Shown here: positions 1 through 64,000 of the stretch, in pieces | Layout of the letters: the number at the start of each line of letters is the position of its first letter | How positions within the stretch are numbered: position 1 is the first letter of the stretch | Assembly: GCA_965116335.1 (NCBI GenBank) | Contig: OZ220677.1 | Coordinates: 922,846 to 986,845 of the forward strand | From: Arenicellales bacterium | GTDB lineage: Bacteria > Pseudomonadota > Gammaproteobacteria > Arenicellales > Poriferihabitantaceae | DNA length: 64,000 nt | Direction of reading: 5' to 3' | Translations under genes and position numbers: made by a program | The notes under the pieces: generated by a model | What the model was told of the DNA's origin: nothing | The model's input: the letters and a program-made list of their open reading frames with translations, nothing else | The model's database searches: none

Positions 1-1788
1 GCCGATTGAGACCGGAGTATAAGGCGGCCTGAAAGTGGTCGTGCCCACTTCCCCAACATCCTTACCCAGAGCTTCCGCCATCAGCGCCAGACCGATGATA
101 TTACCCACCTTGCCACCATCGGTTGCCATCCCCAGTGTGGTATATCGTTTCAGGTGCTCAACCGAGACGAAACCCTCCCTGTGCGCCAGCCGCACGTCAT
201 CGGTAGTCACATCATGCTGCGGATCAACCAGACTTTTCCCCTTGCCCTCCGGTACTTTGACCTCATACAGCGGCTCAATCGGATTGAGCCAGCCACCCAC
301 TTTGGGTGGCCTTTTCCGGCGTGTCGAACAGCCCAGCTGCCGGGCTGCCCTGGCGCCTGCCGAATGACCGGAAACCAGGCATGACTCCGGGTCCCATACC
401 CCCGCCGCAGACCCCGCCATATAGACAGGTTCACTACATTCGGGCGCGATGAAGCAGGCCTGTTCCGGGTTCCATACCGGCCTCACGCCGCGATGCGACA
501 TCAGATTGATCACCGGCGACCAACCGCCGGACACCAGCACCAAATCACAGGGTTCAGAACCCTTCATGATCCAGCCGGATTCAGCCACCGCCGCAATATC
601 CAGCGACCGGACACAACCGAAACCACGCGCCCTCCCCGGAGCGCACCGCGTATCCAGCCCGACGCCACTGTCACCCAGCATCGCCATCATCGACTCAGGG
701 ATCACAGTACGCACGTCATGCAACGTCACGTTCGCCCCGGCTTGCGCGAGCGCCGCCGCAGACGGATAAGCAGAGTCGTTGTTGGTTGCGACCACAATTC
801 TCTGCCCCGGCAAAATGCCATAACGGTTCAGATAGGTAATGCCGGCGCTCACGGTCATCACGCCGGGCAAGTCATTGTTGGCAAACGCAACCTGTCGCTC
901 GATAGCGCCGGTCGTCAGGATAATCTGACGCGCACGAATCGTCCAGAATCGCTGGCGAGGACAGTGCCCGTCCGGTTTCGCAATATGATCGGTCACCCTT
1001 TCCAGTAATCCCGCAGTACCGCCGTCATACAGGCCGAAAACAGTAGTCCGGGTCATCACCCGAGCGCCAGCCTTTGCAAGCTCGGCAAGCAGTCCGACTC
1101 GCTTCTTCTCTGAGCTCTTGTCGGCCCGGTTCAGAAAATCCCCGCCCGGCTCACAGTCCTGTTCGACCAGCAGAACATCCAGCCCGGCTTTGGCGCAAAC
1201 CCGCGCGGCAGAAAGCCCCGCCGGACCTGTGCCCACCACCAGAACATCACAAAAACCATGGGCATGATCATAACAATCCGGGTCAGGCAGTCTCGAGGCC
1301 GTACCCATACCAGCAGCCCTGCGGATAATTTTTTCGCATAACATCCAGAAACCGGTGCCGCCACCCCAGCCTTTCGGCAAGCCCCTGATTTGCGGCCCCA
1401 TAAATGTCTTGTAGTAGAACCCGGCAGATAAAAACCGGCTGAACAGATTGTTCACCGAGCCGATGTCATAACGCACACTGGGCCACGCATTCTGGCCAGT
1501 CGCCACCAGCCCCGCATACAACTCCTGCAGGGTCGCCTTGACATTGGGTTCCTGCCGGGCACCCTCACCGACCGTCACAATGGCGCCGGACTCCTCGACA
1601 CCAGCCGACATGATGCCACGGGGACGGTGATACTTGAAGCTCCGCCCCAATACCTGCTGGTTATTGGCCAGCAATGCCGAAGCCAGCGTATCGCCGTCAA
1701 AACCGGTCATACTTTTCCCGTCCCAGGAGAACCGGATCACCTTCTCGCGATTGACGCGCCCTCCCCGGGGTAATCTTCGCGCAGTCAT
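1..1788 (-). CDS. soxA: sarcosine oxidase alpha subunit, N-terminal ~596 codons (3' end beyond window start)
   Basis: Absent from the ORF track because there is no stop in the window. Hand translation from ATG at 1788 gives MTARRLPRGGRVNREKVIRFSWDGKSMTGFDGDTLA..., typical of the SoxA N-terminus. ATGA overlap with the soxD stop; canonical soxB-D-A order. Confidence 0.85.
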   Translation of the reverse strand, partial: MTARRLPRGGRVNREKVIRFSWDGKSMTGFDGDTLASALLANNQQVLGRSFKYHRPRGIMSAGVEESGAIVTVGEGARQEPNVKATLQELYAGLVATGQNAWPSVRYDIGSVNNLFSRFLSAGFYYKTFMGPQIRGLPKGWGGGTGFWMLCEKIIRRAAGMGTASRLPDPDCYDHAHGFCDVLVVGTGPAGLSAARVCAKAGLDVLLVEQDCEPGGDFLNRADKSSEKKRVGLLAELAKAGARVMTRTTVFGLYDGGTAGLLERVTDHIAKPDGHCPRQRFWTIRARQIILTTGAIERQVAFANNDLPGVMTVSAGITYLNRYGILPGQRIVVATNNDSAYPSAAALAQAGANVTLHDVRTVIPESMMAMLGDSGVGLDTRCAPGRARGFGCVRSLDIAAVAESGWIMKGSEPCDLVLVSGGWSPVINLMSHRGVRPVWNPEQACFIAPECSEPVYMAGSAAGVWDPESCLVSGHSAGARAARQLGCSTRRKRPPKVGGWLNPIEPLYEVKVPEGKGKSLVDPQHDVTTDDVRLAHREGFVSVEHLKRYTTLGMATDGGKVGNIIGLALMAEALGKDVGEVGTTTFRPPYTPVSIG

Positions 1789-2093
1789 CAGGATACCTCT
1801 CCAGACATCCCGGACGACTCCGACAGTACTCGAGCCAACCCGTCATGGGCAGGACGTACAGACTGGATCTGGTGCGTCAGGGTATCCCGCTCAACGATCA
1901 GCCACATACGACAGCCATTAACATGGTGCCAGGTTTCAGACTGCATACCCCGTATATTGTCACGCAGAAAGACCGCCTCATGCCACTGGTCAGCACTGGC
2001 ATCGAGTGCTGGCCAGACTACAGACGCATCGCCACCATAGCTGAATTCGCTGTGGTCGCGCTCTCCGCAGAACGGGCAATTGATTCGGATCAT
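1788..2093 (-). CDS. soxD: sarcosine oxidase delta subunit
   Basis: MIRINCPFCGERDHSEFSYGGD... matches the Zn-ribbon SoxD N-terminus. Internal ATG at 2093 chosen; the 133-aa track ORF would overlap soxB. Sits 10 nt after the soxB stop. Confidence 0.85.
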   Translation of the reverse strand: MIRINCPFCGERDHSEFSYGGDASVVWPALDASADQWHEAVFLRDNIRGMQSETWHHVNGCRMWLIVERDTLTHQIQSVRPAHDGLARVLSESSGMSGEVS

Positions 2094-2103
2094 AATGGCA
2101 ATC

Positions 2104-3369
2104 TCAACCGTGCAGTTTCGGGTCCGGGCCAGCGCCGCGTTCATCAATAATAATCCCGCGCCTGAATCGGTCGAGATCAAAGTGTTCAATCACCGGAGCC
2201 GGTCGGTCATTGGCGATCAGATCGGCAAAGTACCAGCCAGAAGCAGGACTGGCCTTGAATCCACCATAGTTCCAGCCAACATTGAGATACAGATTGCTGA
2301 TCGGAGTCTTGCAGATAAAGGGAGAACCGTCCATCGACATATCCATCACACCCGCCCAGTGTCTGAGCAGGCGAACCCGTCCGAGGCAGGGTAGAATCGA
2401 GATCGCGCACTCCGCCACATCCTGGACAATCGGCAGATTGCCCCGCTGGGAATAGGATTTATACCAATCCAGGTCGCCACCGAATACCATACCGCCCTTG
2501 TCCGATTGCGATATATAAAAATGCGCTCCGCCCACTCCGAACACCACCACATGATCAAGCAATGGCTTGATCGGTTCGGATACGAAGGCTTGTAACAAGT
2601 GAGTTTCGATGGGCAATTTACCCAACCCGGCCATCTGCCACAGGCGGGAGGTATTTCCGGCCACCGCAAACCCCACCTTTTTCGCCGCTATAGCACCCCT
2701 GGATGTTTCCAGCGCGGTGACCTTGCCATCAGTCCGGGTCACTCCGGTAACTTCGCAGTTCTGGATAATATCGACTCCCTGCATATCCGCTGCGCGGGCG
2801 TAGCCCCAGGCCACCGCGTCATGGCGGGCGTTACCGGCACGCTTTTGCACTGCGGCACCAATAATCGGGAAACGGGCATTCTCATAATTCAGATGGGGGA
2901 TTTTTGAGCGCAGGGTATCCAGGTCCCACAACTCGCCATCCGACCCGGTCAAGCGCATCGTATTGTATCGTCTCGCGGCGCCATCGCGGGCAGCCGGAGT
3001 ATGCAGGAGAGAAACATGATGCCTCTGCGAAAACATCACGTTGTAGTTCAGTTCATGACTCAGGTTCTCCCATAATTCGAGCGAATGCTCATAAAACGCC
3101 CGGTTACCCGGCATCATGTAATTGGAACGGACAATCGTCGTGTTTCTGCCTGCGTTGCCACCACCGAGCCATCCCTTGTCCAGCACCGCAACATTCTGGA
3201 TACCATGATTCCTGGCCAGATAACAGGCCGTCGCAAGACCATGCAGGCCAGCACCCACGATCACCACATCATAAGCCTTCTTGGGTTCCGGGTCACGCCA
3301 TTGACGGCCCCATCCCTTCTGGCCGTTCAATCCATTCTTGAATACCGTCCAGGCAGAATAACGAGTCAT
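2104..3369 (-). CDS. soxB: sarcosine oxidase beta subunit (FAD)
   Basis: 421 aa with YDVVIVGAGLHGLATACYLA dinucleotide fold and the NAGRNTTIVRSNY motif typical of SoxB. Confidence 0.9.
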   Translation of the reverse strand: MTRYSAWTVFKNGLNGQKGWGRQWRDPEPKKAYDVVIVGAGLHGLATACYLARNHGIQNVAVLDKGWLGGGNAGRNTTIVRSNYMMPGNRAFYEHSLELWENLSHELNYNVMFSQRHHVSLLHTPAARDGAARRYNTMRLTGSDGELWDLDTLRSKIPHLNYENARFPIIGAAVQKRAGNARHDAVAWGYARAADMQGVDIIQNCEVTGVTRTDGKVTALETSRGAIAAKKVGFAVAGNTSRLWQMAGLGKLPIETHLLQAFVSEPIKPLLDHVVVFGVGGAHFYISQSDKGGMVFGGDLDWYKSYSQRGNLPIVQDVAECAISILPCLGRVRLLRHWAGVMDMSMDGSPFICKTPISNLYLNVGWNYGGFKASPASGWYFADLIANDRPAPVIEHFDLDRFRRGIIIDERGAGPDPKLHG

Positions 3370-3441
3370 GGCGCCGAACCCGTATCGATGCGCGGTACGC
3401 GCCGGATAAACCTGTGATCAACCGGACAACGGCATACCCGC

Positions 3442-6414
3442 CTACACACAATTAAAAATTTTTCCAGGATCATCAATCCAGTACTGCTCATATAATTCCG
3501 AAGGGTTGGCCTGCGGATTATACAGAAACAGGTCTACCGAAACATCATATTTCCCGTGTTTGAAAACACGCGCAGTCTGCTGATTCCGTCCTTCACAAAA
3601 AAGCCTCCGGTAACCGTCTATTTTATGATAAGCCGGAGTGTGCACCCCTCCCTTCGGATCAACAAAAACAATGCGATACTGGTTATTCCTGCACATCCAG
3701 AAGATAAAATCAGGCAGGAAACTCCGAAATTCGTTCTTGTCGCTGTCGTACCAGGGGATGTGGATTTTGTCCAGAGATTCATCAATTTTGCTGAACATCC
3801 ATGCGTCCCATGGTACTTCATTATTGCTTGCCCATTTCTCAAGACGAATGAGGAAATCAGCCTCGCTTTCGATTTTGATGATGTGCTGGATATAACTGGC
3901 TTTCTCATTGCCGAGCACTACCGGCAGATAGTAATGCCCCGTCAGTTTCCTGATTGTCAGATCTTCAAAAGTCTCCTCATCTGTGCCGGAGGACAGCCTG
4001 TTAAATTCATCCAGCTTGATCTCCTGATCCGCAAGTTGTCGCGCCCATTGGAGTATCCGGTCGGGTGAAGACGGCTCGCCCTGCCTGACGCGATGGATGA
4101 TCTCCTGGAGTTCACGGACATATTCCGATTGAGCACGAATCTCACGGAAATGGACAATATCTTCACTGGACAAAGGGCGAATCCCGTCCAACGCCTGCAC
4201 AGTGCCCGAAAGATGAGACACCAGTCGCTGCTGCAAAAAAGCAAGCGTTGCATAACTTTTGCTCTCTCTGATTCGGATAGCATCGGGCGACTTGATCATA
4301 CCTTGCAAACCGGAAATTTCCGACATCGACAGACCATCCCGAACCGCCAAAACCGACTCGGACGTGTTTTCCAGCCATGCCTTGAATCTTTGCAATGTCT
4401 GCTCATTCATTGCAAAAGGGAATCTCGACAGACTGCCTTTCTCTTCACGATACTGTGGTATCAGCAAGGGCATTTCCTCGCCATTAATCTCCGGCATTGG
4501 TGCTTCTTCAAACCCCTCCAGTTTCTCAAAGCCGCCTTTCTTTTCCGTCTCCAGGCCTTCCAACACCGCTTTGACCGCATTGCGATTGGTGGCGAAGAGG
4601 AACAAGGTTTCCGGTGGTTGCACCCGGTCGTGTTGTGCATCCAGACAACGTCTCGTCTCCTCTGGCAAGCCCGCCAGCAATGAACCCAGACGTTTACGCC
4701 TGGCAGGCAGTGTTTCAATACGCACTCCGCGCCCCACGGACTGCACCACGAACTTTTGCGCGTCTGTGCCACCAATGTTGATGAAATTGATCACATTGGG
4801 ACGGTTTGAATCCCAGCTTTCAAAAAATGAACGCGAACCCATCAGAATCGTGATCGGACTGGACTCCAACTCATCAAAAAATGATTTTTCCTGCAATGTG
4901 GTGGTTTCTTCATACCCGGCCAGAAAATTGGTGCGCCACTTTGAAGTATCTCCAATGCGAATCAACGCAAACGGAGCATCGGCATTTTTCATCTGAAACG
5001 CCAACTCCCTGTTGTCCGTACTACGTATAAACTGTAGCCCGCCTGGTCGCCTGCTGAGGAATACCGCTGCGCGCAGATCAGCTATCGTCATGCTCTGGAT
5101 ACCGGAATCATCCGTACCGATAATACCGCCACCATCCTCTCCAAACAGGAGTCCGGGGTTGCCCCAGTCATTCATCAGTTCGTCTTTTGACTCTCTGAAC
5201 AACGCCTGGTCCATCTCACCCGTGGCCATTTCACGCAAAGTCTGAAAGAATGCCCATAAATCATTTTGCTCGTTCTCAACATCCGTGTTGACAGAATTCA
5301 CCAGCGTCAGCATGAGTGGCAGGTGGTACAGGTCTTTAATTTTTGTCTCTGCTCGAAGCTGGCTAACCCGCGAGGATATGAAGCCCAGCGTGATCAGTGA
5401 TTTCAATACAATCTTCTGCCTTTCCCTGTGATTGAATTCACGCCCCCGGTATCGAAACGCATCATATTCCTGCTTGTTCAGATAGATGTTTTTGCCATGC
5501 CCTCCCTTGATAAAGTCTTTCAGATTGTATTTTTTGACGGTCGTTACGATGTCTTCCTCATCAGTAAATGTTGCAGAGAAATTAAAAAGAAATCCCTCAC
5601 GCGCCATCACCTTGTAATACGCCTGTCGTTTTGACTCCAGCGAACCGCCCTTGTGCGCCTCATCCAGCAGGATATACCACTTGCCACCGTTCTCATAAGT
5701 GCGGTAGTCCGTCAATGCCTCTTTCTGCACATCGGAGATATTATCGCTACGATGATAATAAACAGTGGCTACATCGCCCATCCGCCTCTGCCGATTACGC
5801 TGCACTTCGCGCAGAGGAACCAGATCAATATACAGACCGCTTGCATTAAACTCATCCACCGTTTTACGTATCTGCCGGATCAGGTGTTCGCTCGGCGCGA
5901 GCACCAGAATATTATGCGCCGGGATTTCCCCGTGTCTTTGCAAAGCGTACAGATACTCGATCAATTTGACCATGACCAGAGTTTTGCCGCTTCCGGTAGC
6001 CATCCAGAAACACATACGGTTAATGAAGTGATGGTACTGGATCAAATCACCCTCGCCATACACATAGTCCGACAGGATTTTGAAAACCGGATTCTGGTTC
6101 TGATTCCTTTTGTCAACCGGCTTTTCGTATCGCCTCAATTCGGCAGGCAGAAATCTGGCGTAAAGAGACGCGAAATAATCCTTCCGTCTCTTGTTGGTAG
6201 CCGGTAGCTCACCGGGTGTCCAGCCATGCTCTTTACCGTAATAGAGGAAAAGCGCACGCGCCGCATTTTTCAAGGCATCAGTCTGGTAATCGTATAGTGT
6301 CTTCTTGTCAGAGAAACGCTCCACCTCGGGAACCCGCCAGACCTCAGGCAGGTCCGCGTAATTGACATCTTTGGTGATCGGTTCGAGAGCGGGAATCACC
6401 CGTTCCCCCACCAC
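3442..6414 (-). CDS. Type III restriction enzyme Res-like subunit (SF2 helicase plus C-terminal PD-(D/E)xK-like nuclease)
   Basis: YDYQTDAL, WMATGSGKT (motif I), LLDEAHKGG (DEAH), QSVGRGVRI (motif VI). C-terminal PDFIFW...IVFVDPKG looks like a PD..DxK nuclease. Overlaps the Mod stop; alternative GTG starts at 6411 and 6399 (GTGA coupling). Confidence 0.8.
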   Translation of the reverse strand: MVGERVIPALEPITKDVNYADLPEVWRVPEVERFSDKKTLYDYQTDALKNAARALFLYYGKEHGWTPGELPATNKRRKDYFASLYARFLPAELRRYEKPVDKRNQNQNPVFKILSDYVYGEGDLIQYHHFINRMCFWMATGSGKTLVMVKLIEYLYALQRHGEIPAHNILVLAPSEHLIRQIRKTVDEFNASGLYIDLVPLREVQRNRQRRMGDVATVYYHRSDNISDVQKEALTDYRTYENGGKWYILLDEAHKGGSLESKRQAYYKVMAREGFLFNFSATFTDEEDIVTTVKKYNLKDFIKGGHGKNIYLNKQEYDAFRYRGREFNHRERQKIVLKSLITLGFISSRVSQLRAETKIKDLYHLPLMLTLVNSVNTDVENEQNDLWAFFQTLREMATGEMDQALFRESKDELMNDWGNPGLLFGEDGGGIIGTDDSGIQSMTIADLRAAVFLSRRPGGLQFIRSTDNRELAFQMKNADAPFALIRIGDTSKWRTNFLAGYEETTTLQEKSFFDELESSPITILMGSRSFFESWDSNRPNVINFINIGGTDAQKFVVQSVGRGVRIETLPARRKRLGSLLAGLPEETRRCLDAQHDRVQPPETLFLFATNRNAVKAVLEGLETEKKGGFEKLEGFEEAPMPEINGEEMPLLIPQYREEKGSLSRFPFAMNEQTLQRFKAWLENTSESVLAVRDGLSMSEISGLQGMIKSPDAIRIRESKSYATLAFLQQRLVSHLSGTVQALDGIRPLSSEDIVHFREIRAQSEYVRELQEIIHRVRQGEPSSPDRILQWARQLADQEIKLDEFNRLSSGTDEETFEDLTIRKLTGHYYLPVVLGNEKASYIQHIIKIESEADFLIRLEKWASNNEVPWDAWMFSKIDESLDKIHIPWYDSDKNEFRSFLPDFIFWMCRNNQYRIVFVDPKGGVHTPAYHKIDGYRRLFCEGRNQQTARVFKHGKYDVSVDLFLYNPQANPSELYEQYWIDDPGKIFNCV

Positions 6415-9092
6415 AGACAGGGTTTGATTAACTCTATGAAGTGACGCTGTTCTGCTACCGTCATCGTGGACGGGTCTGTTTTCTCCGTATTGCCGTCTGC
6501 AAAGGTTACGCTATCCGCCGTGCGGGTACGTATCTCCTTGCCGAGCAGATTGGATAGGGTTTCGGCAATATCCATATCCGGGTAAAGCTGGCGCAGATTG
6601 ATCTTCAGCTTGCCGTTCTTCAAGCCCTTGACTATGTACGCCAGTTTGTCATCACCGAAGAAGACATATTGCTCGAACGGCGATTTAGCGCTGTCTATCT
6701 CCAGTTGTTCACTGTCCCGGAAGCGGGAGTTTCTCAAAGCCTCCTCGTATTGTTCCAGCGTATAGTATTTCAGGAAATGGCTACTACCCTCACGAGAAAC
6801 CGGCTTTCCTTCCTTCCAGTCTTTGGAATAAACCACCTTTTTGATACGCGGCAACAACACCGTATGAAAATACTCCCCCATTTCAATCAGCAGATACTTC
6901 CGATTGCCACCATCTTCCCGATTCAGATTGATCACGGCATGGGCGGTGGTGCCGGAACCAGCGAAGTAGTCGAGGAACGTACCCACATTACTTTCAGAGG
7001 CTCCACTCACACTCAAACAATCTTCTACGGCATGAATTGACTTCGGATATGAAAAAGTCCCTTGTTTGCCAAATAGCTGCTTCAATAACGCAGTACCGTG
7101 TTCGGTTGCGGAATATTTAGACCCTGACCAATGAGTGGTTGGCTGCAAACCTTCATTCAATCTGCGTCTGTAATATATTCTGTAACTTTTATCGTCTTGC
7201 TGAACAAGCTTAAATTCACCCGACATTTCTTTCGCTCTGTCGTAGCCGAAATACCAACAGCCTTCTGAAGAATCGTCTTTAATCGGAAAAACCTTAACTT
7301 CATGGTCTTTGGGACTTTCCAACAATATGTAGGACTGTGAGTTTCCGTCATACTCCATCTTCGGCAACCGAACGGTATTTTCTTTCTCATTAACGAAGAA
7401 TGGATAAAACATTGTAGGTCGGTCTACTCTATTTGAGTTTGAACCGGCTTTTCTAAACATTTCCCAGAAAAACCGGCCTTTCTCGTCTCTGCTTCTATAT
7501 CTTGCTATTTGCTTCCCGGAATGTCTTAACCTGCTTACCGGGTTGTCGGGGTTTGTCCTCGCAAACAAGGCATACTCATGAGAAAGCGCGAAACCGTTGG
7601 GTATGGGCCTGCCAGATGGCTTGATACAGATAGAAACCGTCCCTGCAACTTCTCCATATATACTCTCGATAAGCTGACTCAAAATTTTATGTTCAGCATC
7701 ATCAATTGTGCAACAGGAAAACCCCTGTTCCAAATCGAGAAACTTCTTTGACATAAACAACCTGTCTTGCATGAGAGAAAGCCAGGACGAATGTTTATAG
7801 CTGTTTTTGTAATCTATTTTCGTTGACGCAGTGTTATACGGAGGATCAATATAAATACACTTCACTCTCCCTCGATAACGCTTCTGCAGGGTGTTCAATG
7901 CCTGCCAGTTCTCGCTGTGTACCAGTTCACCATCCAGCGCTTCATCCAGATTGCCCAGACAACCCAGAATCTCCGGCTCCAGGTCCTTGAAATGCCTGGT
8001 ATCCAGTGGCAGAAACCGGCAATCGCCATTTGCGTCGTTGATACCATCCATATTTTCCTGCCCGTTGACAATATCCTTCATTGAAAACGAATCATCCACC
8101 ATGCCCAGCTGTCGCCACTCCTCAACCTGCTTTTTGCCGCCCTTGTGCCCAATCACTTTGTCGAGAACGCCCCGGTTCAATTTATCCAGCGTAACCACAT
8201 AGTTCAGCTTGCGTACAAACTTCGGCTTTTCCCACACACAGCGAAGCTCATCCTCAAACTGGGCGATAAAATCAATAATGTTATATGCAGTATCCTTGAT
8301 CGCCTGAATCTGCCGGATTCTTTTTTCCTCAAAAACCGTTTCTTCCTGGAAAATGTATTGATAGACCCACAGGTCAAACTGCTCACGCAGGAATCTCCCT
8401 GCATCCTTGTTGATGAAAAAGTCCGCCTCAGTCTGACGACAAAAGACACGAATCGCTTTGCTGAGCTGCTCATCGGTCAATGAAACTCCGGCCTTGCGAG
8501 ATTCCTTGATGATCGCGTCCGGCCTGGTTTTACTGCCGCGCCGGGATAAGGAGACCTTGAGATGGACGACCCTTCCGACATCCTCCCTGTGTACTCCGGC
8601 AAAAGTGAAAACGAAGTCCCGCCGCTCATTGTTTTTCTTATGCTCAAACTCCGAAGCATCAAAGTAAAAACGCCGTGTGTCGTATAGTCTGTCCTCCTCA
8701 CTCAACTCAACCGGCATGGAACGCACCAGCACATCGGATTTGACATAGTAGAGCATCTGCGTCTTCCACGACAACACGACATCCTGCCCGTCCTCATAGA
8801 CGCGCTCCCAGGTCTTGGAGAAAGCCGGAAGATGACGGAAGTAGATGGACCCGCTTTCGCAGAAATAGCGATGAAAAAAGGTATAGAGCTTATCGAATAA
8901 CTCTTCGCGAAAAGCAGTGTGGTGCGGTGCTCGCTCATCAATCCCTGCCATCAGCTTCGGACGGATCGACTGGAACCAGACGCGCTTCATCCGCATCAGG
9001 TTCACAAACCCGGAGTCGCCATCCACCTCAGCCCCGGTAAACATGGATTCCAGCGCATCCAGGAAGCGTTTTTCCTTACTGTTAGCGTTCAA
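6396..9092 (-). CDS. Type III-like DNA methyltransferase Mod subunit (beta-class N6A/N4C MTase, unusually long N-terminus)
   Basis: CIYIDPPYNT (motif IV) precedes LDYFAGSGTTAHAV (motif I), which is beta-class order. TTG start with AAGAGG SD 7 nt upstream. Immediately upstream of and overlapping Res. Confidence 0.85.
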   Translation of the reverse strand: MNANSKEKRFLDALESMFTGAEVDGDSGFVNLMRMKRVWFQSIRPKLMAGIDERAPHHTAFREELFDKLYTFFHRYFCESGSIYFRHLPAFSKTWERVYEDGQDVVLSWKTQMLYYVKSDVLVRSMPVELSEEDRLYDTRRFYFDASEFEHKKNNERRDFVFTFAGVHREDVGRVVHLKVSLSRRGSKTRPDAIIKESRKAGVSLTDEQLSKAIRVFCRQTEADFFINKDAGRFLREQFDLWVYQYIFQEETVFEEKRIRQIQAIKDTAYNIIDFIAQFEDELRCVWEKPKFVRKLNYVVTLDKLNRGVLDKVIGHKGGKKQVEEWRQLGMVDDSFSMKDIVNGQENMDGINDANGDCRFLPLDTRHFKDLEPEILGCLGNLDEALDGELVHSENWQALNTLQKRYRGRVKCIYIDPPYNTASTKIDYKNSYKHSSWLSLMQDRLFMSKKFLDLEQGFSCCTIDDAEHKILSQLIESIYGEVAGTVSICIKPSGRPIPNGFALSHEYALFARTNPDNPVSRLRHSGKQIARYRSRDEKGRFFWEMFRKAGSNSNRVDRPTMFYPFFVNEKENTVRLPKMEYDGNSQSYILLESPKDHEVKVFPIKDDSSEGCWYFGYDRAKEMSGEFKLVQQDDKSYRIYYRRRLNEGLQPTTHWSGSKYSATEHGTALLKQLFGKQGTFSYPKSIHAVEDCLSVSGASESNVGTFLDYFAGSGTTAHAVINLNREDGGNRKYLLIEMGEYFHTVLLPRIKKVVYSKDWKEGKPVSREGSSHFLKYYTLEQYEEALRNSRFRDSEQLEIDSAKSPFEQYVFFGDDKLAYIVKGLKNGKLKINLRQLYPDMDIAETLSNLLGKEIRTRTADSVTFADGNTEKTDPSTMTVAEQRHFIELIKPCLWWGNG

Positions 9093-9147
9093 GTTTCAGC
9101 CTCTTTTTTCCATGTACGGAATACGTCAGGGCATATCCTGACGATAA

Positions 9148-9390
9148 TCACTGGAGCTTAAGGAATCTCGTGGCGGCCAGAAGCATGATAACAAGTGTTG
9201 GCACGGCGCCGATTATGCCCACCAAAACCCATACCTTGATTTTCTGCACATCCTCCTTGCTTGCAAGATGGCCAACCTTTTCTTCAAGTCGCGCCAGCCG
9301 TTCGCGAATATCATCGCCCCCGCCATTCCCGCCCGAACTTTTAACCGTCCTGAGTGGCACAACATTATCTTGTCCATGTTGATCACTCAT
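9148..9390 (-). CDS. small coiled-coil protein with C-terminal TM helix (80 aa), unknown function
   Basis: Internal ATG (MSDQHGQDN...) overlaps the stop of the upstream gene (AATGAGTGA). Gly-rich linker, RERLARLEEKVGHL coiled coil, then hydrophobic VWVLVGIIGAVPTLVIMLLAA. Confidence 0.55.
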   Translation of the reverse strand: MSDQHGQDNVVPLRTVKSSGGNGGGDDIRERLARLEEKVGHLASKEDVQKIKVWVLVGIIGAVPTLVIMLLAATRFLKLQ

Positions 9391-9670
9391 TAGACCAAAC
9401 ATCCATTTGTTGCCACAGGGCGCCCGTATCATATCCAGAGTAGTCATGTATCTGGACAACAACCCCAAGATTAGCGTTTTCACCAACCTTACCCGCCATA
9501 TTCAGAGCTTCGGCAATACCAGCAGGGGTTTTATCAATCGGAGCGGTGACTATCCACAATGGCGATTCCCTGTTACCCAATGCAATATGACGATTATTAA
9601 AATGCTCATCAAGCAGTCCTTCTACCCGCTCCTTGTACGCATCCTGTGGAGACACCAGAAACAGTTTCAT
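9383..9670 (-). CDS. hypothetical protein (95 aa)
   Basis: Intact ORF, translationally coupled to the next gene, in an AT-rich island. No motif I recognise. Confidence 0.45.
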   Translation of the reverse strand: MKLFLVSPQDAYKERVEGLLDEHFNNRHIALGNRESPLWIVTAPIDKTPAGIAEALNMAGKVGENANLGVVVQIHDYSGYDTGALWQQMDVWSNE

Positions 9671-9825
9671 TTAATAAACCCGTAATTTTTTTGGAACATG
9701 AATGGATAATCCTTAATCTTTGTTGCTCAATCCAATCATACAAACCAGCCGGAGTAAAAGCAATGACAAATAGAGTCTCCAATTCCACGACAGAGGAGTT
9801 ATGGGGGGATGAGAACGGTTGGTTA

Positions 9826-12800
9826 TTACATATTTCTACGGTATTGGCCGCCGACTTCGTAGAGGGCCTGAGATATTTCTCCCAGTGAGCAGGTGCGTAC
9901 TGCCTGCATCAGTTGTTCGAAGATGTTGCGGTTGTCGATGGCGGCTTGCCGGACCGCTTGCAGGGCGGTCTGTGAGGTGTCGCGGTGAGTCGCCTTGAAT
10001 TGTCGTAGCCGTTTTATCTGGCTGCGTTTCTCCTGTTCGGTGGAGCGGGACAGTCCGATGGAAGTGGTCTGTGGTTGCGGGTCGGGATTGATGAAGGTAT
10101 TGACTCCGATGACGGGTAGCGTGCCTTCGTGCTTACGGTGCTCGTAGTGCATGGATTGCTCCTGGATGCAGCTTCTCTGGTAGCCGGTTTCCATCGCGCC
10201 GAGTACGCCGCCGCGCTCGGAAATTCTCTCGAACTCGCTCAATACGGCTTCTTCCAGCAGGTCGGTCAACTCCTCTATGATGAAACTGCCCTGGTTGGAG
10301 TTCTCATTCATCGCCAGCCCCCATTCGCGGTTGATGATCAACTGGATCGCCAGCGCGCGGCGCACCGATTCGTCGGTCGGGGTGGTAATCGCTTCATCGT
10401 AGGCGTTGGTATGCAGGCTGTTGCAGTTATCGTAAATGGCGATTAGCGCCTGCAGGGTGGTGCGGATGTCGTTGAAATCAATCTCCTGGGCATGCAGGGA
10501 GCGCCCCGAAGTCTGGATATGGTATTTCAATTTCTGCGAACGTTCATTGGCGCCGTAACGCTCTCGCATCGCGACCGCCCATATCCGCCGGGCGACCCGT
10601 CCCATGACAGTGTATTCCGGGCACATTCCATTGCTGAAAAAGAACGAGAGATTGGGCGCGAAATCATCAATGTCCATGCCCCGCGCCAGCCAGGCCTCGA
10701 CGTAGGTGAAGCCATTGGCCAGGGTGAACGCCAGTTGGCTGATCGGGTTGGCGCCGGCTTCCGCGATATGATAACCGGAGATCGAGACCGAGTAGAAATT
10801 GCGGATCCGATGTTGGGTGAAGTACTGCTGTACGTCGCCCATCAGCCGCAGGGAAAATTCGGTCGAGAAGATGCAGGTATTCTGCCCCTGATCTTCCTTC
10901 AGGATGTCAGCCTGTACGGTGCCGCGGACACTGGCCAGCGCGTCGGCGCGAACCTGTGCCGCCTCCCGCCCGTCCGGGGGCATGCCTTCGCGCTCGGTGA
11001 ACGCCTGCTGGCGTTGGTCGATGGCGACATTCAGGAACATCGCCAGGATGATCGGTGCGGGGCCGTTGATGGTCATGGAAACCGATGTCGCCGGGTCGCA
11101 CAGATCGAAGCCATCATATAGTACTCTCATGTCTTCCAGCGTGGCGATGGACACTCCGGAATTACCAACCTTGCCGTAAATATCCGGACGTTCATCCGGG
11201 TCGCAACCGTACAGAGTCACGGAATCGAAGGCAGTGGATAGTCTTTTGGCGCGGGAATGTTCCGACAGGTCGTGGAAGCGGCGATTGGTATTGAAGGCAT
11301 CCCCTCCCCCGGCGAACATCCGGGTCGGGTCTTCACCGTCTCGCTTGAACGGGAAAACTCCGGCAGTAAACGGGAACCGGCCCGGCAGATTATCGAGCAG
11401 CATCCAACGGGCCAGCTCGCCGTGATCGGCGAATTTCGGCAGGGCCACTCTGGGGATGTCCGTACCCGACAGGGTTTTCCTTTTCAACGGATTGTGGATT
11501 TGGCGGTCGCGGATGGTGACCACATATTCATCCCGGGAGAAATCTGTTACGTCCTGCGACCATTGTTGCAGCGCGGCTTGCAGTTGCGGGTCAAGCCGGG
11601 CCTTGCGCTCTTCAATCAGTCGGTCAAGGGTCGTGGTTTGCGCCGTATCTGTTGAACCCTCCACCTCACCAGCCTCCACCTGCAACATGGATCGAGTGGA
11701 TTCCAGTTGTTGAATCTCGCGCGCGGTGGTGGCCTGCGCGGTAGCCCGTTGCCGGTAGCCGCGCACCGTATCGGCAATCTCGGCGAGATAACGTTGTCGG
11801 CTCTCGGGGATAATCCGGTTGTGGTCGGTCGAGATGCGGATATTGACCGCGGGCAGTCGGCTGTGTTCGCATTGCAGGCCGTGCGCCTTGAGCTGGGCGA
11901 GGACCTCCTGATAGAGTGCGGTCACGCCATCATCGTTGAAGCGCGAGGCGATGGCTCCGAATACCGGCATGTCCTCGGGACGGGCACTGAACGCTTCGCG
12001 GTTGCGCTGCACCTGTCGGGCGACATCGCGCCAGGCATCCTCGGCACCCCTGCGGTCAAACTTGTTGATCGCCACAATATCAGCGAAGTCCAGCATATCT
12101 ATTTTTTCCAGCTGGGACTGCGCCCCGAACTCCGGGGTCATTACATACAATGCACAATCCACCAGGGCTGAAATGCCGGTATCGCCCTGCCCGATGCCCG
12201 GTGTCTCGACGATCACCAGATCGAATCCGGCATCCTGACACCGATCAATCATCGCACCGATGCAGTCGGGAACTTCTCTGGTACTGTCGCGGGTGGCGAT
12301 GGAACGCATAAAAATGTTGGGGTGATTCACTGCATTCATGCGGATACGGTCGCCGAGCAGGGCACCGCCGCTCTTACGCCGGGTCGGGTCGACCGCCAGG
12401 ATGGCGATTTTCAGCGAGTCCGCCAGATCCATACGGAATCTTAAAATCAGCTCATCGGTCAACGAGGACTTGCCAGCACCGCCGGTGCCGGTAATACCGA
12501 GAACCGGCGCCTTGCGGCCTGATTGCGCTGCACTTCTGGTCGCGCCCGGTACACGGTTGCGGTTGCCTGCGCCTGTGCCATCCTGGATTGCCGACAGGGT
12601 GCGAGACAATGCGGTGATGGTGGCGTTGTTGGCCAGGGCTTGTGGAGTCTGTGAGGCGACCGGTTCAGGCAGGCTCTGTCTGAGGTGGGCGGTAGTGGTC
12701 TCGATGATGTCGTCGATGATGCCGCCGAGTCCCATCTGTTGGCCGTCTTCGGGCGTATAGATACGAGTCACGCCGGAGGCTTCGAGCAGGGCTTTCTCCT

Positions 12801-13152
12801 CAGGGATGATGACGCCGCCGCCACCGGCGAATACCCGGATTCTGTCAGCGCCATTTTGACCTAACAAGTCAATCATGTATTGCAGGTACTCGATATGCCC
12901 GCCCTGATAGGAACTGATGGCGATGCCGTGCGCGTCTTCCTGCAATGCAGCGTTGACCACTTCAGCCACCGATCGGTTGTGCCCCAGGTGAATGACCTCA
13001 ACCCCCTTCGACTGGAGAATACGGCGCATGATATTGATGGCTGCATCATGACCATCGAACAGGCTGGCAGCAGTCACAAACCGCAAGGGGCTTGCTGGTT
13101 GCATATCTGCCTGTACAAGACTGGCGGTAGCCAGACGCTCCGCTTTACCCAA
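9826..13152 (-). CDS. icmF: fused isobutyryl-CoA mutase (B12-binding domain, MeaB-like GTPase, mutase domain)
   Basis: N-terminal FDGHDAAIN (DxHxxG B12 motif), GITGTGGAGKSSL P-loop, large C-terminal methylmalonyl-CoA-mutase-like domain. 1108 aa. Confidence 0.9.
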   Translation of the reverse strand: MGKAERLATASLVQADMQPASPLRFVTAASLFDGHDAAINIMRRILQSKGVEVIHLGHNRSVAEVVNAALQEDAHGIAISSYQGGHIEYLQYMIDLLGQNGADRIRVFAGGGGVIIPEEKALLEASGVTRIYTPEDGQQMGLGGIIDDIIETTTAHLRQSLPEPVASQTPQALANNATITALSRTLSAIQDGTGAGNRNRVPGATRSAAQSGRKAPVLGITGTGGAGKSSLTDELILRFRMDLADSLKIAILAVDPTRRKSGGALLGDRIRMNAVNHPNIFMRSIATRDSTREVPDCIGAMIDRCQDAGFDLVIVETPGIGQGDTGISALVDCALYVMTPEFGAQSQLEKIDMLDFADIVAINKFDRRGAEDAWRDVARQVQRNREAFSARPEDMPVFGAIASRFNDDGVTALYQEVLAQLKAHGLQCEHSRLPAVNIRISTDHNRIIPESRQRYLAEIADTVRGYRQRATAQATTAREIQQLESTRSMLQVEAGEVEGSTDTAQTTTLDRLIEERKARLDPQLQAALQQWSQDVTDFSRDEYVVTIRDRQIHNPLKRKTLSGTDIPRVALPKFADHGELARWMLLDNLPGRFPFTAGVFPFKRDGEDPTRMFAGGGDAFNTNRRFHDLSEHSRAKRLSTAFDSVTLYGCDPDERPDIYGKVGNSGVSIATLEDMRVLYDGFDLCDPATSVSMTINGPAPIILAMFLNVAIDQRQQAFTEREGMPPDGREAAQVRADALASVRGTVQADILKEDQGQNTCIFSTEFSLRLMGDVQQYFTQHRIRNFYSVSISGYHIAEAGANPISQLAFTLANGFTYVEAWLARGMDIDDFAPNLSFFFSNGMCPEYTVMGRVARRIWAVAMRERYGANERSQKLKYHIQTSGRSLHAQEIDFNDIRTTLQALIAIYDNCNSLHTNAYDEAITTPTDESVRRALAIQLIINREWGLAMNENSNQGSFIIEELTDLLEEAVLSEFERISERGGVLGAMETGYQRSCIQEQSMHYEHRKHEGTLPVIGVNTFINPDPQPQTTSIGLSRSTEQEKRSQIKRLRQFKATHRDTSQTALQAVRQAAIDNRNIFEQLMQAVRTCSLGEISQALYEVGGQYRRNM

Positions 13153-13221
13153 AATATCCTCGACTGGTAAGGTATGGAATTTGACTGGTTTATACGGTAC
13201 ATTGCGTTCACGTAAACGTCA

Positions 13222-13247
13222 ACCGCCAATATCCACCGCCAATATCC
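13222..13247. repeat. tandem 13-nt direct repeat ACCGCCAATATCC x2 in the icmF/MTase divergent intergenic region
   Basis: Read directly: aACCGCCAATATCCACCGCCAATATCCgc. Confidence 0.8.
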
Positions 13248-13312
13248 GCATTATATTGCTGGTTGGTTTTGTATAATAACTCCAACAGACATTCACCGGA
13301 ACTTTCAGCAAG

Positions 13313-14278
13313 ATGGATATATCAGGAACACAGGTCAATTTACTGGTTGACCCTTGTTTGTCTGACGACCAAAAAGCAAGAAAAACGCATTGGGTTATCG
13401 CCCGGGACTGCCGTGACTACATGGGCTCCATGGGAGATAGCAGCGTATCCTTGATTGTAACCGACCCCCCATACTTTATTGATGGTATGGGAGACGATTG
13501 GAACCACGAAGCTCTTGGACGCCGGATGAGGCCGGGCGGCGTGGTTGGGTCTTTGCCTGTCGGGATGAAATTCGATGTGCATCAGGGCACGAAACTGCAA
13601 GGATTCCTGAAACCGATTGCACAGGAGTGGATGAGACTGATCAAGCCCGGAGGGTTTGTTCTGTGCTTTTCCCAGAACCGGCTGGTTCATCACACAGCTA
13701 TGGCAATCGAGTCAGCCGGTTTCGAGATTCGGGACGTTCTTGCATGGCGATACGAAGGCCAGGCAAAGGCATTCACCCAGGAACATTTTGTCCGCAAGCG
13801 AAACATCCCGGAATCTGAAAAGAAAAGGCTGATTAAAAAACTGGGAGGCAGGAAAACCCCACAATTAAAACCGCAGTGTGAACTAATTGTGATGGGGCAG
13901 GCACCACGTGACGGGACATTTGTAGATAACTGGGATAAGTGGGAAACAGGCCTGATTGACCCGAAACAACCATTGATCGAACCGGGCCGATTCCCCGGCA
14001 CGGTGATACCCGTACCAAAACCCCGCGAGAGGCACGGACATATAACGGCGAAACCGGTTGATCTTCTTCGTCACCTGATTCGTGTTTTCTCACCGGAAAG
14101 CGCATTGGTTTTTGATCCATTTGCGGGGTCAGGCTCAACCGGAGTCGCCGCTCGCATGGAGAACAGAGACTTTGTTGGCACTGAGATAGATCAAGCAATG
14201 GCGAAGAGAGCAGAAAAACGTATCGAGATGATTATGCCTTTGATAGCAAGGGACGAGTTCACGCAGTGGCGAGCGTGA
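13313..14278 (+). CDS. orphan DNA methyltransferase (beta-class N6A/N4C, PF01555-like)
   Basis: LIVTDPPYFIDG (motif IV) then VFDPFAGSGSTGVAA (motif I). No adjacent nuclease; flanked by icmF and an acyl-CoA dehydrogenase. Confidence 0.85.
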   Translation: MDISGTQVNLLVDPCLSDDQKARKTHWVIARDCRDYMGSMGDSSVSLIVTDPPYFIDGMGDDWNHEALGRRMRPGGVVGSLPVGMKFDVHQGTKLQGFLKPIAQEWMRLIKPGGFVLCFSQNRLVHHTAMAIESAGFEIRDVLAWRYEGQAKAFTQEHFVRKRNIPESEKKRLIKKLGGRKTPQLKPQCELIVMGQAPRDGTFVDNWDKWETGLIDPKQPLIEPGRFPGTVIPVPKPRERHGHITAKPVDLLRHLIRVFSPESALVFDPFAGSGSTGVAARMENRDFVGTEIDQAMAKRAEKRIEMIMPLIARDEFTQWRA

Positions 14279-14368
14279 GACCCGTCCAACGAGCGCACAA
14301 GAGTGTACAGAGGAAAATCCTTGACTGGCTAACCCATCATTTCAAAGAGAACAAATGAGTAAACGATC

Positions 14369-16171
14369 ATGAGTCAATATAAAGTACCGGCGCGGGACTT
14401 GCTGTTCGCGATGGAGCATCTGGCTGACCTTGCGGGCGTGAATGCCCTGCCGGGGTACGGGGATGCGACACCGGATGCGGTCAATGCCATTATAGTCGAG
14501 GCTGGCAAGCTGGCTGAACAAGTTCTGGACCCGCTCAACCGGGTGGGTGACCGGCAAGGGGCATGTCTTGAGAACGGTGAGGTACGCACGCCGGACGGCT
14601 GGGCAGATGCCTGGCAACAGTTCATCGAGAGCGGTTGGAATGGCCTGGCTTTCGACCCGGAGCGCGGCGGCATGGGCCTGCCCTGGCTGGTGGCTACCGC
14701 AGTGCAGGAAATCTGGCACTCGTCCAATATGGCGTTCTCGCTCTGTACGTTGTTGACTCAGGGTGCCATCGAAGCCATCAACCTGCATGGCTCTGATAAA
14801 CAGAAAGATCGGTACCTTGAGAACCTGATTCGCGGCAACTGGTCTGGCACGATGAACCTGACCGAACCGCAGGCTGGCTCTGATCTGGCGCTGGTAAAGA
14901 CCACGGCGACACCGAACGGCGACCACTACCTGCTCAGCGGCCAGAAGATATTCATTACCTACGGCGACCATGACCTGACTGACAATATCATCCACCTGGT
15001 GCTGGCGCGTATTCCCGGAGCGCCGCCCGGAGTAAAGGGGATTTCACTGTTCATCGTGCCCAAGTATCTGCCAGACGAGAACGGCGACTGGAACATACGA
15101 AACGATGTCGAAACTATTTCTCTGGAACACAAACTCGGCATCCATGGCAGCCCGACTGCGGTTCTGGGCTATGGCAGCGGGCGTTATCGCAATCCTGCGG
15201 GCGCGGTCGGTTATCTGATCGGGCAACAGAACCAGGGCATGGCTTGTATGTTCACGATGATGAATATTGCCCGGCTGGCGGTCGGGCTGGAGGGCAACGG
15301 CGTGGCTGAGCGCGCCTACCAGCAGGCGGTCTGGTTCGCTGGTGAGCGAGTGCAGGGCACTGCAATCGAGAATCCCGGTGGCGACCGGGTGGCGATCATC
15401 GAGCATCCTGATGTCAAGCGTATGCTGATACTACAGAAATGCCGGATCGAGGGATTGCGTTCTCTGGGGCTGGTACTGGGCGGCTCATTCGACAAGGCCC
15501 GCAGGTCACCCGATCAGGGCTGCCGGGAATTGGCTCAGGCTATGGTTGATATATTGACTCCGGTGGTCAAGGGCTATATGACGGAAATGGGTCTTGAGAA
15601 TGTGTCGCTGGCCCTGCAAGTACACGGCGGCATGGGATTCATCGAGGAAACCGGAGCAGCACAGTATTACCGCGACCAGCGCATTACTCCGATTTATGAG
15701 GGCACTAACGGCATCCAGGCGCTGGATCTGATTGGGCGCAAGCTGATGCGTGACAATGGCGGTATCGCACAGCGGGTGATTGAACATATACGCGCTGACC
15801 TGTCCACTGTATGTCAGCCAGACTTGAAGGAGATGCGTGACAGTGCCCTGTCCGCTCTGGATGATCTGGAAGCAGTCATTCAGAACGTGCTGTCGATGGC
15901 GGCAGATGACATACGCCAGCCCGGTGCCATCGCCGACCCGTATTTGCGGCTGTGGGGCGTTATCTGCTGTGGCTGGCAGCTGGCGCGGGCCGCTTCTGTG
16001 GCGATGACGCTGGACCCGGAGCACGATGCCTTTTACGCCGCCAAGATCGAGACCGCCCGTTTCTATTTCGCTTGTGAGATGCCGAAAGTGGCTTACTACC
16101 GGCGTATCATCACGGATGCGGCGGAGCCGGTTGCGCGAATGGATAGCAGTCTGTTCGAGATATACAGTTAA
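14369..16171 (+). CDS. acyl-CoA dehydrogenase (long, ~600 aa form)
   Basis: Length and motifs (GMGLPW, TEPQAGSDL, YEGTNGIQALDL) are typical of ACAD family members with a C-terminal extension. Confidence 0.8.
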   Translation: MSQYKVPARDLLFAMEHLADLAGVNALPGYGDATPDAVNAIIVEAGKLAEQVLDPLNRVGDRQGACLENGEVRTPDGWADAWQQFIESGWNGLAFDPERGGMGLPWLVATAVQEIWHSSNMAFSLCTLLTQGAIEAINLHGSDKQKDRYLENLIRGNWSGTMNLTEPQAGSDLALVKTTATPNGDHYLLSGQKIFITYGDHDLTDNIIHLVLARIPGAPPGVKGISLFIVPKYLPDENGDWNIRNDVETISLEHKLGIHGSPTAVLGYGSGRYRNPAGAVGYLIGQQNQGMACMFTMMNIARLAVGLEGNGVAERAYQQAVWFAGERVQGTAIENPGGDRVAIIEHPDVKRMLILQKCRIEGLRSLGLVLGGSFDKARRSPDQGCRELAQAMVDILTPVVKGYMTEMGLENVSLALQVHGGMGFIEETGAAQYYRDQRITPIYEGTNGIQALDLIGRKLMRDNGGIAQRVIEHIRADLSTVCQPDLKEMRDSALSALDDLEAVIQNVLSMAADDIRQPGAIADPYLRLWGVICCGWQLARAASVAMTLDPEHDAFYAAKIETARFYFACEMPKVAYYRRIITDAAEPVARMDSSLFEIYS

Positions 16172-16211
16172 GGGCGCAGAGTCGCAAAGACCGCAACAGG
16201 ACAAGTGAGGC

Positions 16212-17291
16212 GTGGCAGCGATACGGGCTAAAGGCAGGTTTGCCGAGGCGGTCGGCTTTACGGCACCGATCATTCAGGCACCGATGGCAGGGTCAAACGG
16301 CTCCGCACTGGCGGTTGCCGTCTGTCGAGCCGGGGGGCTGGGTTCCTTGCCATGCGCCCTGCTGGATGCCGGACAAATCCTGGCCGAGGTCGCCATCATC
16401 CGCTCACATACAGACAAGCCCTTCAATCTTAACTTCTTCTGCCACCGGCAGCCGCCAGTCGAGCATCACCAGATGGCAGAGTGGCATCATACCCTCGCCC
16501 GCTTCTATCAGGAACGAGGATTGCCGGTGCCTGATCTGGCGGATTCCGCAGTGTCTGCGGGGTGCCGCCCTTTCGACCGGGAAATGTGTGATGTGGTCGA
16601 GCAGGTACGTCCACCCGTAGTCAGCTTCCACTTCGGCCTGCCGGAGGACCGGTTGTACGACCGGGTACGGGCATCAGGTTGCCGGATACTGTGCTCGGCG
16701 ACCACGACCGAAGAAGCAGTCTTTCTGGAGTCAAGAGGCGTAGATGCGATCATTGCCCAGGGAGCCGAGGCCGGTGGACATCGCGGTATGTTCCTTAACA
16801 GAGACATTCACAACCAGCCCGGCACTCTGGCTCTGGTGCCGCAGATTGTCGACGCCGTTTCCATCCCGGTAATCGCAGCCGGCGGCATCGGCGACAGCCG
16901 GGGCATTGCAGCCAGCCTGACGCTGGGTGCTGATTGTGTCCAGATCGGGTCGCTGTTCCTGTTTTGCCGAGAGGCCCTGACATCGAAACTGCACCTGGAA
17001 GCGTTGAACAAAGCCACCGACCACAGTACTGCACTGACTAATCTGTTTACCGGGAGACCGGCCAGAGGCATAGTCAACTATCTGATGCGGGAAATCGGCC
17101 CGATGAGCGACGCACCGCCTCCCTTCCCTCTGGCTGGCGCGGCCTTAGCCGCCCTGAGAGCCGCTGCACAAGCTGAGGAGAACAGCGACTTCACGCCGTT
17201 GTGGGCCGGACAGGCCGCGGCAATGGGTAAGGCTTATCTGGGTTTATCCGCGACCGAGGTCATGCAAAAACTTACCGAACCGTTGTCGTAA
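16212..17291 (+). CDS. nitronate monooxygenase (2-nitropropane dioxygenase family)
   Basis: APIIQAPMAGSNGSALAVAVCRAGGLGSL and AQGAEAGGHRG motifs. Confidence 0.8.
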   Translation: MAAIRAKGRFAEAVGFTAPIIQAPMAGSNGSALAVAVCRAGGLGSLPCALLDAGQILAEVAIIRSHTDKPFNLNFFCHRQPPVEHHQMAEWHHTLARFYQERGLPVPDLADSAVSAGCRPFDREMCDVVEQVRPPVVSFHFGLPEDRLYDRVRASGCRILCSATTTEEAVFLESRGVDAIIAQGAEAGGHRGMFLNRDIHNQPGTLALVPQIVDAVSIPVIAAGGIGDSRGIAASLTLGADCVQIGSLFLFCREALTSKLHLEALNKATDHSTALTNLFTGRPARGIVNYLMREIGPMSDAPPPFPLAGAALAALRAAAQAEENSDFTPLWAGQAAAMGKAYLGLSATEVMQKLTEPLS

Positions 17292-17337
17292 AAAGAGCAA
17301 GCCGGAGCCTGCCCCGGCACCGCCCCGATCATCCCAA

Positions 17338-17697
17338 TCAACTGCCGATCAGCAACGAGATAATGTTCGCCAGACCACGGGCGAACTCACTTTCCAGTGG
17401 AAAGGAAAGCATCCCCAGTACCGAGTAACCCAATAACCAGGGCATCAGGTAAAACCGGATCATGTAGAAAAACCAGGCTACATACAGGGGTATCAGTGGA
17501 CGAATCAGGAAAGCCGGGGTAATCGGGGCGAACAGCTTGAGAATCGGATCAGTGTACTTGACGAACACGCGCATGAAGAAGAACGAACTGTCTTCACGCA
17601 GGAAAATACTCATCCCGAAGCGGCCGATCAGAGTCCACATGACCATGCCCATGATGTAATCAAAGGCAAGTACCCAGGCTGGAAACGCGCTGTACAT
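17338..17697 (-). CDS. YggT-like small integral membrane protein
   Basis: 119 aa, multi-TM, with TDPILKLFAPITP resembling the YggT T.P.L.P...P signature. Confidence 0.45.
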   Translation of the reverse strand: MYSAFPAWVLAFDYIMGMVMWTLIGRFGMSIFLREDSSFFFMRVFVKYTDPILKLFAPITPAFLIRPLIPLYVAWFFYMIRFYLMPWLLGYSVLGMLSFPLESEFARGLANIISLLIGS

Positions 17698-17756
17698 GAT
17701 AATCCGGTTTCAATTGGTTGCAGTCAGTTGCCAGTCTGATGCGTTATTGGAGATAC

Positions 17757-17784
17757 AAAAAAATGCCGGGGACGAAGCCCCGGC
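17757..17784 (-). terminator. rho-independent terminator downstream of the symporter gene
   Basis: Minus strand reads GCCGGGG-cttcgt-CCCCGGC followed by ATTTTTTTG. Lies ~40 nt after the stop at 17823. Confidence 0.75.
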
Positions 17785-17822
17785 ATATTCATGGCTGAAA
17801 ACAAGTTCAGCAAACTTCTTTA

Positions 17823-19637
17823 TCAGTGGGAAGAATCCAGTATGGTTTTGCCCGCAGGCACCCGGATTTCATCCACCATGGCCTGAGTTTCAGCATCCGG
17901 TTCCTCGGTCATCAGAGAAACCACGATCATCGCAATCAGGCTCACCGGCATACCGATAATTCCGAATCGCAGATGGTCGATACCGATCCACGGGTCCATA
18001 CCGGCAAACCGAACCATATACAGATACCAGGTTCCGGCGAGGAAACCACAGACCATACCGGCAATGGCGCCCGCCCGGTTGGCTCGCTTCCACCAGATAC
18101 CGAGAACGATCGGGAAGAACAGCCCGGAACAGGCGAAGTCGAACGCCCAGGCTACCGCTCCGAGGATGCTGGTCAGTTTCAGACTCGCTACAAAGGCACC
18201 CGCAGCACCGATCACCAGCAACAATATGCGCGCCACTAACAGGCGCTTCTTGGTTTCCGCAGCCGGATCGATGATTTTGTAGTACAAATCATGAGACAGG
18301 GCGTTGGCAATCGCCAGCAGCAAACCATCTGCTGTGGACATCGCAGCCGCCATACCGCCAGCGGCAACCAGACCGGATATAACATACGGCAGTCCGGCGA
18401 TTTCCGGTGTGGCCAGCACGACAATATCGCCGCGCATGAAGAACTCGTTGAGTTGCAATATGCCGTCTCCGTTGCCGTCGATAACCTGCAGGAAGCCAAC
18501 ACTGCTCCACTTCTGCACCCATTCCAGCGCATTCACCTCGGTGATGGCCTTGCCGATGATGCCGGTTGCCAAATCAGGGTTAAGCAACTGCAACTTGGTA
18601 AACGTGGCCAGTGCCGGAGCGGTGAAATACAGCAGGAAGATGAAGAACAGAGACCATGCGACCGACTGTCTGGCTGATTTGACGGACGGAGTCGTGAAGT
18701 AGCGCATCAGGATATGTGGCAATGACGCCGTACCGGCCATCATACACAGTACCAGCGTGACGAACTTCCAGCTATCGCCAGCGGCAGCAAAAGGAACGCT
18801 CAACGCCTTCAAACCCGCCTTCGCGCCAGCAACCGCCTCCAGAGTACCGAGGCCGTGCATCGCCTCGAGCTCGGTGATCTTCATCACTGCATCGCCGTAA
18901 ACCAGTTGCGGAATCAAGCCGAAACCCTGTTTATTGGACATCCAGAATACCGGCACCAGATAGGCGATGATCAGTACGATGTATTGCGCGACCTGGGTCC
19001 AGGTTACCGCACGCATACCGCCGAGCATCGAACACAGCAGAATACCCAGCAATCCGAACCAGACGCCAACCTCGAATGGAATCTGCAAGGCACGGGCAGC
19101 GATGGTTCCGGTAGCGTTGATCTGAGCGGTCACATAAGTGAAAGACGCGACCACCAGCACCACTACCGCACAGAACCTGGCGAGATTACCGCCATAGCGC
19201 GTACCGATGAAGTCCGGCACCGTGTAGCAGCCGAACTTACGCAGGTAAGGCGCCATCAGTGAGGCGACCAGTACATAACCACCAGTCCAGCCAACCACAA
19301 ACGCCAGATAGCCATGTCCGCCGAAGTAAATACCCCCGGCCATAGCGACGAACGAAGCACCCGACATCCAGTCTGCGGCAGTAGCCATCCCGTTGAAAAC
19401 GGTGGGCACCTGACGACCGGCGACATAGTACGCGTCGACCTGCATGGTGCGGGATAACCAGCCGATCGCGGCATAGATCAGGACGGTAAAGGCGACGAAA
19501 AGGATACCAATGGTATCCGCCGCCATGCCCATTTGCTCGAACACAGCCATAATCAGGATGAATACCAGGAAGCCCCCGGTATACAGCCCGTAGATTTTCG
19601 GCAGGTTCTGAATAAAATTGTCTGTTAAGCCTTTCAT
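17823..19637 (-). CDS. sodium:solute symporter family protein (ActP-like cation/acetate symporter group)
   Basis: ~604 aa polytopic SSF protein. Start moved to MKGLTDNF (ATG 19637), which has GGAGG 9 nt upstream and sits 5 nt after the DUF4212 stop. Classic DUF4212 + SSS pairing. Confidence 0.85.
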   Translation of the reverse strand: MKGLTDNFIQNLPKIYGLYTGGFLVFILIMAVFEQMGMAADTIGILFVAFTVLIYAAIGWLSRTMQVDAYYVAGRQVPTVFNGMATAADWMSGASFVAMAGGIYFGGHGYLAFVVGWTGGYVLVASLMAPYLRKFGCYTVPDFIGTRYGGNLARFCAVVVLVVASFTYVTAQINATGTIAARALQIPFEVGVWFGLLGILLCSMLGGMRAVTWTQVAQYIVLIIAYLVPVFWMSNKQGFGLIPQLVYGDAVMKITELEAMHGLGTLEAVAGAKAGLKALSVPFAAAGDSWKFVTLVLCMMAGTASLPHILMRYFTTPSVKSARQSVAWSLFFIFLLYFTAPALATFTKLQLLNPDLATGIIGKAITEVNALEWVQKWSSVGFLQVIDGNGDGILQLNEFFMRGDIVVLATPEIAGLPYVISGLVAAGGMAAAMSTADGLLLAIANALSHDLYYKIIDPAAETKKRLLVARILLLVIGAAGAFVASLKLTSILGAVAWAFDFACSGLFFPIVLGIWWKRANRAGAIAGMVCGFLAGTWYLYMVRFAGMDPWIGIDHLRFGIIGMPVSLIAMIVVSLMTEEPDAETQAMVDEIRVPAGKTILDSSH

Positions 19638-19641
19638 CTTG

Positions 19642-19899
19642 TTATTCCTCCGCGAAGCCGGTTTCCTGGTCAATTTTATGCTGGGACCGGGCGAACCAGA
19701 AGATCAGTATCACAAAGATAACCTCCGACCCCTGTGCGGCCATGTAGAACCCCAACGGGAAACCCATGAACGAAAACGCATTCAAGGCATTAGCAAACCA
19801 GTGTACCAAGAAAGAAAAGACAAACCATAGCGATAGAGTGATAATCATCAGACGCTTGGTGCGCGTCCAATGCTCCACTCTTTGGCTGGTATCAGTCAT
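19642..19899 (-). CDS. DUF4212 small membrane subunit of the solute symporter
   Basis: 85 aa, 2 TM, FMGFPLGFYMAAQGS motif. Directly upstream of the SSS gene. Confidence 0.8.
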   Translation of the reverse strand: MTDTSQRVEHWTRTKRLMIITLSLWFVFSFLVHWFANALNAFSFMGFPLGFYMAAQGSEVIFVILIFWFARSQHKIDQETGFAEE

Positions 19900-20052
19900 A
19901 TAACCCCCAGATCATTGTAGTTAAAATTATTGCGGTTCATACAGAACAACCAGAAACCAGCACCGGACTGAACCGTGAACCCCATATCCGCGATACTAAA
20001 TAAGACGTGGCAAAATTGCAATAGCAGAGGCAACTGCTGTGTCTGAATCAAA

Positions 20053-21582
20053 TCAGGCTGGAACCAGCTTCAGGTTCAACATTCTCAAGGTGGCCTCTAT
20101 ACCGGCGAACACCTGGTTGGCATTGATGCCGCGGGTTCTGATTTTACGCCCTCCGTCCTGCCAGGTGATGAAACATTCGACCAGCGCACTGGTCTTGCCG
20201 CCTTTCGGTATCCGTACCTGATAATCAACCAGCTCGGGGAATTCAAATCCGGTTTCGTTCAGGATGCTCGAAATAGCGATGATAAAGGCATCGAAACCGC
20301 CATTGCCGGTGCCGGTGGCTTTCAGTGTCTTGTCGAACAGCCGAACACTGATACTGACCACTGAATCCAGTCCCAGCACACTGTTAATCGAACAATTCAG
20401 CAACTCGATCACCTTCTCATCGCGTGTCTCCAGGACGTCGGCGATGATCAGGGGCAGGTCTTCCGGAGTAATACTTTCCTTGGAGTCGCCCAGTTCGACC
20501 ACGCGCTCAAGCACCTTGCTCTGATTCTCCGGCGACAGACTGATGCCCAGTGTTTCCAGGTTTTTCTGCAGAGAAGCCTTGCCACTCATCTTGCCCAATG
20601 CATAAGATCGGGTGCGGTTGAAACGGTCCGGGCTGAGACGAGTCTGATACAGGTCGCCTTTCTGATCGCCATCAGCGTGTATGCCAGCAGTCTGGGTAAA
20701 CACGTCAGTACCGATAACCGGAGCATTACCGGCCACCATTTTCCCGGAGAAATTCTCGACCATCCGGCTGATGTTATAGATTTCGTGCTCCTCGACGCGC
20801 AACTGCGCTCCCAGCTTATCCTTCAATACCAGACAGATTTCCGCCAGAGAAGCGTTGCCCGCCCGTTCTCCCAGGCAATTGACCGTACAATGCACCGAAG
20901 CCGCGCCCGCCCGCACAGCCGCCATGCAGTTCGCCGTTCCGAGACCATAATCGTTATGTGGATGAAAGTCGAACCTGCAATCGGGGAAGCGGTTAATCAT
21001 ATCGGAAAAACTGTCATAGACCTCACCCGGAGACATCACGCCGAGCGTATCAGGCAACATGAAATGCTCAATCGGCAAGGATTGCAGCTGCTTCATCATA
21101 TCAAAAACATACTGCGGGCTGTCCACATAGCCATTCGACCAGTCCTCGAGGTAAAGGTTGACCATCAACCCCTGGTCAGAGGCATACTCGATGGTACGGG
21201 ATATGCCCTCCAGATGCTCCGACAAAGTCTTCCCCAGCTGCTCCCTGCAATGCTTTTCACTGCCTTTGGTGAGCAGGTTGATGACTTTACCGCCAACCCC
21301 TGAAATCCAGTCCACACTGCGCTTGTGATCGACGAACCCAAGCACCTCGACCTGCTCCAGATAGCCTTTCTGACGCGCCCATTGGTTGATGTTGCACACC
21401 GCCTCACGCTCGCCGGAGGATATACCGGCGGAGGCGACTTCGATGCGGTCAATCTTGAGCGAGTCAAGCAGTGCGCGGGCAATGCTTTCTTTCTCAGAGC
21501 GGGAGAATGAGACACCTTGCGTCTGCTCGCCATCGCGCAGGGTTACATCGACAATTTTGACAGCGGGGTTGGATGTTTGCAT
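20053..21582 (-). CDS. cimA: (R)-citramalate synthase (Leptospira-type; LeuA/HCS family with C-terminal regulatory domain)
   Basis: IVDVTLRDGEQTQGVSFSRSEK...IDRIEVASAGISSGE, VEVLGFVD...VINLLTKGS, HPHNDYGLG. Close resemblance over the full length to my recollection of Leptospira CimA. Confidence 0.8.
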   Translation of the reverse strand: MQTSNPAVKIVDVTLRDGEQTQGVSFSRSEKESIARALLDSLKIDRIEVASAGISSGEREAVCNINQWARQKGYLEQVEVLGFVDHKRSVDWISGVGGKVINLLTKGSEKHCREQLGKTLSEHLEGISRTIEYASDQGLMVNLYLEDWSNGYVDSPQYVFDMMKQLQSLPIEHFMLPDTLGVMSPGEVYDSFSDMINRFPDCRFDFHPHNDYGLGTANCMAAVRAGAASVHCTVNCLGERAGNASLAEICLVLKDKLGAQLRVEEHEIYNISRMVENFSGKMVAGNAPVIGTDVFTQTAGIHADGDQKGDLYQTRLSPDRFNRTRSYALGKMSGKASLQKNLETLGISLSPENQSKVLERVVELGDSKESITPEDLPLIIADVLETRDEKVIELLNCSINSVLGLDSVVSISVRLFDKTLKATGTGNGGFDAFIIAISSILNETGFEFPELVDYQVRIPKGGKTSALVECFITWQDGGRKIRTRGINANQVFAGIEATLRMLNLKLVPA

Positions 21583-21733
21583 GGTTAGAGTAAGTAATCG
21601 CGGAAAAACCGGGTATTATCAACCGTATGCGTTGGCATGTCTATCACTAAAAACGGGCATACAACCGGCAATCAGTTTATGGCAACAGATTAAACCCGTT
21701 ATGCCATTAAAAATCTCCCGGTGGGTGGTTTCG

Positions 21734-21762
21734 GGTTGCACAACTCGCAACCTTTGTATAAT
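21734..21762 (+). promoter_or_regulatory. higBA promoter/operator: inverted repeat GGTTGC-N7-GCAACC overlapping the -35 region, perfect TATAAT 7 nt before the ATG (near-leaderless)
   Basis: Read directly: gGGTTGCacaactcGCAACCtttgTATAATatcaataATG. Confidence 0.6.
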
Positions 21763-21769
21763 ATCAATA

Positions 21770-22048
21770 ATGATTAAAAACTTTAAACACAAAGGTCTGA
21801 AGAAGTTTTTTGAAAGTGGCAGTAATGCAGGCATTCAGGCGTCGCACGGTACCAAAATTCGGGATCGACTTACTTTTCTGCATACGGCTGTCTGCATTGA
21901 AGATATGAACCTCCCCGGTTATCGATTGCATGAATTGAAGGGGAAGCTGGCTGGTCACTGGGCAATCGATATCAGTGGTAACTGGAGAATATCATTCAAG
22001 TTTGAACGAGGTGACGCTTACGACGTCAATTACGAGGACTATCACTGA
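21770..22048 (+). CDS. higB: HigB-type toxin (RelE/ParE superfamily, plasmid maintenance system killer family)
   Basis: MIKNFKHKGLKKFFESGS...GNWRISFKFERGDAYDVNYEDYH, 92 aa. The 220-aa track ORF is an artefactual N-terminal extension antisense to cimA. Confidence 0.85.
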   Translation: MIKNFKHKGLKKFFESGSNAGIQASHGTKIRDRLTFLHTAVCIEDMNLPGYRLHELKGKLAGHWAIDISGNWRISFKFERGDAYDVNYEDYH

Positions 22049-22392
22049 TGACTATTCAACAATTCAACCCTCCGCATCCGGGTGGCTTGATCAAGCGGAC
22101 CTACATTGAGCCATTTCCAGATGTTACTGCGGCAGGTATTGCGCGCGAACTCGGTGTTTCCAAAAGTACTTTTAGTCGTTTACTCTCCGGGAAGTCTGAC
22201 ATTTCTCCAGAGATGGCGGTGAGGCTGTCGACGGTATTAGGTCGATCTGCTGAAAGCTGGCTGGCGCTGCAAGACAATCATGATTTGTGGAAAACCCGGC
22301 AGTCAGTGAATACCGATGGGCTGCAAAGGATTCAGTTCAAACAACCGGAAAGAGCAAGGCCGCGCCACGAGGAGGAGTCCGCCAGCGTGTGA
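22048..22392 (+). CDS. higA: HigA-type antitoxin (XRE-family HTH)
   Basis: HPGGLIKRTYIEPF...TAAGIARELGVSKSTFSRLLSGKSDISPEMAVRLS. TGATG overlap with higB. Confidence 0.85.
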   Translation: MTIQQFNPPHPGGLIKRTYIEPFPDVTAAGIARELGVSKSTFSRLLSGKSDISPEMAVRLSTVLGRSAESWLALQDNHDLWKTRQSVNTDGLQRIQFKQPERARPRHEEESASV

Positions 22393-22399
22393 AATGAAG

Positions 22400-25300
22400 T
22401 CAGTCCGTGTTGTCAACTTCGAGCACGATCCTGAGGTCTTCAATATGGGTGTCAAAAAAGTAAACGTTGACCGGCTGGTCGGCGAGTGTCAGTTCCAATT
22501 CACTGCCATTCAGGGTCAGGAACCTGTCCTTCAACTCGTCCTTCGAACCGTTGGCATGCCTGAACATCGCCGCATGATTCGGGCATAGAATGAGGTAGTT
22601 CTGGTAGTGGTGTCTCTCCAGATCCGGGAGAAACTCAACGGCCTCGAAAAAGTAGCTTCCATCAGCCAACCTGAAGGGGAGGCGACCCTTGCACACCTGA
22701 CAGATGGTCACGCCGGCGTTGGTATACATATCCCGCAGATAGGGATTGGTCTTTTCTCTTTTGATCGGGTCGCGATTGACAGACACGGACCGCTCACGCT
22801 TCTCGCTCGTGCGTTCAGGCGCTTCCCCGGCTTCCTTCCGAACCTTCTCCGCTCTTCGGTCACGGTTTCCGGGTGCACGGGTGGGGAGGTCGACAGGTTC
22901 TGCGTTCTCCGCAAGGATTCTCTGTCGGGTCTCTGGAGACAGCGCGGCAAATTGTCTTCCGTGGTCGAGCGCAGCCTCGTCTGGAAAGCCGAGTTCGGCG
23001 GCGATCTCCTGCTTTCTGCGGTGCTGTTCGATACGGTTTTTGGTTTCGGTGCCGAAGCGGATGGCGGTGAGCCAGGCCCATCCGGGATCGAACGGGAATC
23101 CATCCGGCAGGAGGTCTCTCGAAGCTTCAGCGGGGCGAACGAATACATCGTCCCCCTGAGGAACCCAAGCAGTGTTCCGCAACTGGTGAGCGAGCTGAGA
23201 ATCGGCGGAACGAGGGGCGTTCGACTGGTTGTATTGAAATATGGCCTTCCAGATGCTCTCGTCTTGTTGATTCCAGACAAGACGGGAAAGAGTCTCCTGT
23301 CGTTGCGCTGATAGTAACGGGTTGGAAAAGGTATTCCAGACAAGACGGGAAAGAGCTATGGTCGGTATTTCGAACAAAGATTCGAACCCGGGAATTACGA
23401 AGTCACGGTTTATTCCAGTATGCGTGAAGGAAGCTCCCGGAGCACCATGCAAGTACTCTTTTGCTGGATTGTTGGCGCAGGTGATAACCGCAATAATTTT
23501 GAGGCAGTCGGCTACACCGCACATTCGGGCGAATTGGATAAGTTTCTCCCGCAGGTCGAAGGTCTGGTAGCTGTCGGACAAGGCCGCGCGGTCCGATTCG
23601 GAGCCGAGGGATCGGTAGTAGACTTCCAATCCGGTTTCGAGATAAGGGGAGTCGAGGTACAGGTCGTTGGGCTTGGACCAGAGTCTGTCGGCTCGCTGCA
23701 ATATGAAATAGTCCTTGAAGAGGGAGCTTACGTTCCTGTCCTTCCTGTCCTTTTCGAAGAGCGCAATGAAACGTCTCAGGTCGGATTCATGGGTCTCCCA
23801 TGGCGGGACGTTGGCGGGGTCGGCGTATCGTGTTTTGAGAATGGACTCAACCTGCTCGAACTCACCAATCTCCCGGACGCCGATGCCCCCCAGGAAACTC
23901 CTGGCACCAGTCTGTTCCGACTTGGTTCCACCGCCCGTGTAAGTGTCTTCCGCAACGCGGGGATGAATGGGATCTTCACGAATCTCCGGGGTCGGGAAAT
24001 AGCATTCGCCTCCTGTCCTGTATTCGCCGTCCGAAAGTCTGACGATACAGATTTCATCGAACTGATCGATGTCGTCGCTTCCCAGTTCCCGATAAAAGAG
24101 GGCATACAATGCCCGGTGCCACTCTGCCGGTTTCCGGCGTATCCAGTCAAGAAACGGCTCATCGGGACCCTGCTCCTCCCCGAAACAGCCCCGGGGTTTA
24201 TTGGAGAACCGCTTGTCCAGTGCTTCCACGAACTGTTCGACTCCCCAAGGCTTGATGTCGAGGCCATTCAGGAATCGGTCAACCTCAGTGCTTCGTCGTG
24301 TCGCGGCTACCGCCCAGTCGCGCGGGACATCGTCGCTATCAATCAGAAAACGGATATCCTCGTGATCCAGCAAGACCTTCAGTCCGGCCTCCGCCTGCAG
24401 CAATTGATTGGCTGGAGCATGGCCGCCGGTGTGTGTCGGCGTAAGAGGTCGCTCGTTCATTTCGTCAACAATGGCGTCACGTATCGGCGTATACGGAGGT
24501 GGGATTGTGTCCTCGCTATTCGGCAGCACAGCCAGAAACTCCCGGTCAAGCAGGCCGAGGTCGCGGATTGATGACAGCGATTCGGCTGCAAGTCTGGCGA
24601 GTTGTGCGAAGAGTGGTGCGTTTGCTGGCGTGTCCTTGATACTGGAGCGGCTGAGTTCCGGGACGAAGGGCGCATGGAGATGGAATCGCAGGTTTGAAGT
24701 CTCCTTTGCGGCCGTGAAGTAGACCGCAACATGTCCGCGTTCGGCCGGAACAATCCGAAACTGCCTGGAGAGGGGCGAGTGCGTGTCCAACTGAACGTCC
24801 CCGGACAGCTGTTTGAGTTCGAAGGCGATGGCAATGTGCTGACATTCCATCTCATCAACCGGTTCGGTGAAGCGAAGGAAGTGGGAACTTTCGGTCGGCC
24901 TGCCGTCGATCTCCCGAAGAATCTCAATGTGGTGATCCGAATGCAGATTCTGGAGCAGGAGTCCTTCCTGGCCACCGTCTATCCACCACTGGATCTCTTT
25001 AATATTGGACAGGAACAACAGGGTGTTGTCAGAAATATCCTCCAGCCCGTCCCGCACTTCCAAGAGAGCCTGAGCTTGTGGCTTCCTCCCGGAGTCGAAC
25101 GGAAACTCGAACCGCGTGTGACCGTTCAGGGCCGGGTTCGGTGGGATTTCCGACGGGAGTACCATTTCGGAAATCTTGAAGGCGAAGCTCGGCGACCAGA
25201 TGCGAGGTGAAGCCGTGTAGAGGAAGGCCGCCTTGAAGCCGATTCCGAAGCGACCGATTGTATCACTATCATCTTTTGTGCTGAATCCTATACCTGTAAT

Positions 25301-25543
25301 GGCTCTAACGTCTTTATAGTCGAACGGTCTCCCGTTATGTTCAAACGTCAAGCAAGTGTTAAAGAGACGAAAGTTTACTTCCGTTGCTTCTGCATCTTCA
25401 GCATTTTGTAGTAGTTCGTAAATGAAATGTGCTTTATCCGGATAAAAGTCATCGAATAAATCCAAGTTGATGTCGCCTTCATTGACCGCAAGGCCATCCA
25501 AGAATTTTTTTCGTTTTTCTCTTAGGGTCTCAAAAAAATTCAC
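22400..25543 (-). CDS. sacsin/MORC-like GHKL ATPase with C-terminal HNH-like (CxxC...HH..N..CPNH) nuclease module, 1047 aa
   Basis: N-terminal ELLQNAEDA (25391..25417), EHNGRPF, GRFGIGFKAAF form a Bergerat fold. C-terminal CQVCKGRLPF...ERHHYQNYLILCPNHAAMF (22574..22702). GTG start overlaps the stop of the upstream SNF2 gene (GTGA). Confidence 0.75.
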   Translation of the reverse strand: MNFFETLREKRKKFLDGLAVNEGDINLDLFDDFYPDKAHFIYELLQNAEDAEATEVNFRLFNTCLTFEHNGRPFDYKDVRAITGIGFSTKDDSDTIGRFGIGFKAAFLYTASPRIWSPSFAFKISEMVLPSEIPPNPALNGHTRFEFPFDSGRKPQAQALLEVRDGLEDISDNTLLFLSNIKEIQWWIDGGQEGLLLQNLHSDHHIEILREIDGRPTESSHFLRFTEPVDEMECQHIAIAFELKQLSGDVQLDTHSPLSRQFRIVPAERGHVAVYFTAAKETSNLRFHLHAPFVPELSRSSIKDTPANAPLFAQLARLAAESLSSIRDLGLLDREFLAVLPNSEDTIPPPYTPIRDAIVDEMNERPLTPTHTGGHAPANQLLQAEAGLKVLLDHEDIRFLIDSDDVPRDWAVAATRRSTEVDRFLNGLDIKPWGVEQFVEALDKRFSNKPRGCFGEEQGPDEPFLDWIRRKPAEWHRALYALFYRELGSDDIDQFDEICIVRLSDGEYRTGGECYFPTPEIREDPIHPRVAEDTYTGGGTKSEQTGARSFLGGIGVREIGEFEQVESILKTRYADPANVPPWETHESDLRRFIALFEKDRKDRNVSSLFKDYFILQRADRLWSKPNDLYLDSPYLETGLEVYYRSLGSESDRAALSDSYQTFDLREKLIQFARMCGVADCLKIIAVITCANNPAKEYLHGAPGASFTHTGINRDFVIPGFESLFEIPTIALSRLVWNTFSNPLLSAQRQETLSRLVWNQQDESIWKAIFQYNQSNAPRSADSQLAHQLRNTAWVPQGDDVFVRPAEASRDLLPDGFPFDPGWAWLTAIRFGTETKNRIEQHRRKQEIAAELGFPDEAALDHGRQFAALSPETRQRILAENAEPVDLPTRAPGNRDRRAEKVRKEAGEAPERTSEKRERSVSVNRDPIKREKTNPYLRDMYTNAGVTICQVCKGRLPFRLADGSYFFEAVEFLPDLERHHYQNYLILCPNHAAMFRHANGSKDELKDRFLTLNGSELELTLADQPVNVYFFDTHIEDLRIVLEVDNTD
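22422..22442. repeat. left copy of a perfect 21-nt direct repeat AGCACGATCCTGAGGTCTTCA
   Basis: Identical 21-mer at 29749..29769, checked base by base. This copy lies within the last ~14 codons of the GHKL-HNH gene. Confidence 0.9.
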
Positions 25544-28500
25544 TGAACTGAATCCGTTGTAATTTTCAAAGTTCCTTGAACAACTAGGGTAGCGTGGATG
25601 TCGGCACTTTCCGCCAGCCTTTCCAACTCGGCAATCCGGCTCTCATAGTCATAGTTCGCACGCGCCAATTCGCTTTCCTTCATCCGACGAATCTTGTCGT
25701 TTGTCGCGGCTCCGACCTGGCCCTCCAACAACTTGCATCGGGCCCCGTGGCTGGTTCTCAAGCTTTGCCGCCGGTGGTGAACGAGTTCCCGGTTCTCCGC
25801 CACATGATTTGCGCGTGCTGCACGCCATTTGCCGTGGTGCCGCTTATCAAGGCGTTCAATCGCGACTTCGTCAAGCAATGTGCCGTCGGGCGTGTCCACT
25901 GCAACTTCCAACAGGGACATCACCGCGCTGTCCAATTCGGGGTTCTCGGTGACGGACACCAGCGTGTCATCGGATCGAATACCGACATTGCGCCACTGGT
26001 AGAGGGCGAACGGATATTCACCCGGTGGGACAGTTTCGCTTGATGCGATCAGACTGACCTGCACCGCTTGGGAGCGTTTCAGGTGCCGCGCCGCCTGCCT
26101 GAGCAGTGGATGCAGAACGTTGAGATAGACGGCCTTCGGCTCGGCGGCAGCGGCTTCCTGGTCGAAGGTGACCGGCAGCAACGGGTCCGCGCCTCTGAGC
26201 CACTTTTCCCATTGCCGGGCGACCGGATCGGTGGATCGCGGCTGGCCCCGGAAGTCAGCGAGTAGCCTGGCCCGGATATTCTGGCCGAGGCGCAGAGTCT
26301 TAAGAGGTTTGTCGCCGAGCAGAAAATCGCCGTCAGTCTCCGACACGCCCGACAGATAAATGGTAACGCATCGTTGCAGTGCCTCGGCGGACAACCAGAA
26401 GCTCTCAGCCTCCGCGATCTCCTTGCGCCACGACTGGTTTGGAACCGTCAGGCCGAACAGTTCGGCTTGCTTTTCCTCTAACGCTGTCTCTTCCTGAACC
26501 TGGCGGATCTTGTTGTCACCTAGTTGCTGCAGGCGCTCGGCACGCTGTTCCGCCGTCAGCATGAAGCTGTCGGCAATATTGTGAATCTCCCGGGTGATCT
26601 CGCCGAGAATTTCTTCGCTACCGCCGACCGCGTGATGGAATACACCGATGCGCATCAGACAGCGTTCGTAGATGTCCGCGTCGACCGTGCCGGGCGTCAC
26701 CAGGTTGACGATGGCGACGCTCTCGCTCTGCTGGCCGTAGCGATCGATACGCCCGATACGTTGTTCGATACGCATGGGGTTCCACGGCAGATCGTAGTTA
26801 ATTAACAGGTCACAGAACTGGAAGTCAAGCCCTTCGCCGCCGACCTCCGAGGAAAGCAAAACATCCAGCGCCTCCGGGTCGTCCTTCGGCGAAGCGAATC
26901 GGCGGCGCAACTCGGCACGCTGGTCGTCCGGAACGCCGCCGTGCACGAGACCGTAGCGCAAGCCCGCATCCGCGACGTGTTTCTCGATATAGGCGAGTGT
27001 GTGCCGAAAAGTGCTGAAGGCAAGCGCCTTGTTGTTGTCCATCCGACCCTTGTCCCGCAGTACGCTGATGAATACCTGCACCTTGGGGTCGAAGGAATCG
27101 AGATCGTCGGCATGCTCCAGGAGCATCTCGACATCGGTTCGTATCTCGGCAAGAAAATCAGCATCGATGGGAGTCTCGCCATCGGTCCCGTCTGTCGTTT
27201 CAAGACTGTCGAGCTTTCCGACAAGCATATCGCGCAATAGTGGCGCCAGTCCGTAAAGGCAGCTCGCCGCCTGACGACGGATCGTGGTCATCATGAACTT
27301 GACGTTCTGCTCGCCATGGGCACGCGCCAGAATGCGGCTTACCACATTGAGGAGGTCATCATGCAGTCGGCGCTGGTCGGGCGTGAACTCGACCGTCAGC
27401 GTTTCTGGCCGACGGGTCGTGAACTCCCCGATATCCCGGCGGCGAGTCCGGTTAATCATCGGACTGAAGGTATAGAGTTCCTCCAGAGACCGGATGATGC
27501 GAATACGGCTGGCGTCGTCGATATGCTCCTCCGCCAGACGATCATAGATGTCCTGAAACGCTGGCGATTCTCGCAGGAAAAGGAGACCCCACTCGGTCTG
27601 TGCGGCTTGCCCCAAGCATTTGCGGGCTTCGGCCTGCCAGCGATCTCCTTCCGCACGGCAATGGCCCACGGCTGCGTTAATGAACCCGTTGGGCGCAGCC
27701 ATCTGCTCGAAGCTCGGGCGGTCGATGACGAGGTCCGGCCGCAGTACGTTCAGCAAGGTAAAGAGGTCTTGACTGCCAAGTTGCACCGGGGTGGCGGTGA
27801 GAAAGACGGCGGCCTGGGCGTTGTCGCAGAAATAGCGCACCGCTTGGTGAAGGTAGGTATCCGGGTTGCGAATATGGTGCGCCTCGTCGACGATCACGAG
27901 ATCAAATCTGGGCGGCGGGTCAAGTGCGAGCAGTCCCTGGCTAGCTCGCGCCCCCCTTACCTTCTTGCCAAAAAGCAGATCCGAATCAAACAGGGAGAAC
28001 GGTAGTATAGCCTTGGCATAGCGGTCGGGCCATTCACCCTCCAAGTCCATTTCCCGCAGACAGTGGCGTAGCATTCGACCGTCGAGAGTCTCGAAATGCT
28101 CGTCAAAACGCTTCATCTCCACGAACCACTTGCGCTCGGTAACCAGCGCCTTGGGGCAGATGATCAGCACCGAGGAAATGTCCGTCCGTGCCCGCAACTC
28201 TTTGATGATCAGCCCAGCCTCAATCGTCTTGCCCACGCCCACCTCGTCGGCAATCAGCAGACGAGGTCGGTCGGCCCGGATCAATCTCAAAACGGGGCGA
28301 TACTGATAAGGCACGAAGTGAATGCGCCCGGACCGCAGCGAATACAGGTTAGCGGTGGACGGCGAGAGCAGATGCAGGCTGGTCAGATGGGCGCGTACTT
28401 CGCCAGCACTGAGTAGAGAAGGTTCGTCTGAGGACTCAAGGGGCCGCAGCTGGCTCTCGTAGTAGGTCGCCTGACGATTGTCCTGGAAAACCTGGTAGCG

Positions 28501-29160
28501 TGCCTCGGCGGCACTGTCCATGACTCCAATGATCGGCACCACAATGCCGGGGTCGGAACGCAACGCCACGAGGTTACCGACCTTGAATATCGTCGTTGCT
28601 GCCTGTGAAGAGACAGCAGAAATTTCGCGGTCGCTCGGTGCCGTAATCGAATCAGCGGTATTGTCAGGATGGAGCGAGGAAGTCTGGGGGGCGTCGGACG
28701 GCACCGTCATGTCGGAAAGAGCATCTCTCTTAAACGCTTCGACCGTCGCGACGGAGGCAGGCGTGGCGCCAAGCATATCCAGAACACGAGCAAGTGTGTC
28801 GACATCCCGGTAAAGGTCTTCAGCCCGGACTGGCGACACCGACAGGTGCGCCCATTGATTGCGAACGGCTTGCAGCTCCCTGACCAAAGTGCGTCCCTCG
28901 CGCGGCAGATTGAGCACCTGCGAGAGTTCGTACCAATTCTGGTCCAGGATTCGCAACAGGGCAGCAAAATCTAACTGTTCCAGCTTGGTGAGCCCACGTT
29001 CCTCCACGGTACGCTGCTGTTGGAAGCTCAGACGGTTCGCGACATACGTTTTCCACCAGCCCTCGCCAAGAGTGGACAGGTGAGTCGCAAGAAAAGCGGC
29101 AAGCTCGACAGTTGCGATGCGAATCAGTTCATGCATGAAGTGAAGAGCCGTTGACAACAC
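25540..29160 (-). CDS. SNF2-family helicase with N-terminal HEPN (Swt1-like, RNQWAH) domain, 1206 aa
   Basis: RNQWAH at aa 100-105 (28846..28863). DEVGVGKT (motif I), VIVDEAHHIRN (II), LLSSEVGGEGLDFQ (V), QRIGRIDRYGQ (VI). ~300-aa C-terminal extension. GTG start at 29160; alternative ATG at 29136. Confidence 0.8.
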   Translation of the reverse strand: MLSTALHFMHELIRIATVELAAFLATHLSTLGEGWWKTYVANRLSFQQQRTVEERGLTKLEQLDFAALLRILDQNWYELSQVLNLPREGRTLVRELQAVRNQWAHLSVSPVRAEDLYRDVDTLARVLDMLGATPASVATVEAFKRDALSDMTVPSDAPQTSSLHPDNTADSITAPSDREISAVSSQAATTIFKVGNLVALRSDPGIVVPIIGVMDSAAEARYQVFQDNRQATYYESQLRPLESSDEPSLLSAGEVRAHLTSLHLLSPSTANLYSLRSGRIHFVPYQYRPVLRLIRADRPRLLIADEVGVGKTIEAGLIIKELRARTDISSVLIICPKALVTERKWFVEMKRFDEHFETLDGRMLRHCLREMDLEGEWPDRYAKAILPFSLFDSDLLFGKKVRGARASQGLLALDPPPRFDLVIVDEAHHIRNPDTYLHQAVRYFCDNAQAAVFLTATPVQLGSQDLFTLLNVLRPDLVIDRPSFEQMAAPNGFINAAVGHCRAEGDRWQAEARKCLGQAAQTEWGLLFLRESPAFQDIYDRLAEEHIDDASRIRIIRSLEELYTFSPMINRTRRRDIGEFTTRRPETLTVEFTPDQRRLHDDLLNVVSRILARAHGEQNVKFMMTTIRRQAASCLYGLAPLLRDMLVGKLDSLETTDGTDGETPIDADFLAEIRTDVEMLLEHADDLDSFDPKVQVFISVLRDKGRMDNNKALAFSTFRHTLAYIEKHVADAGLRYGLVHGGVPDDQRAELRRRFASPKDDPEALDVLLSSEVGGEGLDFQFCDLLINYDLPWNPMRIEQRIGRIDRYGQQSESVAIVNLVTPGTVDADIYERCLMRIGVFHHAVGGSEEILGEITREIHNIADSFMLTAEQRAERLQQLGDNKIRQVQEETALEEKQAELFGLTVPNQSWRKEIAEAESFWLSAEALQRCVTIYLSGVSETDGDFLLGDKPLKTLRLGQNIRARLLADFRGQPRSTDPVARQWEKWLRGADPLLPVTFDQEAAAAEPKAVYLNVLHPLLRQAARHLKRSQAVQVSLIASSETVPPGEYPFALYQWRNVGIRSDDTLVSVTENPELDSAVMSLLEVAVDTPDGTLLDEVAIERLDKRHHGKWRAARANHVAENRELVHHRRQSLRTSHGARCKLLEGQVGAATNDKIRRMKESELARANYDYESRIAELERLAESADIHATLVVQGTLKITTDSVQ

Positions 29161-29206
29161 GTGACGATGTCTGAAATCGTTCTGGTGTAGAAAGTTTCAT
29201 GACATC

Positions 29207-29235
29207 CTTATAGACGATGAGTGCGTATACTTCAA
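29207..29235 (-). promoter_or_regulatory. candidate sigma70 promoter of the SNF2/GHKL operon (TTGAAG-N17-TATAAG) with a GTATAC palindrome in the spacer
   Basis: Minus strand reads ccTTGAAGtatacgcactcatcgtcTATAAGg, ~45 nt upstream of the start codon. Confidence 0.45.
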
Positions 29236-29313
29236 GGTCGGGGCGATATGCCACGTATGTTAAAAGCTGGTTTCGGAAACGGAACCCGGCGTATACATTA
29301 GCCGAATCAGTAG

Positions 29314-29364
29314 ATGAACAAATACAAGTATTATGCGCGATGGTCGGATCGGGCAACCGACCCG
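29314..29364 (+). pseudogene. 5' stump (~17 codons) of an RHH/CopG-like regulator gene, paralog of 44081..44389
   Basis: ATGAACAAATACAAGTATTATGCGCGATGGTCGGATCGGGCAACCGACCCG aligns with the first ~51 nt of the intact gene. The upstream GTATACATTAGCCGAATCAGTAG is also shared. Homology stops where the small-gene promoter begins. Confidence 0.7.
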
Positions 29365-29373
29365 GAATCCGGG

Positions 29374-29402
29374 TTGACCCGGCGGCGCAATCCAGCCAGA
29401 AT
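29374..29402 (+). promoter_or_regulatory. sigma70-like promoter TTGACC-N17-CAGAAT of the small TM/coiled-coil gene
   Basis: The same TTGACCCGGCGGCGCAA..CAGAATAG block is repeated upstream of the paralog at 40725..40753 (minus). Confidence 0.6.
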
Positions 29403-29406
29403 AGGG

Positions 29407-29437
29407 ACACCAGAAAAGAACAGACAGGCAACGAACC
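29407..29437 (+). promoter_or_regulatory. conserved A-rich 5' leader ACACCAGAAAAGAACAGACAGGCAACGAACC (copy 1 of 3)
   Basis: Near-identical sequence abuts the ATG of three genes (29438, 40689, 40318). No canonical GGAGG. Confidence 0.6.
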
Positions 29438-29734
29438 ATGACACCAGAACTATACGCAATTATCGGAGTAGGCCTGGCATTGGCCGGAGTACTTATCCCG
29501 GCCAGCAATCGCCAGAGCCGGGATATTGCCGGACTACGGGAACAAATGAACCAGGACATTACCGGACTACGGCAAGAGATCAACCAGGACATTTCCGGAC
29601 TACGGCAGGAAATCAGCCAGCAGGGGCAACAAATCAACCAGGTTGCCCGGCAGGTGGGGCACTTGTCCGGCTTGCTGGAAGGCTTGCGAGGCCGTCCAAT
29701 CGTGACAGAGCAACCGGAAGAAATCCGGGCTTAA
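29438..29734 (+). CDS. small N-terminal-TM coiled-coil protein with 11-residue repeats (98 aa), unknown function
   Basis: LYAIIGVGLALAGVLIP TM, then DI(A/T/S)GLR(E/Q)xxNQ x3, then C-terminal VGHLSGLLEGLRGRPIVTEQPEEIRA shared with the paralog at 40375..40689. Confidence 0.65.
   Translation: MTPELYAIIGVGLALAGVLIPASNRQSRDIAGLREQMNQDITGLRQEINQDISGLRQEISQQGQQINQVARQVGHLSGLLEGLRGRPIVTEQPEEIRA
29522..29620 (+). repeat. in-frame tandem repeat, 3 x 33 nt (GAYATTNCCGGACTACGGSARGARATSARCCAG)
   Basis: Read directly. Encodes DIxGLRxxxNQ hendecads. Confidence 0.85.
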
Positions 29735-29748
29735 GCGACCGGCTGACC

Positions 29749-29769
29749 AGCACGATCCTGAGGTCTTCA
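29749..29769. repeat. right copy of the perfect 21-nt direct repeat AGCACGATCCTGAGGTCTTCA
   Basis: Identical to 22422..22442. Lies 12 nt downstream of the glpD stop, in the convergent intergenic gap. Confidence 0.9.
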
Positions 29770-29780
29770 TTCCCACCTGT

Positions 29781-31400
29781 TCAATTGTCGCCCCTGAAAT
29801 ACTCCTTGAATTTTTCCGGTCCCTGTTCGCCGAACAGACGGTCGCATAACTCCGGCATGCCGGGCATGGTCATTAACTCCTCGCGCCTGTAGAGCAGCGC
29901 CAGCCGAGAGCGTCGGCGCAACAGGTCGGACAACGTGACGACCATTTCATAATCCCGCAAATGATCAATTTCACAAAGACGCAGTCCGGTTCCGGCAATA
30001 GCCGGAGCAGCCAGGGCTGGATTAGCCTCGACCGCATCGAGTATGACGCTGGCTCCGTGGCCGTAACGCCTCCACAGGCGTTCAGCAAGGGGCTCGCCGG
30101 TGTCAGCAGCCCGGTCATCTGTGATACCGGCCTGCGCGGCCTGCGCCAGAAACGCCGCTCGCGCCACCCTGTCTGGTTCACCGTACCAGCGTGGCGGCTT
30201 GCGTGCCAGTGTGATCCCCAGCCTGGAGACCTGTTGGCAGATTTCTTCGCCGATGTTGATGCAGTCGGTCAGCTTGCCCCCGAAGATGCTGATTTGCCGT
30301 CTCGGACGGTTTATCTCCACTACGTGCTTGCGCGAGAGCTGGAGGACATCCATGTCGGTATCGGCGCCTGTAGCAACCACCAGTGGCCGGACTCCGCATC
30401 GCTCGGCGATAATGTCTGATCTCATCAGCGGACGCGGCAGATTCAGTCGGGCATTGATATTGGACAGTATAAAATCCCGGTCCTGATCGGTGACCGCGGT
30501 ATCGTGCGTATCCACGCGGGTATCGGTGGTTCCGATGCAGGTGCGGTTGGCCATTGGGATGGCAAAGAACAAGCGACCATCATCGGCGAAAAAAGTCAGC
30601 ACCTTGTCGCCCTCTCCGATGCGGGGGACGATCAGGTGAACGCCCTTTGACAGGATATGCTGATGCTTCGCCTGGATACCGGCAGTTGCGTTCAATGTAT
30701 CGACACAGGCTCCGGTAGCGTTGATCAGCGCCTTGCTGCGAATCTCGAAATTTTGACCGGAAACGCCATCCTTCGCCAGCGCTCGCCACTGCCTGCCCTC
30801 ATCCCGCAATTCCACTGCTTCCACGTAATTAGCGGCCATACCCCCCTGCTCAAGCGCACAACGGATGAACCCGAAAACAAAACGCGCATCGTTATCAAAC
30901 AGGTAAGCGTCTGAATACTCCAGTCCGCCGATACTGTGGCGGGTATCAATGACTGGCTCCACCGCGCCAATGGTGGCGGCACGCAAATAGCGAGGTGAGC
31001 GGGTATATCCCTGCCCGATCAACCAGTACAACCAGGCTCCGGCCCACAACACAGAAGGGTGATGACGAAAGCCGCGGGAAACCGTGGTCAGGAAGCGAAT
31101 TTCCCGGACAGCGCTGGGAAACTGCCGCATCAGGTCATTGCGCGACTTGCACAACTCCGTCACGAGGCCGAGCTCGCAGCTTTCCATGTACTTGATGCCA
31201 CCCCAGATCAGATTGGATGAATGCTGGCTGGTAAGTCCGGCGAAGTCTCTGCCATCAATCAGGCCAACCTTTACGCCTCGAGCCGCCAGTGACGCGGCGC
31301 ACACGGCGCCATTGATCCCCCCGCCAACGATCAGGACATCCAGAAAGTTGCGCGACAGCGCATCCAGATTTTGTTCACGCAGTGACACTATCCTTAACAA
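29781..31400 (-). CDS. glpD: FAD-dependent glycerol-3-phosphate dehydrogenase
   Basis: LDVLIVGGGINGAVCAASLAARG and HSSNLIWGGIKY motifs. The 597-aa track ORF overlaps the DUF2160 gene, so an internal TTG (31400) or GTG (31388) start is likelier. Start uncertain. Confidence 0.8.
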   Translation of the reverse strand: MLRIVSLREQNLDALSRNFLDVLIVGGGINGAVCAASLAARGVKVGLIDGRDFAGLTSQHSSNLIWGGIKYMESCELGLVTELCKSRNDLMRQFPSAVREIRFLTTVSRGFRHHPSVLWAGAWLYWLIGQGYTRSPRYLRAATIGAVEPVIDTRHSIGGLEYSDAYLFDNDARFVFGFIRCALEQGGMAANYVEAVELRDEGRQWRALAKDGVSGQNFEIRSKALINATGACVDTLNATAGIQAKHQHILSKGVHLIVPRIGEGDKVLTFFADDGRLFFAIPMANRTCIGTTDTRVDTHDTAVTDQDRDFILSNINARLNLPRPLMRSDIIAERCGVRPLVVATGADTDMDVLQLSRKHVVEINRPRRQISIFGGKLTDCINIGEEICQQVSRLGITLARKPPRWYGEPDRVARAAFLAQAAQAGITDDRAADTGEPLAERLWRRYGHGASVILDAVEANPALAAPAIAGTGLRLCEIDHLRDYEMVVTLSDLLRRRSRLALLYRREELMTMPGMPELCDRLFGEQGPEKFKEYFRGDN

Positions 31401-31425
31401 GTCGAATCTTGTGACTGTCAGCCAG

Positions 31426-31719
31426 TCATACCCACCTGAATACGAACAGGAACCAGACCACGGAAATGCCCAGCGGAATCCACAGCGGCGTACCGACCAG
31501 CCCCAGCCACAGCAAGTGAATAAACCCGGCGCCAAGCCATGAAATGAACAAACGGTCGCCACGGGTGGTATCAATCCGCAATATTCCGCGCCGGGGATTG
31601 CCGCCGGGGCTGAATGCCTCCCAGACCCCCATGACGGCTATGGATAGCGCCAGCGCCAGGAAAAACGCGCCGGTAGGCCAGGTCCACGCCATCCAGGTCA
31701 GGTCGAATACGTCGTTCAT
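31426..31719 (-). CDS. DUF2160 small membrane protein
   Basis: 97 aa, 3 TM. This family accompanies ABC-type glycerol/polyol uptake loci. Confidence 0.7.
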   Translation of the reverse strand: MNDVFDLTWMAWTWPTGAFFLALALSIAVMGVWEAFSPGGNPRRGILRIDTTRGDRLFISWLGAGFIHLLWLGLVGTPLWIPLGISVVWFLFVFRWV

Positions 31720-31739
31720 CTGTTCGCTCCCGGGCTCCC

Positions 31740-32546
31740 CTAGACTCGACCCAGCGCGAAGCCGCGAGCAATATAATTACGCACGAAGTAAATCACGAAT
31801 CCACCCGGAACGATGGTCAGGGTTCCGGCGGCAGCCAGCAGTCCCAGCTCATAACCGGATGTACTGGCGGTGCGCGTCATGGTCGCCGCAATCGGCTTGG
31901 CTTCCACCGCAGTCAGCGTCTTGGCGAGCAGCAATTCCACCCATGAGTACATGAAACAGAAAAACATCGCTACGCCGATACCCGCCGCGATAGTCGGGAT
32001 GAATATACGAATAAAAAAGCGCCAGAATGAATATCCGTCCAGCCAGGCGGTTTCATCCAGTTCTTTGGGCACTGCGGACATAAAGCCCTCCAGTATCCAG
32101 ACGGCCAGCGGGATGTTGAACAGGCAATGCGCCAATGCTACGCCGATATGGGTATCGAACAGGTCAATGGCGGAGTAGAGTTGATAGAATGGGAGCGCGA
32201 ATACCGCAGGCGGCGCCATTCGGTTAGTCAACAGCCAGAAAAACAGGTGCTTGTCACCGAGGAAGCGATAGCGGGAAAATGCGTAGGCTGCCGGCAGTGC
32301 CACGCCGACCGAGATCAGGGTGTTCATCACGACATAGCTGATGGAGTTGAGATAACCCGTATACCAGGTGGGATCGGTGAATATCTTGCGATAATTGTCC
32401 AGCGTAAACTCTCTCGGCCAGAGGGAGAACACACCCAGAATCTCATTGGTGGTCTTGAACGACATACTGACCAGCCAATAGATGGGTAACATCAAAAAAA
32501 CGATGTAGAGTGTCGTGACAAGGGCTTTGCTGGTACGGTTTTGCAT
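31740..32546 (-). CDS. carbohydrate ABC transporter permease
   Basis: 268 aa, MalG-type fold with the EAA-like region ETAWLDGYSFWRFFIRIFIP. Confidence 0.85.
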   Translation of the reverse strand: MQNRTSKALVTTLYIVFLMLPIYWLVSMSFKTTNEILGVFSLWPREFTLDNYRKIFTDPTWYTGYLNSISYVVMNTLISVGVALPAAYAFSRYRFLGDKHLFFWLLTNRMAPPAVFALPFYQLYSAIDLFDTHIGVALAHCLFNIPLAVWILEGFMSAVPKELDETAWLDGYSFWRFFIRIFIPTIAAGIGVAMFFCFMYSWVELLLAKTLTAVEAKPIAATMTRTASTSGYELGLLAAAGTLTIVPGGFVIYFVRNYIARGFALGRV

Positions 32547-32549
32547 GGT

Positions 32550-33413
32550 TTAGCGCTCCTCGTCCCGCATCATCAGCGTGTAGAATACCCAGCATACCAG
32601 CAATACCACCAGGAAATAGATCAGTGACATGGCTGCTGCCGGACCGAGATCGAACTGACCGAGCGCAATCTTGACCAGATCAATGGACAGGAATGTAGTG
32701 GTATTGCCGGGGCCGCCGCCGGTCAGCACGAACGGCTCGGTGTAGATCATGAAGCTGTCCATAAAGCGCAACAATATGGCGATGGTCAGCACCCGTTTCA
32801 GCTTGGGTAACTGGATGAAACGCAAAACCGCCCAGCCACTGGCGCCGTCAATACGCGCCGCCTGATAGTAGGCATCCGGGATAGAACACAGTCCGGCATA
32901 GGCCAACAATGCTACCAGAGAAGTCCAGTGCCAGACATCCATGACCACGGTGGTGACCCATGCCGATACCGGCTGTTGGGTGAAGTTGTAGTCTATACCC
33001 AGGCTATTGATGGTTTTACCCAGCAAACCAATGTCCGGCAGAGCGAAAATATTCCACATGGCGCCCACTACATTCCACGGGATCAGAAGCGGCAACGCCA
33101 TGAGTACAAGGCAGACCGAGACCCAGACTCCCTTGCGCGGCATACAAAGAGCCACGGCGACTCCCAGCGGCACCTCGATCAGCAGGATGGTAAAGGTGAA
33201 TGCCAGTTGTCGCATCAGCGAAGCATGGAAGCGTTCAGAGGTCAGCACCTCCTGAAACCAGCCCACGCCATGCCAGAAAAACAGGTTATTGCCAAAGGTT
33301 TCCTGGACTGAATAATTGACCACAGTCATCAACGGGATCAGGGCGTTGAACGCTACCAGCACCACCACCGGCAACACCAGCCACCAGGCTTTGCGGTTAG
33401 CGAGCCCGTTCAT
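32550..33413 (-). CDS. carbohydrate ABC transporter permease
   Basis: 287 aa, MalF-type, with AARIDGASGWAVLRFIQLP. Confidence 0.85.
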   Translation of the reverse strand: MNGLANRKAWWLVLPVVVLVAFNALIPLMTVVNYSVQETFGNNLFFWHGVGWFQEVLTSERFHASLMRQLAFTFTILLIEVPLGVAVALCMPRKGVWVSVCLVLMALPLLIPWNVVGAMWNIFALPDIGLLGKTINSLGIDYNFTQQPVSAWVTTVVMDVWHWTSLVALLAYAGLCSIPDAYYQAARIDGASGWAVLRFIQLPKLKRVLTIAILLRFMDSFMIYTEPFVLTGGGPGNTTTFLSIDLVKIALGQFDLGPAAAMSLIYFLVVLLVCWVFYTLMMRDEER

Positions 33414-34501
33414 GCCGATGCCTCCGGCCGGTCAACCAACCAGCCGTCGAGATAACAGTGAGTGTGTACCGGATCGAACCGTACCGCGGGTTTCTGGTCC
33501 GGGATGCCTGTACCTTCGGGGACGATTATTTTCAACCGTTCAGCGCCAGCCTGCACGTCTGCGACTCGATACCTGCCTAAATCATCGACCTTGTTGATTC
33601 GTACCGGAATGCACGGGTCATGGTCATCGAATTGTATGAATTCAGGGCGCACGCCCAATTCCAGCGTCTCACCATGCAAGCAACTATCCGGCAACGGGCC
33701 GAAATCCCGCTCCAGGCAACGCAACCGACCATCTTCGCAGGTGGCTGGCAGCAGGTTCATGCCGGGAGAGCCAATGAAGTGCCCGACAAATGTATGCCGT
33801 GGCCGCTCGAACAGCTCTACCGGAGTGCCGACCTGAACCACCCGGCCCTGAAACATCACGACGACTCGATCAGCAAAAGTCAACGCTTCGGTCTGGTCAT
33901 GAGTGACGTAGATCATGGTGACGCCAACCTCTTTATGTAGCTGCTTGAGCTTGGAGCGCAACTGCCACTTCAGGTGCGGGTCAATCACTGTCAGCGGTTC
34001 ATCGAACATGATCACATTGACATCCGGGCGCACCAGACCCCTGCCTAATGAAATTTTCTGCTTGCCGTCCGCAGTCAGGCCGGACGCCCGTTTTTGCAGG
34101 GTATCGGACAGATCAAGCATGGCCGCAATCTCCTGTACACGGGGCCGGATTTGTGCTTCGGGAACTGCCCGATTGCGCAGGGGAAACGCCAGATTGTCGT
34201 ATACAGTCATGGTGTCGTATACCACCGGAAACTGGAATACCTGGGCAATATGCCGCTCCGATGTGCTGATACCGTTCACCTCCTGTCCGTCAAACAACAC
34301 CCTGCCCTCGGTCGGACTGATCAGGCCGGAGATGATATTGAGCAACGTAGTCTTGCCGCACCCGGACGGTCCCAACAGGGCATACGCGCTGCCATCCTCC
34401 CAGACCTGATTGACCTCCTCCAACGCCCAAACCGGCTCCTCACTGCGGGCAGCGGGATAGCTGTGGCGAATGCCGTGGAGTTCAATACGCGCCATGTTCA
34501 A
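33410..34501 (-). CDS. ABC transporter ATP-binding protein
   Basis: LLGPSGCGKTT Walker A, LSGGQ-like LTADGKQKISL, IMFDEPL Walker B. Confidence 0.85.
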   Translation of the reverse strand: MNMARIELHGIRHSYPAARSEEPVWALEEVNQVWEDGSAYALLGPSGCGKTTLLNIISGLISPTEGRVLFDGQEVNGISTSERHIAQVFQFPVVYDTMTVYDNLAFPLRNRAVPEAQIRPRVQEIAAMLDLSDTLQKRASGLTADGKQKISLGRGLVRPDVNVIMFDEPLTVIDPHLKWQLRSKLKQLHKEVGVTMIYVTHDQTEALTFADRVVVMFQGRVVQVGTPVELFERPRHTFVGHFIGSPGMNLLPATCEDGRLRCLERDFGPLPDSCLHGETLELGVRPEFIQFDDHDPCIPVRINKVDDLGRYRVADVQAGAERLKIIVPEGTGIPDQKPAVRFDPVHTHCYLDGWLVDRPEASA

Positions 34502-35565
34502 TACCGGATGAGCTGGTCGTTTTGGTCAAAATAGAGCGCCTTGTCCGGGTGCAGATACAAGGTCGCCTGATCACCGCTTTGGAAGGGGTGGATACCGTGG
34601 GATTCCGAGACCCAGTCATTTTGCTCTACGGCGACGCGAATCACGCTTTGTGAGCCACTGAGTTCGGCGACCTGTACTCGCCCGTTGATGACCACTGCGT
34701 TATCCGCCATGGATTGCAGAGTCAGGTGATGGGGACGGATGCCCATGGTATAGACCTGATCGGCCAGGGATTGCAGGGTATCGGGAACCCGCCACGAAAC
34801 ATGATCGCTCAAGTGAAACCGACCCTCTTTTTTACGGACTGCGGACAGATTGACCGGGGGGTCGGAAAAAACCCGGGCGCTGGCCAGGTTTTCCGGTGTC
34901 CGGTAGCCAGTCGCGGTTGGCCCGAATTGCGTCACACGGCCCTCGAAAAGGGTGGCGGTGCAGCCGCCAAGCATCAGCGCTTCCATCGGCTCGGTGGTGC
35001 TGTAAACTACGGTCGCGCCGCTATCGGCGAACAGCTTCGGCAATTCGTCTCGTAATTCCTCACGCAGCTTATAGTCCAGATTGGCCAACGGCTCGTCCAG
35101 CAGCACCAGACGCGAGTTCCTGGCCAGGGCGCGGGCAATCGCCACACGCTGTTGCTGACCACCGGACAGCTCCGCTGGATAACGGTTGAGATAACTCTCG
35201 AGCTTCAACAGTTCGGCGAGTCTTGCCACCTGCGAGCGGATGCGCGAGCACTCGACTCGCGCCACCCGTAGCGGAGATGCGATATTGTCAAACACGGTGA
35301 AGTTCGGATAATTGATGAACTGCTGGTAGACCATGGCCACACTCCGCTTCTGCACCGGCAGGCCGGTAACATTCTGTCCTTCGAACCAGATTTCTCCGCT
35401 GGAAGGCATTTCCAGTCCAGCCATCAGGCGCAGCAATGTGGTCTTGCCGCTCAGCGTAGTACCCAGTAATACGTTAAATCCGCCCTCCTGCAAACGCAGG
35501 CTGGTAGGGTATATGTGGGTTTCGCCGCCGACCTTGCGGGTCACTTCACGAAGCTCGACAGCCAT
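34498..35565 (-). CDS. ABC transporter ATP-binding protein
   Basis: LLGTTLSGKTT, LSGGQQQRVAIARAL, LLDEPL. Start moved to MAVELREV (ATG 35565), 14 nt after the glpR stop. Confidence 0.85.
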   Translation of the reverse strand: MAVELREVTRKVGGETHIYPTSLRLQEGGFNVLLGTTLSGKTTLLRLMAGLEMPSSGEIWFEGQNVTGLPVQKRSVAMVYQQFINYPNFTVFDNIASPLRVARVECSRIRSQVARLAELLKLESYLNRYPAELSGGQQQRVAIARALARNSRLVLLDEPLANLDYKLREELRDELPKLFADSGATVVYSTTEPMEALMLGGCTATLFEGRVTQFGPTATGYRTPENLASARVFSDPPVNLSAVRKKEGRFHLSDHVSWRVPDTLQSLADQVYTMGIRPHHLTLQSMADNAVVINGRVQVAELSGSQSVIRVAVEQNDWVSESHGIHPFQSGDQATLYLHPDKALYFDQNDQLIRY

Positions 35566-35579
35566 GCGCCAGAGCCTGC

Positions 35580-36386
35580 TCAGCCGGCGCCGTTGATCAC
35601 ACGCACGCCTTTCATCAGACAATATTCCTGAACGGCTTGCGGCGGCGGGCGGTCGCTGACGAAGTAATCAACCTGTTCCAGGCTACCCAACCTGACCGGC
35701 GCCTTGCGCTGAAACTTGGTTTCGTCAGCTACCAGGATCACGGAACGGGCATTGCATATAATGGATTGCGCAACTCGGACCTCGCGCACATCGAATTCCA
35801 GAATGGAGCCGTCTTCGTCCAGAGCGGAACAACCAATCACGGCATAGTCCACCTTGAAACGGCCAATGAACTCTTCAGTGGCATCGCCCACGATACCGCC
35901 GTCTTCATGTCGCACCAGCCCGCCTGCGGTCATCACCCGGATGGCCTTCGACCGGCGCAACGTATTGGCGATATTGATGTTGTTAGTAATCACCAGCAGA
36001 CCGCGATGTTTAACCAGATGGGAGGCCACGCGCTCTGTAGTGGTGCCGATATTGATGAACATAGAGGCATCGTCAGGAATGATCGGCGCCGTCAACCGCC
36101 CGATGTGATCCTTACCCTGCGGATTAACGAGCAGGCGTGTCGTATAATCCAGATTTGCCAGCTGCCGCTCATGCGGGGTCGCGCCATCGGTGGACACCGC
36201 TCCACCATGCACTCGTTGCAACAGCTTGCGGTTGTACAGAATATTGAGATCCCGGCGAATCGTCTGCGGCGTAACATGGAACTGACTGGCCAGTGATTGC
36301 ACTCGTGCACTGCCGTGACTGCGTATATGATCCAGTAACGCACGCTGCCTTACGCTGATGGACGCTTCGGATAACACGTCGGTCAT
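35580..36386 (-). CDS. glpR: DeoR-family transcriptional repressor (GlpR-like)
   Basis: RQRALLDHIRSHGSARVQSLASQFHVTPQTIRRDLN HTH plus a DeoR C-terminal sensor domain. Internal ATG 36386 chosen. Confidence 0.8.
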   Translation of the reverse strand: MTDVLSEASISVRQRALLDHIRSHGSARVQSLASQFHVTPQTIRRDLNILYNRKLLQRVHGGAVSTDGATPHERQLANLDYTTRLLVNPQGKDHIGRLTAPIIPDDASMFINIGTTTERVASHLVKHRGLLVITNNINIANTLRRSKAIRVMTAGGLVRHEDGGIVGDATEEFIGRFKVDYAVIGCSALDEDGSILEFDVREVRVAQSIICNARSVILVADETKFQRKAPVRLGSLEQVDYFVSDRPPPQAVQEYCLMKGVRVINGAG

Positions 36387-36473
36387 GGTCAAACCCGTAT
36401 TGCCATTTGTGGTATCGAAGATAAGGCGCGGGCTGTCCGGCCAGCGGAACAGCCCACACTTCAATCCGGCAGA

Positions 36474-38201
36474 TTATTGCCAGTTCTTGATCAAATCCTC
36501 ATAGGCAATGGTTTCGCCCTGCGGTTTCTCGTCCACTTTCGGCTTGGGTGAACCGGCTTGATCGAGCCAGTATTGCGGGTCCTTTTCCTCATTAAGCCGG
36601 GGGCCACAACCGCCATATACTTCGGCAGCCTCGTCCGCAGCCTGCATTCGGGCCATGACCTGATCCATTTCAGCAGCCAGCCGGTTCATCGCTTCCTGGG
36701 GTGTGAAAGCGCCCGAATTAACATCTCCGATCTGCTGCCACCAGATTTGCGCCAGCTTCGGATAATCCGGCACATTGACACCGGTCGGCGACCAGCGAAC
36801 CCGATCCGGAGAACGGTAGAACTCCACCAGACCGCCCAGTTTAGGCGCACGCTCAGTGAAGGACTCGTGATTGATGGAGCTGTCTCGTATAAAGGTGAGG
36901 CCGACATGACTCTTCTTCACGTCCACGGTCTTCGAGACCACAAACTGGGCGTACAACCAGGCCGCCTTGCGACGCTCCACCGGAGTAGACTTGAACAGGG
37001 TCCAGGAACCAGCGTCCTGATAACCGAGTTTCTGTCCTTTCTCCCAGTATGGACCATGTGGAGACGGCGCCATCCGCCAGAGCGGATTACCTTCATCATC
37101 TACCGTATTGTTACCATCGCTTTTTGCAGCCACCATGGATGCGGTGAATGCGGTATACCAGAAAATCTGTTGTGCCACATTACCCTGGGAAAGCGCTGGC
37201 AGAGATTGATAGAAGTCGTAGCTGGCAGCGCCCGGAGGAGCATACTGGCGCAACCACTCGTCCCATTTGCGGATGGCGTATACCGCCGCCGGGCCATTGG
37301 CGGCGCCACCCCGGGAGACACTGGCGCCCACCGGATTGCAGGTGCCGGCCTCCATACGGATACCCCACTCATCCACCGGGATACCATTCGGCAGACCCTT
37401 GCTGCCAGCCCCCGCCATGGAGAGCCAGGCATCAGTCATACGCCAGCCGAGATCCGGCGCCCGTTTACCATAGTCCATGTGACCATATACCCGAACGCCG
37501 TCAATCTCCTTCACATGATCGGTGAAAAATTCCGCAATATCTTCATAAGCAGACCAATTTACCGGCACGCCGAGGTCATATCCATACATCTCCTTGAACC
37601 TTGCCTGCAGGTCTTCACGGTCGAACCAGTCCTTGCGGAACCAGTACAGATTAGCGAACTGCTGGTCAGGAAGCTGGTAGAGCTTGCCGTCCGGCCCGGT
37701 AGTGAAGGATTTACCTACAAAGTCATCCACATCCAGTCCGGGATTGGTGACATCGGCGCCCTCGCCAGCCATCCAGTCGGACAGATTGACTGCCAGTTGC
37801 AGACGGGAATGGGTGCCGATCAGATCAGAGTCGTTGATATAGGCATCATACAGGTTGCGTCCGGTCTGCATCTGGGTCTGTACGGCCTGCACAACTTCGC
37901 CCTCACCCAGCAACTGGTGATTAACCTTGATGCCGGTGACCTCCTCGAAGGCTTTGGTCAGCACTCTGGATTCATATTCGTGAGTCGGGATGGTCTCTGA
38001 CAACACATTGACTTCCATGCCCTGAAAAGGCTCGGCGGCCTTAATGAACCATTCCATCTCCGCCTTCTGCTCTTCCATAGAGAGCGCCGAGGGCTGGAAT
38101 TCGTCATTGATCCAGGTTTCCGCTTCCGCCAAACCAGCGAATGCGGGAGACTGGAACAGGCAGGTCGCCACGGCGGCGGCGACCATGGTTTTTATTTTCA
38201 T
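36474..38201 (-). CDS. ABC transporter substrate-binding protein (large, 575 aa; glycerol-locus type)
   Basis: Signal peptide MKIKTMVAAAVATCLFQSPAFA, extracellular solute-binding family. Locus context. Confidence 0.8.
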   Translation of the reverse strand: MKIKTMVAAAVATCLFQSPAFAGLAEAETWINDEFQPSALSMEEQKAEMEWFIKAAEPFQGMEVNVLSETIPTHEYESRVLTKAFEEVTGIKVNHQLLGEGEVVQAVQTQMQTGRNLYDAYINDSDLIGTHSRLQLAVNLSDWMAGEGADVTNPGLDVDDFVGKSFTTGPDGKLYQLPDQQFANLYWFRKDWFDREDLQARFKEMYGYDLGVPVNWSAYEDIAEFFTDHVKEIDGVRVYGHMDYGKRAPDLGWRMTDAWLSMAGAGSKGLPNGIPVDEWGIRMEAGTCNPVGASVSRGGAANGPAAVYAIRKWDEWLRQYAPPGAASYDFYQSLPALSQGNVAQQIFWYTAFTASMVAAKSDGNNTVDDEGNPLWRMAPSPHGPYWEKGQKLGYQDAGSWTLFKSTPVERRKAAWLYAQFVVSKTVDVKKSHVGLTFIRDSSINHESFTERAPKLGGLVEFYRSPDRVRWSPTGVNVPDYPKLAQIWWQQIGDVNSGAFTPQEAMNRLAAEMDQVMARMQAADEAAEVYGGCGPRLNEEKDPQYWLDQAGSPKPKVDEKPQGETIAYEDLIKNWQ

Positions 38202-38314
38202 GGTAGATTCCTCATTAGTGAAAATGGCGCACCGACCCGCGGGAACCTGCGGAACCTGACGGACGGTGATTTGTTGATACTCAACACCGTCATCTTAACA
38301 CGCCGAAAACCGAA

Positions 38315-38383
38315 AAATGAACTAAAATTTGTTTTCATTTGAAAATATATTTCTGATAAACACTTTCGTAATCAATGATCATT
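38315..38383. promoter_or_regulatory. candidate GlpR operators in the SBP/glpK divergent region: AAATGAA-N12-TTCATTT (38315..38340) and perfect palindrome AATGATCATT (38374..38383)
   Basis: Read directly. Both share AATGA/TCATT half-sites and sit in an AT-rich promoter region. Confidence 0.4.
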
Positions 38384-38417
38384 CACTAAAACGACCAACC
38401 ATCCGGGTGACTACAAC

Positions 38418-39893
38418 ATGAAACGAAACATCCTCGCCATTGATCAGGGCACTACCAGTTCCCGCGCTATCGTGTTCGCGCCGGACGGCGCCCTGGTGGA
38501 TTCATCCCAATACGGGTTTTCTCAGATCTACCCCGATGATGGCTGGGTCGAGCATGATCCGGCAGATATATGGGAGACCACATTGCGGGCGGTTCGCGAT
38601 GTACTGTCCAGGAGCGGCGATGATCTGGCGGTTGTTGGCATCACCAACCAACGCGAAACCACTGTGCTGTGGGACCGCATCAGCGGCGAGCCGGTGTATA
38701 ACGCCATTGTGTGGCAGGACCGGCGCACGGCGGAACAATGCGCTCGCCTCCGCGAGCCTGGGCATGATCGGGAGATATCCGAGCGCACCGGCCTGCTGCT
38801 GGACGCTTATTTTTCAGCCACCAAGATTGCCTGGATTCTGGATCATGTTGCCGGTGCCCGATCCAGGGCACAACGAGGCGAGTTGATGTTCGGCACCGTA
38901 GACTGCTTTCTGGTCTGGAAGCTCACTGGTGGCCGGGTACACGCCACCGATGCCACCAATGCCAGCCGTACCCTGCTGTTCAACATTCACACTCAGGCCT
39001 GGGACGATGATCTGCTCGCGCTGTTCGACATTCCGAAGTCTCTGTTGCCCGAGGTGCGTGACAGCGCAGATGACTACGGCGTTACAGACTCGGCAGCGCT
39101 GGGCGCGAAACTGCCCATCGGCGCTGTGGTGGGCGACCAGCAGGGCGCCTTGTTCGGACAAGCCTGCTTTCATCCGGGGATGGTGAAAAGCACGTATGGA
39201 ACGGGCTGCTTCATGATCATGAATACCGGCCATACTGCGGTGGTCTCGCGTAATCGCCTGTTGACCACCGTGGGTTACCGGCTCAACGGGGAAGTGACCT
39301 ATGCCCTGGAAGGGTCGATTTTCAACGCCGGCACCGCGATTCAATGGCTACGGGACAGCCTGAAACTGATTGAGAGTGTTGACGCTATTGATGATCTGGT
39401 GCGATCGACCACCGGCAATGATGGCGTATACATGGCGCCAGCCTTCACCGGCCTCGGCGCACCGCACTGGGACCCGCATGCTCGCGGCGCAGTATTCGGG
39501 ATTACCCGCGATACCGGCATCGCGCATTTTGTTCGCGCCGCACTGGAGGCGGTGTGCTACCAGACCGATGAACTGGTGGAGGCGATGGCAGCGGACAGCG
39601 GCCAGCCACTGCAAAGGCTACGGGTGGATGGCGGCATGGCGGCCAATGACTGGATGTTGCAGTTTCTGGCCGACCTGCTCGATACCGTAGTGGAGAAACC
39701 GGCGGTTATCGAGACCACGGCATTGGGCGCAGCCTGGCTGGCCGCACTGCAACAGGGTATGTTCGCATCCACCGCCGAGGTCGCGTCCCACTGGCACGAA
39801 AGCCGCCGATTCAAGGCGAGTATGCAACCCGCAAAGCGCAAGGCGCTGATCGCTGGCTGGAACGATGCCATTGATCGAGTCAAATCGCGCTGA
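38418..39893 (+). CDS. glpK: glycerol kinase
   Basis: [44 protein letters not shown]. Full-length 491 aa. Confidence 0.95.
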
Positions 39894-39944
39894 TTGATAT
39901 TCTGTCCGGCTTTTCAGCCTGCCACTCGCTGGACGGGTAGAATG

Positions 39945-40016
39945 GGATTCCCGGCTGGCCGGGTTGATAGGCTTGTGGATGGACTGGCCGGAATTTTAAC
40001 CAGTCCGGGACAACCG
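39945..40016. repeat. repeated GC-rich element (copy A) with internal hairpins, downstream of the DUF1640 gene
   Basis: GGATTCCCGGCTGGCCGGGTTG is identical to 42197..42218. The ..CCAGTCCGGGA(C/T)AA block is also shared. Minus strand can fold GGACTGG-N12-CCAGTCC. Confidence 0.7.
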
Positions 40017-40021
40017 CGCTA

Positions 40022-40318
40022 TCAGCCGCCCGCCGCCAAACTGGATACATCGCGCCAGATAGCGAACAAAAAGCCCAACATAACCAGCGTAAAAGCAAAA
40101 TGTAATCCGAACATCCAGCGCAATCCGGCAATATCGCCCTTTAATGATTTCTCCAGGCCAGCCATTTCCCGCCGTAATCCGGTAATATCACCCTTTGTCG
40201 CCAGCTCGCCGGACTGGTTCGCCATAACCTCGGCCACTGCTTCGGCCTGCTCGGTCTTGAATCCGGCCTTTTCCAGTTTCCGCATTGCGGCCAGTGTGTC
40301 TATCGCTACGGTTGTCAT
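40022..40318 (-). CDS. DUF1640-family coiled-coil protein with C-terminal TM helix (98 aa)
   Basis: MTTVAIDTLAAMRKLEKAGFKTEQAEAVAEVM is the typical DUF1640 N-terminus. GDITGLRREMAGLEKSLKGDIAGLR, then TM FGLHFAFTLVMLGFLFAIW. Internal ATG 40318 follows the conserved leader. Confidence 0.7.
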   Translation of the reverse strand: MTTVAIDTLAAMRKLEKAGFKTEQAEAVAEVMANQSGELATKGDITGLRREMAGLEKSLKGDIAGLRWMFGLHFAFTLVMLGFLFAIWRDVSSLAAGG

Positions 40319-40349
40319 GATTCGTTGCCTGTCTGTTCTTTTTTGGTGT
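40319..40349 (-). promoter_or_regulatory. conserved A-rich 5' leader (copy 3): ACACCAAAAAAGAACAGACAGGCAACGAATC
   Basis: Differs from copy 1 at ~3 positions. Abuts the DUF1640 ATG. Confidence 0.6.
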
Positions 40350-40374
40350 TCCCGGTCTTGCCTGCCTCGGCTTA

Positions 40375-40689
40375 TCACGCCTGTATTGCTTCCGGTTGCT
40401 CTGTCACCATTGGCCGCCCTCGCAAGCCTTCCAGCAAGCCGGACAAGTGTCCCACCTCGCGGGAAACTTGGTTAATCTCTTGCCGTAGTCCGGCAATATC
40501 CTGATTCATTTCTTGCCGTAGTCCGTTAATCTCTTGCCGTAGTCCGTTAATCTCTTGCCGTAGTCCGGCAATATCCTGATTGACTTGTCCGGCCAGCCGA
40601 TTATTGGCCGGTATGATTACCCCGGCCAATGCTACGCCCACGCCGACAATGGTAATAATCAGCAAGATTAACGCGGTTGTAATAGTCAT
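40375..40689 (-). CDS. small N-terminal-TM coiled-coil protein, paralog of 29438..29734 (104 aa)
   Basis: TM ALILLIITIVGVGVALAGVIIP. DIAGLRQEINGLRQEINGLRQEMNQDIAGLRQEIN. C-terminal VGHLSGLLEGLRGRPMVTEQPEAIQA. Confidence 0.65.
   Translation of the reverse strand: MTITTALILLIITIVGVGVALAGVIIPANNRLAGQVNQDIAGLRQEINGLRQEINGLRQEMNQDIAGLRQEINQVSREVGHLSGLLEGLRGRPMVTEQPEAIQA
40472..40584 (-). repeat. in-frame mosaic of 21-nt (GLRQEIN) and 33-nt (GLRQEMNQDIA) tandem units
   Basis: TTAATCTCTTGCCGTAGTCCG occurs 3 times (40472, 40526, 40547), interleaved with a 33-nt variant. Confidence 0.85.
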
Positions 40690-40721
40690 GGTTTGATGCC
40701 TGCCTGTTCTTTTCTTGGTGT
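40690..40721 (-). promoter_or_regulatory. conserved A-rich 5' leader (copy 2): ACACCAAGAAAAGAACAGGCAGGCATCAAACC
   Basis: Aligned by eye with copies 1 and 3. Confidence 0.55.
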
Positions 40722-40724
40722 TCT

Positions 40725-40753
40725 ATTCTGGCCGAGTTGCGCCGCCGGGTCAA
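40725..40753 (-). promoter_or_regulatory. sigma70-like promoter TTGACC-N17-CAGAAT (paralogous to 29374..29402)
   Basis: Minus strand reads GGGTTGACCCGGCGGCGCAACTCGGCCAGAATAGAA. Confidence 0.6.
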
Positions 40754-40761
40754 CCCGGAGA

Positions 40762-42177
40762 GTTGTCCAATGGAAGATGAGCCTGAAGGATGATCTGTAT
40801 TTCCATCGGGAGATGAGCCTTTCGGCGTTGATTTTGGGATCATCGGAGGATGATCGTGAAATTACACAGCCAGCGTTTACAGACGGTGGAGGAGATTCGT
40901 TCCTTTCTGGACGGAGCCACCACTTTTGATTTTGAACCCCAATCCCGCAAACAAACCTACCGATGGCTCTGTGACAGCTTGCGGCAGGTACGGTATTCCT
41001 TGCTCAACAAGACCGACCGGGGGATCGTCAAGACCTATCTGGAAAAGGTCAGTGGCTTGTCCCGCGCACAGGTCACCCGGTTGATCCGACAGTATCGCGA
41101 CAGTGGATGTATCCAGGATCGTCGGGGAAGACCCGCTAACGCTTTCTCCCAGCGCTATACGTCAGCAGATGTCGCTTTGTTGGTTCAAACCGATACCCTG
41201 CACGGCAACCTGTCCGGACCCGCTACCCGAAAACTGTGCGAACGCGCCTTTCTGGTATTCGGCGATACCCGATACGCGCGACTGGCTACAATCTCCAACG
41301 GCCACCTCTATAACCTGCGACACTCGGATGCCTACCAGCGCAAACGACGACACTTCCAGAAAACCCGACCTACTCCAGCAAAAATCGGAGTCAGACGAAT
41401 ACCCAGACCCAATGGCCGACCCGGCTTCTTGCGCGTCGATACCGTACATCAGGGCGACCAGGACGGCATCAAGGGGTTGTATCACATCAATGCCGTCGAT
41501 GAAGTCACCCAGATGCAGGCCATAGTCAGTGTGCAGAGAATCTCTGAAAGCTATCTCATCCCGGCCCTGCATGAATTACTCCAAGCCTTCCCCTTCACTC
41601 TCCTGGGATTCCATTCCGATAACGGTTCAGAGTATATCAATCACACAGTCGCCAAACTATTGCAAAAACTCCATATCGAACAAACCAAATCACGACCCAG
41701 ACAGAGTAATGACAATGCCCTGGTCGAAGGCAAAAATGGTTCCGTCATCCGTAAGCATCTGGGATACGAACACATCTCACAGCACTTCGCTCAACCCGTC
41801 AATGACTTCCTGGTTCATGTACTCACTCCCTACCTCAACTACCACAGACCCTGCCTGTTCGCAAAGGAAGAAATCAACCAAAAAGGAAAACGAATCCGTA
41901 AATACCCGCACTCACTCATTCAGACTCCTTACGAAAAACTCCGATCCTTACCCAATGCACAACAATATCTCAAACCAGGAGTAACCTTCAAAAAACTGGA
42001 TGACTTCGCTCACCAATACAGCGATAATGAAGCCGCAAAAAGACTCAACGAAGCACGCAATACACTATTCCAATCTTTTAACAATTCCCAAAATTACGCC
42101 GCCTGAAAAACTCTCTCAATGTCTAGAAATATAATCACAATAGACAACACGCTCAGGCTCATCTCTGGATTGGAAAA
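40762..42177 (+). mobile_element. insertion sequence (~1.4 kb) with imperfect ~26-bp terminal inverted repeats
   Basis: Left end GTTGTCCAATGGAAGATGAGCCTGA vs reverse complement of the right end GTTTTCCAATCCAGAGATGAGCCTGA. Core AGATGAGCCTGA at 40775..40786 and 42152..42163. Single rve transposase inside. Exact ends approximate. Confidence 0.7.
40850..42106 (+). CDS. DDE transposase / integrase catalytic core (rve domain)
   Basis: 418 aa. DTVHQGD...FHSDNGSEYIN...NALVEGKNG are the spaced D, D, E residues. N-terminal HTH-like region. Confidence 0.8.
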   Translation: MIVKLHSQRLQTVEEIRSFLDGATTFDFEPQSRKQTYRWLCDSLRQVRYSLLNKTDRGIVKTYLEKVSGLSRAQVTRLIRQYRDSGCIQDRRGRPANAFSQRYTSADVALLVQTDTLHGNLSGPATRKLCERAFLVFGDTRYARLATISNGHLYNLRHSDAYQRKRRHFQKTRPTPAKIGVRRIPRPNGRPGFLRVDTVHQGDQDGIKGLYHINAVDEVTQMQAIVSVQRISESYLIPALHELLQAFPFTLLGFHSDNGSEYINHTVAKLLQKLHIEQTKSRPRQSNDNALVEGKNGSVIRKHLGYEHISQHFAQPVNDFLVHVLTPYLNYHRPCLFAKEEINQKGKRIRKYPHSLIQTPYEKLRSLPNAQQYLKPGVTFKKLDDFAHQYSDNEAAKRLNEARNTLFQSFNNSQNYAA

Positions 42178-42196
42178 CGCTCCCGGATTCCCACCC

Positions 42197-42250
42197 GGAT
42201 TCCCGGCTGGCCGGGTTGGTCGGGGTTTTATCCAGTCCGGGATAATGGCC
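42197..42250. repeat. repeated GC-rich element (copy B), abutting the IS right end
   Basis: 22-nt identity with 39945..39966 plus the shared CCAGTCCGGGA block. Shorter than copy A (internal deletion). Confidence 0.65.
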
Positions 42251-42255
42251 GCGCC

Positions 42256-42359
42256 GGTCGATTGCTCAACCTGGCCGCGCTCGATGCTGGCCGGGGTTCC
42301 CGTGATCCGGATGCTGTCCTGGACATGGACAGCCGGGCCAGTATTCGATAGTGTTTATT
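42256..42359 (-). pseudogene. decayed copy of the RHH regulator gene (internal deletions, start codon lost)
   Basis: 42256..42286 matches 44171..44201 at 30/31 nt (encodes IERGQ.EQST). AATAAACAC near 42351 matches codons 2-4 of the intact gene, but ATG is replaced by CA. Confidence 0.55.
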
Positions 42360-42541
42360 GTGATCCGGGCAGGATTCAACCGGTTGCTTTGCTATCCTCA
42401 CGGTTTCAGCTCGACCGCTCGATCAGGATTTTATGATAGTGTTCCCAGCTTCGCCGGCCATCCGCGGATGGTTAAAACACTATCGCGGATTGCCTTCAGT
42501 ATTTCCGACCCGCCGCGCCTTCAGGAAACCGCGCTATTAAA

Positions 42542-43045
42542 TCACTCTATCAACTGCCCGTATCTATACCGTACTTCCTCAACCTTACCACCCGGCCATT
42601 TTATCACCCAATGCCCGTGTCTGTGGTCGTCTACATACGGGCCTTCCTGAACCATGTCGCCGATGACTTCCACCCAATGCCCGTTCCGCTTATCGTCTAC
42701 ATACTGGCCTTCCGCAACCGCGCCGGGGATGCCTTTCTCCACCCAATGCCCGTTCTTCTTGCCGTCTACATACGGGCCTTCATCAACCATAGTACCGTCT
42801 GGGGATTTCGATACTACGTATTTCTCCACCCAATGCCCGTTCCGCTTGTCGTCTACATACGGGCCTTCCTGAGCCCTATCGAAAAACAGATGTTTCTCCA
42901 CCCAATGCCCGTTCCGCTTGTTATCTACAATAGGGCCTTCCCCAACCCAACCGCCCGGCAATTCAATTACTTCCGCGCTTGCAGCCAGTGGCATGATCAG
43001 CAATGCCATAACCGCCAGTATTTTCAATTTCATTGTCTGCATCAT
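42542..43045 (-). CDS. secreted MORN-repeat-variant (MORN_2/YwqK-like repeats) protein, 167 aa
   Basis: Signal peptide MKLKILAVMALLIMPLAASA. Repeated EGPYVDDKRNGHWVEK units. C-terminal VEEVRYRYGQLIE. Confidence 0.75.
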   Translation of the reverse strand: MMQTMKLKILAVMALLIMPLAASAEVIELPGGWVGEGPIVDNKRNGHWVEKHLFFDRAQEGPYVDDKRNGHWVEKYVVSKSPDGTMVDEGPYVDGKKNGHWVEKGIPGAVAEGQYVDDKRNGHWVEVIGDMVQEGPYVDDHRHGHWVIKWPGGKVEEVRYRYGQLIE

Positions 43046-43081
43046 TCCCCCGTGATTATTTATTGATAACGCGCTATTAAA

Positions 43082-44056
43082 TCACTCTATCAAGTGCCCG
43101 TATCTATACCGGACTTCCTTAACCGTCCCATCCGGGAATTTCTCCACCCAATCCCCGTTCTTTTCGCCGTCTACAATCGGGCCTTCCTGAACCATGCCAT
43201 CCGGGTATTTAATCACAAAATGCCCGTTCATCTCGCCGTCTACATACGGGCCTTCCGCAACTATGCCACCCGGATATTTGCCCACCCAATGCCCGTTCTC
43301 CTTGCCGTCTACATACTGGCCTTCCCAAACCATACCATTCCGGGATTTAACCACCCAATGCCCGTTCTTCTCGCCGTCTACATATGGCCCTTCCGCAACT
43401 ATGCCACCCGGCGTTTTAGTCACCCAATGCCCGTTCTTCTTGCCGTCTACATACGGGCCTTCATCAATCCCACCACCCGGCGGTTTAATCACAAAATGCC
43501 CGTTCATCTCGCCGTCTACAATCGGGCCTTCTGCAATCCCACCATCCGGCGTTTTAACCACAAAATGCCCGTTCGGCTCGCCGTCTACAATCTGGCCTTC
43601 CACAATCGTACCATCCGGCAATTCAATTACTTCCGCGCTTGGCTGTTCCCAATCAACCGCGTTATTCTGCGGGCAAATCCCCGCTTTACCATCTACTTGC
43701 GCCACCAACATAACCCGCTTATTACTTGGCTGCAAGCCATGCGCCCGGACAAATTCCCTTGCCGCTCTCGCTGTTCTGTTTCCCCAGGTTCCATCAATCG
43801 GCCCCGGGTTGAATCCGCATTGATTCAAAACTTGCTGAATCTCGATTATTTGCCTTGATTCGCGCCGCTTCGCTTCAATCTTTAATCTTTCATTCTCTAA
43901 TGCGCGTTGATGCTGTTTCAATGCCTCGTTTTTTTCCTCGGCACTCATTCTGTCCCAATTCAACACATCATCCGCCACCACCGGCCACGCAACCAACAAC
44001 GCGATCAAAACCGCCAGTATTTTCAATTTCATTATGGATTCCCCGTTATTGGTCAA
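43082..44056 (-). CDS. secreted protein with peptidoglycan-binding domain plus ~8 MORN-variant repeats, 324 aa
   Basis: Signal peptide MKLKILAVLIALLVAWPVVA (likely start ATG 44032). IQQVLNQCGFNPGPIDGTWGNRTARAAREFVRAHGL is PG_binding_1-like. Repeated EGPYVDGEKNGHWVxK units. C-terminal VKEVRYRYGHLIE. Confidence 0.75.
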   Translation of the reverse strand: MTNNGESIMKLKILAVLIALLVAWPVVADDVLNWDRMSAEEKNEALKQHQRALENERLKIEAKRRESRQIIEIQQVLNQCGFNPGPIDGTWGNRTARAAREFVRAHGLQPSNKRVMLVAQVDGKAGICPQNNAVDWEQPSAEVIELPDGTIVEGQIVDGEPNGHFVVKTPDGGIAEGPIVDGEMNGHFVIKPPGGGIDEGPYVDGKKNGHWVTKTPGGIVAEGPYVDGEKNGHWVVKSRNGMVWEGQYVDGKENGHWVGKYPGGIVAEGPYVDGEMNGHFVIKYPDGMVQEGPIVDGEKNGDWVEKFPDGTVKEVRYRYGHLIE

Positions 44057-44080
44057 GCCGGGAATATACCCGGCTTTGCA

Positions 44081-44389
44081 CTACTGGACAATCAAGCCGT
44101 CCCGCTCCATTTCTGCCTGTAACTGTTCCATGCTCTTGCCCTGCCCGGTCGCCGGTCGATTGCTGGCCGGGGTCGATTGCTCAGCCTGGCCGCGCTCGAT
44201 GGTACCCCCCTGGACGGTCTGCCAGGCTTTTTGTATCAAGGCTTCAATCATCCTTGATCGGGTTACTTGGTGCAGTCGCGCCAGTTCGTCCCGCCTGACC
44301 GGATGCAATCGGATATTGACTTGTGCCCGTTTGTCGGTCGGGTCGGTTACACGCTCCGACCATCGCGCATTATACTTGTGTTTATTCAT
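44081..44389 (-). CDS. ribbon-helix-helix (CopG/Arc-like) DNA-binding protein, 102 aa
   Basis: MNKHKYNARWSERVTDPTDKRAQVNIRLHPVRRDELARLHQVTRSRMIEALIQKAW has a beta-strand-helix-helix pattern. Internal ATG 44389 matches the paralogous stump at 29314. Confidence 0.6.
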   Translation of the reverse strand: MNKHKYNARWSERVTDPTDKRAQVNIRLHPVRRDELARLHQVTRSRMIEALIQKAWQTVQGGTIERGQAEQSTPASNRPATGQGKSMEQLQAEMERDGLIVQ

Positions 44390-44404
44390 GTACTGATTCC
44401 GGCT

Positions 44405-44434
44405 AATGTATATCAATATATAGCGAATGTATAC
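44405..44434 (-). promoter_or_regulatory. candidate RHH operator: two (G/A)TATACATT boxes 21 nt apart, 16 nt upstream of the RHH start
   Basis: Plus strand has AATGTATAT (44405) and AATGTATAC (44426). The same box GTATACATT occupies the equivalent position at 29291..29299. Confidence 0.45.
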
Positions 44435-44586
44435 GCTACGCTCGCTCCAGCGCAACCAACCGCAGATATTCCCATCCCCTGATCTGTCGGTGTGTCGGTG
44501 AAGGTTCCCGGCTGTTCGATACTCAGGCATGGCCGAAAGTGTGCCCGTTTGCCCGTCCAGTCCATTCAGTCCGTGCGATAGTCTGT

Positions 44587-45951
44587 TTATGACAAAAGAG
44601 CGGCGGTGGCTTGCGGGTTGGACGGGAAGTAGTGATGCAGCCAGGTCAGTGTCAGTTTCCCCGACTGCCAGAAGGCTTCACCCTGCCCTCCATGCTGTTT
44701 CTGCCCGCAACCATCGGCACGCGGATCTATCGGTTGAATGACCGAGTGGTGGAACGAGTGCCCGCGTAATTCTCCGTGACCATAGTCTACTTTCTGTAAT
44801 CCGACGCCCTGCAATCCTCCGGTCAGCGCGCAGGTCGCTTCAAACAGGCCGAACCCTGATCCGGTCTCCCCGTCCCGCCCGGTAAGGGTCTGACAGGCAG
44901 CCATCATTCCGCCACACTCTGCCAGTATCGGTTTGCCGCTGCGGTGATGCTCTGCCAGATGGCTTTTCGTCCGCTGCGCCGCAGACAGCTTCTGCAGGTG
45001 CAATTCCGGGTATCCTCCGGGCAGCCAGACTGCATCACAAGCGGGCAACGGCTCATTGTTCAATGGGGAAAAATAAACGATACGGGCGCCCAGGGATTCG
45101 AGCAGGTTGATGTTTTCCGGGTAGATAAAGCTGAAACCGGCATCCCGCGCCACGGCAATAGTCTTGCCTTCCAGCAGTCGGGGGGGCTGAATCGGCTGGT
45201 TGGGGCGATCCGCTTCGAGTCGGAGCGGTTGCAACGGAACGTCAATGCCGAAATCCTCAAGCGACTGCGCCGCCTGGTCGAGTTGCCGATCCAGCCCGGC
45301 AATATCCGCGGCCTGGACCAGACCGAGATGCCGGAGCGGCAACGCCATTCTCTCGTCCCGCCGGATACTGCCCGCGTAGTTCTCGCCGATTGATTCGCGC
45401 AACAGCCAGTGATGGTTGTCACTACCGACGCAATTACCGATCACCGATGTAATCTTCGCCGCGTTCCGGTTTCCCTGTGCCCGATTGCCCTTCGCCCGGT
45501 TTTCCCGTGCATGCCCCACCGTCAATTCCGGCGTGTAAGCCTTCAGTCCTTCGACAATGGCAGCGGCCGTCTGGGCATATTTGGCAGCATTCATGATCAG
45601 TGTGACCGATAATCCGAGCCGTGCCGCCAACTGCATATTGCTGGGCGTGTTGTCATGCAGCCCCATCAGGCTCTCCACCAATACAATATCGCTTGCCGAA
45701 GCCGCCCTGGCCAGCAGGCCGCGGCAATGTGATTCGCCCATCATCCATAAATCGAGATTGTAGACGCTTTGCCGGGAAGCCAGCGCAAGTATGGTGGGGT
45801 CAAGATAATCCGGGCCAATCTTGATCACCCGCACCGATTTTCCCTGATTGACGAAGCGGCGCGCCATGGCGGCAGTCAAAACGGTCTTGCCCTGCCCGGA
45901 ACCGGGCGCAGCAATCAAGGTGGCGAGGCAGCAGCGAGTATTTTTCGACAT
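44587..45951 (-). CDS. cobB: cobyrinate a,c-diamide synthase
   Basis: LIAAPGSGQGKTVLTAAMARRF P-loop, IGPDYLDP, C-terminal GATase with ECGGMM. Confidence 0.9.
   Translation of the reverse strand: MSKNTRCCLATLIAAPGSGQGKTVLTAAMARRFVNQGKSVRVIKIGPDYLDPTILALASRQSVYNLDLWMMGESHCRGLLARAASASDIVLVESLMGLHDNTPSNMQLAARLGLSVTLIMNAAKYAQTAAAIVEGLKAYTPELTVGHARENRAKGNRAQGNRNAAKITSVIGNCVGSDNHHWLLRESIGENYAGSIRRDERMALPLRHLGLVQAADIAGLDRQLDQAAQSLEDFGIDVPLQPLRLEADRPNQPIQPPRLLEGKTIAVARDAGFSFIYPENINLLESLGARIVYFSPLNNEPLPACDAVWLPGGYPELHLQKLSAAQRTKSHLAEHHRSGKPILAECGGMMAACQTLTGRDGETGSGFGLFEATCALTGGLQGVGLQKVDYGHGELRGHSFHHSVIQPIDPRADGCGQKQHGGQGEAFWQSGKLTLTWLHHYFPSNPQATAALLS
45461..45505 (-). repeat. 3 x 15-nt imperfect in-frame repeat inside cobB (encodes ENRAK-GNRAQ-GNRNA)
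   Basis: Read directly. Lies in the linker between the ATPase and amidotransferase halves. Confidence 0.6.
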
Positions 45952-46001
45952 AAATTCACGGTGTTTGTGTTGATATTATGGCATACTCGAAAGTGAATGA
46001 A

Positions 46002-46017
46002 GAAAAGGGATAAGTGG
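46002..46017. repeat. left copy of the 16-nt direct repeat GAA(A/C)AGGGATAAGTGG flanking the parD cassette
   Basis: 15/16 identity with 46376..46391. Confidence 0.75.
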
Positions 46018-46077
46018 GCAAAGGTGCAGAAACAGTGTAATATTGCACCAGTTTGATGATTTCTGCCGAGGTAAACC

Positions 46078-46338
46078 ATGTCGAGACAAAGCATATCCTT
46101 CACTGTTCCAAACACCAAATGGTTGAAAAGAAAGGTTGACATTGAAGACGAATACCGAAGCAACAGTGACGCTGTAAACGATGCCATACGAAGGATGCGA
46201 GAGGCTGAAGCTGAGACTGAAATCAAGTATATCCGAACAAAACTCATTGCATCAGAACAAAGCGGATTTACAGACCTGACCCGCGAGCAAATCCTGGAAA
46301 AATCCAGGGAAGAATTGCGGGAAAATGGGGAATTATAA
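46078..46338 (+). CDS. parD: ParD-family antitoxin (RHH)
   Basis: MSRQSISFTVPNTKWLKRKV...SDAVNDAIRRMRE...IASEQSGFTDLTREQILEKSREEL matches the ParD architecture. Confidence 0.75.
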   Translation: MSRQSISFTVPNTKWLKRKVDIEDEYRSNSDAVNDAIRRMREAEAETEIKYIRTKLIASEQSGFTDLTREQILEKSREELRENGEL

Positions 46339-46387
46339 ACTTACCGAAGATGCGCAAGAATATTTTGGGGCGACAGAACAGGGATAA
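46325..46387 (+). pseudogene. 20-codon stump of a ParE-type toxin gene
   Basis: MGNYKLTEDAQEYFGATEQG* overlaps the parD 3' end as TA pairs do. ParE proteins begin M..Y.L(S/T)..A..D. The reading frame ends inside the right direct repeat. Confidence 0.55.
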
Positions 46388-46391
46388 GTGG
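46376..46391. repeat. right copy of the 16-nt direct repeat
   Basis: GAACAGGGATAAGTGG. Supplies the TAA that terminates the parE stump. Confidence 0.75.
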
Positions 46392-46404
46392 CTTTAACCC
46401 ATCC

Positions 46405-47103
46405 ATGGAATTCATATCAATCTATAGTTTGCTGACGCTGGGTTTCGGCCTGGGGCTGGTGCACGCCCTGGATGCGGATCATATTATGGCGGTATCGTCG
46501 CTGTCCTGTGTCGATGACGCGGATGACGGGGATACCCGCCACCGGTCGGGGCGCAAGGCGCTGGGATACTGTTTTCGCTGGGCTATCGGTCACGGCGCCA
46601 TTGTGCTGGCACTCGGGTTATTGTTCATTCTGACTCAGACGCAGCTGCCTGCCTCGGTGGCGCTGCTCGCGGAAAAGCTGGTCGGCCTAATACTGATCGC
46701 GCTTGGCGGCTGGATCATCTACACGGTCTGCCGTAACCGTCTGACCCTGCTCGTACACCGCCACGGGGATATTACTCATGTACATTTATCTGTGCCGGGT
46801 AGTCAACATACCGATCATCGTCCGCTCCTGATCGGGGCCACTCATGGACTGGCGGGCAGTGCTCCGGTACTGGCGCTGATCCCGGTCATGGGTGCGGCTC
46901 CGACTGCAACCGGCATACTGACCGGAGTCCTGTATATCGTCCTGTTCTGTCTCGGCGTGCTGGTTGCGATGCTGGTTTTCGGACTTTTTCTGGGCCAGTT
47001 GCAGAACCGAATTGCCAGATTCGGGCAACGGCTGTTCCACGCCAGCCGACTACTGATCGCCTCCGCTTCAATCGGGGTCGGAAGCTGGTGGCTGCTGCAT
47101 TAG
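46405..47103 (+). CDS. NiCoT/UreH-like nickel/cobalt transporter (probable cobalt uptake for B12 synthesis)
   Basis: LVHALDADHI (HX4DH signature), ~6 TM, 232 aa. Immediately upstream of cbiD-cobK. Confidence 0.6.
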   Translation: MEFISIYSLLTLGFGLGLVHALDADHIMAVSSLSCVDDADDGDTRHRSGRKALGYCFRWAIGHGAIVLALGLLFILTQTQLPASVALLAEKLVGLILIALGGWIIYTVCRNRLTLLVHRHGDITHVHLSVPGSQHTDHRPLLIGATHGLAGSAPVLALIPVMGAAPTATGILTGVLYIVLFCLGVLVAMLVFGLFLGQLQNRIARFGQRLFHASRLLIASASIGVGSWWLLH

Positions 47104-47122
47104 CGGTCTGTTTGCGGAGGCG

Positions 47123-48223
47123 TTGATGATGCGCGACGAGACCCCGGAGGAAAAAACCCGGCTACGCAGTGGATTTACCACGGGTGCCTGCGCCACGGCG
47201 ACCTCTCTGGCCGCCGCCGACCTGTTGCTGAATGGGCGTATAGCCGAATCCGTGACCATTACGCTGCCGAAAGGCCAGCAGGTCGATTTCAGGCTGGAAG
47301 AATGCAGACTGCTGAACGACGGCATGGCCCGCGCCAGTACGATCAAGGACGCGGGCGATGACCCGGATGACACCCATGGCGCCACGATATTTGCTGAAGT
47401 CGAATTGACGGGCGAACCGGGGATACGGTTTCACGCTGGACCCGGTGTCGGCACGGTTACCCGGTCCGGGCTGTCGCTTGGTGTGGGTGAAGCGGCTATC
47501 AATCCGGTGCCGAGGAAGATGATGACCGGGCATCTTGAAAATCTGGCCGGGGAAGGCGGTTATGTGGGCGGCTTCGAAGTCACGATCGGTGTTGTCGATG
47601 GAGAACGGATTGCGCTAAAAACGATGAATGGGCGTTTGGGTATTATCGGCGGACTCTCCATTCTTGGAACCACCGGCATCGTCCGCCCCTACTCCTGCTC
47701 TGCCTTCATCGCCTCGATCCACCAGTCGATTGACGTGGCTCACGCCAACGGCATCCAGCATATCGCGGCGGCGACCGGCTCAACCAGCGAAGATTATATT
47801 CAATCTGCCCTGAACCTTACCGACATGGCGGTGGTGGAAATGGGAGATTTTGCCGGAGCCGTGTTCAAGCGCCTGCGCCGGGTGTCGATGAAGAAGCTGA
47901 GTATCTGCGGTGGCTTCGGCAAGATCAGCAAACTGGCAGCCGGTCATCAATCACTGCACAGCAAGGATTCATCCATTGATTTCGGGTTTCTGGCGGAACA
48001 GGCAGTGAAAGCGGGAGGCGACCGGGAGTTGAAGGAACAAATCATGAACGCCAACACCAGTCTGGAAGCCCTGACACGGTGCCAGCAGGCGAATCTTCCC
48101 GTCGCCGATACAATCTGCTCACTGGCTCGGCAAGTGGCGCTCAAGGCAACCCGTCAGCAGTGCGAAATTGATGTATACACACTCAACAGAAATGGAGCGC
48201 TGGTCGGCTCTGCGTCGGGATAA
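47123..48223 (+). CDS. cbiD: cobalt-precorrin-5B (C1)-methyltransferase
   Basis: LRSGFTTGACATATSLAAA, INPVPRKMM, LGTTGIVRPYS motifs. Confidence 0.9.
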   Translation: MMMRDETPEEKTRLRSGFTTGACATATSLAAADLLLNGRIAESVTITLPKGQQVDFRLEECRLLNDGMARASTIKDAGDDPDDTHGATIFAEVELTGEPGIRFHAGPGVGTVTRSGLSLGVGEAAINPVPRKMMTGHLENLAGEGGYVGGFEVTIGVVDGERIALKTMNGRLGIIGGLSILGTTGIVRPYSCSAFIASIHQSIDVAHANGIQHIAAATGSTSEDYIQSALNLTDMAVVEMGDFAGAVFKRLRRVSMKKLSICGGFGKISKLAAGHQSLHSKDSSIDFGFLAEQAVKAGGDRELKEQIMNANTSLEALTRCQQANLPVADTICSLARQVALKATRQQCEIDVYTLNRNGALVGSASG

Positions 48224-48960
48224 TGATGAAGATTCTGGTTCTGGGCGGTATCGCGGAATCCAGGGAACTGGCGCTGGTGCTGATCGAATCAGGGCATCAG
48301 GTGATCTACAGTATCGCCGGGCTGGTGCGGCAACCTGACCTTCCCTGTACCATTCACAGTGGCGGCTTCAGTGACGAACACAATGACGGAGCGCGGGGGA
48401 TGGCCGAGTATTGTCAGGCAAACCGGATTGATCTGCTGATTGATTCAACCCATCCTTATGCAATCAACATATCGGGGAACGCGGTAGCCGCGGCAGCCGA
48501 TGCCGCCATTCCGTGCTGGCGGTTTGACCGGCCAGGATGGAACCGTAATGATCATCCGGGCTGGCACGACTATCGGCAGTGGCCTGACCTGTTGCCACAG
48601 ATCAGTCATTTCCGGCGACCGTTTTTTTCAATCGGGACCAGCGCGCTCCGGTTCGCCGACCAGCGCCCGCCCCATCAGCAATGGCTGGTACGCAGCGCCC
48701 GTCCCTTCGACCCGGTTGAAGGAATCATCCAGGTCAATGCAATCGGACCGTTCGACCTGACCGAAGAACTGGACCTGATGCGGCGATACCAGGTGGACGC
48801 GCTGATCAGCAAGAACAGTGGTTGTAGTCGGGTAGCAGCCAAGCTGGAAGCGGCGGCCCGGCTCGGCCTCCCTGTCTACGTGCAGAAGCGACCTGACCTG
48901 CCCCCGGTTGCCTACTGTTTCAACGAGATTGCAACACTGATCGCAGCAATACCCCGGTAA
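48223..48960 (+). CDS. cobK: precorrin-6A/cobalt-precorrin-6A reductase
   Basis: MKILVLGGIAESRELA, IDSTHPYA, LISKNSG. ATGA coupling with cbiD. Confidence 0.85.
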   Translation: MMKILVLGGIAESRELALVLIESGHQVIYSIAGLVRQPDLPCTIHSGGFSDEHNDGARGMAEYCQANRIDLLIDSTHPYAINISGNAVAAAADAAIPCWRFDRPGWNRNDHPGWHDYRQWPDLLPQISHFRRPFFSIGTSALRFADQRPPHQQWLVRSARPFDPVEGIIQVNAIGPFDLTEELDLMRRYQVDALISKNSGCSRVAAKLEAAARLGLPVYVQKRPDLPPVAYCFNEIATLIAAIPR

Positions 48961-49022
48961 CGGTCAGGAGTCATTCCCCCCACCCCACGTCTTTCCCGTG
49001 CAGGCGGGAGGGCAGAGGTTCG

Positions 49023-49796
49023 CTATTTGTTCCATTTGAGGGTCGGTGTCTGCGTCCGGTTTTTCATAAACCGGCAACAGTACAGTCCCAACTCGAACAA
49101 GGCCCATACCGGAATCGCGAGCAGCGTTTGCGAGAAAACGTCAGGAGGAGTCAACAACATACCGACCACAAATGCCGAGACAATAATGTAAGGCCGCTTT
49201 TTAGCCAGACTTTTTTCATCCGTAATTCCCATGTAAACCACCAGTACAGTGGCGACAGGGACCTCAAATGCCAGACCGAATGCAAAGAATAATTTAATGA
49301 CAAAACTAAGATAGGCGTTGATATCCGTCATCACGGCCACCCCTTCCGGGGCTGTGCTGGCGAAAAACTGGAATATGATAGGGAAAACCGCGAAATACGA
49401 AAACAGGATACCCAGGTAGAACAAGATACTGCTGGACAACAACAATGGCATCACCAGCTTCTTTTCGCTCCTGTACAGACCGGGCGCGACAAATGCCCAC
49501 AACTGATAGAGCAGATAAGGCACCGCCAGCGCGCAAGAACAGGCAAACGCGAATTTGAACGGCACGAAAAACGGCCCGTGAGGCTCGGTCGAAATCATGC
49601 TATTGCCTTCCGGCAAGGCGCTCATCAGCGGATGCGCCAGCACCTCATAAAGGGTATTGGCGAATGGCGCGAGGATGATAAAAAAGACCAGTACAGACAA
49701 CAGCCCCCGCAACAACCGGTCGCGCAGCTCAAGCAGGTGACTGACCAGCGTCTCCGGTGACTCGTCGGTGCTCTGGTTGGGTTCAGTATCCGCCAT
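49023..49796 (-). CDS. tatC: twin-arginine translocase subunit TatC
   Basis: LVSHLLELRDRLLRGLL, 6 TM, 257 aa. Confidence 0.9.
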   Translation of the reverse strand: MADTEPNQSTDESPETLVSHLLELRDRLLRGLLSVLVFFIILAPFANTLYEVLAHPLMSALPEGNSMISTEPHGPFFVPFKFAFACSCALAVPYLLYQLWAFVAPGLYRSEKKLVMPLLLSSSILFYLGILFSYFAVFPIIFQFFASTAPEGVAVMTDINAYLSFVIKLFFAFGLAFEVPVATVLVVYMGITDEKSLAKKRPYIIVSAFVVGMLLTPPDVFSQTLLAIPVWALFELGLYCCRFMKNRTQTPTLKWNK

Positions 49797-50374
49797 TACT
49801 TCGTCTTTTTCATTTTACGGATGCCATCATCAGCGGGGCGTACAAGCCCCTTGCTGCCAACCAGAACGCCCCTCACGTGCGGGTAGCTTATCTCAAGGTG
49901 CTTTGCAATATCCCCGCGACTGTGCCCCTGTTCCCACAACTGCCTGATTTTTGCGCTTTTGGTTTGATCGCTTTTTATGATAGCCTCGACACTCGTCTGT
50001 TCAGGAGTTTCGCGGGTCGCGCCGGCTTTCCTGGCTGTCGATTTTTTGGTGGGCACTTTCTTGCTTGCCGGCTCATCTGCGGATTTTTTGATCTCCTCTC
50101 CTGCCTCCTTGAGACCCAGCACGTCCGGGTTATCAGCCGCCTTCTTGAAATCACTCGCAACCGAGCCCAGATCCTGTTTCAGGTCTTTCAGATCTTGCAG
50201 TTCCTGCTCCCGGACTTCCCTTTTGATGTCGGACTTGACCTCGTTCAGCATACGGCGACCCTTACCCACCCACTGACCTGTAGTGCGAGCAACTCCGGGC
50301 AGTCTCTCCGGTCCAATGACAATCAGGGCAACGGCGCCAATAAACGCCATCTCCCAGAATCCAATATCAAACAT
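49796..50374 (-). CDS. tatB: twin-arginine translocase subunit TatB with atypical C-terminal HTH-like tail
   Basis: [41 protein letters not shown]. Tail [31 protein letters not shown]. Confidence 0.85.
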
Positions 50375-50398
50375 CAGATATCGGCAATTGGATCAAGG

Positions 50399-50653
50399 TC
50401 AGGATTTCTGTTCTTTGGCTTTCTGTTTCTGTGCAACGGGCTCATCCTCCACAGCCTCGGCCTCAGCGACAGCCTCTTCAATCTGGTCAGATTCCGGGTC
50501 CATGTCTTCTTCCTTCACCGCCTTTTTGAACCCCTTGATAGCACCGCCGAGGTCCCCCCCCAGATTCCTTAATTTTTTAGTGCCGAAAATCAACAAAACG
50601 ATCACCAGAATGATCAACAACTGAACCGGACTGATTCCACCAGGACCGAACAT
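50399..50653 (-). CDS. tatA: twin-arginine translocase subunit TatA
   Basis: [35 protein letters not shown]. Confidence 0.9.
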
Positions 50654-50857
50654 AACAACTCTCCACGAAGGTTAATTAATTTCTGTGTGTACCCACAACA
50701 AGACGAAAGCCACGAATACGCGGCTGCTCACACCCTATTCAAGACAGGCCCTGTTCAACTATAACAAAACCTGCATACCCGATGATACACTGATTCCACG
50801 GGAAACCCAATTTGCTTTTACGTGGAAAGTCTTTCGGCGCAAGTTAAGGAATAGGCT

Positions 50858-51259
50858 TCAACGATAAATGTCGGACGGGTCTTTCAACACCGGCTCGACT
50901 GCAACCCATCTGCCGTCCTGATAGCGTTGGTAGAAACAGTTGTGGCGTCCGGTGTGACAGGCAATGCCGCCGATTTGCTCGACCTGCATCAACACCACAT
51001 CGGCATCACAATCAATGCGGATTTCCCGAACTTGCTGTACATGGCCGGATTCCTCCCCTTTTCTCCACAACTTCTGCCTGGATCTGGAGAAATAAACCGC
51101 CCGACCCTCCTCCAGCGTCGCCTGCAATGCCTGGCGATTCATCCAGGCCATCATCAATATCTTGCCGCTTGCCTGTTCTTGGGCGATGGCCGGCACCAGC
51201 CCAGCCTGATCCCATTTGATTTGATCCAGCGCTGAATTTATCAATAACTCTTCTGTCAT
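50858..51259 (-). CDS. hisI: phosphoribosyl-AMP cyclohydrolase
   Basis: GLVPAIAQE...ILMMAWMN..A...T...[20 protein letters not shown]. Start at MTEELL (ATG 51259), 4 nt after the hisF stop. Confidence 0.9.
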
Positions 51260-51263
51260 TTCA

Positions 51264-52031
51264 TTATACCCGTCTAATCTCAATGCCCCGGTCCGCCATG
51301 CGCTGCTTGGCCTGCTCAACCGTATATTCACCGTAATGGAATATGCTCGCGGCCAGTACTGCATCGGCGCCACCGAGCTGAACTCCATCCGCAAGATGAT
51401 CCAGAGTTCCCACCCCGCCGGAAGCAATTACAGGAACCGAAACGGCATCCGTGATTCTCTTCATCAGGGCAAGATCGAATCCGTTTTTGGTGCCATCCCG
51501 ATCCATACTGGTAACCAGCAATTCACCGGCTCCATAGTGCACCATTCTCTCAGACCATTCAACCGCATCCAGCCCGGTGGCATTGCGACCGCCATGAGTA
51601 TAAATCTCCCATTTCGGGACTCCCGAAACCTGCTTTGCGTCAATCGCTACCACAATACACTGGTTGCCAAAATGATCACTGGCCTGGCGAATGAAATCCG
51701 GATCCTTCACTGCGGTGGTATTGATCGAGACCTTGTCAGCACCGGCATTCAATATCCGGCGTATATCCTCCAGTGTACGAATCCCGCCGCCCACCGTGAG
51801 CGGAATAAAAACCTGGCTGGCGACCTGTTCAACCACATGCAAAATAGTCTCGCGGTCATCCGAGCTGGCGGTAATATCGAGAAAGGTGATCTCATCGGCG
51901 CCTTGTCTGTCATATCTGCACGCCACTTCCACCGGATCACCGGCATCCCGAATATCGACAAACCGGATGCCTTTCACCACCCGCCCGTTATCAATATCCA
52001 GGCAAGGGATAATGCGTTTCGCCAGAGCCAT
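51264..52031 (-). CDS. hisF: imidazole glycerol phosphate synthase cyclase subunit
   Basis: [21 protein letters not shown]...[11 protein letters not shown]-like. Internal ATG 52031 chosen. Confidence 0.9.
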
Positions 52032-52047
52032 CAATCCATGCCCACAC

Positions 52048-52803
52048 TTACAGGCCGTAACTGCTTTCAACGGAACACTCATCCGCCACTTTCTGTCCCT
52101 CGGCAAAATCAAGCGTGCCCTCGTAAATCGCCCGCCCGGTGATCGCCCCGACAATACCCGACCCGGCAGCCTCAGCCAGTCTTTTGACGTTCGCAATATT
52201 ATGGATTCCCCCGGAGGCAATAACCGGGATGTTGACCGCCCGGGCCAACTCCACCGTGGCCTCTATATTCACTCCTCCCATCATGCCGTCTCTGGCAATA
52301 TCGGTATAGATGATCGCCTCCACGCCATCGGAATCAAAACGCCGGGCCAACTCCACCGCATCATGCCGAGACAGCTTGGACCAGCCCTCAACCGCAACTT
52401 TCCCGTCACGAGCATCCAGGCCGACGATCACATGGGTCGGAAAAGCGGCGCACAAATCACTGATCAGGTGAGGCTCCCGCACCGCCCCGGTGCCGATGAT
52501 GACATAACGCACTCCAGCCTGAATGTAACCCTCGACGGTGTCTTCATTACGGATGCCGCCACCGACCTGAATCGGAATGTCCGGGTGATTTTCCGCAATC
52601 CGGTGAATCAGGCCCGCATTCACCGGCTGCCCGGTCATAGCCCCGTCCAGATCAACGATATGGATTCGCCTCGCGCCCTCCTCCACCCAGCGCGCCGCCA
52701 TGGATACCGGATCATCAGAAAATACCGTAGATTGACTCATGTCCCCCTGACGCAGCCGAACACACTTGCCATCCTTGATATCAATTGCCGGGATCAACAG
52801 CAT
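52048..52803 (-). CDS. hisA: ProFAR isomerase
   Basis: [30 protein letters not shown]. Confidence 0.9.
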
Positions 52804-52805
52804 GG

Positions 52806-53462
52806 CTAAACGGTTCCGTTCCAGTGCAGGAAGTTTTTCAGGAGTTTCAATCCGGCTCGCTGACTCTTTTCGGGATGAAACTGGGTTGCGAACAGATTTT
52901 CATGAGCGGCGGCAGCCGTGAAACAGTTGCCGTACCCGCATTCCCCGGCAACCTGGCTCTGGTCATCACTCTCCACATAGTAACTGTGCACGAAATAGAA
53001 GCGTTCGCCATCCGGGATACCCTGCCATAGCGGATGGTCGTTGACAATCGAAACCGTGTTCCATCCCATGTGCGGAATTTTCAATCGTTGCGCGGGCACT
53101 GTCGATTGATGCCGCTCATGGCTTGAGAAATGCCGCACCCGTCCCTTCAGGATATCCAGTCCACGAGTGCCCTGATTTTCTTCGCTGGCGCCGTAGAGCG
53201 CCTGCAACCCCAGACAAATACCCAGCACCGGACCTTCGCCGAGACGTCTCCTGACCGTATCCTCCAATACCGGATCACGATTGATTTGCCTGATCCAGGT
53301 GCCGATTGCACCCTGTCCGGGCAATATCATATAATCAGCTGCCGCAATCTCTTGGGGATTCGCGGTTATCCTGACTGCATGACCCGGAGCGACACAGGTA
53401 ACCGCCTTACTGACCGATCTCAGGTTGCCGGTGCCGAGATCAACAATGACCACCTTGTTCAT
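52806..53462 (-). CDS. hisH: imidazole glycerol phosphate synthase glutaminase subunit
   Basis: [30 protein letters not shown]. Internal ATG 53462. Confidence 0.9.
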
Positions 53463-53469
53463 AACCCGC

Positions 53470-54060
53470 CTATAGTGTTCCCTTGGTCGAAGGCACACCG
53501 GTCATCCGGGGATCCAGGGCAATGGCGCTGCGTAGCGCGCGACCGAATGCCTTGTACACCGTTTCTGCGATATGATGCGAGTTTTCGCCGCGCAAATTGT
53601 CGATATGCAGGGTAGCCAGTGCGTGATTGCAGAAACCCTGAAAGAACTCATGGATCAAAGCGGTCGAGAAATCGCCGATGTTGCGGTCCGGGTAATCAAC
53701 CCGGCTGACCAGCAGGGGTCTACCGGAAAAGTCAATAACTACCCGGCTCAGGGCTTCATCCAGTGGAACATAAGAATGACCATAACGCGAGATGCCCTTT
53801 TTATCGCCGAGTGCCTGCCCCATCGCCTGCCCCAGAGTAATCCCTATATCTTCCACGGTATGGTGATCATCAATGTGTAAATCACCGCGCGCCTCGATAT
53901 CGAGATCAATCACGCCATGCCGTGCAACCTGATCCAGCATGTGTTCCAGGAACGGAACCCCGGTATCGAATTGCGCCTTCCCGGAGCCATCGAGATTCAG
54001 GTTGATACGGACTTTCGTTTCTTTGGTCTCGCGAGTAACTTGGGCAGTTCTGTCGGTCAT
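53470..54060 (-). CDS. hisB: imidazoleglycerol-phosphate dehydratase
   Basis: RETKETKV...LDGSG....[24 protein letters not shown]. Confidence 0.9.
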
Positions 54061-54226
54061 GATAGAGGTTAAGGTCTGGCGAAATAATACGGTAGCGTAG
54101 TATATGGGTATACACCCGCATTTGCCATTGGTTTTTGCGGTTCGGCAGCGAGCGTTTGAATATTGTCGTTGAATATTTTCCGTATTGTGCTAATCTGGCA
54201 ACAAGACCCCTCAAGGAATTTCCACC

Positions 54227-55324
54227 ATGTTAAAGGATTGGCTGACCCTGATCTATCTGAAATCCGTTCCTCTTGCCCGCAAGCGGGAATGGGTGCAGCG
54301 GTTCGGCACGCCGTCCGCCCTGCTCAACGCCAGCCAACAAACCCTGCGTCAGGCTGACATCCACTCCGGCACCGAAACAGCTGCGCTCCTGGAGCCGCCC
54401 AAAGACACTGGCGCCATCGATCTCGAAAAGGACCTGGAAACACTGGAATCGCTGCAATGCCAGTATATCGGGTTCAATGATCCGCGTTTCCCCGCCCTGC
54501 TCAATGAAATCCCGAACCCGCCTCTCGGCCTGTTCGTCAAGGGCCGCAGCGAACTGTTGCAAAACCCGCAACTCGCGATAGTCGGCAGCCGCAACGCCAG
54601 CCCTTCCGGGAGAAGAACGGCCGCATCCTTCGCCGCGGAACTGGCCGATCTGGGACTGACCATTACCAGCGGCCTGGCTTCCGGTATTGACAGTCAGGCC
54701 CATCAGGGCTGTCTTTCCCGAAACGGCAATACAGTCGCGGTCATCGGCACCGGCATTGACCGTATATACCCGAAATCGAACCGGAATCTATACCAGGAGG
54801 TCGCATCAAGCGGAGTCATAGTGACGGAATTTCCTCCCGGCACTCCTCCCCTGTCACGCAATTTCCCCCTGAGAAACCGGATTATCAGCGGGTTGTCACT
54901 GGGTACTCTGGTGGTTGAGGCAGGCATCCGCAGCGGTAGCCTGATTACCGCCAGACTGGCGGCAGAACAGGGCCGTGAAGTGTTCGCCATTCCGGGGTCC
55001 ATTCATATCGTGACCAGCCGCGGCTGCCATTTCCTGATCAGGCAGGGCGCCAAACTGGTCGAGTCGATTGCTGACATCGTGGAAGAACTGCAACACTTCG
55101 ACAACCTGCCATCCGACCTCAAAAACAAAACAAAACCGCCTGTAAACACAACCGGGGATGAAAATCCGCTATATAACCTGATAGACTACGCCCCGGTTTC
55201 GATGGAACAGATAATCGAGCAAAGTGGATTGACTGCACAGCAGGTTTCATCCATTCTGAGCGACTTGGAGTTACAAGGGTTGATTGTCGAAACCAACGGC
55301 AGTTATCAGAGACTGCCTGCCTGA
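54227..55324 (+). CDS. dprA: DNA-processing protein DprA (Smf)
   Basis: AIVGSRNASPSGRRTA, GLASGIDSQAH, RNRIISGLS. Confidence 0.9.
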   Translation: MLKDWLTLIYLKSVPLARKREWVQRFGTPSALLNASQQTLRQADIHSGTETAALLEPPKDTGAIDLEKDLETLESLQCQYIGFNDPRFPALLNEIPNPPLGLFVKGRSELLQNPQLAIVGSRNASPSGRRTAASFAAELADLGLTITSGLASGIDSQAHQGCLSRNGNTVAVIGTGIDRIYPKSNRNLYQEVASSGVIVTEFPPGTPPLSRNFPLRNRIISGLSLGTLVVEAGIRSGSLITARLAAEQGREVFAIPGSIHIVTSRGCHFLIRQGAKLVESIADIVEELQHFDNLPSDLKNKTKPPVNTTGDENPLYNLIDYAPVSMEQIIEQSGLTAQQVSSILSDLELQGLIVETNGSYQRLPA

Positions 55325-55370
55325 ACACCACCAGCAAAAATCGGGGAATCGGATGGGGCCGTTGCAATAA

Positions 55371-55853
55371 ATGAAACAAAATGTTCTGGATGTTCTGATC
55401 TTCCTGTTCGAGAATGATCGGTTCGCGGAGGATGAGGCTGAATGGAGCCAGGAAACTCTGGAGCTGGAGTTGAGACAGGCCGGTTTCGACCATGCCATGA
55501 TCGACCTGGCTTTCGACTGGCTGGAAAATCTCGCGCTTCTTTGTGAGAACAATCCACAAAACCCGCTGGACACTGAACAACCTGCAATTCGACACTATTC
55601 CATGATGGAACAGGCGCGTCTCGATACCGAAGCCCGCGGCCTGCTCCTGAAACTGGAACAATGCGGCGTGCTCAACAGGATTTCCAGGGAAATGGTGATT
55701 GACCAACTGATGGCGCTGGATGATCAGGATATTGAACCCGATCACGTCAAATGGGTCACGTTAATGGTCCTGAATTGTTGTACCGAAGGAGAGGGAACCT
55801 GTGAGTTGACCGAATCGCTGGTTCTTGAAGGACTGCACGGTTGCGCTCACTAG
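55371..55853 (+). CDS. smg: Smg protein (DUF494)
   Basis: MKQNVLDVLIFLFEN... Conserved dprA-smg-topA synteny. Confidence 0.85.
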   Translation: MKQNVLDVLIFLFENDRFAEDEAEWSQETLELELRQAGFDHAMIDLAFDWLENLALLCENNPQNPLDTEQPAIRHYSMMEQARLDTEARGLLLKLEQCGVLNRISREMVIDQLMALDDQDIEPDHVKWVTLMVLNCCTEGEGTCELTESLVLEGLHGCAH

Positions 55854-55863
55854 GTGCTCGCTA

Positions 55864-58344
55864 ATGGGTAAACCTCTGATCATCGTCGAATCTCCGGCCA
55901 AGGCGCGGTCGATGTCCCGATACCTGGGCAACGACTTCAAGGCGATGGCTTCCTACGGTCATGTCCGCGACCTGCTGCCTCGGGAAGGCGCGGTCGACCC
56001 GGACAATGATTTCGAGATGCACTATGAGCTGGTCGAACGCAACAAGGTGCATGTCAATCAGATTGTCAAGGCAATGCACAGCGCCGATTCGCTCTATCTG
56101 GCGACTGACCCTGACCGTGAAGGCGAAGCAATATCCTGGCACCTGTACGAACTGCTCAAGCAAAGGAAAGCAATCGGAAACAAGCCGGTCTACCGGGTTG
56201 AATTTCACGAAATCACCCGAACCGCCATTCAGAAAGCGGTCGCCAATCCGCGGGAAATCTCCACCAGTCTGATCGAAGCGCAACAGGCCCGGCGCGCGCT
56301 GGATTATCTGGTCGGCTTCAACCTGTCGCCCCTGTTATGGAGAAAGGTACGCACGGGATTGTCCGCAGGCCGGGTACAGAGTCCAGCCCTGCGGATGATT
56401 TGTGAGCGGGAGGCGGAAATCATGAAATTCGTGCGCCAGGAATACTGGACCATTGAGGCCGACATGGATACTGCAGGGCAGAAATTTTCCGGCAAACTGA
56501 CGCATTATCAGAAACAGAAGCTCACACAGTTCTCCATTACCGACAAATCATCCGCCAAGCAGGCTACCACCGCACTTGAGCAGGCCGCCAACGGAAAGTT
56601 ACGCGTTGCAAAAGTTACTAAAAAACAAAGAAAACGCAATCCGGCTCCACCGTTCACCACCTCAACCCTGCAACAGGAAGCCTCCAGGAAGCTGGGCTTC
56701 AGCACACAGCGAACCATGCAGATAGCGCAAAAACTGTATGAAGGAGTCGGCTCCGGCAAGGGTTCAGCCGGGCTGATTACCTATATGCGAACCGACTCGG
56801 TTGCGCTGGCCGGTCAGGCTATAGCCGAAATCAGGGATTTCATTGTCGGAGAATACGGAACCTCCGCAGTTCCTGATAGTCCCAGAACGTTCAAGAACAA
56901 GTCGAAAAACGCCCAGGAAGCGCACGAAGCGATACGACCCGTCTCGGTCAACCAGACACCCGCCCGACTACGCTCCCGGTTGTCCCCGGATCAAATCCGG
57001 CTATATGAACTGATCTGGAAACGCACGGTCGCGTGCCAGATGATCCATGCCACTATCGACACCGTTTCTGTGGATCTGGCAGCCGGTGATGTCGGCATCT
57101 TCCGTTCTTCGGGTTCGACTATACGGATTCCGGGGTTCATGTCGGTTTATCTCGAAGGCTACGATGACCGTGCCGACAAGGACGAGAAGGACACGTATCT
57201 ACCGGATCTGCGAGAGGGGCTGGAAGTTGATCTGATAAAGGTACGTCCAGAGCAGCATTTCACCGAACCTCCACCCCGTTATAACGAGGCGTCTCTGGTA
57301 AAAACCCTTGAAGCCTGGGGTATTGGCCGCCCTTCCACCTACGCTTCCATCATCAGCACCCTGCAATATCGGCAATACGTCACACTCGAAAACCGCAGAT
57401 TCGAACCGACTGAAATCGGCAAGATCGTCAATCAATTCCTGTCCAATCATTTCACCCGCTATGTCGATTATGAGTTCACCGCGAAAATGGAAGATGAGCT
57501 GGATGAAATATCACGAGGTGAGAAACAGCGGATTCCCCTGATGAGGAAATTCTGGGACGACTTTTCCCAACAGGTCAAAGAGAAACAAGAAACCGTCAGC
57601 CGTGATGAAGTCATCCAGTCCCGAACACTCGGCACCGACCCCAAGTCCGGCAGACCGCTGTCGGTGCGAATGGGCAGATACGGCCCTTGTGCCCAGATAG
57701 GTACTCGCGATGATGAAGAAAAACCGGTGTTCGCCAGTCTGCGTGCCGGTCAAAAGCTGGATTCGATCACCTTCGAGGAAGCCCTGGCTCTGTTCGACCT
57801 GCCAAGATCATTAGGTGAATCGCCCGAAGGTGAGAAACTGACGGTCGCCATTGGCCGCTTCGGACCATACATCAAATACGCCGACAAATACGTCTCTCTC
57901 GGTGATCATGATCCGGCAACGGTAACCCGGGATATCGTCCTCCAACTGGTCGCGGAGAAAAAGGAGAAGGATGCCAAGCGTCTGATCCTGAATTTTGAAG
58001 AGCACGGCATACAGGTGCTGAATGGCCGTTACGGGCCATACATAACCGACGGAGAAAAAAACGCGCGGGTGCCGAAAACCGTCGAACCGCACACTCTCAG
58101 CCTGGAAGACTGCATTGAACTGCTGAAAAACGCGAAGCCACCATCCAGAAAAAAGAAAGCCATCACCAAAAAGACCACCCGGAAGAAGACCACCACGAAG
58201 AAGGCTACGAAGAAAGTTGCCACGAAAAAGACCGGGCGTAAAAAGACTGTTCGCAAAAAGACCGTTGCAAAAAAGACCACCCGGAAAAAAACCGTGCGAA
58301 AAAAGCCTGCCACGAAAAAAGCCACTCTGAAAAAACCGGCGTAA
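55864..58344 (+). CDS. topA: DNA topoisomerase I (zinc-finger-less C-terminal repeat type with Lys-rich tail)
   Basis: MGKPLIIVESPAKARS, TDPDREGEAISWH, ITYMRTDS (catalytic Tyr). C-terminal GRYGPY/GRFGPY repeats without CxxC motifs. Tail KKTTRKKTTTKKATKK... Confidence 0.9.
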   Translation: MGKPLIIVESPAKARSMSRYLGNDFKAMASYGHVRDLLPREGAVDPDNDFEMHYELVERNKVHVNQIVKAMHSADSLYLATDPDREGEAISWHLYELLKQRKAIGNKPVYRVEFHEITRTAIQKAVANPREISTSLIEAQQARRALDYLVGFNLSPLLWRKVRTGLSAGRVQSPALRMICEREAEIMKFVRQEYWTIEADMDTAGQKFSGKLTHYQKQKLTQFSITDKSSAKQATTALEQAANGKLRVAKVTKKQRKRNPAPPFTTSTLQQEASRKLGFSTQRTMQIAQKLYEGVGSGKGSAGLITYMRTDSVALAGQAIAEIRDFIVGEYGTSAVPDSPRTFKNKSKNAQEAHEAIRPVSVNQTPARLRSRLSPDQIRLYELIWKRTVACQMIHATIDTVSVDLAAGDVGIFRSSGSTIRIPGFMSVYLEGYDDRADKDEKDTYLPDLREGLEVDLIKVRPEQHFTEPPPRYNEASLVKTLEAWGIGRPSTYASIISTLQYRQYVTLENRRFEPTEIGKIVNQFLSNHFTRYVDYEFTAKMEDELDEISRGEKQRIPLMRKFWDDFSQQVKEKQETVSRDEVIQSRTLGTDPKSGRPLSVRMGRYGPCAQIGTRDDEEKPVFASLRAGQKLDSITFEEALALFDLPRSLGESPEGEKLTVAIGRFGPYIKYADKYVSLGDHDPATVTRDIVLQLVAEKKEKDAKRLILNFEEHGIQVLNGRYGPYITDGEKNARVPKTVEPHTLSLEDCIELLKNAKPPSRKKKAITKKTTRKKTTTKKATKKVATKKTGRKKTVRKKTVAKKTTRKKTVRKKPATKKATLKKPA

Positions 58345-58357
58345 ATATCAAGACCGG

Positions 58358-59680
58358 CTAGCGACCCAGTCTCTTCAGCATCACCATAGCGGTTTTTATG
58401 ACAATGGTCATGTCCAGCCGGAGGGTATGGTTCTTGATATAGTACAGGTCGTATTCCAGTTTATGACGAGCGTCTTTGACCGATGAGCCATAAGGATACT
58501 TGACCTGGGCCCAGCCGGTTATTCCAGGCGGCACGATGTGGCGAACCAGATAGTGTGGAATCTCACGCTGCAACAGGGATACGAACTCCGGTCGTTCCGG
58601 TCGCGGCCCGATCAGACTCATATTGCCCAGAATCAGATTCCATAACTGCGGCAATTCGTCAATATGCGAGGCGCGCAGAAATCTCCCTAACCGGGTTATT
58701 CTCGGGTCGTCCGCATCCGCCCACTGCACGCCCGACTTCTCCGCATCCTCGAACATGGTGCGGAACTTGTAGAGAGTGAATACCTTGCCATTCAGACCGA
58801 CTCTCTGCTGGCGGTAGATAATCCTGCCCGGAGAATGGAGCCGAATCATCACTCCGATCAACAGCATCAACGGCGACACGCCGATCAGCGAGACCACAGC
58901 AATCAGGCAATCGACTATGCGCTTGACTCGAAACCCAGTCCTCTTATGCGTCAGATTGTGGCGACTCAAGTGCAGCATGTCTTCTTCAAAATGATCCACC
59001 GGCAATAATTTCCAATACTGCTCATAGTAGCCGGTAACGCTGAGTATCGTCACTGGACTTTGTGACTGATTGATCGGTTTCACCTCCGGTGCCAGTGAGT
59101 CCGCATGAACGATACAGGATCGTTCAGGATGCTCCCTGATCCAGGACTCAATCTCATGGATACGGGTTTCCGCCTCAAACCGGGGCACATCCCGGGAGGG
59201 GTCAGTCCGCAACGCCGTTGCCTGTATATCCTGATTGAAACGCGCAACCGATTCTTCAGTATCGATCATCAGCCAGTGAATGACTCCCAACGTGTGCTGA
59301 TACCACTTCGCGAACAACCATCTGGACAATGCTGCCCACAGCGCAAACAAGGCAAGCGCGACCGGCAGCACTGCCCGGCCGAAAATCGGATCATACTGTT
59401 CTCTGCCGAGGATGTAGACCACAAATACACTGGCGGCGGCTACCACAAACACGGCAGCCAGAGCATCGCCACTGAATCTGACCGGGTCCCGGCTGTCATC
59501 CATCCGGTACATATCCATCGCATACAACGCCAGGATTGCAACCACCACCAATATCCACAACGACCCGGAAAATGGCGATGCCCATTGACCGAACCGCAAC
59601 TGGTGCGCCAGGAAGTAAGCCGCCAGGATACCGGCCACATCCAGCCCGACCAACAATCCCGCACGGGACACATACCGCAT
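58358..59680 (-). CDS. polyprenyl-phosphate sugar phosphotransferase (WbaP/EpsB-like initiating transferase)
   Basis: KRIVDCLIAVVSL..., IYRQQRVGLNGKVFTLYKFRTM, DELPQLWNLILGNMSLIGPRPERPEF. Confidence 0.85.
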   Translation of the reverse strand: MRYVSRAGLLVGLDVAGILAAYFLAHQLRFGQWASPFSGSLWILVVVAILALYAMDMYRMDDSRDPVRFSGDALAAVFVVAAASVFVVYILGREQYDPIFGRAVLPVALALFALWAALSRWLFAKWYQHTLGVIHWLMIDTEESVARFNQDIQATALRTDPSRDVPRFEAETRIHEIESWIREHPERSCIVHADSLAPEVKPINQSQSPVTILSVTGYYEQYWKLLPVDHFEEDMLHLSRHNLTHKRTGFRVKRIVDCLIAVVSLIGVSPLMLLIGVMIRLHSPGRIIYRQQRVGLNGKVFTLYKFRTMFEDAEKSGVQWADADDPRITRLGRFLRASHIDELPQLWNLILGNMSLIGPRPERPEFVSLLQREIPHYLVRHIVPPGITGWAQVKYPYGSSVKDARHKLEYDLYYIKNHTLRLDMTIVIKTAMVMLKRLGR

Positions 59681-60504
59681 CAGACGGCCCAGAACGAACG
59701 GGATGGAATCAGAGTCCTGAAGTCAGGCTTCTCTTCGCCACGATCAAACATCAACGCAGCAGCACCCTCCACCGGCAGAGCGAGCTGGATGCCGCAGAGT
59801 CTGGATTCCCGCTTTCGCGGGGAAGACGGATGGTTGCCCTCGAACAATCCGGCAACTCCGCTATGCCAGTGGTCCCGATGCAGATGGCTGAACAGGGTCA
59901 CCCGATTCATCGCATATCGAATCCCGACTCCCAACAGTTTCCCATACGCCTCCTTACGGGTCCAGCAACAGAGCATCGCGTGATTAGCCTGATCCGCAGG
60001 AACAGCCTGAAAACTGTGGGCTTCCCGCGCCGTCAGAATCCGTCTGGCGAACCGCTCGACCGCCACGAGCCTTGGAAATACCTCCATATCAACACCGAGA
60101 TTCCGGTTACGGGCAAATCCATAAAGGGCATGACCCGCCGACACCGTATAATTGAATTTCAGGCCACCGTAGCGGGCAGAGTGGCGCAGCTCAGGTTTCC
60201 CCCGCGGGCCGGAAACAAACTCAAGCTCGGGTTGGCCGACCCCGGTATAGCGTTCCAGCAATACCCTGCACCCGATTCTCCCGGCCACATACAGACGCTG
60301 TTTCACCGGATCAACAATCCGTGCGGCCCGGCGACGCTCGCGCTCGCTCAGCATCCGGCGATAGCGTGGTTGCTCAACCATCACCCGCATCGCCTCCGGC
60401 ATCATTACCCATAGATGTATCTGATCCGGCCCAAGCTTGGGCACCTGGTCTGTCCTGCGCCATTCAAAGGCCCGTTCAGCCACTCCACTGCACCGACTGG
60501 TCAC
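59680..60504 (-). CDS. 4'-phosphopantetheinyl transferase (Sfp-type)
   Basis: NLGVDMEVF and CWTRKEAYGKLLG motifs. Start/stop overlaps with both neighbours. Confidence 0.75.
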   Translation of the reverse strand: MTSRCSGVAERAFEWRRTDQVPKLGPDQIHLWVMMPEAMRVMVEQPRYRRMLSERERRRAARIVDPVKQRLYVAGRIGCRVLLERYTGVGQPELEFVSGPRGKPELRHSARYGGLKFNYTVSAGHALYGFARNRNLGVDMEVFPRLVAVERFARRILTAREAHSFQAVPADQANHAMLCCWTRKEAYGKLLGVGIRYAMNRVTLFSHLHRDHWHSGVAGLFEGNHPSSPRKRESRLCGIQLALPVEGAAALMFDRGEEKPDFRTLIPSRSFWAV

Positions 60505-60725
60505 AACTCGAATATCGGACCGAAATTGTTGATCTGCGCCAAAGCCGCCTCTTCCACGGCAGCGTCGACCCCTCTTTTCCTCTTCTCGATAATGCGGTGC
60601 TGCAAGCCCTGTTTGTCGAACAGGTAACTCGAGCTTTCAAATCGAAGTTCTACAACAAATCCGCCGCCGGGAATATTGTATATGCCGCCAGCCTCTACCT
60701 TTTTATGGATGTCAATATCGGTCAT
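60501..60725 (-). CDS. hypothetical small protein (74 aa), ATGA-coupled to the PPTase gene
   Basis: Intact ORF. The stop overlaps the PPTase ATG. No recognisable motif. Confidence 0.4.
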   Translation of the reverse strand: MTDIDIHKKVEAGGIYNIPGGGFVVELRFESSSYLFDKQGLQHRIIEKRKRGVDAAVEEAALAQINNFGPIFEL

Positions 60726-60890
60726 GTTTTACCAATGGAATAAACGCGAATTGCTTTTTGAGTCAGGAAATATGACCGAATTATAACCCGGCAAGCCTGC
60801 ATACCGGATGGTTGCAATCCAGTATAATTTCCGGTTGATCCGGCAACGCGAGACAATCGGACAATATCGGCAACAGACAACCTGCATGAC

Positions 60891-62489
60891 ATGAACAATC
60901 CGTCACCATCTCCTTCACCTGGAAACATCCTCTTTATCCTGTGCGATCAGTTGCGCTTCGACTATCTATCCTGCTATGGGCATGAGTCCCTTGAAACCCC
61001 GAACATTGACCGCCTTGCCGAACGCGGCGTCACCTTCACCAACGCTTACTGCCAGGCGCCAATCTGCGCCCCTTCACGGGCCAGTTTCTACTCTGGCCGG
61101 TATATGTCCAGTCATGGCGTAATGGGCAACGACGATGCGCTGCAACTCGATGAGAAGATGCTTGCAGACTACTTGCAACCACTCGGTTATCGCACTGCGG
61201 TCACCGGCAAAACCCACAGCTATAAAAATCGGGATGCTCTGGAAAACCTGGCAGTCGATATGAGCTCCGACTACGCCAGGGCTTCGCAAACAGGCGGGTT
61301 CGAGCCTTACGAATCCCATGAGGGACTGTATCCGGACCCGATACTTCCGCAATCTCATGGCTATACGAGCTACTTGCGGTCATTGGGCTATGCCTGGGAA
61401 AACCCATGGGACCGTTGCGCCAACAGTGGCCTGGACACGGATGGAAACCTGCACTCAGGCTGGCAACTGCGTAGCGCACGTTACCCGGCTGCCATAAGAG
61501 AAGAACATTCCGAAACGGCATTTACCACACAAAGGGCCATGGATTTTATGGAGCAGACAGCGGATCAGCCGTGGTGCCTCCACCTGAGTTATATCAAGCC
61601 GCACTGGCCTGTGATTGCGCCTGCACCCTGGCACGAAATTTACCGGCCCGAAGACATCCAGGCGGTTGTTCGCAGCGAGTTGGAACTCAACAACCCGCAC
61701 CCGGTTCATCAGGCTTTCATGCAACAGGAGTACAGCCAGTCCTGGATACGTGATGAGGTGCGCGAAGTCGTCATCCCCGTCTACATGGGATTGGTCAAAC
61801 AACTCGACCACCATCTCGGACGATTATTTGAGTTCATGCGCGCAAGAGACTTGCTGGACAATACACTGATCGTTTTTAGCGCGGATCACGGCGACTATCT
61901 GGGCGACCACTGGCTGGGCGAAAAAGATCTGTTTCATGAGGCTTCGGCCAAAATTCCGTTCATTCTGGTTGACCCCCGCACCCGGGCAGATACGACTCGG
62001 GGCATGCAACGCAATGAGTTCGTAGAAGCCGTTGATCTGGTGCCTACCCTGCTGGATTTCGCGGGTGCCGAGCCTTGCCAGGAACGTCTCGAAGGACGCT
62101 CCCTCCTGCCCATGCTGGATTGTCGTCAACAACCTGAAAACTGGCGTGACTTTGCGGTCAGTGAGATTGATTATTCAGACCGCGGCCCACGCTCCCTGCT
62201 CAACCTGCGGCTCGACCAGTGCCGCGCAATCATGATCCGGGACAAACGCTGGAAATATATCTGGCATCCGCAGTTTGCATCTCAGCTGTTCGACCTGGAA
62301 AACGACCCGGACGAATTCACCGATCTGGGGCGCGACCGATCATTCGACAAGATATGCGACCAGATGAAAGACCGGATCCTGGTCTGGCGTAACTCGCTGA
62401 AACGCCGCACCGGCCTCGAATATCAATACATGATGGGGCAAGGCCCGCAACGGGACGAGGAGTTCGGGATCATTATTGGCCGGTGGTGA
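60891..62489 (+). CDS. sulfatase-family hydrolase
   Basis: NILFILCDQLRFD, CAPSRASFYSGRY (CxPxR formylglycine motif), FSADHGDYLGDH. Confidence 0.85.
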   Translation: MNNPSPSPSPGNILFILCDQLRFDYLSCYGHESLETPNIDRLAERGVTFTNAYCQAPICAPSRASFYSGRYMSSHGVMGNDDALQLDEKMLADYLQPLGYRTAVTGKTHSYKNRDALENLAVDMSSDYARASQTGGFEPYESHEGLYPDPILPQSHGYTSYLRSLGYAWENPWDRCANSGLDTDGNLHSGWQLRSARYPAAIREEHSETAFTTQRAMDFMEQTADQPWCLHLSYIKPHWPVIAPAPWHEIYRPEDIQAVVRSELELNNPHPVHQAFMQQEYSQSWIRDEVREVVIPVYMGLVKQLDHHLGRLFEFMRARDLLDNTLIVFSADHGDYLGDHWLGEKDLFHEASAKIPFILVDPRTRADTTRGMQRNEFVEAVDLVPTLLDFAGAEPCQERLEGRSLLPMLDCRQQPENWRDFAVSEIDYSDRGPRSLLNLRLDQCRAIMIRDKRWKYIWHPQFASQLFDLENDPDEFTDLGRDRSFDKICDQMKDRILVWRNSLKRRTGLEYQYMMGQGPQRDEEFGIIIGRW

Positions 62490-62502
62490 GACTCTCGGCT
62501 GA

Positions 62503-63996
62503 CTAGTCTGCCTCTCCCGGCAAGGGGCTTTTTCGCCCCTTCATATAACTGCGGATATGAAACCCGATGACCAGAACGATCAAGGCGAAAATAATCATCG
62601 AGATCGGACGATCAATAAAATCAAGCGGTGATTTCACCCGCGCCATCGCGGAACGCAACTTGACCTCCATGATACCGCCGAGCACCATGCCCAGAATAAT
62701 CGGCACAATCGGCAGCTGCAGACGCTTCAAAATCAGTCCGAAGACACCAAATACGACCGCAATGGCACAGTCGGTGATCGAGTTTCGCAACGAGTAAACA
62801 CCGACAAATCCAAGCGTCAGAATCAGCATACCGAGGAAACGAGTCGGTATTCGGATGATCTTTAACAGACCGTTGGTGGAAAACACCAAAAATGCAAGAA
62901 TGAGAACATTGAGTACCAGCAATGCGAGGTAAAGCGCCAGCACAAAATCCATTCCTGTAGCGAACAGCTGCGGCCCTGGAATCACATTGTGGACGTAAAA
63001 AACCGACAACATCATCGCGGTCAATGCCTCCCCCGGTATACCGAGCGCCAGTAATGGAATCATGGCTGCGGCCGGCACCGCATTGTTGGCAGCCTCTGAG
63101 GCGATCAGCCCTTCTGGAGAGCCCTTGCCGAATTTCTCAGGAGTTTTCGAGGTTTTCTGCGCGTAAGTGTAGGACATGAATTGTGCAGTAAATTCGCCCA
63201 CTCCGGGAATCATCCCCATCACCACCCCGAACGAAGACGACACCGCTGCGACACGCTTGAACAAAAACAACTCCTTCAAGCCCTCGAAAAGGCCACCACT
63301 AACCTTTGCCGACTGAGGTCTCTGATCGCGTTCGGTCAGCAGCAAGAATGCCTGTGACAGCGCGAACAGACCCAGTATCACGACAATCAGGTCAACGCCC
63401 GATGCCAGCCAGGTTTGATCGAAGGTGAAGCGGCGTGTATATTTGACCGGCTCCAGTCCGATGGTACTGATAAAAATCCCGAAACAGGCCAACATTCCGG
63501 CAGAAAATACCTGCCCGCGGTGCGCCAGTACCACCAGTATCAAACCCAGTAATGCGGCCAGAAATATCTCCCGGCTGCCGAAATGGGGAGCCACCAGCGC
63601 CAGTACCTGTGCCAGCAGCATCAGGCAAACGACCGAGAATATGCCGCCGAAAAAAGAAGCCGAATAAGCCAGTGACAGGGCACGGCGCGGGTTACCATCC
63701 CTGGCTATCGGATACCCGTCGTAGGTAGTCAGCGCATTGACCGCTGTACCGGGGGTATTGATCAGAATGGCCGGGATGGCACCGCCGTACATCGACGAAC
63801 CATAAATACCGAGCAGAACGGTCAAGCCGACAATCGGTTCCATGGAAAATGTCGCCGGCAATAAAATAGCGATTGCAACAGCAGCGCCGACCCCCGGAAT
63901 CGCGCCAATGATGACTCCGCCAACCGAACCGACCAGAAGCGCTACGAGCACCTCCCAGCGAGCCAGAATCTGAATCGAGGAAATCAGCAGTTCCAT
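62503..63996 (-). CDS. tctA: tripartite tricarboxylate transporter large permease TctA family
   Basis: 497 aa polytopic. GSVGGVIIGAIPGVGAAVAIAILLP and GIPGEALTAMML motifs. Confidence 0.85.
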   Translation of the reverse strand: MELLISSIQILARWEVLVALLVGSVGGVIIGAIPGVGAAVAIAILLPATFSMEPIVGLTVLLGIYGSSMYGGAIPAILINTPGTAVNALTTYDGYPIARDGNPRRALSLAYSASFFGGIFSVVCLMLLAQVLALVAPHFGSREIFLAALLGLILVVLAHRGQVFSAGMLACFGIFISTIGLEPVKYTRRFTFDQTWLASGVDLIVVILGLFALSQAFLLLTERDQRPQSAKVSGGLFEGLKELFLFKRVAAVSSSFGVVMGMIPGVGEFTAQFMSYTYAQKTSKTPEKFGKGSPEGLIASEAANNAVPAAAMIPLLALGIPGEALTAMMLSVFYVHNVIPGPQLFATGMDFVLALYLALLVLNVLILAFLVFSTNGLLKIIRIPTRFLGMLILTLGFVGVYSLRNSITDCAIAVVFGVFGLILKRLQLPIVPIILGMVLGGIMEVKLRSAMARVKSPLDFIDRPISMIIFALIVLVIGFHIRSYMKGRKSPLPGEAD

Positions 63997-64000
63997 GACG

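What the first reader, a model, noticed from the sequence alone, without database searches (positions are those of the whole stretch)
22574..25417. Sacsin/MORC-like GHKL ATPase carrying a C-terminal HNH-like zinc-finger nuclease module
The N-box ELLQNAEDA (25391..25417) with GRFGIGFKAAF is the sacsin/MORC flavour of the Bergerat fold, not MutL, GyrB or a histidine kinase.

The last ~100 aa contain C948-x2-C951 ... H978-H979-x2-N982 ... C987-P-N-H990 (22574..22702). This has the spacing of a beta-beta-alpha-Me HNH finger.

A dimerising ATP-driven clamp with a terminal nickase/nuclease is reminiscent of MutL-type licensed nucleases, but here it is paired with an SNF2 motor. The ~800 residues in between have no motif I can assign and may hold the target-recognition function.
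Basis: partly seen in the sequence, partly recalled or inferred. Interest (0 to 1): 0.6.

Follow-up and report, generated by a model that had tools for sequence, protein, structure and literature searches.

The report
Sacsin-type ATPase with dead HNH domain
A large bacterial ATPase of the sacsin type ends in a zinc-binding domain descended from an HNH nuclease that has lost the residues needed to cut DNA, and it almost always sits next to an SNF2 motor gene as a probable, uncharacterised two-gene anti-phage cassette.

Summary
The N-terminus is a sacsin-type GHKL ATPase with conserved catalytic motifs.

The C-terminus (aa ~926-1047) does have an HNH fold. Its closest solved relative is EcoKMcrA (profile E=2.4e-6; Foldseek probability 1.00).

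The nuclease reading does not hold.
- C948, C951, C987 and H990 form a structural zinc site. Position 990 is Cys in 120 and His in 23 of 145 divergent relatives.
- The positions matching McrA's four catalytic residues are V969, E970, A991 and R995. None is a conserved His or Asn.

This dead-HNH core is nevertheless the best-conserved part of the protein.

The gene overlaps by 4 nt an upstream HEPN(Swt1-type)-SNF2 gene. A close SNF2 partner lies next to it in 67 of 75 informative loci from many phyla. In 9 loci the pair is joined to a type III R-M operon.

The N-terminal ~800 aa resemble Tiamat's TmtA. Relatives carry DUF3883 or an intact HNH at the C-terminus instead.

Best reading: a two-motor defence cassette in which the dead HNH binds DNA, dimerises or docks the partner, while the effector (HEPN RNase or type III Res) is supplied in trans. 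It is a new variant of a known kind.

The parts
22400..25543 (-). Gene for the 1047-aa sacsin-type GHKL ATPase with a C-terminal HNH-derived zinc module (stop codon included)
   Evidence: ORF list and translation. There are 2468 homologues, and the top 120 are almost all about 1030 aa and start at the same position.
24794..25456 (-). GHKL (Bergerat-fold) ATPase domain, aa ~30-250, sacsin type
   Evidence: Pfam SACS 53.3 bits (cut-off 32.8) and HATPase_c_3. NCBIfam NF047352 91.2 bits (cut-off 50). phmmer to sacsin SR1 5v45, E=4e-8. Foldseek top hits are sacsin SR1 (E=2.4e-7, prob 1.0), then MutL, topo II and Hsp90.
25391..25417 (-). GHKL motif I / N-box ELLQNAEDA (E43 catalytic base, N47 Mg ligand by analogy with other GHKL ATPases)
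   Evidence: Coordinates. E43, Q46, N47, A48 and D50 are at least 95% conserved in 67 divergent full-length representatives.
25223..25255 (-). G2 box / ATP-lid hinge GRFGIGFKAAF
   Evidence: Coordinates. G97, G100, G102, F103 and K104 are at least 95% conserved. The preceding loop 87-101 has low confidence in the AF2 model, as expected for a mobile lid.
24620..24718 (-). Highly conserved loop aa 276-308 (K280, E281, R299, N308), modelled as disordered. Candidate transducer or gamma-phosphate sensor loop (inference).
   Evidence: Invariant columns in A1 and A4. R299 and N308 are at least 95% conserved. pLDDT is below 50 for 268-301.
22769..24619 (-). Unassigned, mostly helical middle region, aa 309-925. 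It is shared with TmtA profiles to about aa 800 and ends in a charged linker.
   Evidence: No Pfam hit at E<=10. No PDB hit with a divergent profile. PADLOC TmtA profiles align up to aa ~807. The conserved residues are almost all aromatic or hydrophobic.
22544..22768 (-). HNH-derived (beta-beta-alpha-Me fold) zinc module, aa 926-1000. Zinc ligands are C948, C951, C987 and H990. Catalytic-equivalent positions are V969, E970, A991 and R995.
   Evidence: Profile vs PDB hits EcoKMcrA 6ghc at E=2.4e-6. AF2 model pLDDT 91, pTM 0.84. Foldseek 6ghc_A prob 1.00, then Cap5 and Cas9 HNH. Column statistics. McrA catalytic residues from PMC6182155.
22403..22543 (-). C-terminal extension, aa 1001-1047 (helix, beta-hairpin, helix) with near-invariant H1033 and mostly conserved D1036. 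It has no counterpart in McrA.
   Evidence: Secondary structure. H1033 is His in 144/146 and D1036 is Asp in 134/146.
25540..29160 (-). Partner gene: 1206-aa HEPN(Swt1-like)-SNF2 helicase (DrmD-like). Its stop codon overlaps the GHKL start (GTGA).
   Evidence: Pfam HEPN_Swt1, SNF2-rel_dom and Helicase_C. PADLOC DrmD PDLC02623 at 1.4e-108. NCBIfam DrmD 303 bits, below the 610 cut-off. A close homologue abuts the GHKL gene in 60 of 75 loci and is nearby in 7 more.
28774..29103 (-). Swt1-like HEPN domain of the partner (aa 20-129). The Rx4H motif RNQWAH is at aa 100-105 (28846..28863).
   Evidence: Pfam PF18731 at 7.9e-17. R100 is conserved in 49/50, N101 in 50/50 and H105 in 49/50 HEPN-bearing loci.
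26581..28335 (-). SNF2 ATPase core of the partner (aa ~276-860). Walker A GVGKT, DEAH and the QRIGRIDRYGQ motif are intact.
   Evidence: Translation. Pfam ResIII, SNF2-rel_dom and Helicase_C.

Best explanation
The gene is the second cistron of a two-gene, two-motor cassette that most likely defends the cell against phages or other mobile DNA.

Gene 1 encodes an SNF2 DNA translocase. In about three quarters of abutting partners it carries an N-terminal Swt1-type HEPN RNase domain with an intact Rx4H motif.

Gene 2, the finding, encodes a sacsin-type GHKL ATPase. It has a catalytically competent-looking ATP site, a large non-enzymatic helical body shared with Tiamat's TmtA, and a C-terminal module descended from a zinc-stabilised HNH nuclease.

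That module keeps the HNH fold and the structural CCC(C/H) zinc site. It has lost the nucleophile-activating His and all three active-site metal ligands, so it is not a canonical nuclease. Because it is the best-conserved segment of the protein, I infer that it acts as a DNA-binding, dimerising or partner-docking element. McrA dimerises through its HNH domain, and GHKL clamps need a constitutive C-terminal dimer interface.

Proposed cycle (inferred): the GHKL dimer closes on DNA, or on the SNF2 partner, under ATP control. SNF2 translocation then senses or remodels foreign DNA. Killing or restriction is done by an effector supplied in trans: the HEPN RNase fused to SNF2, or a type III Mod/Res pair in the operon-embedded variants.

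Shown: the fold, the zinc-ligand behaviour, the loss of catalytic residues, conservation of both ATPase sites and of the HEPN motif, the gene coupling, and the defence-gene context.

Inferred: the defence function, the role of the dead HNH, and the order of events.
For: - Fold: a C-terminal profile hits the EcoKMcrA HNH domain at E=2.4e-6. The AF2 model has pLDDT 91. Foldseek's top hit is 6ghc at prob 1.00, followed by Cap5 and Cas9 HNH domains.
- Catalytic loss: McrA H228, H229, H252 and H256 are each essential (PMC6182155). They align to V969, E970, A991 and R995. The same register appears against an intact HNH_2 domain of a Halorubrum sacsin-GHKL protein. In 145 representatives these columns are V/I, E, A/S and K/Q/R.
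- Zinc site: C948, C951 and C987 are invariant, and position 990 toggles between Cys (120) and His (23).
- Selection: aa 951-1000 is the best-conserved block of the protein.
- ATPase: motif I and the G2 box are at least 95% conserved, and the fold matches sacsin SR1, MutL and Hsp90.
- Pairing: the genes overlap by 4 nt. A close SNF2 partner abuts in 60 of 75 loci and is nearby in 7 more, across many phyla. No third gene recurs in more than 9 loci.
- Defence context: the pair shares an operon with type III Mod/Res in 9 loci. PDC-S68 is adjacent in 7 loci. TIR-APAZ/pAgo lies downstream in L017, an ABC-three-component system next to the Rhizobium plasmid copy, and HigBA next to the window copy.
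- Relatives: TmtA (Tiamat) profiles match aa 30 to ~800 at E down to 2e-51.
- HEPN: RNxWAH is conserved in 49/50 HEPN-bearing partners.
- Phages: the family is practically absent from phage genomes, with 1 partial hit in 50,697 records.
Against: - No experiment exists for this family, and the defence role rests on gene context.
- About a quarter of the abutting partners (14 of 60) lack HEPN, and those loci contain no recognisable nuclease. The core pair must therefore work without a fused effector, or it has an unrecognised one.
- E967, E970, H1033 and D1036 are strongly conserved polar residues in and beside the former active site, and I could not inspect model coordinates.
- No methyltransferase accompanies the two-gene form, so how it tells self from non-self is unexplained.
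- The dimerisation role of the dead HNH is an analogy with McrA. It was not tested.
Confidence: 0.55

Rival explanations
1. The C-terminal module is an active HNH nickase or nuclease whose cutting is licensed by the ATP-driven GHKL clamp, as in MutL, and it works together with the SNF2 motor. A non-canonical version would use a rebuilt site made of E967, E970, H979, H1033 and D1036.
For: The module has a genuine HNH fold and an intact structural zinc site. The wider superfamily does pair sacsin-type GHKL domains with C-terminal nuclease domains: DUF3883 in TmtA-like plasmid proteins, and an intact HNH_2 in Halorubrum WP_008580622.1. E970 (139/144), H1033 (144/146), E967 and D1036 are highly conserved. 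HEPN-less two-gene loci have no other recognisable nuclease.
Against: All four McrA catalytic positions are occupied by V/I, E, A/S and K/Q/R, and no conserved His, Asn or Asp sits at either canonical metal-ligand position. Pfam HNH models give no hit even at E<=10. A whole clade with intact partners has E970 replaced by Gln, and other members have D1036 replaced by Ala, Gly or Asn. These changes occur independently, which is not how an obligatory catalytic set behaves.
Confidence: 0.1
2. A toxin-regulator (abortive-infection) pair. The HEPN RNase on the SNF2 protein is the toxin, and the sacsin/Hsp90-like ATPase is a chaperone-like regulator that holds it inactive until infection. The dead HNH serves only as the docking domain.
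For: The HEPN Rx4H motif is intact and conserved. The genes are translationally coupled. The ATPase is of the sacsin/Hsp90 type. An AbiJ-type HEPN gene appears in the type III variants. HEPN domains are frequent toxins in defence systems (PMC3710099).
Against: HEPN is missing in 14 of 60 abutting partners, so it is not part of the invariant core. The SNF2 motor and the DNA-nuclease-derived fold point to DNA, not protein, as the ligand. In 9 loci the pair is wired to a DNA-cutting type III R-M.
Confidence: 0.15
3. Not a defence system. The pair is a housekeeping DNA-remodelling or repair module, for example one that resolves stalled transcription or replication complexes, like RapA/Mfd-type SNF2 proteins working with a MutL-like clamp.
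For: In the window the pair lies between ordinary metabolic genes (leuA-like, glpD-like) with no composition anomaly. The partner also shows similarity to RapA (NCBIfam 184 bits, below cut-off).
Against: The family is patchily distributed across many phyla, and neighbouring genes are not conserved. It occurs on plasmids. It is repeatedly fused into type III R-M operons and sits beside other defence genes. It carries a HEPN RNase domain. Its closest HMM relatives are the defence proteins TmtA and DrmD.
Confidence: 0.12

Closest known systems
Tiamat defence system protein TmtA (PADLOC models PDLC03964-03972)
   Same: A sacsin-type GHKL ATPase followed by the same large helical body. Nine TmtA profiles match, the best at E=2.3e-51, and alignments run from aa ~30 to ~800. 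The orthologue in L017 behaves the same way.
   Different: TmtA profiles are 1063-1782 positions long, and only their N-terminal third to half is matched. More distant GHKL relatives on plasmids are annotated as DUF3883 proteins, whereas this family ends in a dead HNH and has no DUF3883 hit. From my own recollection, not checked here, Tiamat is a single-gene system. This protein is almost always coupled to an SNF2 gene.
Prokaryotic MORC/paraMORC GHKL-S5 ATPases in restriction-modification operons (Iyer, Abhiman & Aravind 2008, PMC2292703)
   Same: A GHKL ATPase encoded with SWI2/SNF2 helicases and, in some operons, HNH nucleases or type III R-M genes. The predicted role is ATP-driven DNA manipulation that assists restriction.
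   Different: That paper does not mention sacsin-type proteins. Here the GHKL domain is sacsin-type. The HNH is fused to the ATPase, not a separate gene, and it is catalytically dead. No Morc S5 Pfam hit was found.
EcoKMcrA HNH domain (PDB 6ghc; PMC6182155)
   Same: Closest solved structure of the C-terminal module by sequence profile (E=2.4e-6) and by fold (prob 1.00). The CxxC...CxxC/H zinc site and beta-beta-alpha topology are shared. The McrA HNH domain is also its dimerisation domain (abstract).
   Different: McrA H228, H229, H252 and H256, each essential for cleavage, are V, E, A and R here. This module has an extra ~50-aa C-terminal extension. The N-terminal partner domain is a GHKL ATPase, not a 5mC reader.
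Halorubrum hochsteinianum plasmid protein WP_008580622.1 ('HNH endonuclease', 1561 aa)
   Same: A sacsin-type GHKL N-terminus (Pfam SACS) with a C-terminal zinc-type HNH. The alignment register with the window protein is the same as for McrA.
   Different: Its HNH is recognised by Pfam (HNH_2, 4.4e-11) and keeps the catalytic His residues (EAAHIQP ... LCRLHHWAF). The protein is 500 aa longer, and it sits beside a cytosine methyltransferase and an AAA protein, with no adjacent SNF2 gene.
DISARM SNF2 helicase DrmD
   Same: The partner gene matches a PADLOC DrmD profile nearly end to end (1.4e-108, profile positions 6-889 of 1040). In the type III variants the SNF2 matches another DrmD profile at 3.5e-190.
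   Different: It scores below the NCBIfam DrmD equivalog cut-off (303 vs 610 bits). No third gene family, and so no DrmA, DrmB, DrmC or DrmMI, recurs in more than 9 of 80 loci. The N-terminal HEPN is an additional domain.
Eukaryotic sacsin (SR1 Hsp90-like domain, PDB 5v44-5v47)
   Same: Best sequence and structure match for the ATPase domain. Motif I and the G2 box are nearly identical (ELIQNAEDA / GRFGIGF). Both are functionally linked to a HEPN domain.
   Different: Sacsin is a giant eukaryotic chaperone with three repeats, a DnaJ domain and a HEPN of a different family (HEPN-T; PMC3710099). It has no SNF2 partner and no HNH.
MutL (GHKL clamp with C-terminal endonuclease/dimerisation domain)
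   Same: Overall logic of an N-terminal GHKL ATPase plus a C-terminal nuclease-fold domain that could dimerise. The MutL N-terminal domain is among the top fold matches.
   Different: No MutL Pfam domains were found. The C-terminal fold is HNH, not the MutL endonuclease domain, and the nuclease residues are absent.

Membership tests
GHKL (Bergerat-fold) ATPase superfamily | Motif I (N-box) ExxxNxxD with the catalytic Glu and the Mg-binding Asn | tested here: met
   ELLQNAEDA at aa 43-51. E43, N47 and D50 are at least 95% conserved in 67 divergent representatives.
GHKL (Bergerat-fold) ATPase superfamily | G2 box (GxxGxG) and ATP lid | tested here: met
   GRFGIGFK at aa 97-104, with G97, G100 and G102 at least 95% conserved. 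The lid loop 87-101 is flexible in the model.
GHKL (Bergerat-fold) ATPase superfamily | Bergerat fold in 3D | tested here: met
   Foldseek matches sacsin SR1, MutL N-terminal domain, topo II ATPase, Hsp90 and GRP94, all at prob 1.00 and E down to 2.4e-7.
GHKL (Bergerat-fold) ATPase superfamily | ATP binding and hydrolysis | not testable with these tools
   Needs biochemistry. Only motif conservation is available.
Sacsin-type GHKL domain (Pfam PF25794 / NCBIfam NF047352) | Score above the curated cut-offs | tested here: met
   PF25794 53.3 bits vs 32.8. NF047352 91.2 bits vs 50.
MORC ATPases | MORC-type GHKL plus Morc S5 domain signature | tested here: not met
   Only the generic HATPase_c_3 (26.9 bits) and SACS were found, with no Morc S5 family at E<=0.01. 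No MORC chain appears in the top 50 Foldseek hits.
HNH / beta-beta-alpha-Me nucleases | Beta-beta-alpha fold | tested here: met
   Profile vs EcoKMcrA E=2.4e-6. AF2 pLDDT 91 with strands 967-970 and 983-986 and helix 988-997. Foldseek 6ghc prob 1.00.
HNH / beta-beta-alpha-Me nucleases | Structural zinc site (two CxxC-type knuckles) | tested here: met
   C948, C951 and C987 are invariant, and position 990 is Cys 120 / His 23. Zinc occupancy itself was not tested.
HNH / beta-beta-alpha-Me nucleases | Nucleophile-activating His at the end of strand 1 (McrA H229) | tested here: not met
   The aligned residue is E970. It is Glu in 139/144 representatives, with Q, A, N and one H in the rest.
HNH / beta-beta-alpha-Me nucleases | Active-site metal ligands (McrA H228, H252, H256) | tested here: not met
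   The aligned residues are V969 (V/I/K), A991 (A/S) and R995 (K/Q/R/N).
HNH / beta-beta-alpha-Me nucleases | Match to a curated HNH profile | tested here: not met
   No Pfam family at E<=10 for aa 918-1047 or aa 818-1047.
Tiamat (TmtA) | Near full-length match to a TmtA profile | tested here: not met
   The best hit covers profile positions 70-455 of 1486. The longest covers 206-819 of 1538.
Tiamat (TmtA) | C-terminal DUF3883-type domain | tested here: not met
   No DUF3883 hit. More distant GHKL relatives on plasmids are annotated as DUF3883 proteins.
Tiamat (TmtA) | Single-gene system (from my own recollection of its description, not checked here) | tested here: not met
   An SNF2 partner is adjacent in 74 of 75 informative loci.
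DISARM | DrmA, DrmB and a methyltransferase alongside DrmD | tested here: not met
   Only a DrmD-like SNF2 is present. It is below the NCBIfam cut-off, and no third gene family recurs in more than 9 of 80 loci.
MutL | MutL transducer (DNA_mis_repair) and MutL_C endonuclease domains | tested here: not met
   No such Pfam hits at E<=0.01.
HEPN RNase (partner protein) | Rx4-6H motif | tested here: met
   RNQWAH at aa 100-105 of the partner. R is conserved in 49/50, N in 50/50 and H in 49/50. Pfam HEPN_Swt1 62 bits vs 27.5.

The most novel reading that the evidence does not exclude
The SNF2 + sacsin-GHKL pair is a widespread, so far unnamed defence system (2015 clusters at 50% identity carry the C-terminal module). 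Its most conserved element would be a pseudo-nuclease: an HNH fold that has given up catalysis and been converted into a DNA or DNA-structure sensor, or a dimerisation latch. Through the two ATP motors it would license an effector in trans, either the HEPN RNase or type III Res. In the HEPN-less forms it might block phage DNA without any nuclease at all, as BREX is thought to do.
Probability: 0.3. Interest if true: 0.7.

Novelty: new variant of a known kind. Interest (0 to 1): 0.45.

Why it matters
Proteins of this family were labelled only 'hypothetical protein' wherever a name was given. The family is nevertheless large, spans many phyla, and is tightly coupled to an SNF2 motor, so it is a good candidate for an uncharacterised anti-phage cassette related to Tiamat. 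I found no paper on Tiamat's mechanism in the held library.

The result also corrects a tempting annotation. A motif-level reading, or the fold alone, would label this protein an ATP-licensed HNH nuclease. The catalytic positions say it is not one. A strongly conserved dead HNH would be a clear case of a nuclease fold reused as a binding or assembly module in a GHKL clamp.

The link between a sacsin-type ATPase and a HEPN domain in bacteria also gives a prokaryotic context for the same pairing in eukaryotic sacsin.

Tried and rejected
- Pfam on the C-terminal 130 and 230 aa and on the middle 667 aa at E<=10 found nothing.
- A divergent profile of aa 250-925 against all PDB sequences gave only a chance hit at E=1.3.
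- I looked for an alternative effector domain at the N-terminus of HEPN-less SNF2 partners. Nothing credible turned up; the only hits came from read-through of upstream DNA.
- I tested whether the 176-aa ORF upstream of the Rhizobium plasmid pair is a split-off HEPN. It gave no hit to the HEPN HMM or to Pfam.
- I tested whether the window's own type III R-M (3442..9092) is the same kind as the Mod/Res embedded with GHKL orthologues. The Mod is only about 27% identical and the Res gave no hit, so no specific link exists.
- I looked for a conserved third gene. None occurs in more than 9 of 80 loci.
- I tested a rebuilt catalytic site (E970/H1033/D1036) indirectly through co-loss. The substitutions are independent and are tolerated in intact loci. 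I could not test 3D clustering, because no model coordinates are exposed.
- Look-ups for the source organism and contig returned nothing.
- Promoter and terminator scans were at chance level, and there are no tRNAs in the window.
- Literature searches for TmtA/Tiamat mechanism, bacterial sacsin-like defence proteins, GHKL+SNF2+HEPN systems and inactive HNH domains found no description of this family. PADLOC's Hma system (helicase, m5C methylase, ATPase) was considered, but no HmaC model matched the protein.

Full report
**1. Observation**

Window 22400..25543 on the minus strand is a 1047-codon ORF with a GTG start.
- ELLQNAEDA, aa 43-51 (25391..25417)
- GRFGIGFKAAF, aa 97-107 (25223..25255)
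- CQVC, aa 948-951 (22691..22702)
- HHYQN, aa 978-982 (22598..22612)
- CPNH, aa 987-990 (22574..22585)

The ORF's start codon overlaps the stop codon of a 1206-codon ORF, 25540..29160, on the same strand (GTGA, a 4-nt overlap). The protein is not an orphan. A word-indexed search gave 2468 homologues, and the top 120 are almost all about 1030 aa and start at the same position. An exhaustive HMM search with the C-terminal profile found 2015 clusters at 50% identity.

**2. N-terminal domain**

Pfam SACS (53.3 bits, cut-off 32.8) and HATPase_c_3 match, as does NCBIfam P_loop_sacsin (91.2 bits, cut-off 50). The only significant sequence matches in the PDB are the sacsin SR1 domains (E=4e-8 with aa 1-250). 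That alignment runs through motif I, motif II and the G2 lid.

A full-length AF2 model (pLDDT 79) has sacsin SR1 as its best fold match (E=2.4e-7, prob 1.0). The ATPase domains of MutL, topo II, Hsp90 and GRP94 follow.

In 67 full-length representatives that are 23-47% identical to the window protein, these residues are at least 95% conserved: E43, Q46, N47, A48, D50, G97, G100, G102, F103 and K104. 'Sacsin-type' is supported. 'MORC-like' is not specifically supported.

**3. C-terminal module: fold**

Pfam sees nothing here even at E<=10. However, a profile of 36 divergent C-termini hits the HNH domain of EcoKMcrA (6ghc) at E=2.4e-6.

An AF2 model of aa 922-1047, built on 60 diverse sequences, is confident (pLDDT 91, pTM 0.84). 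It shows a zinc knuckle, two strands (967-970 and 983-986) and a helix (988-997). A helix, a hairpin and a final helix follow.

Foldseek against the PDB returns EcoKMcrA first (prob 1.00), then the HNH domains of Cap5 and Cas9.

**4. C-terminal module: catalysis**

The McrA paper defines H229 as the nucleophile activator, H228, H252 and H256 as the active-site metal ligands, and an Asn (N243 by my numbering of the sequence) as an auxiliary residue. Each His-to-Ala mutant is inactive (PMC6182155).

In the profile alignment (PDB chain index = McrA residue number + 10) these residues correspond as follows:

| McrA residue | Role in McrA | Window residue |
|---|---|---|
| H228 | metal ligand | V969 |
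| H229 | nucleophile activator | E970 |
| N243 | auxiliary Asn | N982 |
| C251 | zinc ligand | H990 |
| H252 | metal ligand | A991 |
| H256 | metal ligand | R995 |

The same register is obtained against an intact, Pfam-recognised HNH_2 domain (EAAHIQP...QN...LCRLHHWAF) at the C-terminus of a Halorubrum plasmid protein. That protein also has a sacsin-type GHKL N-terminus.

Column statistics on 145 representatives that are under 50% identical to one another:

| Position | Residues observed |
|---|---|
| 948, 951, 987 | Cys, essentially invariant |
| 990 | C120 / H23 |
| 969 | V124 / I11 / K6 |
| 970 | E139 of 144 |
| 991 | A115 / S25 |
| 995 | K82 / Q17 / R12 |
| 978 | E118 / R13 / H7 |
| 979 | H91 / Y16 |
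| 982 | Q91 / N30 |

Position 990 behaves as a zinc ligand, so the site is CCCC or CCCH. None of the four catalytic positions is a conserved His, Asn or Asp. The module is an HNH fold without the canonical HNH active site.

It is not decaying, however. Residues 951-1000 form the best-conserved block of the whole protein (mean column identity about 0.70).

**5. An unexplained residue set**

Several other polar residues are nearly invariant: Y940, Q949, E967, E970, H1033 (144/146) and D1036 (134/146). The last two are in the ~50-aa extension, which McrA lacks.

I could not test whether these residues cluster in 3D, because model coordinates are not exposed. As an indirect test I tabulated the exceptions in 459 sequences. 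A whole clade with intact SNF2 partners has E970 replaced by Gln. Other members have D1036 replaced by Ala, Gly or Asn. The two changes occur independently. That is more typical of a binding or structural surface than of an obligatory catalytic set, so I give a rebuilt active site about 10%.

**6. Middle region**

Residues ~250-925 match no Pfam family and no solved structure by profile. PADLOC TmtA (Tiamat) profiles align from aa ~30 to ~800 (best E=2.3e-51), so this body is shared with TmtA.

The positions conserved at 95% or more between aa 310 and 900 are almost all aromatic, hydrophobic, Pro or Gly. The only charged one is R897, and no acidic or His residue is among them. That argues for a scaffold or binding role, not a hidden enzyme.

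A conserved loop at 276-308 (K280, E281, R299, N308) is modelled as disordered. By analogy with other GHKL proteins it may be the sensor loop that contacts ATP. This is an inference.

**7. Partner and context**

The upstream ORF has three recognisable parts:
- a Swt1-like HEPN domain (aa 20-129, motif RNQWAH)
- an SNF2 core with intact GVGKT, DEAH and QRIGRIDRYGQ motifs
- a long C-terminal region

It matches a PADLOC DrmD profile almost end to end (1.4e-108). It stays below NCBIfam's DrmD cut-off (303 vs 610 bits).

I fetched 80 genomic loci from Pseudomonadota, Acidobacteriota, Planctomycetota, Poribacteria, Latescibacterota, Chloroflexota, Actinomycetota, Cloacimonadota and others. Of the 75 with enough upstream sequence:

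| Arrangement | Loci |
|---|---|
| Close SNF2 homologue abutting the GHKL gene, same strand | 60 (46 with HEPN, 14 without) |
| Close SNF2 homologue within ~2 kb | 7 |
| HTH-SNF2, sometimes an AbiJ-type HEPN gene, type III Mod, type III Res, GHKL | 7 |
| No partner found | 1 |

The third architecture is documented. Two sphingomonad loci among the 60 have Mod-Res-HEPN_SNF2-GHKL, which bridges the two architectures.

Where HEPN is present its RNxWAH motif is conserved in 49/50. No third gene family occurs in more than 9 loci.

Neighbouring genes include the PADLOC candidate PDC-S68 in 7 loci, TIR-APAZ with a short pAgo in L017, an ABC-three-component system on a Rhizobium plasmid, and HigBA in the window. 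Full-length copies occur on rhizobial plasmids. The family is practically absent from phage genomes.

**8. How it most likely works**

These points are shown:
- two translationally coupled genes, conserved as a pair
- two intact ATP motors
- an intact HEPN RNase motif in most partners
- an HNH fold with its zinc site kept and its catalytic residues lost, under strong selection
- repeated physical linkage to restriction and other defence genes

These points are inferred:
- The pair is a defence module.
- The GHKL protein acts as an ATP-gated dimeric clamp or sensor.
- The dead HNH supplies DNA binding, the constitutive C-terminal dimer contact, or the docking site for SNF2. McrA dimerises through its HNH domain (abstract).
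- SNF2 translocation probes or remodels invading DNA.
- The effector comes in trans, either the HEPN RNase (abortive-type response) or type III Res.

The HEPN-less two-gene loci show that the core can work without a fused effector. This remains the weakest point of the model. Overall confidence is 0.55. Confidence that the module is HNH-derived and lacks the canonical catalytic residues is about 0.9.

**9. Comparison with what is known**

The kind of system was predicted computationally in 2008: GHKL ATPases with SNF2 or SF2 helicases and HNH or restriction-fold nucleases in R-M-like operons (PMC2292703; PMC3417536). Tiamat's TmtA is the nearest named relative by HMM.

This family fails the membership tests for several named groups:
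- Tiamat: partial profile coverage, no DUF3883, never alone
- DISARM: only a DrmD-like gene
- MORC and MutL: no specific domains
- Active HNH nucleases: no catalytic residues

I found no paper describing this family. Where a source or record named these proteins, it called them 'hypothetical protein'. I rate it a new variant of a known kind.

**10. Verdict**

Interest is 0.45. This is a solid, widespread, uncharacterised candidate defence cassette with a conserved pseudo-nuclease. It belongs to a class that specialists already expect, and it has no experimental support.

Noticed in passing
window 3442..9092 (-): A type III restriction-modification pair: Res (990 aa; ResIII/DEAD) and Mod (898 aa; N6_N4_Mtase). 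The ORFs overlap and lie in a low-GC patch (0.47-0.50 vs about 0.55 elsewhere), which suggests horizontal acquisition. The Mod is only about 27% identical to the Mod genes embedded with GHKL orthologues, and the Res gave no hit.
   Followed up: partly
window 13313..14278 (+): A solitary 321-aa N6/N4 DNA methyltransferase sits among metabolic genes with no adjacent nuclease gene. It may be an orphan methylase.
   Followed up: no
window 21770..22392 (+): A HigB-like toxin (92 aa) and an HTH antitoxin (114 aa) converge on the GHKL gene. Only 7 bp separate the two stop codons.
   Followed up: partly
L012, L015-L018, L020, L070 (about 1..11100); L023 and L024 (1..11030): In these loci, orthologues of the GHKL protein (44-48% identity, same dead-HNH signature) are the last gene of an operon. 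In the first seven the order is HTH-SNF2, sometimes an AbiJ-type HEPN gene, type III Mod, type III Res, GHKL. In the two sphingomonads it is Mod-Res-HEPN_SNF2-GHKL.
   Followed up: yes
L017 10970..14091: A TIR-APAZ gene and a short prokaryotic Argonaute lie immediately downstream of the GHKL gene, which indicates a defence island.
   Followed up: no
L009, L010, L019, L035, L072, L080 (downstream of GHKL); L027 (upstream): A ~1250-aa RecD-like SF1 helicase protein recurs next to the cassette in 7 loci. It matches the PADLOC candidate PDC-S68 end to end (E=0, 1501 bits).
   Followed up: partly
L081 5824..10509 (Halorubrum hochsteinianum plasmid NZ_CP098416.1): A 1561-aa protein, WP_008580622.1, combines a sacsin-type GHKL N-terminus with an intact C-terminal HNH_2 nuclease domain. 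It sits near a DNA cytosine methyltransferase and an AAA protein.
   Followed up: partly
L082 189..3060 (Rhizobium bangladeshense plasmid p2): An annotated ABC-three-component system lies just upstream of the SNF2-GHKL pair. A 176-aa ORF that overlaps the helicase start is not HEPN and matches no Pfam family.
   Followed up: partly
L046-L048, L051-L055, L057, L059, L061, L073, L074, L080 and others: A subset of SNF2 partners lacks the HEPN domain, and their N-termini are about 110-180 aa shorter. These two-gene loci contain no recognisable nuclease.
   Followed up: partly
window 42001..44000: This interval has the strongest negative GC skew in the window (-0.295) together with negative AT skew. 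I did not examine it.
   Followed up: no

Follow-up and report, generated by a model that had tools for sequence, protein, structure and literature searches.

Does a perfect 21-bp direct repeat around a 7.3-kb accessory cassette mark a site used by an integration machinery, or do its two halves stem from two homologous gene copies? The question is raised by the interval between leuA and glpD in a sponge-associated Arenicellales bacterium. It was analysed within a stretch of 64 kb of DNA, referred to here as the window.

The repeat and its statistics

The 21-mer AGCACGATCCTGAGGTCTTCA was found in exactly two exact copies in the window, both on the + strand, with a start-to-start distance of 7,327 bp. 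The positions of the copies and of the surrounding features are listed in Table 1. No further match with up to three mismatches was detected on either strand of the 64 kb, and the sequences flanking the two copies are unrelated on both sides. The original prediction had described a same-orientation repeat with this spacing and with differing flanks, and had considered a chance recurrence very unlikely; the analysis confirmed both points. Two or more matches to the 21-mer occurred in 0/100 shuffles of the window, and by our own estimate about 5e-4 exact 21-mer pairs are expected in 64 kb. The loci of relatives, each of 21 kb, carry one copy. Neither copy showed a terminator, a promoter, a stable fold or a match to an Rfam family, and the predicted fold at the 21-mer was no more stable than that of shuffles. 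As a recombination substrate, the repeat offers at most 21 bp for a rare homologous deletion of the cassette.

Table 1. Positions of the leuA–glpD interval and its bordering genes in the window.
Feature	Position	Strand	Description
leuA (2-isopropylmalate synthase)	20053..21582	-	Left bound of the hotspot; Pfam HMGL-like, LeuA_dimer
First junction copy with higBA promoter/operator	21654..21755	+	Left end of the intact allele
higB	21770-22048	+	Toxin-antitoxin pair with higA; Pfam HigB-like_toxin, HTH_3 (pair)
higA	22048-22392	+	Toxin-antitoxin pair with higB
Sacsin-like GHKL ATPase gene	22400..25543	-	1047 aa; TmtA-like N-terminal half; Pfam SACS, HATPase_c_3
Left 21-mer	22422..22442	-	Native GHKL coding sequence near the 3' end, codons EDLRIVL
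Swt1-like HEPN fused to SNF2 helicase	25540..29160	-	1206 aa; Pfam HEPN_Swt1, SNF2-rel_dom, Helicase_C
Stump of a small gene found upstream of SNF2 in other contexts	29161..29240	-	Homology to the module stops at 29240
Diverged second copy of the leuA-side junction and higBA promoter start	29239..29276	+	CGGGGC.ATA..GCC.CGTAT.TTAAAAGC.GGTTTCGG
Filler between the remnants	29277..29748	+	Repeated element, unrelated to both remnants
Right 21-mer	29749..29769	-	Non-coding; separated by 11 nt from the glpD stop (29781-29783)
glpD-like FAD-dependent glycerol-3-phosphate dehydrogenase gene	29781..31388	-	Right bound of the hotspot; Pfam DAO, DAO_C

The leuA–glpD hotspot

In Ca. Poriferihabitaceae (sponge-associated Arenicellales), leuA and glpD border a hotspot in which small modules of the defence and toxin-antitoxin types are acquired, truncated and lost. 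In L002, L003, L004, L082, L088 and L089 leuA lies directly beside glpD. The glpD-like protein has 535 aa (cluster P0121). In the closest strain, L088, which shares 99.1% identity in leuA and 98.7% in glpD, the latter gene is syntenic with glpK, an ABC transporter and DeoR. Depending on the strain, the gap is occupied by higBA, NYN, DUF4160/DUF2442 or the HEPN-SNF2 and GHKL genes. Its junctions are microhomologies of 3-7 nt, for example TATATT, ATC and TCA. Former occupants have left traces: L005 retains at least 59 nt of a GHKL tail beside higA, with a different breakpoint, and L001 has a ghost of an L005-like glpD 3' end past its NYN gene. The cassette was seen at the hotspot in no other clade locus fetched, the L087 contig ending 1.2 kb from glpD. 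Both B' haplotypes were found with both left-junction types, and inter-strain recombination therefore blurs the order of events.

Relative to the cassette-free site of L082, the extra DNA of the window comprises 21663-29751. The 21-mers had been described as enclosing exactly the accessory content, with higBA as part of the backbone outside. The enclosed DNA is indeed accessory, but the toxin-antitoxin pair has to be counted with it. It is present in L005 and L007, reduced to remnants in L088, and absent from L001, L082, L089, L090, L091 and L002-L004.

The left copy and the GHKL gene

The left copy encodes EDLRIVL, as predicted; the codons for EVDNTD and a stop codon then complete the 1047-aa GHKL reading frame. 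With about six exceptions, the 70 GHKL homologue C-termini listed, which come from several bacterial classes, share the ending ...THIEDLRIV[IL]EVDxxD. EDLRIVL and the EVDNxD-stop are thus conserved, and the left copy and its left flank are native GHKL sequence and not backbone. An identical 21-mer is contained in the GHKL gene of L092 (88.5% nucleotide identity), and an 18-mer of the repeat in that of L084.

The best PDB match of the GHKL protein is the sacsin SRR. An HNH domain had been proposed as well; Pfam finds none in the C-terminal half at E ≤1. At 90% identity, the cluster of the window allele has one member on one contig. Neither relatives of the protein nor the 18-mer were found on viral contigs. 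A CxxC...HH..N..CPNH motif was seen by eye in the GHKL alignment.

The right copy beside glpD

The right copy lies in non-coding DNA between convergent stops and is identical (21/21) to the GHKL genes of the window and L092. Its length differs between strains. The scrap measures 21 nt in L087, where it follows the same small gene (98-aa type) and 14 nt. In L082, L001, L090 and L091 it measures 18 nt, in L088 12-15 nt, and in L089 it is missing (0 nt). The glpD-side junction (...GGTCTTCA, then TTYCCAYCTGT, then TCA) is the same in all strains and the other edge varies, which looks like erosion and not like a fixed core. The final TCA of the right 21-mer may be a microhomology with the glpD flank.

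A metagenome scan with ACGATCCTGAGGTCTTCAWT gave three loci. One of them is L082, the cassette-free empty site, which consists of leuA upstream, 16 nt, the 18-mer, 11 nt and the glpD stop; the other two (L081, L083) are unrelated chance matches. In L001, L090 and L091 the 18-mer is accompanied by an NYN gene. L088 retains only CTGAGGTCTTCA, joined at ATC to a higB 3' remnant. A 32-nt GHKL-tail relic (28/32) was considered in this strain and rejected: 26 of its bases are the higB 3' end (25/26, short-word BLAST), leaving a relic of 12-15 nt. Cassette-free relatives had been expected to carry a single copy at the junction. Such a copy was found beside glpD in L082, L001, L090 and L091, but with only 18/21 nt. 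The expected empty site as a whole, in the order higA, GHKL tail, 21-mer, TTCCCACCTGT and glpD, was not recovered among the relative loci; L082 and L001 have the right arm and 18/21 nt of the core, and their left arm is different.

The right 21-mer is most likely a scrap of a GHKL 3' end, all that is left there of a decayed allele's GHKL gene. The features of a pseudogene remnant were found for it, namely identity, orientation, non-coding context, variable truncation and a collinear second remnant. No strain with a longer, unmistakable GHKL tail remnant beside glpD was recovered, and because the scrap never exceeds 21 nt in the strains found, its relic origin rests on identity and context. That a supposedly old relic should match a recently acquired allele at 21/21 positions takes some luck, though less than it might seem, as this stretch is also identical in L092 and L084 (18 nt) and nearly so in the L005 remnant (20/21).

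A second remnant and the filler element

The diverged second copy of the leuA-side junction aligns to L088/L001 with 33/37 matches and 1 gap. Its local alignment score of 27 compares with a null of 11.4 +/- 1.2 and was reached in 0/300 shuffles. The stub is the left end of the decayed allele. It is nearer to the junction type of L088, L001 and L005 than to the left junction of the window itself, where the shared sequence is limited to a 9-nt exact match. This points to a different lineage as the source of the intact block. The first junction copy has two small insertions compared with L088 and L005. As a side observation, the left-junction variant of the window carries AACCGGCAATCAG.

The filler between the remnants contains a gene for a 98-aa TM/coiled-coil protein (29438-29734) and, after it, a spacer of 14 nt. 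It has a paralogue at 40379-40759 (71% nucleotide and 65% amino acid identity), and pieces of it also lie at 44339-44412 and 40313-40352. Other higBA or GHKL remnants were not found within 29277-29748, and exact look-ups of HigA and of the 98-aa protein gave no match. Two further pairings were discarded as being at chance level, a 12-nt inverted match between 22405-22416 and 29150-29161 and the 9-nt match GACCGGCTG between 29737 and 22469.

Limits of the HEPN-SNF2 and GHKL module

The HEPN-SNF2 reading frame overlaps the start of the GHKL gene, and the two therefore form a predicted operon. The pair is also present in L084, L085, L086 and L092, and the GHKL gene was paired with HEPN-SNF2 in every context examined. 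In L084 and L086 a 95-aa gene lies upstream of SNF2. The alignments of both loci to the window end at 29240, yet their mutual similarity, shared with L085, extends further upstream. The module limits obtained from L084, L085, L086 and L092 are 22391-22394 and 29139-29240, and not the 21-mers. A second copy of the GHKL tail, searched as 12-mers or longer, was not found around the module in L084, L085 and L086.

Origin of the repeat

The repeat is a recombination scar in a variable defence and toxin-antitoxin hotspot. We consider it probable that the two 21-mers are homologous, each a part of a different copy of one gene, and not the site of an integration machine. The notion of a recombination footprint over accessory DNA thus stands from the original prediction, and the att-like identity does not. 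Two alleles can be read in the same order. The intact one (21654-29240) comprises the junction, higBA, GHKL, HEPN-SNF2 and the small-gene stump. The decayed one (29239-29780) comprises the junction/higBA-promoter stub, the repeat element, 21 nt of the GHKL 3' end and 11 nt, and is followed by glpD.

From these footprints we infer the following order of events and mode of joining. The clade ancestor would have carried higBA-GHKL-SNF2 beside glpD. A single deletion common to all strains, with its ends at the Glu codon of EDLRIVL and 11 nt beyond the glpD stop, was probably joined at the TCA microhomology and would have killed that cassette. Subsequent insertions and deletions would then have eroded the leftover tail at its opposite end, independently in each lineage, and the repeat element would have displaced the middle of the decayed allele. 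Later, the window strain would have gained an intact higBA-GHKL-SNF2 block from another lineage. A one-ended homologous and illegitimate join at 29240 could have placed this block to the left of the ghost.

Alternatively, a tandem duplication of the whole hotspot could be ancestral, with subsequent decay of the glpD-proximal copy and loss of the intact copy from the cassette-free strains. Tandem duplications are common in bacteria, and one would result in the same layout of two collinear repeat pairs about 7.3-7.6 kb apart (21654/29239 and 22422/29749). However, the stub resembles the L088/L001/L005 junction (33/37) and shares only nine exact nucleotides with the window's own. Many independent losses would also be needed, as the other clade loci fetched show no intact copy and have an identical right junction. 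In addition, the window GHKL allele is without a close database relative. We therefore regard an ancestral duplication as unlikely.

An isolated 21-nt copy with unrelated sequence on both flanks could also have been made in one event, as a templated filler copied from the nearby GHKL gene into an end-joining junction, so that a second gene never existed. The microhomology-type junctions elsewhere in the hotspot (TATATT, ATC, TCA) would agree with this. In contrast, the copy occurs with an identical glpD-side edge in strains without GHKL at the locus, so that a template gene would be needed in the common ancestor anyway. The collinear stub at 29239-29276 is left unexplained, and the idea seems quite improbable.

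An attL/attR pair would imply that the 7.3-kb cassette entered as a circle, by means of a recombinase supplied in trans, which would have used a 21-bp core common to the element and the glpD-side site. Perfect direct repeats surround the accessory DNA, and cassette-free relatives keep one copy (18/21 nt) at that place. However, where a host arm would be expected on the left side of the left copy, the window has the conserved C-terminal codons and the stop codon of the GHKL gene itself. The module ends at 22393/29240 in four other contexts, with no flanking repeat in the three searched. The supposed core varies by strain between 21, 18 and 12-15 nt, and in the closest strain the deletion junction falls inside the 21-mer at a 3-nt microhomology. 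Relatives on viral contigs are missing. The statement that no integrase is present in the cassette held true for the entire 64 kb: Pfam finds no tyrosine or serine recombinase domain in the scanned gene-like ORFs of at least 150 aa (overlapping shadow ORFs left out), with a weak rve-like DDE ORF (40850-42106, 11 kb away) as the sole recombinase-type candidate. An att origin is thus very improbable, and the predicted geometry of att sites or of a target-site duplication was not upheld.

Hardly any weight remains for a target-site duplication, which short same-orientation repeats around an insert would fit, but which usually measures 2-15 bp and is opposed here by the 21-bp size, by the lack of terminal inverted repeats inside the copies (22443... 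/ ...29748), by the distance of the only DDE-like ORF and by the strain-dependent length, or for a dispersed REP-like element (two copies in 64 kb at ≤3 mismatches, one of them inside a coding region), a regulatory motif (terminator, folding and Rfam checks of the site were negative) or chance, which the shuffles exclude.

Implications

The case is cautionary: an att-like perfect 21-bp repeat can arise when a defence module is re-acquired beside the wreck of its predecessor. The leuA–glpD gap is a compact defence and toxin-antitoxin hotspot in sponge symbionts, where gain, truncation and loss can be followed at single-base resolution through eight strain-level states. The case further suggests that an uncharacterised pair of HEPN-SNF2 and sacsin-like GHKL genes is widespread in sponge microbiomes. 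Current understanding is not overturned. As a long shot, the ghost fragments (the 21-mer at glpD and the 38-nt stub) could serve as landing pads, at which the cassette loops out and re-enters by recombinase-independent short-homology recombination. If this were true, strains within a sponge would toggle a costly defence module and exchange it among themselves with no need for a dedicated integrase.

Comparison with known systems

The locus shares with attL/attR sites of integrative elements the perfect same-orientation repeats around accessory DNA and the single copy in cassette-free relatives. It differs in that no recombinase domain was found in the scanned ORFs, the repeat lies off the module ends, the left arm belongs to the element's own coding sequence, the core is variable, and the other copies of the module that were searched have no repeat.

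With Tiamat, the similarity lies in the N-terminal half of the GHKL protein. PADLOC TmtA matches residues 32-409 of 1047 (2e-51; profile positions 70-455 of 1486), and a second TmtA match covers residues 29-635. The matches span no more than roughly one quarter to one half of the TmtA profiles. Tiamat is a single gene, whereas the module described here is a two-gene operon, often with the 95-aa upstream gene. The SNF2 protein matches DrmD of DISARM (PADLOC, 1e-108). In contrast to DISARM, DrmA, DrmB and DrmC neighbours were found neither in the window nor in L084-L086, and a methyltransferase is missing beside the window SNF2 gene; the module is thus not assigned to this system. A fusion of HEPN to a SWI2/SNF2 ATPase was catalogued by Anantharaman et al. 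2013 (PMC3710099), and the window SNF2 protein, a putative defence protein, has a Swt1-like fusion of this kind.

The closest resemblance is to defence-island hotspots shaped by homology-facilitated illegitimate recombination, although the mechanism here is read from footprints only. As in these, the core pair leuA/glpD is fixed and the modules vary, and truncated leftovers of former occupants and flanking genes lie beside the current occupant. In contrast to the usual hotspot remnants, leftover and current occupant belong to the same gene family here, which gives a perfect 21-bp direct repeat that mimics att sites.

The 21-nt repeat in the window

A window search placed AGCACGATCCTGAGGTCTTCA at 22422-22442 and at 29749-29769, both on the + strand. 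No further match was found on either strand of the 64-kb window with up to three mismatches, and two matches were reached in 0 of 100 shuffles. This confirmed the perfect 21-bp direct repeat of the original prediction. The sequences flanking the two copies are unrelated to each other. The left copy sits in the 3' end of the 1047-aa GHKL reading frame, where its codons read EDLRIVL and only EVDNTD remains before the stop. The right copy falls in the gap between two stops, that of the 98-aa gene (29734, +) and that of the glpD-like gene (29781-29783, -). The cassette was noted originally to lack an integrase, and this holds more widely: among the scanned ORFs of at least 150 aa across the 64 kb, none gave a match to a tyrosine or serine recombinase domain. 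The sole transposase-like ORF in the window is a weak rve match (40850-42106), and no tRNAs were found in the window.

Genes and repeat copies in the window
Feature	Position	Strand	Matches and remarks
Type III restriction-modification pair, Res helicase	3442-6414		
Type III restriction-modification pair, N6/N4 methylase	6396-9092		
Solitary N6/N4 DNA methylase	13313-14278		L088 has it; L089 and L091 carry a MerR-family gene instead
leuA	20053-21582	-	
higB	21770-22048	+	
higA	22048-22392	+	
Sacsin-like GHKL ATPase	22400-25543	-	Pfam SACS, HATPase_c_3; PADLOC TmtA 2e-51; PDB sacsin
21-mer, left copy	22422-22442	+	
Swt1-like HEPN fused to SNF2 helicase	25540-29160	-	PADLOC DrmD 1e-108
Small TM/coiled-coil gene (98 aa)	29438-29734	+	
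21-mer, right copy	29749-29769	+	
glpD-like dehydrogenase	29781 onward	-	

The left copy belongs to the GHKL gene

The motif ...YFTDTHI[EA]DLR[IV]V[IL]EVDxxD ends all but about six of 70 printed C-termini of GHKL homologues, a set spanning several bacterial classes at ~60-81% identity. These conserved C-termini indicate that the 22 nt left of the left copy are the gene's own end and not host backbone. A comparison locus in another context (L092, 88.5% nt identity) carries the identical 21-mer within its GHKL gene, and 18 of the 21 nt (the 18-mer) are present in L084. Nucleotide homology to the SNF2+GHKL operons of L084, L085, L086 and L092 extends from 22391-22394 to 29139-29240. A further small gene, 95 aa long in L084 and L086, stands upstream of the operon in L084-L086; in the window it is reduced to ~80 nt (29161-29240). 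At its tail end, the window's module breaks off 7 nt past the stop and adjoins higA; a longer native 3' flank is common to L084, L092 and a GHKL remnant in L005. No second GHKL-tail copy was found in L084, L085 and L086, the three loci with searched flanks.

The GHKL gene also contains a perfect 23-nt direct repeat (23270-23292 and 23333-23355, 63 nt apart). It is an in-frame partial duplication (LSRLVWN...LSRLVWN) and a 16-aa insertion relative to the homologue P0003. An HNH-like Cys/His motif, CQVC...ERHHYQNYLILCPNH, was seen by eye in the C-terminus (window 22400-22700, residues ~948-1000); a Pfam search of the C-terminal 646 aa gave no domain with thresholds as loose as E 1.

The right copy in cassette-free relatives

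A glpD protein search led to Ca. Poriferihabitaceae/Arenicellales MAGs from sponges. From the glpD 90% cluster (n=7 members) we fetched L087-L091 and L001, and the metagenome contig L082 was recovered by an 18-mer scan. The closest strain on both flanks was L088 (leuA 99.1%, glpD 98.7%).

Hotspot sequence beside glpD in relatives, written in window orientation
Locus	Content up to glpD	Relic
L082	empty site: leuA-upstream ...GGGGCATAC GCTACGTATATTTATA ACGATCCTGAGGTCTTCA TTTCCATCTGT TCA (glpD stop)	18 nt
L001, L090, L091	NYN-domain gene, then ...TATATTTATA + 18-mer + TTCCCACCTGT	18 nt
L087	small TM/coiled-coil gene, 14 nt, full 21-mer, glpD; different gene further left	21 nt
L088	higB-promoter remnant, last 24 nt of higB, then CTGAGGTCTTCA at ATC microhomology	12-15 nt
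L089	right flank also short by 7 nt	0 nt

The single copy predicted at the empty site was thus found in part: 18 of 21 nt stand beside glpD in L082, L001, L090 and L091, but the relic varies in length (21, 18, 12-15 or 0 nt). The higB 3' remnant of L088 is identical to window 22018-22043 at 25 of 26 positions. Every relic-bearing strain has the same glpD-side junction, ...GGTCTTCA/TTYCCAYCTGT/TCA, and this uniformity points to one ancestral breakpoint there, with independent erosion on the other side. Comparison with L005 and L007 (…CATCATTCCCC…) suggests that the terminal TCA may be microhomology with the original glpD flank.

Similar footprints were seen at the hotspot elsewhere. In L005, a different species (glpD 82% nt), higBA is followed by a GHKL tail remnant of at least 59 nt. 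Within this remnant are native 3' flank, the stop codon, a 21-mer copy differing at one position and a further 9 nt; past these, the sequence changes abruptly to a truncated gene pair that looks DUF4160/DUF2442-like by eye. In L001, and likewise in L090 and L091, a ghost of an L005-like spacer together with the final ~14 nt of glpD is found between leuA and the NYN gene, a further partial duplication that cassette exchange has left behind. TATATT microhomology was observed at the flank of the NYN-domain gene (L001 12520-12620, L090, L091). In L002, L003 and L004, leuA directly adjoins glpD, and L007 contains higBA only.

Compared with L088, the window is 97-99% identical on either side of the hotspot. 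Identity to L001 steps from ~92% on the leuA side (15000-21660) to ~98% on the glpD side (29752-36000), exactly at the hotspot. This jump marks the flanks as mosaics and implies that strains have exchanged DNA by homologous recombination, the breakpoints falling at the hotspot.

A second remnant and the origin of the repeat

A diverged copy of a backbone junction occupies 29239-29276 in the window (CGGGGCGATATGCCACGTATGTTAAAAGCTGGTTTCGG). In L088, L001 and L005, this junction comes immediately after the conserved region upstream of leuA and leads into the higBA promoter. The window's stub matches it at 33 of 37 positions with 1 gap (local score 27 versus a null of 11.4 ± 1.2; reached in 0 of 300 shuffles). 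It is closer to the junction of those loci than to the window's own left junction (21654-21755); the latter carries two small insertions and has no more than a 9-nt exact match in common with the stub. Positions 29277-29748 are filler, a repeated element whose paralogue lies at 40379-40759. Both remnants keep the order and orientation of the intact allele. Given the stub and the 21-mer relic, the hotspot reads as an intact allele (junction, higBA, GHKL, SNF2, stump) beside a decayed one (junction/promoter stub, repeat element with the 98-aa gene, GHKL-tail 21-mer, 11 nt, glpD).

On sequence comparison, the most likely source of the right 21-mer is a former GHKL gene copy at this hotspot, of which it would be the last scrap; the intact higBA-GHKL-SNF2 block now stands beside that wreck. 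A different lineage would have supplied the intact block, which would have entered through homologous crossover at the leuA end and been joined illegitimately at 29240. Re-acquisition is favoured because the stub belongs to the resident type, as seen in L088, because no intact block was seen at the hotspot in the other fetched clade loci (L087 is uninformative, its contig ending 1.2 kb from glpD), and because the window's GHKL allele is a database singleton. Tandem duplication followed by decay of the distal copy and a templated filler insertion are less likely alternatives. In all three cases the repeats are scars, not sites.

The original reading of the pair as attL/attR-like sites was rejected: the left copy and its flank are native to the GHKL end, the module limits differ (22391-22394 to 29139-29240), the relic varies in length and occurs in cassette-free strains, and the scanned ORFs of at least 150 aa hold no recombinase. 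A target-site duplication, also proposed, fails on absent terminal inverted repeats and an implausible length. A REP, terminator or RNA element was dismissed (the window has just two copies, and neither a stable fold nor a terminator or Rfam match was found), as was a phage-borne element (no relatives among viral contigs). The repeat is real, has an ordinary cause and shows no evidence of function. Its main interest is as an illustration that a module regained next to its own relic can produce what look like att sites.

A conserved leader (…CCGGGTTGACCCGGCGGCGCAA…AGAACAGACAGGCAACGAACCATGAC), a genome-specific repeated element, lies upstream of several small coiled-coil genes (29292-29443, 40313-40352, 44339-44412 and in L087). 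The 98-aa gene has three internal 33-nt tandem repeats (29521-29620). A second strain-specific island (39891-44584), absent from L088, L089, L001 and L091, is inserted where the 3' ends of glpK and cbiA converge. Its contents are a paralogue of the 98-aa gene (40393-40659), the rve-like DDE ORF (40850-42106), repeat-rich ORFs with a peptidoglycan-binding domain (42542-44056) and a 22-nt direct repeat, GGATTCCCGGCTGGCCGGGTTG, at 39945 and 42197.

Comparison with known systems

The 21-mer footprint fits the general picture of variable defence hotspots and homology-facilitated illegitimate recombination. HEPN-SNF2 and GHKL form a conserved operon (window 22393-29240; L084, L085, L086, L092), often after the 95-aa gene. 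Among 2,473 matches in total, at least 120 GHKL homologues have 49-81% aa identity; they stand in differing genomic contexts and adjoin transposases. The few with a named source belong to MAGs assigned to Rhodobacteraceae, Rhodospirillaceae and Gammaproteobacteria. The operon contexts that we fetched come from metagenome contigs, including one obtained from the sponge Ircinia variabilis.

The catalogue of Anantharaman et al. 2013 (PMC3710099) includes a fusion of a Swt1-like HEPN with a SWI2/SNF2 ATPase. The GHKL protein is TmtA-like in its N-terminal part only, according to PADLOC. Tiamat is a single-gene system, whereas the cassette here is a gene pair and not Tiamat as defined; unlike DISARM, it is without DrmA, DrmB or DrmC. 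HEPN-SNF2 and GHKL look like a putative uncharacterised defence pair, TmtA-like and DrmD-like by PADLOC, with the architecture of neither Tiamat nor DISARM.

Follow-up and report, generated by a model that had tools for sequence, protein, structure and literature searches.

[quoted passage not shown] 2013, PMC3710099). In proteins of the Ava_2192 type, a Swt1-like HEPN domain is joined to a DUF499 AAA+ ATPase, and the genes lie in restriction-modification-like operons with a DUF1156 methylase and a helicase (Anantharaman et al. 2013, PMC3710099). The same survey counts the PrrC and RloC anticodon nucleases among the HEPN proteins and assigns the HEPN domain of sacsin to the HEPN-T/PF05168 group, not to the Swt1-like one; a HEPN-SNF2 fusion is not described in its main text (PMC3710099). 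Operons of the MORC/paraMORC type, which combine a GHKL ATPase, a SWI2/SNF2 helicase and an HNH domain, have been predicted to be restriction-like (Iyer et al. 2008, PMC2292703). Tiamat is listed in a preprint as a single-gene system with a PD-(D/E)XK domain (10.1101/2024.10.26.620412). Our search of the literature for Swt1/PF18731 HEPN domains with SNF2, GHKL or sacsin returned the 2013 HEPN survey only, and we found neither a publication nor a PADLOC v2 model that describes the HEPN-SNF2 and SACS gene pair reported here.

The window, a stretch of 64,000 nucleotides from an Arenicellales bacterium, carries a long helicase gene with the motif RNQWAH near its N-terminus. The plus-strand letters at 28846-28863 are gtgcgcccattgattgcg, and since their reverse complement (CGC AAT CAA TGG GCG CAC) encodes R-N-Q-W-A-H, the gene lies on the minus strand. 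This orientation was absent from the initial annotation of the locus. Counted from a GTG at 29160, the open reading frame has 1206 codons and the motif occupies codons 100-105; the position of the motif and the R100/H105 numbering given earlier are correct, as we read directly from the letters. Judged by its homologues, translation probably begins at the ATG at 29136 (codon 9, MHELIR...), which would give a protein of 1198 aa: a database protein of 1198 aa (P0001) is 100% identical, and the homologues begin at MHELIR. From the ATG, R100 and H105 become R92 and H97; we use the GTG numbering throughout (Table 1). The fusion of a HEPN domain to a SNF2 ATPase, proposed in the initial annotation, holds according to Pfam, PADLOC and PDB profile matches. 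This architecture is that of a large family annotated already in Pfam and NCBI, the members of which NCBI names "Swt1 family HEPN domain-containing protein".

Table 1. Coordinates of the gene pair, its domains and the adjoining toxin-antitoxin genes (window positions; helicase residues counted from the GTG)
Feature	Position	Strand	Basis
Helicase, whole gene: HEPN, linker, Tudor-like barrel, SNF2 ATPase, C-terminal region	25540..29160	-	ORF list, translation
Swt1-family HEPN domain, aa 9-152	28705..29136	-	PF18731, AF2, conservation
RNQWAH, Rx4H signature (R100, N101, H105)	28846..28863	-	direct reading, conservation
Low-complexity linker, aa ~153-190	28591..28704	-	pLDDT, column conservation
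Small five-strand beta-barrel (predicted), aa ~191-242	28435..28590	-	AF2, Foldseek
SNF2-type ATPase core, aa ~276-860	26581..28335	-	Pfam, PADLOC, motifs
Helicase C-terminal region, aa ~861-1206	25543..26580	-	DrmD models
Partner: sacsin-like GHKL (Bergerat-fold) ATPase, 1047 aa	22400..25543	-	Pfam, NCBIfam, PADLOC
McrA-type HNH/zinc-finger domain, partner aa ~940-1000	22544..22726	-	orthologue profile
HigB/HigA toxin-antitoxin pair	21773..22392	+	PF05015 HigB E=8e-20; HTH_3/HTH_31 HigA

The N-terminal region is a Swt1-family HEPN domain, as a Pfam match, a conserved R-N-x3-H and an all-helical AlphaFold2 (AF2) model agree in indicating. Pfam HEPN_Swt1 (PF18731) matches aa 20-129 (28774-29103) with E=7.9e-17 and 62 bits against a cut-off of 27.5, covering profile positions 10-113 of 115, and precomputed annotations give nearly every full-length homologue this domain. 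Structure prediction of the N-terminus gave a confident model with eight predicted helices and a mean pLDDT of 92.6. RNQWAH falls at the C-terminal end of a predicted helix (81-96 in the numbering of the model) and the start of the next loop, in agreement with the placement of the HEPN motif in the survey (PMC3710099). Against the PDB, the HEPN profile returned noise only, apart from HepS, a HEPN defence protein, at E=0.95, and a single-sequence search of the domain returned no match.

Taken alone, the bare Rx4H motif is not above chance. The whole protein contains 8 Rx4H matches, against ~3 expected from its composition, and ~1 match with a polar residue after the arginine is expected. What stands of the signature singled out in the initial annotation is its conservation in relatives. 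Among 149 relatives H105 is invariant, and R100, N101, W103 and A104 are each at least 90% conserved. The motif extends to more remote relatives, with RN[RK]WAH or something close to it in 129 of 141 cluster representatives. Conservation in orthologues had been set beforehand as a test, and indeed the motif is retained down to 35% identity, in a gut-derived orthologue with the R-N-x-W-A-H signature. The window copy has Q102 where almost all relatives carry R or K (RN[RK]WAH). The same HEPN subfamily, with a similar linker, also occurs in seven solo genes, where it is joined to unrelated C-terminal domains. Two roles had been put forward at the outset, a catalytic RNase or a HEPN domain that merely senses; because R, N and H are near-invariant, the sequences favor the catalytic RNase.

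Directly behind the helicase lies a gene for a sacsin-like GHKL ATPase, the start of which overlaps the helicase stop by 4 nt; the overlap is the same in three related loci (L001-L003). Neither this partner gene nor its translational coupling to the helicase appeared in the initial annotation. HEPN is fused to SNF2 in 70 of 80 genome loci; in 62 of these the downstream DNA is long enough to judge, and 58 of the 62 have a SACS-like gene directly after the helicase on the same strand. When we clustered the ORFs of 84 loci, no conserved gene emerged besides the pair. We considered one candidate for a third gene, a 108-aa ORF overlapping the helicase start in Sulfuricaulis, and rejected it; it has no counterpart in the window and no Pfam match.

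Related loci number 377 among 185,579 species genomes, and they are scattered over many bacterial phyla as well as Methanoperedens, Methanoculleus and Methanocalculus. Counted as raw occurrences, genes of defence or mobility are frequent in the flanks of related loci: GmrSD and Schlafen/AlbA_2, and also PDC-S68, PDC-S01, HNH, RM I/II, DarTG, ZacAB, integrases and transposases. In the window, the helicase is surrounded by the SACS-like gene, HigBA, and genes of metabolism and transport. HigB/HigA is convergent with the partner gene, and HigA-like genes adjoin the module in five other loci; this toxin-antitoxin pair is probably an island neighbor outside the module. The plasmid collection yielded just three distant HEPN matches and is otherwise essentially without the module; the sole occurrences in the phage collection are on three gut scaffolds, which are unverified. 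A scan for promoters and terminators gave counts equal to shuffled background. No methylase is linked to the pair, either here or in related loci, judged by their commonest flanking families; scanning part of the window turned up a single methylase, a type II-like one 8 kb off, behind housekeeping genes. The patchy distribution over phyla, the defence and mobile flanks, and the kinship of both proteins with families that have defence members, DrmD and TmtA, point to defence. In our reading, the HEPN region supplies the nuclease of a conserved module of two genes, which has no methylase and most likely acts against phages or other mobile DNA; we put the probability of this reading at roughly 50%. 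The gene pair is probably a widespread, uncharacterised anti-phage defence system.

The motor of this putative module appears intact. Pfam identifies SNF2-rel_dom (PF00176, E=2e-18), Helicase_C (PF00271, E=2e-19) and ResIII (PF04851) in the core, and the motifs are complete: DEVGVGKT at 305 (motif I, K311), DEAHH at 425 (motif II, DEAH 425-428), TATP at 455 and QRIGRIDR at 800, with motifs III and VI both preserved. The PADLOC DrmD model PDLC02623 aligns to aa 195-1077 with E=1.4e-108, beginning at the barrel, and the helicase also matches PADLOC HmaA (E=2e-39). The C-terminal region, which has no Pfam domain and ends in a coiled-coil-like tail, is common to DrmD-like proteins; the PADLOC DrmD model extends into it to aa 1077 and the NCBIfam DrmD model to aa 1164. 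Scanned alone with PADLOC, this region gave no match. In a search of the PDB with the full-length alignment profile, the closest solved relative of the core was RapA (E=1.5e-39).

Between the HEPN domain and the core, a linker of ~40 aa is predicted to be disordered (pLDDT 28-33), and column conservation drops there to 20-30%. It is followed by the small barrel, for which AF2 predicts five beta-strands at aa 197-240 with a pLDDT of ~80-87. Foldseek matches this barrel to the 53BP1 Tudor, UvrD C-terminal Tudor, MRG15 chromo and NusG KOW domains, with an rmsd of 2-3 A over ~50 residues and E values of only 0.05-0.5. A barrel profile run against the PDB found no sequence-level match to any chain, RapA included. 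The suggestion of a barrel at aa 191-242 agrees with the prediction; the nearest bacterial fold analogues, judging by the model, are Tudor domains that bind RNA polymerase, such as the UvrD C-terminal domain, and not the modification readers suggested at first. The alignment of the PADLOC DrmD model from aa 195 places the barrel, by sequence, in the DrmD-like chassis.

Another, rather unlikely explanation is transcription-coupled RNA surveillance, either in defence or as housekeeping. Here the barrel would dock on RNA polymerase, as RapA, UvrD, Mfd and CarD do with their Tudor-like domains, the SNF2 motor would act on stalled or foreign transcription complexes, and the HEPN domain would cut the nascent transcript or R-loop RNA. 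Consistent with this are the position of RapA as closest solved relative of the core, an NCBIfam RapA match at E=4e-54, the resemblance of the barrel to the UvrD C-terminal Tudor on the RNA polymerase lobe (7egs_B, TMt 0.65; 6yi2), and fold matches that include the KOW domains of NusG and Spt5. The long flexible linker would allow the HEPN domain access to RNA near the motor, and eukaryotic Swt1 works in transcript surveillance (PMC3710099). However, the RapA model (NF003426) covers aa 269-905 only and scores 184 bits, far under its cut-off of 576, and we rejected RapA as the identity of the helicase; nor does the barrel profile find RapA, and the Foldseek E values of the barrel are weak. Surveillance also leaves the obligatory sacsin-like GHKL partner, with its HNH-type DNA-binding domain, unexplained, and its housekeeping version is opposed by the patchy, island-like distribution.

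The partner belongs with the sacsin-type ATPases: PF25794 SACS matches with E=4.5e-14 and 53 bits versus a cut-off of 32.8, HATPase_c_3 (PF13589) with 26.9 versus 25 bits, and NCBIfam NF047352 with 91 bits versus 50. ELLQNAEDA (E43, N47) and GRFGIGFKA are conserved in 41 partner orthologues, and full-length identity to the protein encoded at the corresponding place in Sulfuricaulis limicola (L001) is 48%. Its match to PADLOC TmtA (E=2e-51) spans aa 32-409 only, model positions 70-455 of 1486, and the middle region matches TmtA weakly (E=3e-5). Toward the C-terminus, the letters CQxC ... YFEAVEFLP ... QNYLALCPNH mark an HNH/zinc domain. A profile of 37 orthologues matches the HNH domain of E. 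coli McrA (6ghc_A) there with E=3.9e-7; Pfam has no match to this domain, and PADLOC has a weak mREase_IV match at the C-terminus. The zinc ligands, Cx2C and Cx2[HC], are conserved. In the alignment, "EVHHVIP" of McrA stands opposite "EAVEFLP" and "CPNCH" opposite "CPNHA", so that the HH of McrA (chain residues 238-239) becomes V-E and the histidine after the second Cys pair becomes Ala, with the Asn preserved. Both catalytic histidines are replaced in all 37 aligned orthologues, and we rejected an active HNH nuclease because of these substitutions. On sequence grounds, HEPN is the only domain of the gene pair with an intact nuclease signature.

Could the partner, or a nuclease that we did not recognize, nonetheless cut foreign DNA, with the HEPN domain as an accessory or regulator? 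Such a DNA-targeting, restriction-like system seems improbable to us. GHKL, SWI2/SNF2 and HNH operons are predicted to be restriction-like (PMC2292703), the McrA-type domain is recognizable in the profile match, and E967, which is invariant, together with an invariant downstream H/D pair (H126/D129 in alignment A6), might form an alternative active site. Copies that lack HEPN retain the partner. On the other hand, the HNH histidines are changed (V/E and A) in every orthologue aligned, and the residue at the general-base position, E970, varies. As no methylase is linked to the pair, the protection of self DNA would lack an explanation, and strong conservation of the HEPN R, N and H is not expected of a dispensable accessory.

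HEPN is absent from 18 of 120 close helicase homologues, among the matches listed. One locus (L003) is truly without HEPN, yet retains the partner gene, which indicates that the SNF2 and SACS core can persist without the RNase. Some of the HEPN-less copies resemble split or decayed versions. A further alternative, in which HEPN gates the SNF2 ATPase as an autoinhibitory module or senses nucleic acid with no catalysis of its own, is quite unlikely. It accords with the proposal for the HEPN dyad of eukaryotic Swt1, whose HEPN domains have been predicted to bind RNA but to be inactive (PMC3710099), with the deviation of the window copy at a single motif residue (Q102 for R/K) and with the existence of HEPN-less copies. 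Against it, R, the polar N and H are near-invariant from 100% to 35% identity and in several fusion contexts, whereas inactive HEPNs typically lose the Rx4-6H motif (PMC3710099).

Returning to the two-gene defence module with HEPN as its nuclease arm, we infer an RNase activity, a trigger, a dimerisation step and a defence phenotype, as follows. The SNF2 motor and a dimerising GHKL ATPase would bind and track DNA and recognize DNA that is foreign or in an abnormal state. Driven by ATP, the complex may then assemble or dimerise and so bring two tethered HEPN domains together, and a composite R/H active site would form, like that of other HEPN RNases. Metal-independent cleavage of RNA (tRNA, rRNA or mRNA) could follow, leading to a halt in translation and to abortive infection or growth arrest. 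We also offer, tentatively and with more doubt than confidence, a bolder version: an undescribed, methylase-independent immune module whose SNF2 translocase, together with a sacsin-like GHKL clamp that reads DNA through its dead McrA-type HNH, would license the HEPN RNase by ATP-driven dimerisation and so convert DNA tracking into RNA destruction. In this version, the linkage of a sacsin-type ATPase to HEPN that recurs in prokaryotic conflict systems, in the window and in a Burkholderia DUF499 locus, would be the functional antecedent of SRR plus HEPN in animal sacsin.

If the defence reading is true, the 377 loci in ~186,000 species genomes would represent a widespread two-gene immune system of bacteria and methanogenic archaea, in which a DNA motor of the chromatin-remodeller type and an Hsp90/MORC-type ATPase are coupled to an RNase effector, with no methylase. 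It would be a new entry in the defence catalogue and a tractable case of helicase DNA sensing that leads to RNA cleavage. It might also inform the role of eukaryotic Swt1-type HEPN domains, and why sacsin, which is mutated in ARSACS ataxia, joins Hsp90-like ATPase modules to a HEPN domain; the antecedent reading, if true, would give a testable model for the function of the sacsin HEPN. If the model is false, what we have is merely a correctly spotted domain fusion that was annotated already.

Among known systems, the Ava_2192 type resembles the window protein: both are large NTPases that begin with PF18731 and preserve Rx4H ("Active", PMC3710099). It differs in its NTPase, which is DUF499 there and a SNF2 helicase here, and the window module has no linked methylase and adds a sacsin-like partner ATPase with a degenerate HNH domain. 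In a tblastn search, the window HEPN matched a Burkholderia plasmid protein with 34% identity (E=5e-7). This protein consists of HEPN_Swt1 and DUF499, and it is encoded beside a SACS-domain ATPase and a DUF1156 gene; the link between a sacsin-type ATPase and HEPN thus recurs in a DUF499 locus.

DISARM DrmD was considered as the identity of the helicase and rejected: NF038317 gives 303 bits versus a cut-off of 610, and there is no adjacent drmA, drmB, drmC or methylase. The DrmD models lack the HEPN domain of the window protein, as their alignment starts at aa 195. We likewise rejected Tiamat TmtA for the partner. Only the N-terminal ~400 aa align well, the C-terminus is HNH-type and not TmtA-like, and the TmtA models are 1063-1782 long. 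With the MORC/paraMORC operons the module shares a GHKL gene adjoining a SWI2/SNF2 helicase, an HNH-type domain and a sporadic occurrence across phyla, and the pair is conserved across distant lineages, like other conflict operons of GHKL and SFII helicase of this type. Such operons usually include a nuclease and, in many cases, a methylase (PMC2292703). The module differs from them in having no methylase, an HNH domain without catalytic histidines, and an added HEPN RNase domain.

The likeness to PrrC and RloC is one of logic, that put forward at the outset: a HEPN RNase and an NTPase share one polypeptide, and a DNA- or restriction-related event leads to RNA cleavage. PrrC and RloC are regulated by EcoprrI and by DNA damage. 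Their HEPN domains belong to another family, their ATPase is ABC/Rad50-like and not SNF2, and they have no GHKL partner. [quoted passage not shown] As in sacsin, a sacsin-type ATPase (PF25794, NF047352) is linked to a HEPN domain in the window, here through one operon.

We read the plus strand at 28846-28863 directly as gtgcgcccattgattgcg; its reverse complement, CGC AAT CAA TGG GCG CAC, encodes RNQWAH at codons 100-105 of a long ORF, where the initial annotation had placed a HEPN RNase motif. The ATG of codon 9 (MHELIR..., base 29136) is the start in a 100%-identical database protein and in all close homologues, and the helicase protein is therefore probably 1198 aa long, with the motif's R and H at R92 and H97 in that numbering; here residues are counted from the GTG. 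An Rx4H motif alone is worthless as evidence for HEPN; the helicase protein contains eight matches against about three expected from composition. Residues 20-129, however, match HEPN_Swt1 (PF18731, Pfam-A) at E=7.9e-17 (62 bits; gathering score 27.5). Across 149 aligned relatives, H105, D64, and R70 are invariant, and conservation of R100, N101, W103, and A104 reaches at least 90%. With few exceptions, the 102 full-length homologues (63-100% identity) have RN[RK]WAH, and the Q at the third position of the window copy is unusual against their R or K. Among 1.84 billion cluster representatives, searched exhaustively with HMMER, 821 matched at E<=1e-3. RNxxxH is kept in 129 of the 141 that were newly fetched (38-67% identity), the rest being apparently truncated, and a 35%-identical orthologue from a human-gut scaffold carries RNNWAH; the conservation on which the initial annotation had made its reading depend is thus present. 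Given the Pfam match and the conserved motif, we take HEPN_Swt1 family membership as established by sequence. AlphaFold2, run with these alignments, predicts a confident all-helical domain (mean pLDDT 92.6, pTM 0.86) with the motif straddling the point where a long helix, at its C-terminal end, passes into the next loop. Anantharaman et al. [quoted passage not shown] The model is consistent with a HEPN fold, agreeing with the initial call in part, as an all-helical domain.

The initial annotation overlooked the partner gene. Its N-terminus is a sacsin-like GHKL ATPase that matches PF25794 SACS and HATPase_c_3 (Pfam) as well as NF047352 (91 bits against a cut-off of 50), with the ATP-binding motifs ELLQNAEDA and GRFGIGFKA conserved. 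PADLOC TmtA/Tiamat models match it at E=2e-51, only over aa 32-409. The last ~100 residues contain a conserved CQxC...YFEAVEFLP...QNYLALCPNH signature, and a profile built from 37 orthologues hits E. coli McrA (6ghc_A) in its HNH domain (E=3.9e-7). The partner retains the zinc ligands and the Asn; in all 37 orthologues, Val-Glu stands where McrA has His-His, and Ala where McrA has the His that follows its second Cys pair. By the usual definition of the H-N-H motif, this domain is catalytically degenerate and more likely a DNA-binding module; HEPN is therefore the pair's only domain whose nuclease signature is intact. The partner C-terminus also holds a Glu and, downstream of it, a His/Asp pair (YFT.TH..DL), all of them invariant.

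Coordinates of the features discussed (nucleotides of the window unless marked aa or assigned to another locus)
Feature	Position	Strand	Remarks
HEPN-SNF2 ORF	25540..29160	-	1206 codons from GTG; the initial annotation covered its 5' part
Linker	aa ~153-190	-	low-complexity, poorly conserved; predicted disordered, pLDDT ~30
Barrel segment	aa ~191-242	-	conserved; five beta-strands predicted, pLDDT ~80-87
Partner ORF, 1047 aa	22400..25543	-	start overlaps helicase stop by 4 nt
McrA-type HNH/zinc domain, partner C-terminus	22544-22726	-	profile of 37 orthologues
HigB/HigA toxin-antitoxin pair	21773-22392	+	abuts the module
Type II-like DNA methyltransferase, stand-alone	13313-14278	+	PADLOC MTase_II, E=5e-37
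Solo HEPN genes in other loci (match starts)	L022 10001, L031 10001, L038 5345, L047 10001, L060 10001, L062 3031, L079 10001		

A pattern scan with the HEPN alignment over one genome per species (185,579 species) confirmed 377 loci, and 80 of them were fetched. They come from Alpha- and Gammaproteobacteria, Planctomycetota, Chloroflexota, Verrucomicrobiota, Binatia, Acidobacteriota, Actinomycetota, Armatimonadota, and Ignavibacteriales, and from the archaea Methanoperedens, Methanoculleus, and Methanocalculus. HEPN is fused to the barrel and SNF2 core in 70 of the 80 loci. Downstream DNA of at least 1.5 kb is available for 62 of the fused loci; in 58 of these a SACS-like gene follows immediately on the same strand, usually after a gap of 0-130 nt (tblastn ends), and the other four are interrupted copies. 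Three loci from an exact protein look-up have the same arrangement, with 4-nt overlaps. When all ORFs of 84 loci were clustered, no conserved gene emerged beyond the pair. In the plasmid collection the module is all but missing, and in the phage collection it occurs only on unverified gut scaffolds. The window copy is an ordinary member of a large family. A distant HEPN-barrel-SNF2 orthologue (HEPN 35%, SNF2 50% identical; RNNWAH) lies at 10133-12896 of a human faecal scaffold (L084; MT836112.1, "UNVERIFIED Bacteriophage sp."), where the gene runs off the scaffold end.

The pair thus combines a conserved catalytic-type HEPN on a predicted flexible tether with two intact ATPases, the SNF2 motor and the GHKL enzyme, and a dead HNH-type domain; its genes are tightly coupled, its distribution is patchy, and it has defence or mobile neighbours and no methylase. 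At roughly even odds (about 0.5), we favour the first alternative of the initial annotation, RNA cleavage triggered by DNA tracking: the motor and the GHKL ATPase would sense DNA, and HEPN would be the RNase effector. HEPN RNases are generally metal-independent. In the proposed sequence of events, the SNF2 motor and the GHKL ATPase would recognise a DNA state. GHKL ATPases dimerise upon ATP binding, and their MORC/paraMORC relatives are predicted to act with SFII helicases on DNA (PMC2292703). Assembly of the complex would bring two HEPN domains together to form an active RNase; HEPN RNases generally have paired Rx4-6H motifs (PMC3710099). Cleavage of RNA would then arrest the cell or the invader.

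The best PDB matches of the barrel are the 53BP1 Tudor, the C-terminal Tudor of UvrD (bound to an RNA-polymerase lobe), MRG15, and NusG. These Tudor, chromo, and KOW folds superpose with an rmsd of 2-3 Å over ~50 residues, at E of only 0.05-0.5, and no sequence-level PDB match was found for the barrel. With its five predicted strands, the small SH3/Tudor-like barrel proposed initially is supported as a prediction. The SNF2 helicase call also holds: the ATPase core has intact motifs, and its closest solved relative is RapA (E=1.5e-39). Transcript surveillance by a polymerase-docked protein, a RapA- and UvrD-like reading of these matches, is unlikely. The PADLOC DrmD model PDLC02623 spans aa 195-1077 (E=1.4e-108); this alignment begins at aa 195, and the barrel is part of the helicase chassis, not of the HEPN module. 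Against the NCBIfam equivalog cut-offs, the protein scores 303 versus 610 for DrmD and 184 versus 576 for RapA. The helicase is thus a relative of DrmD and RapA without belonging to either family.

We surveyed two flanking ORFs per side, 147 in total. Among them are PDC-S68 (8 ORFs) and PDC-S01 (3), both PADLOC candidates, along with HNH enzymes, type I and II RM, DarTG, ZacAB, integrases, recombinases, and transposases, and no recurrent methylase was found among the 147. In Sulfuricaulis limicola, GmrSD and Schlafen/AlbA_2 genes come after the pair. Where the window was scanned, it holds a single methylase, which is type II-like; this lies 8 kb from the module, with housekeeping genes between, and no restriction gene was noticed adjoining it. 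A restriction-like DNA-cutting system with HEPN as an accessory would have to operate with a degenerate HNH domain and no recurrent methylase; we regard it as improbable.

In 8-12 loci, a ~1200-aa SF1 helicase (AAA_30/UvrD_C_2; PDC-S68) adjoins the pair, on one side or the other and on either strand (L009 at 16720-20415, L014, L034, L040, L043, L049, L052, L066, and others). In the window, the pair and HigBA form a ~8 kb insert between a citramalate/isopropylmalate-synthase-like gene and glpD. Five other loci (L011, L018, L021, L024, L027) have a HigA-like gene upstream of HEPN-SNF2, at a distance of 30-40 nt, and HigBA or HigA may be a recurrent travelling companion of the module. An inverted duplication (29368-29730 / 40313-40759, 84-87% complementary) flanks a 10.6-kb cluster of glpD, sugar-ABC-transporter, DeoR, and glycerol-kinase genes; each copy contains a small transmembrane and coiled-coil ORF (29438-29734, plus strand) with 33-nt (11-aa) tandem repeats. 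Just outside it is a transposase-like ORF (40850-42106), with five ~62-nt direct repeats downstream at 42598-42953 (68-82% identical to the reference copy, 66-87 nt spacing).

PF18731 is absent from 18 helicase homologues among the 120 closest listed. Several of the 18 are calls that were split or truncated, and in two cases HEPN is a separate ORF on the same contig (database proteins P0124 with P0070 and P0125 with P0049). In one locus, L003, HEPN is truly missing and the partner is kept; only the linker end of the N-terminal region is left (9612-10001, E=0.004), and HEPN looks deleted, not primitively absent. Seven solo genes of 255-381 aa, surrounded by housekeeping or IS genes, combine this HEPN subfamily (motif RN[RK]WAH or nearly so) and a comparable low-complexity linker with C-terminal domains that are unrelated and lack any Pfam match. 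A plasmid of Burkholderia sp. PAMC 26561 (L085; NZ_CP014311.1, 1521-12285) encodes, one after another, a 1413-aa SACS-domain ATPase, DUF1156, and HEPN_Swt1-DUF499; sacsin-like ATPase and Swt1-type HEPN are thus linked in a second system, distinct from the first. A Thermus plasmid has a helicase/DUF1156/DUF499 version. HEPN-plus-linker therefore acts like a portable unit on various NTPases and other domains. That HEPN, its motif so widely kept, is a non-catalytic sensor, the second alternative of the initial annotation, is the least probable reading, and DNA sensing with an RNase effector remains our preferred one.

The HEPN-SNF2 fusion was already in databases: these proteins carry precomputed PF18731 annotations, and some members go under the name "Swt1 family HEPN domain-containing protein" at NCBI. 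In the literature library that was searched, we found no paper on the HEPN-SNF2/sacsin-like pair. No PADLOC v2 model covers the HEPN-helicase as such; the best helicase matches begin at aa 195, and HEPN alone matches only PDC-M34B (E=0.0014). The components belong to known kinds: HEPN-NTPase fusions of conflict systems (PMC3710099), operons of GHKL, SNF2, and HNH genes (PMC2292703), and DrmD-like helicases and TmtA-like ATPases. The Burkholderia DUF499/DUF1156 arrangement is the Ava_2192-type system of the 2013 survey (PMC3710099). Of wider interest, linkage of a sacsin-type ATPase to HEPN recurs in prokaryotes and mirrors animal sacsin, where SRR and HEPN are combined but HEPN is of another family (PMC3710099).
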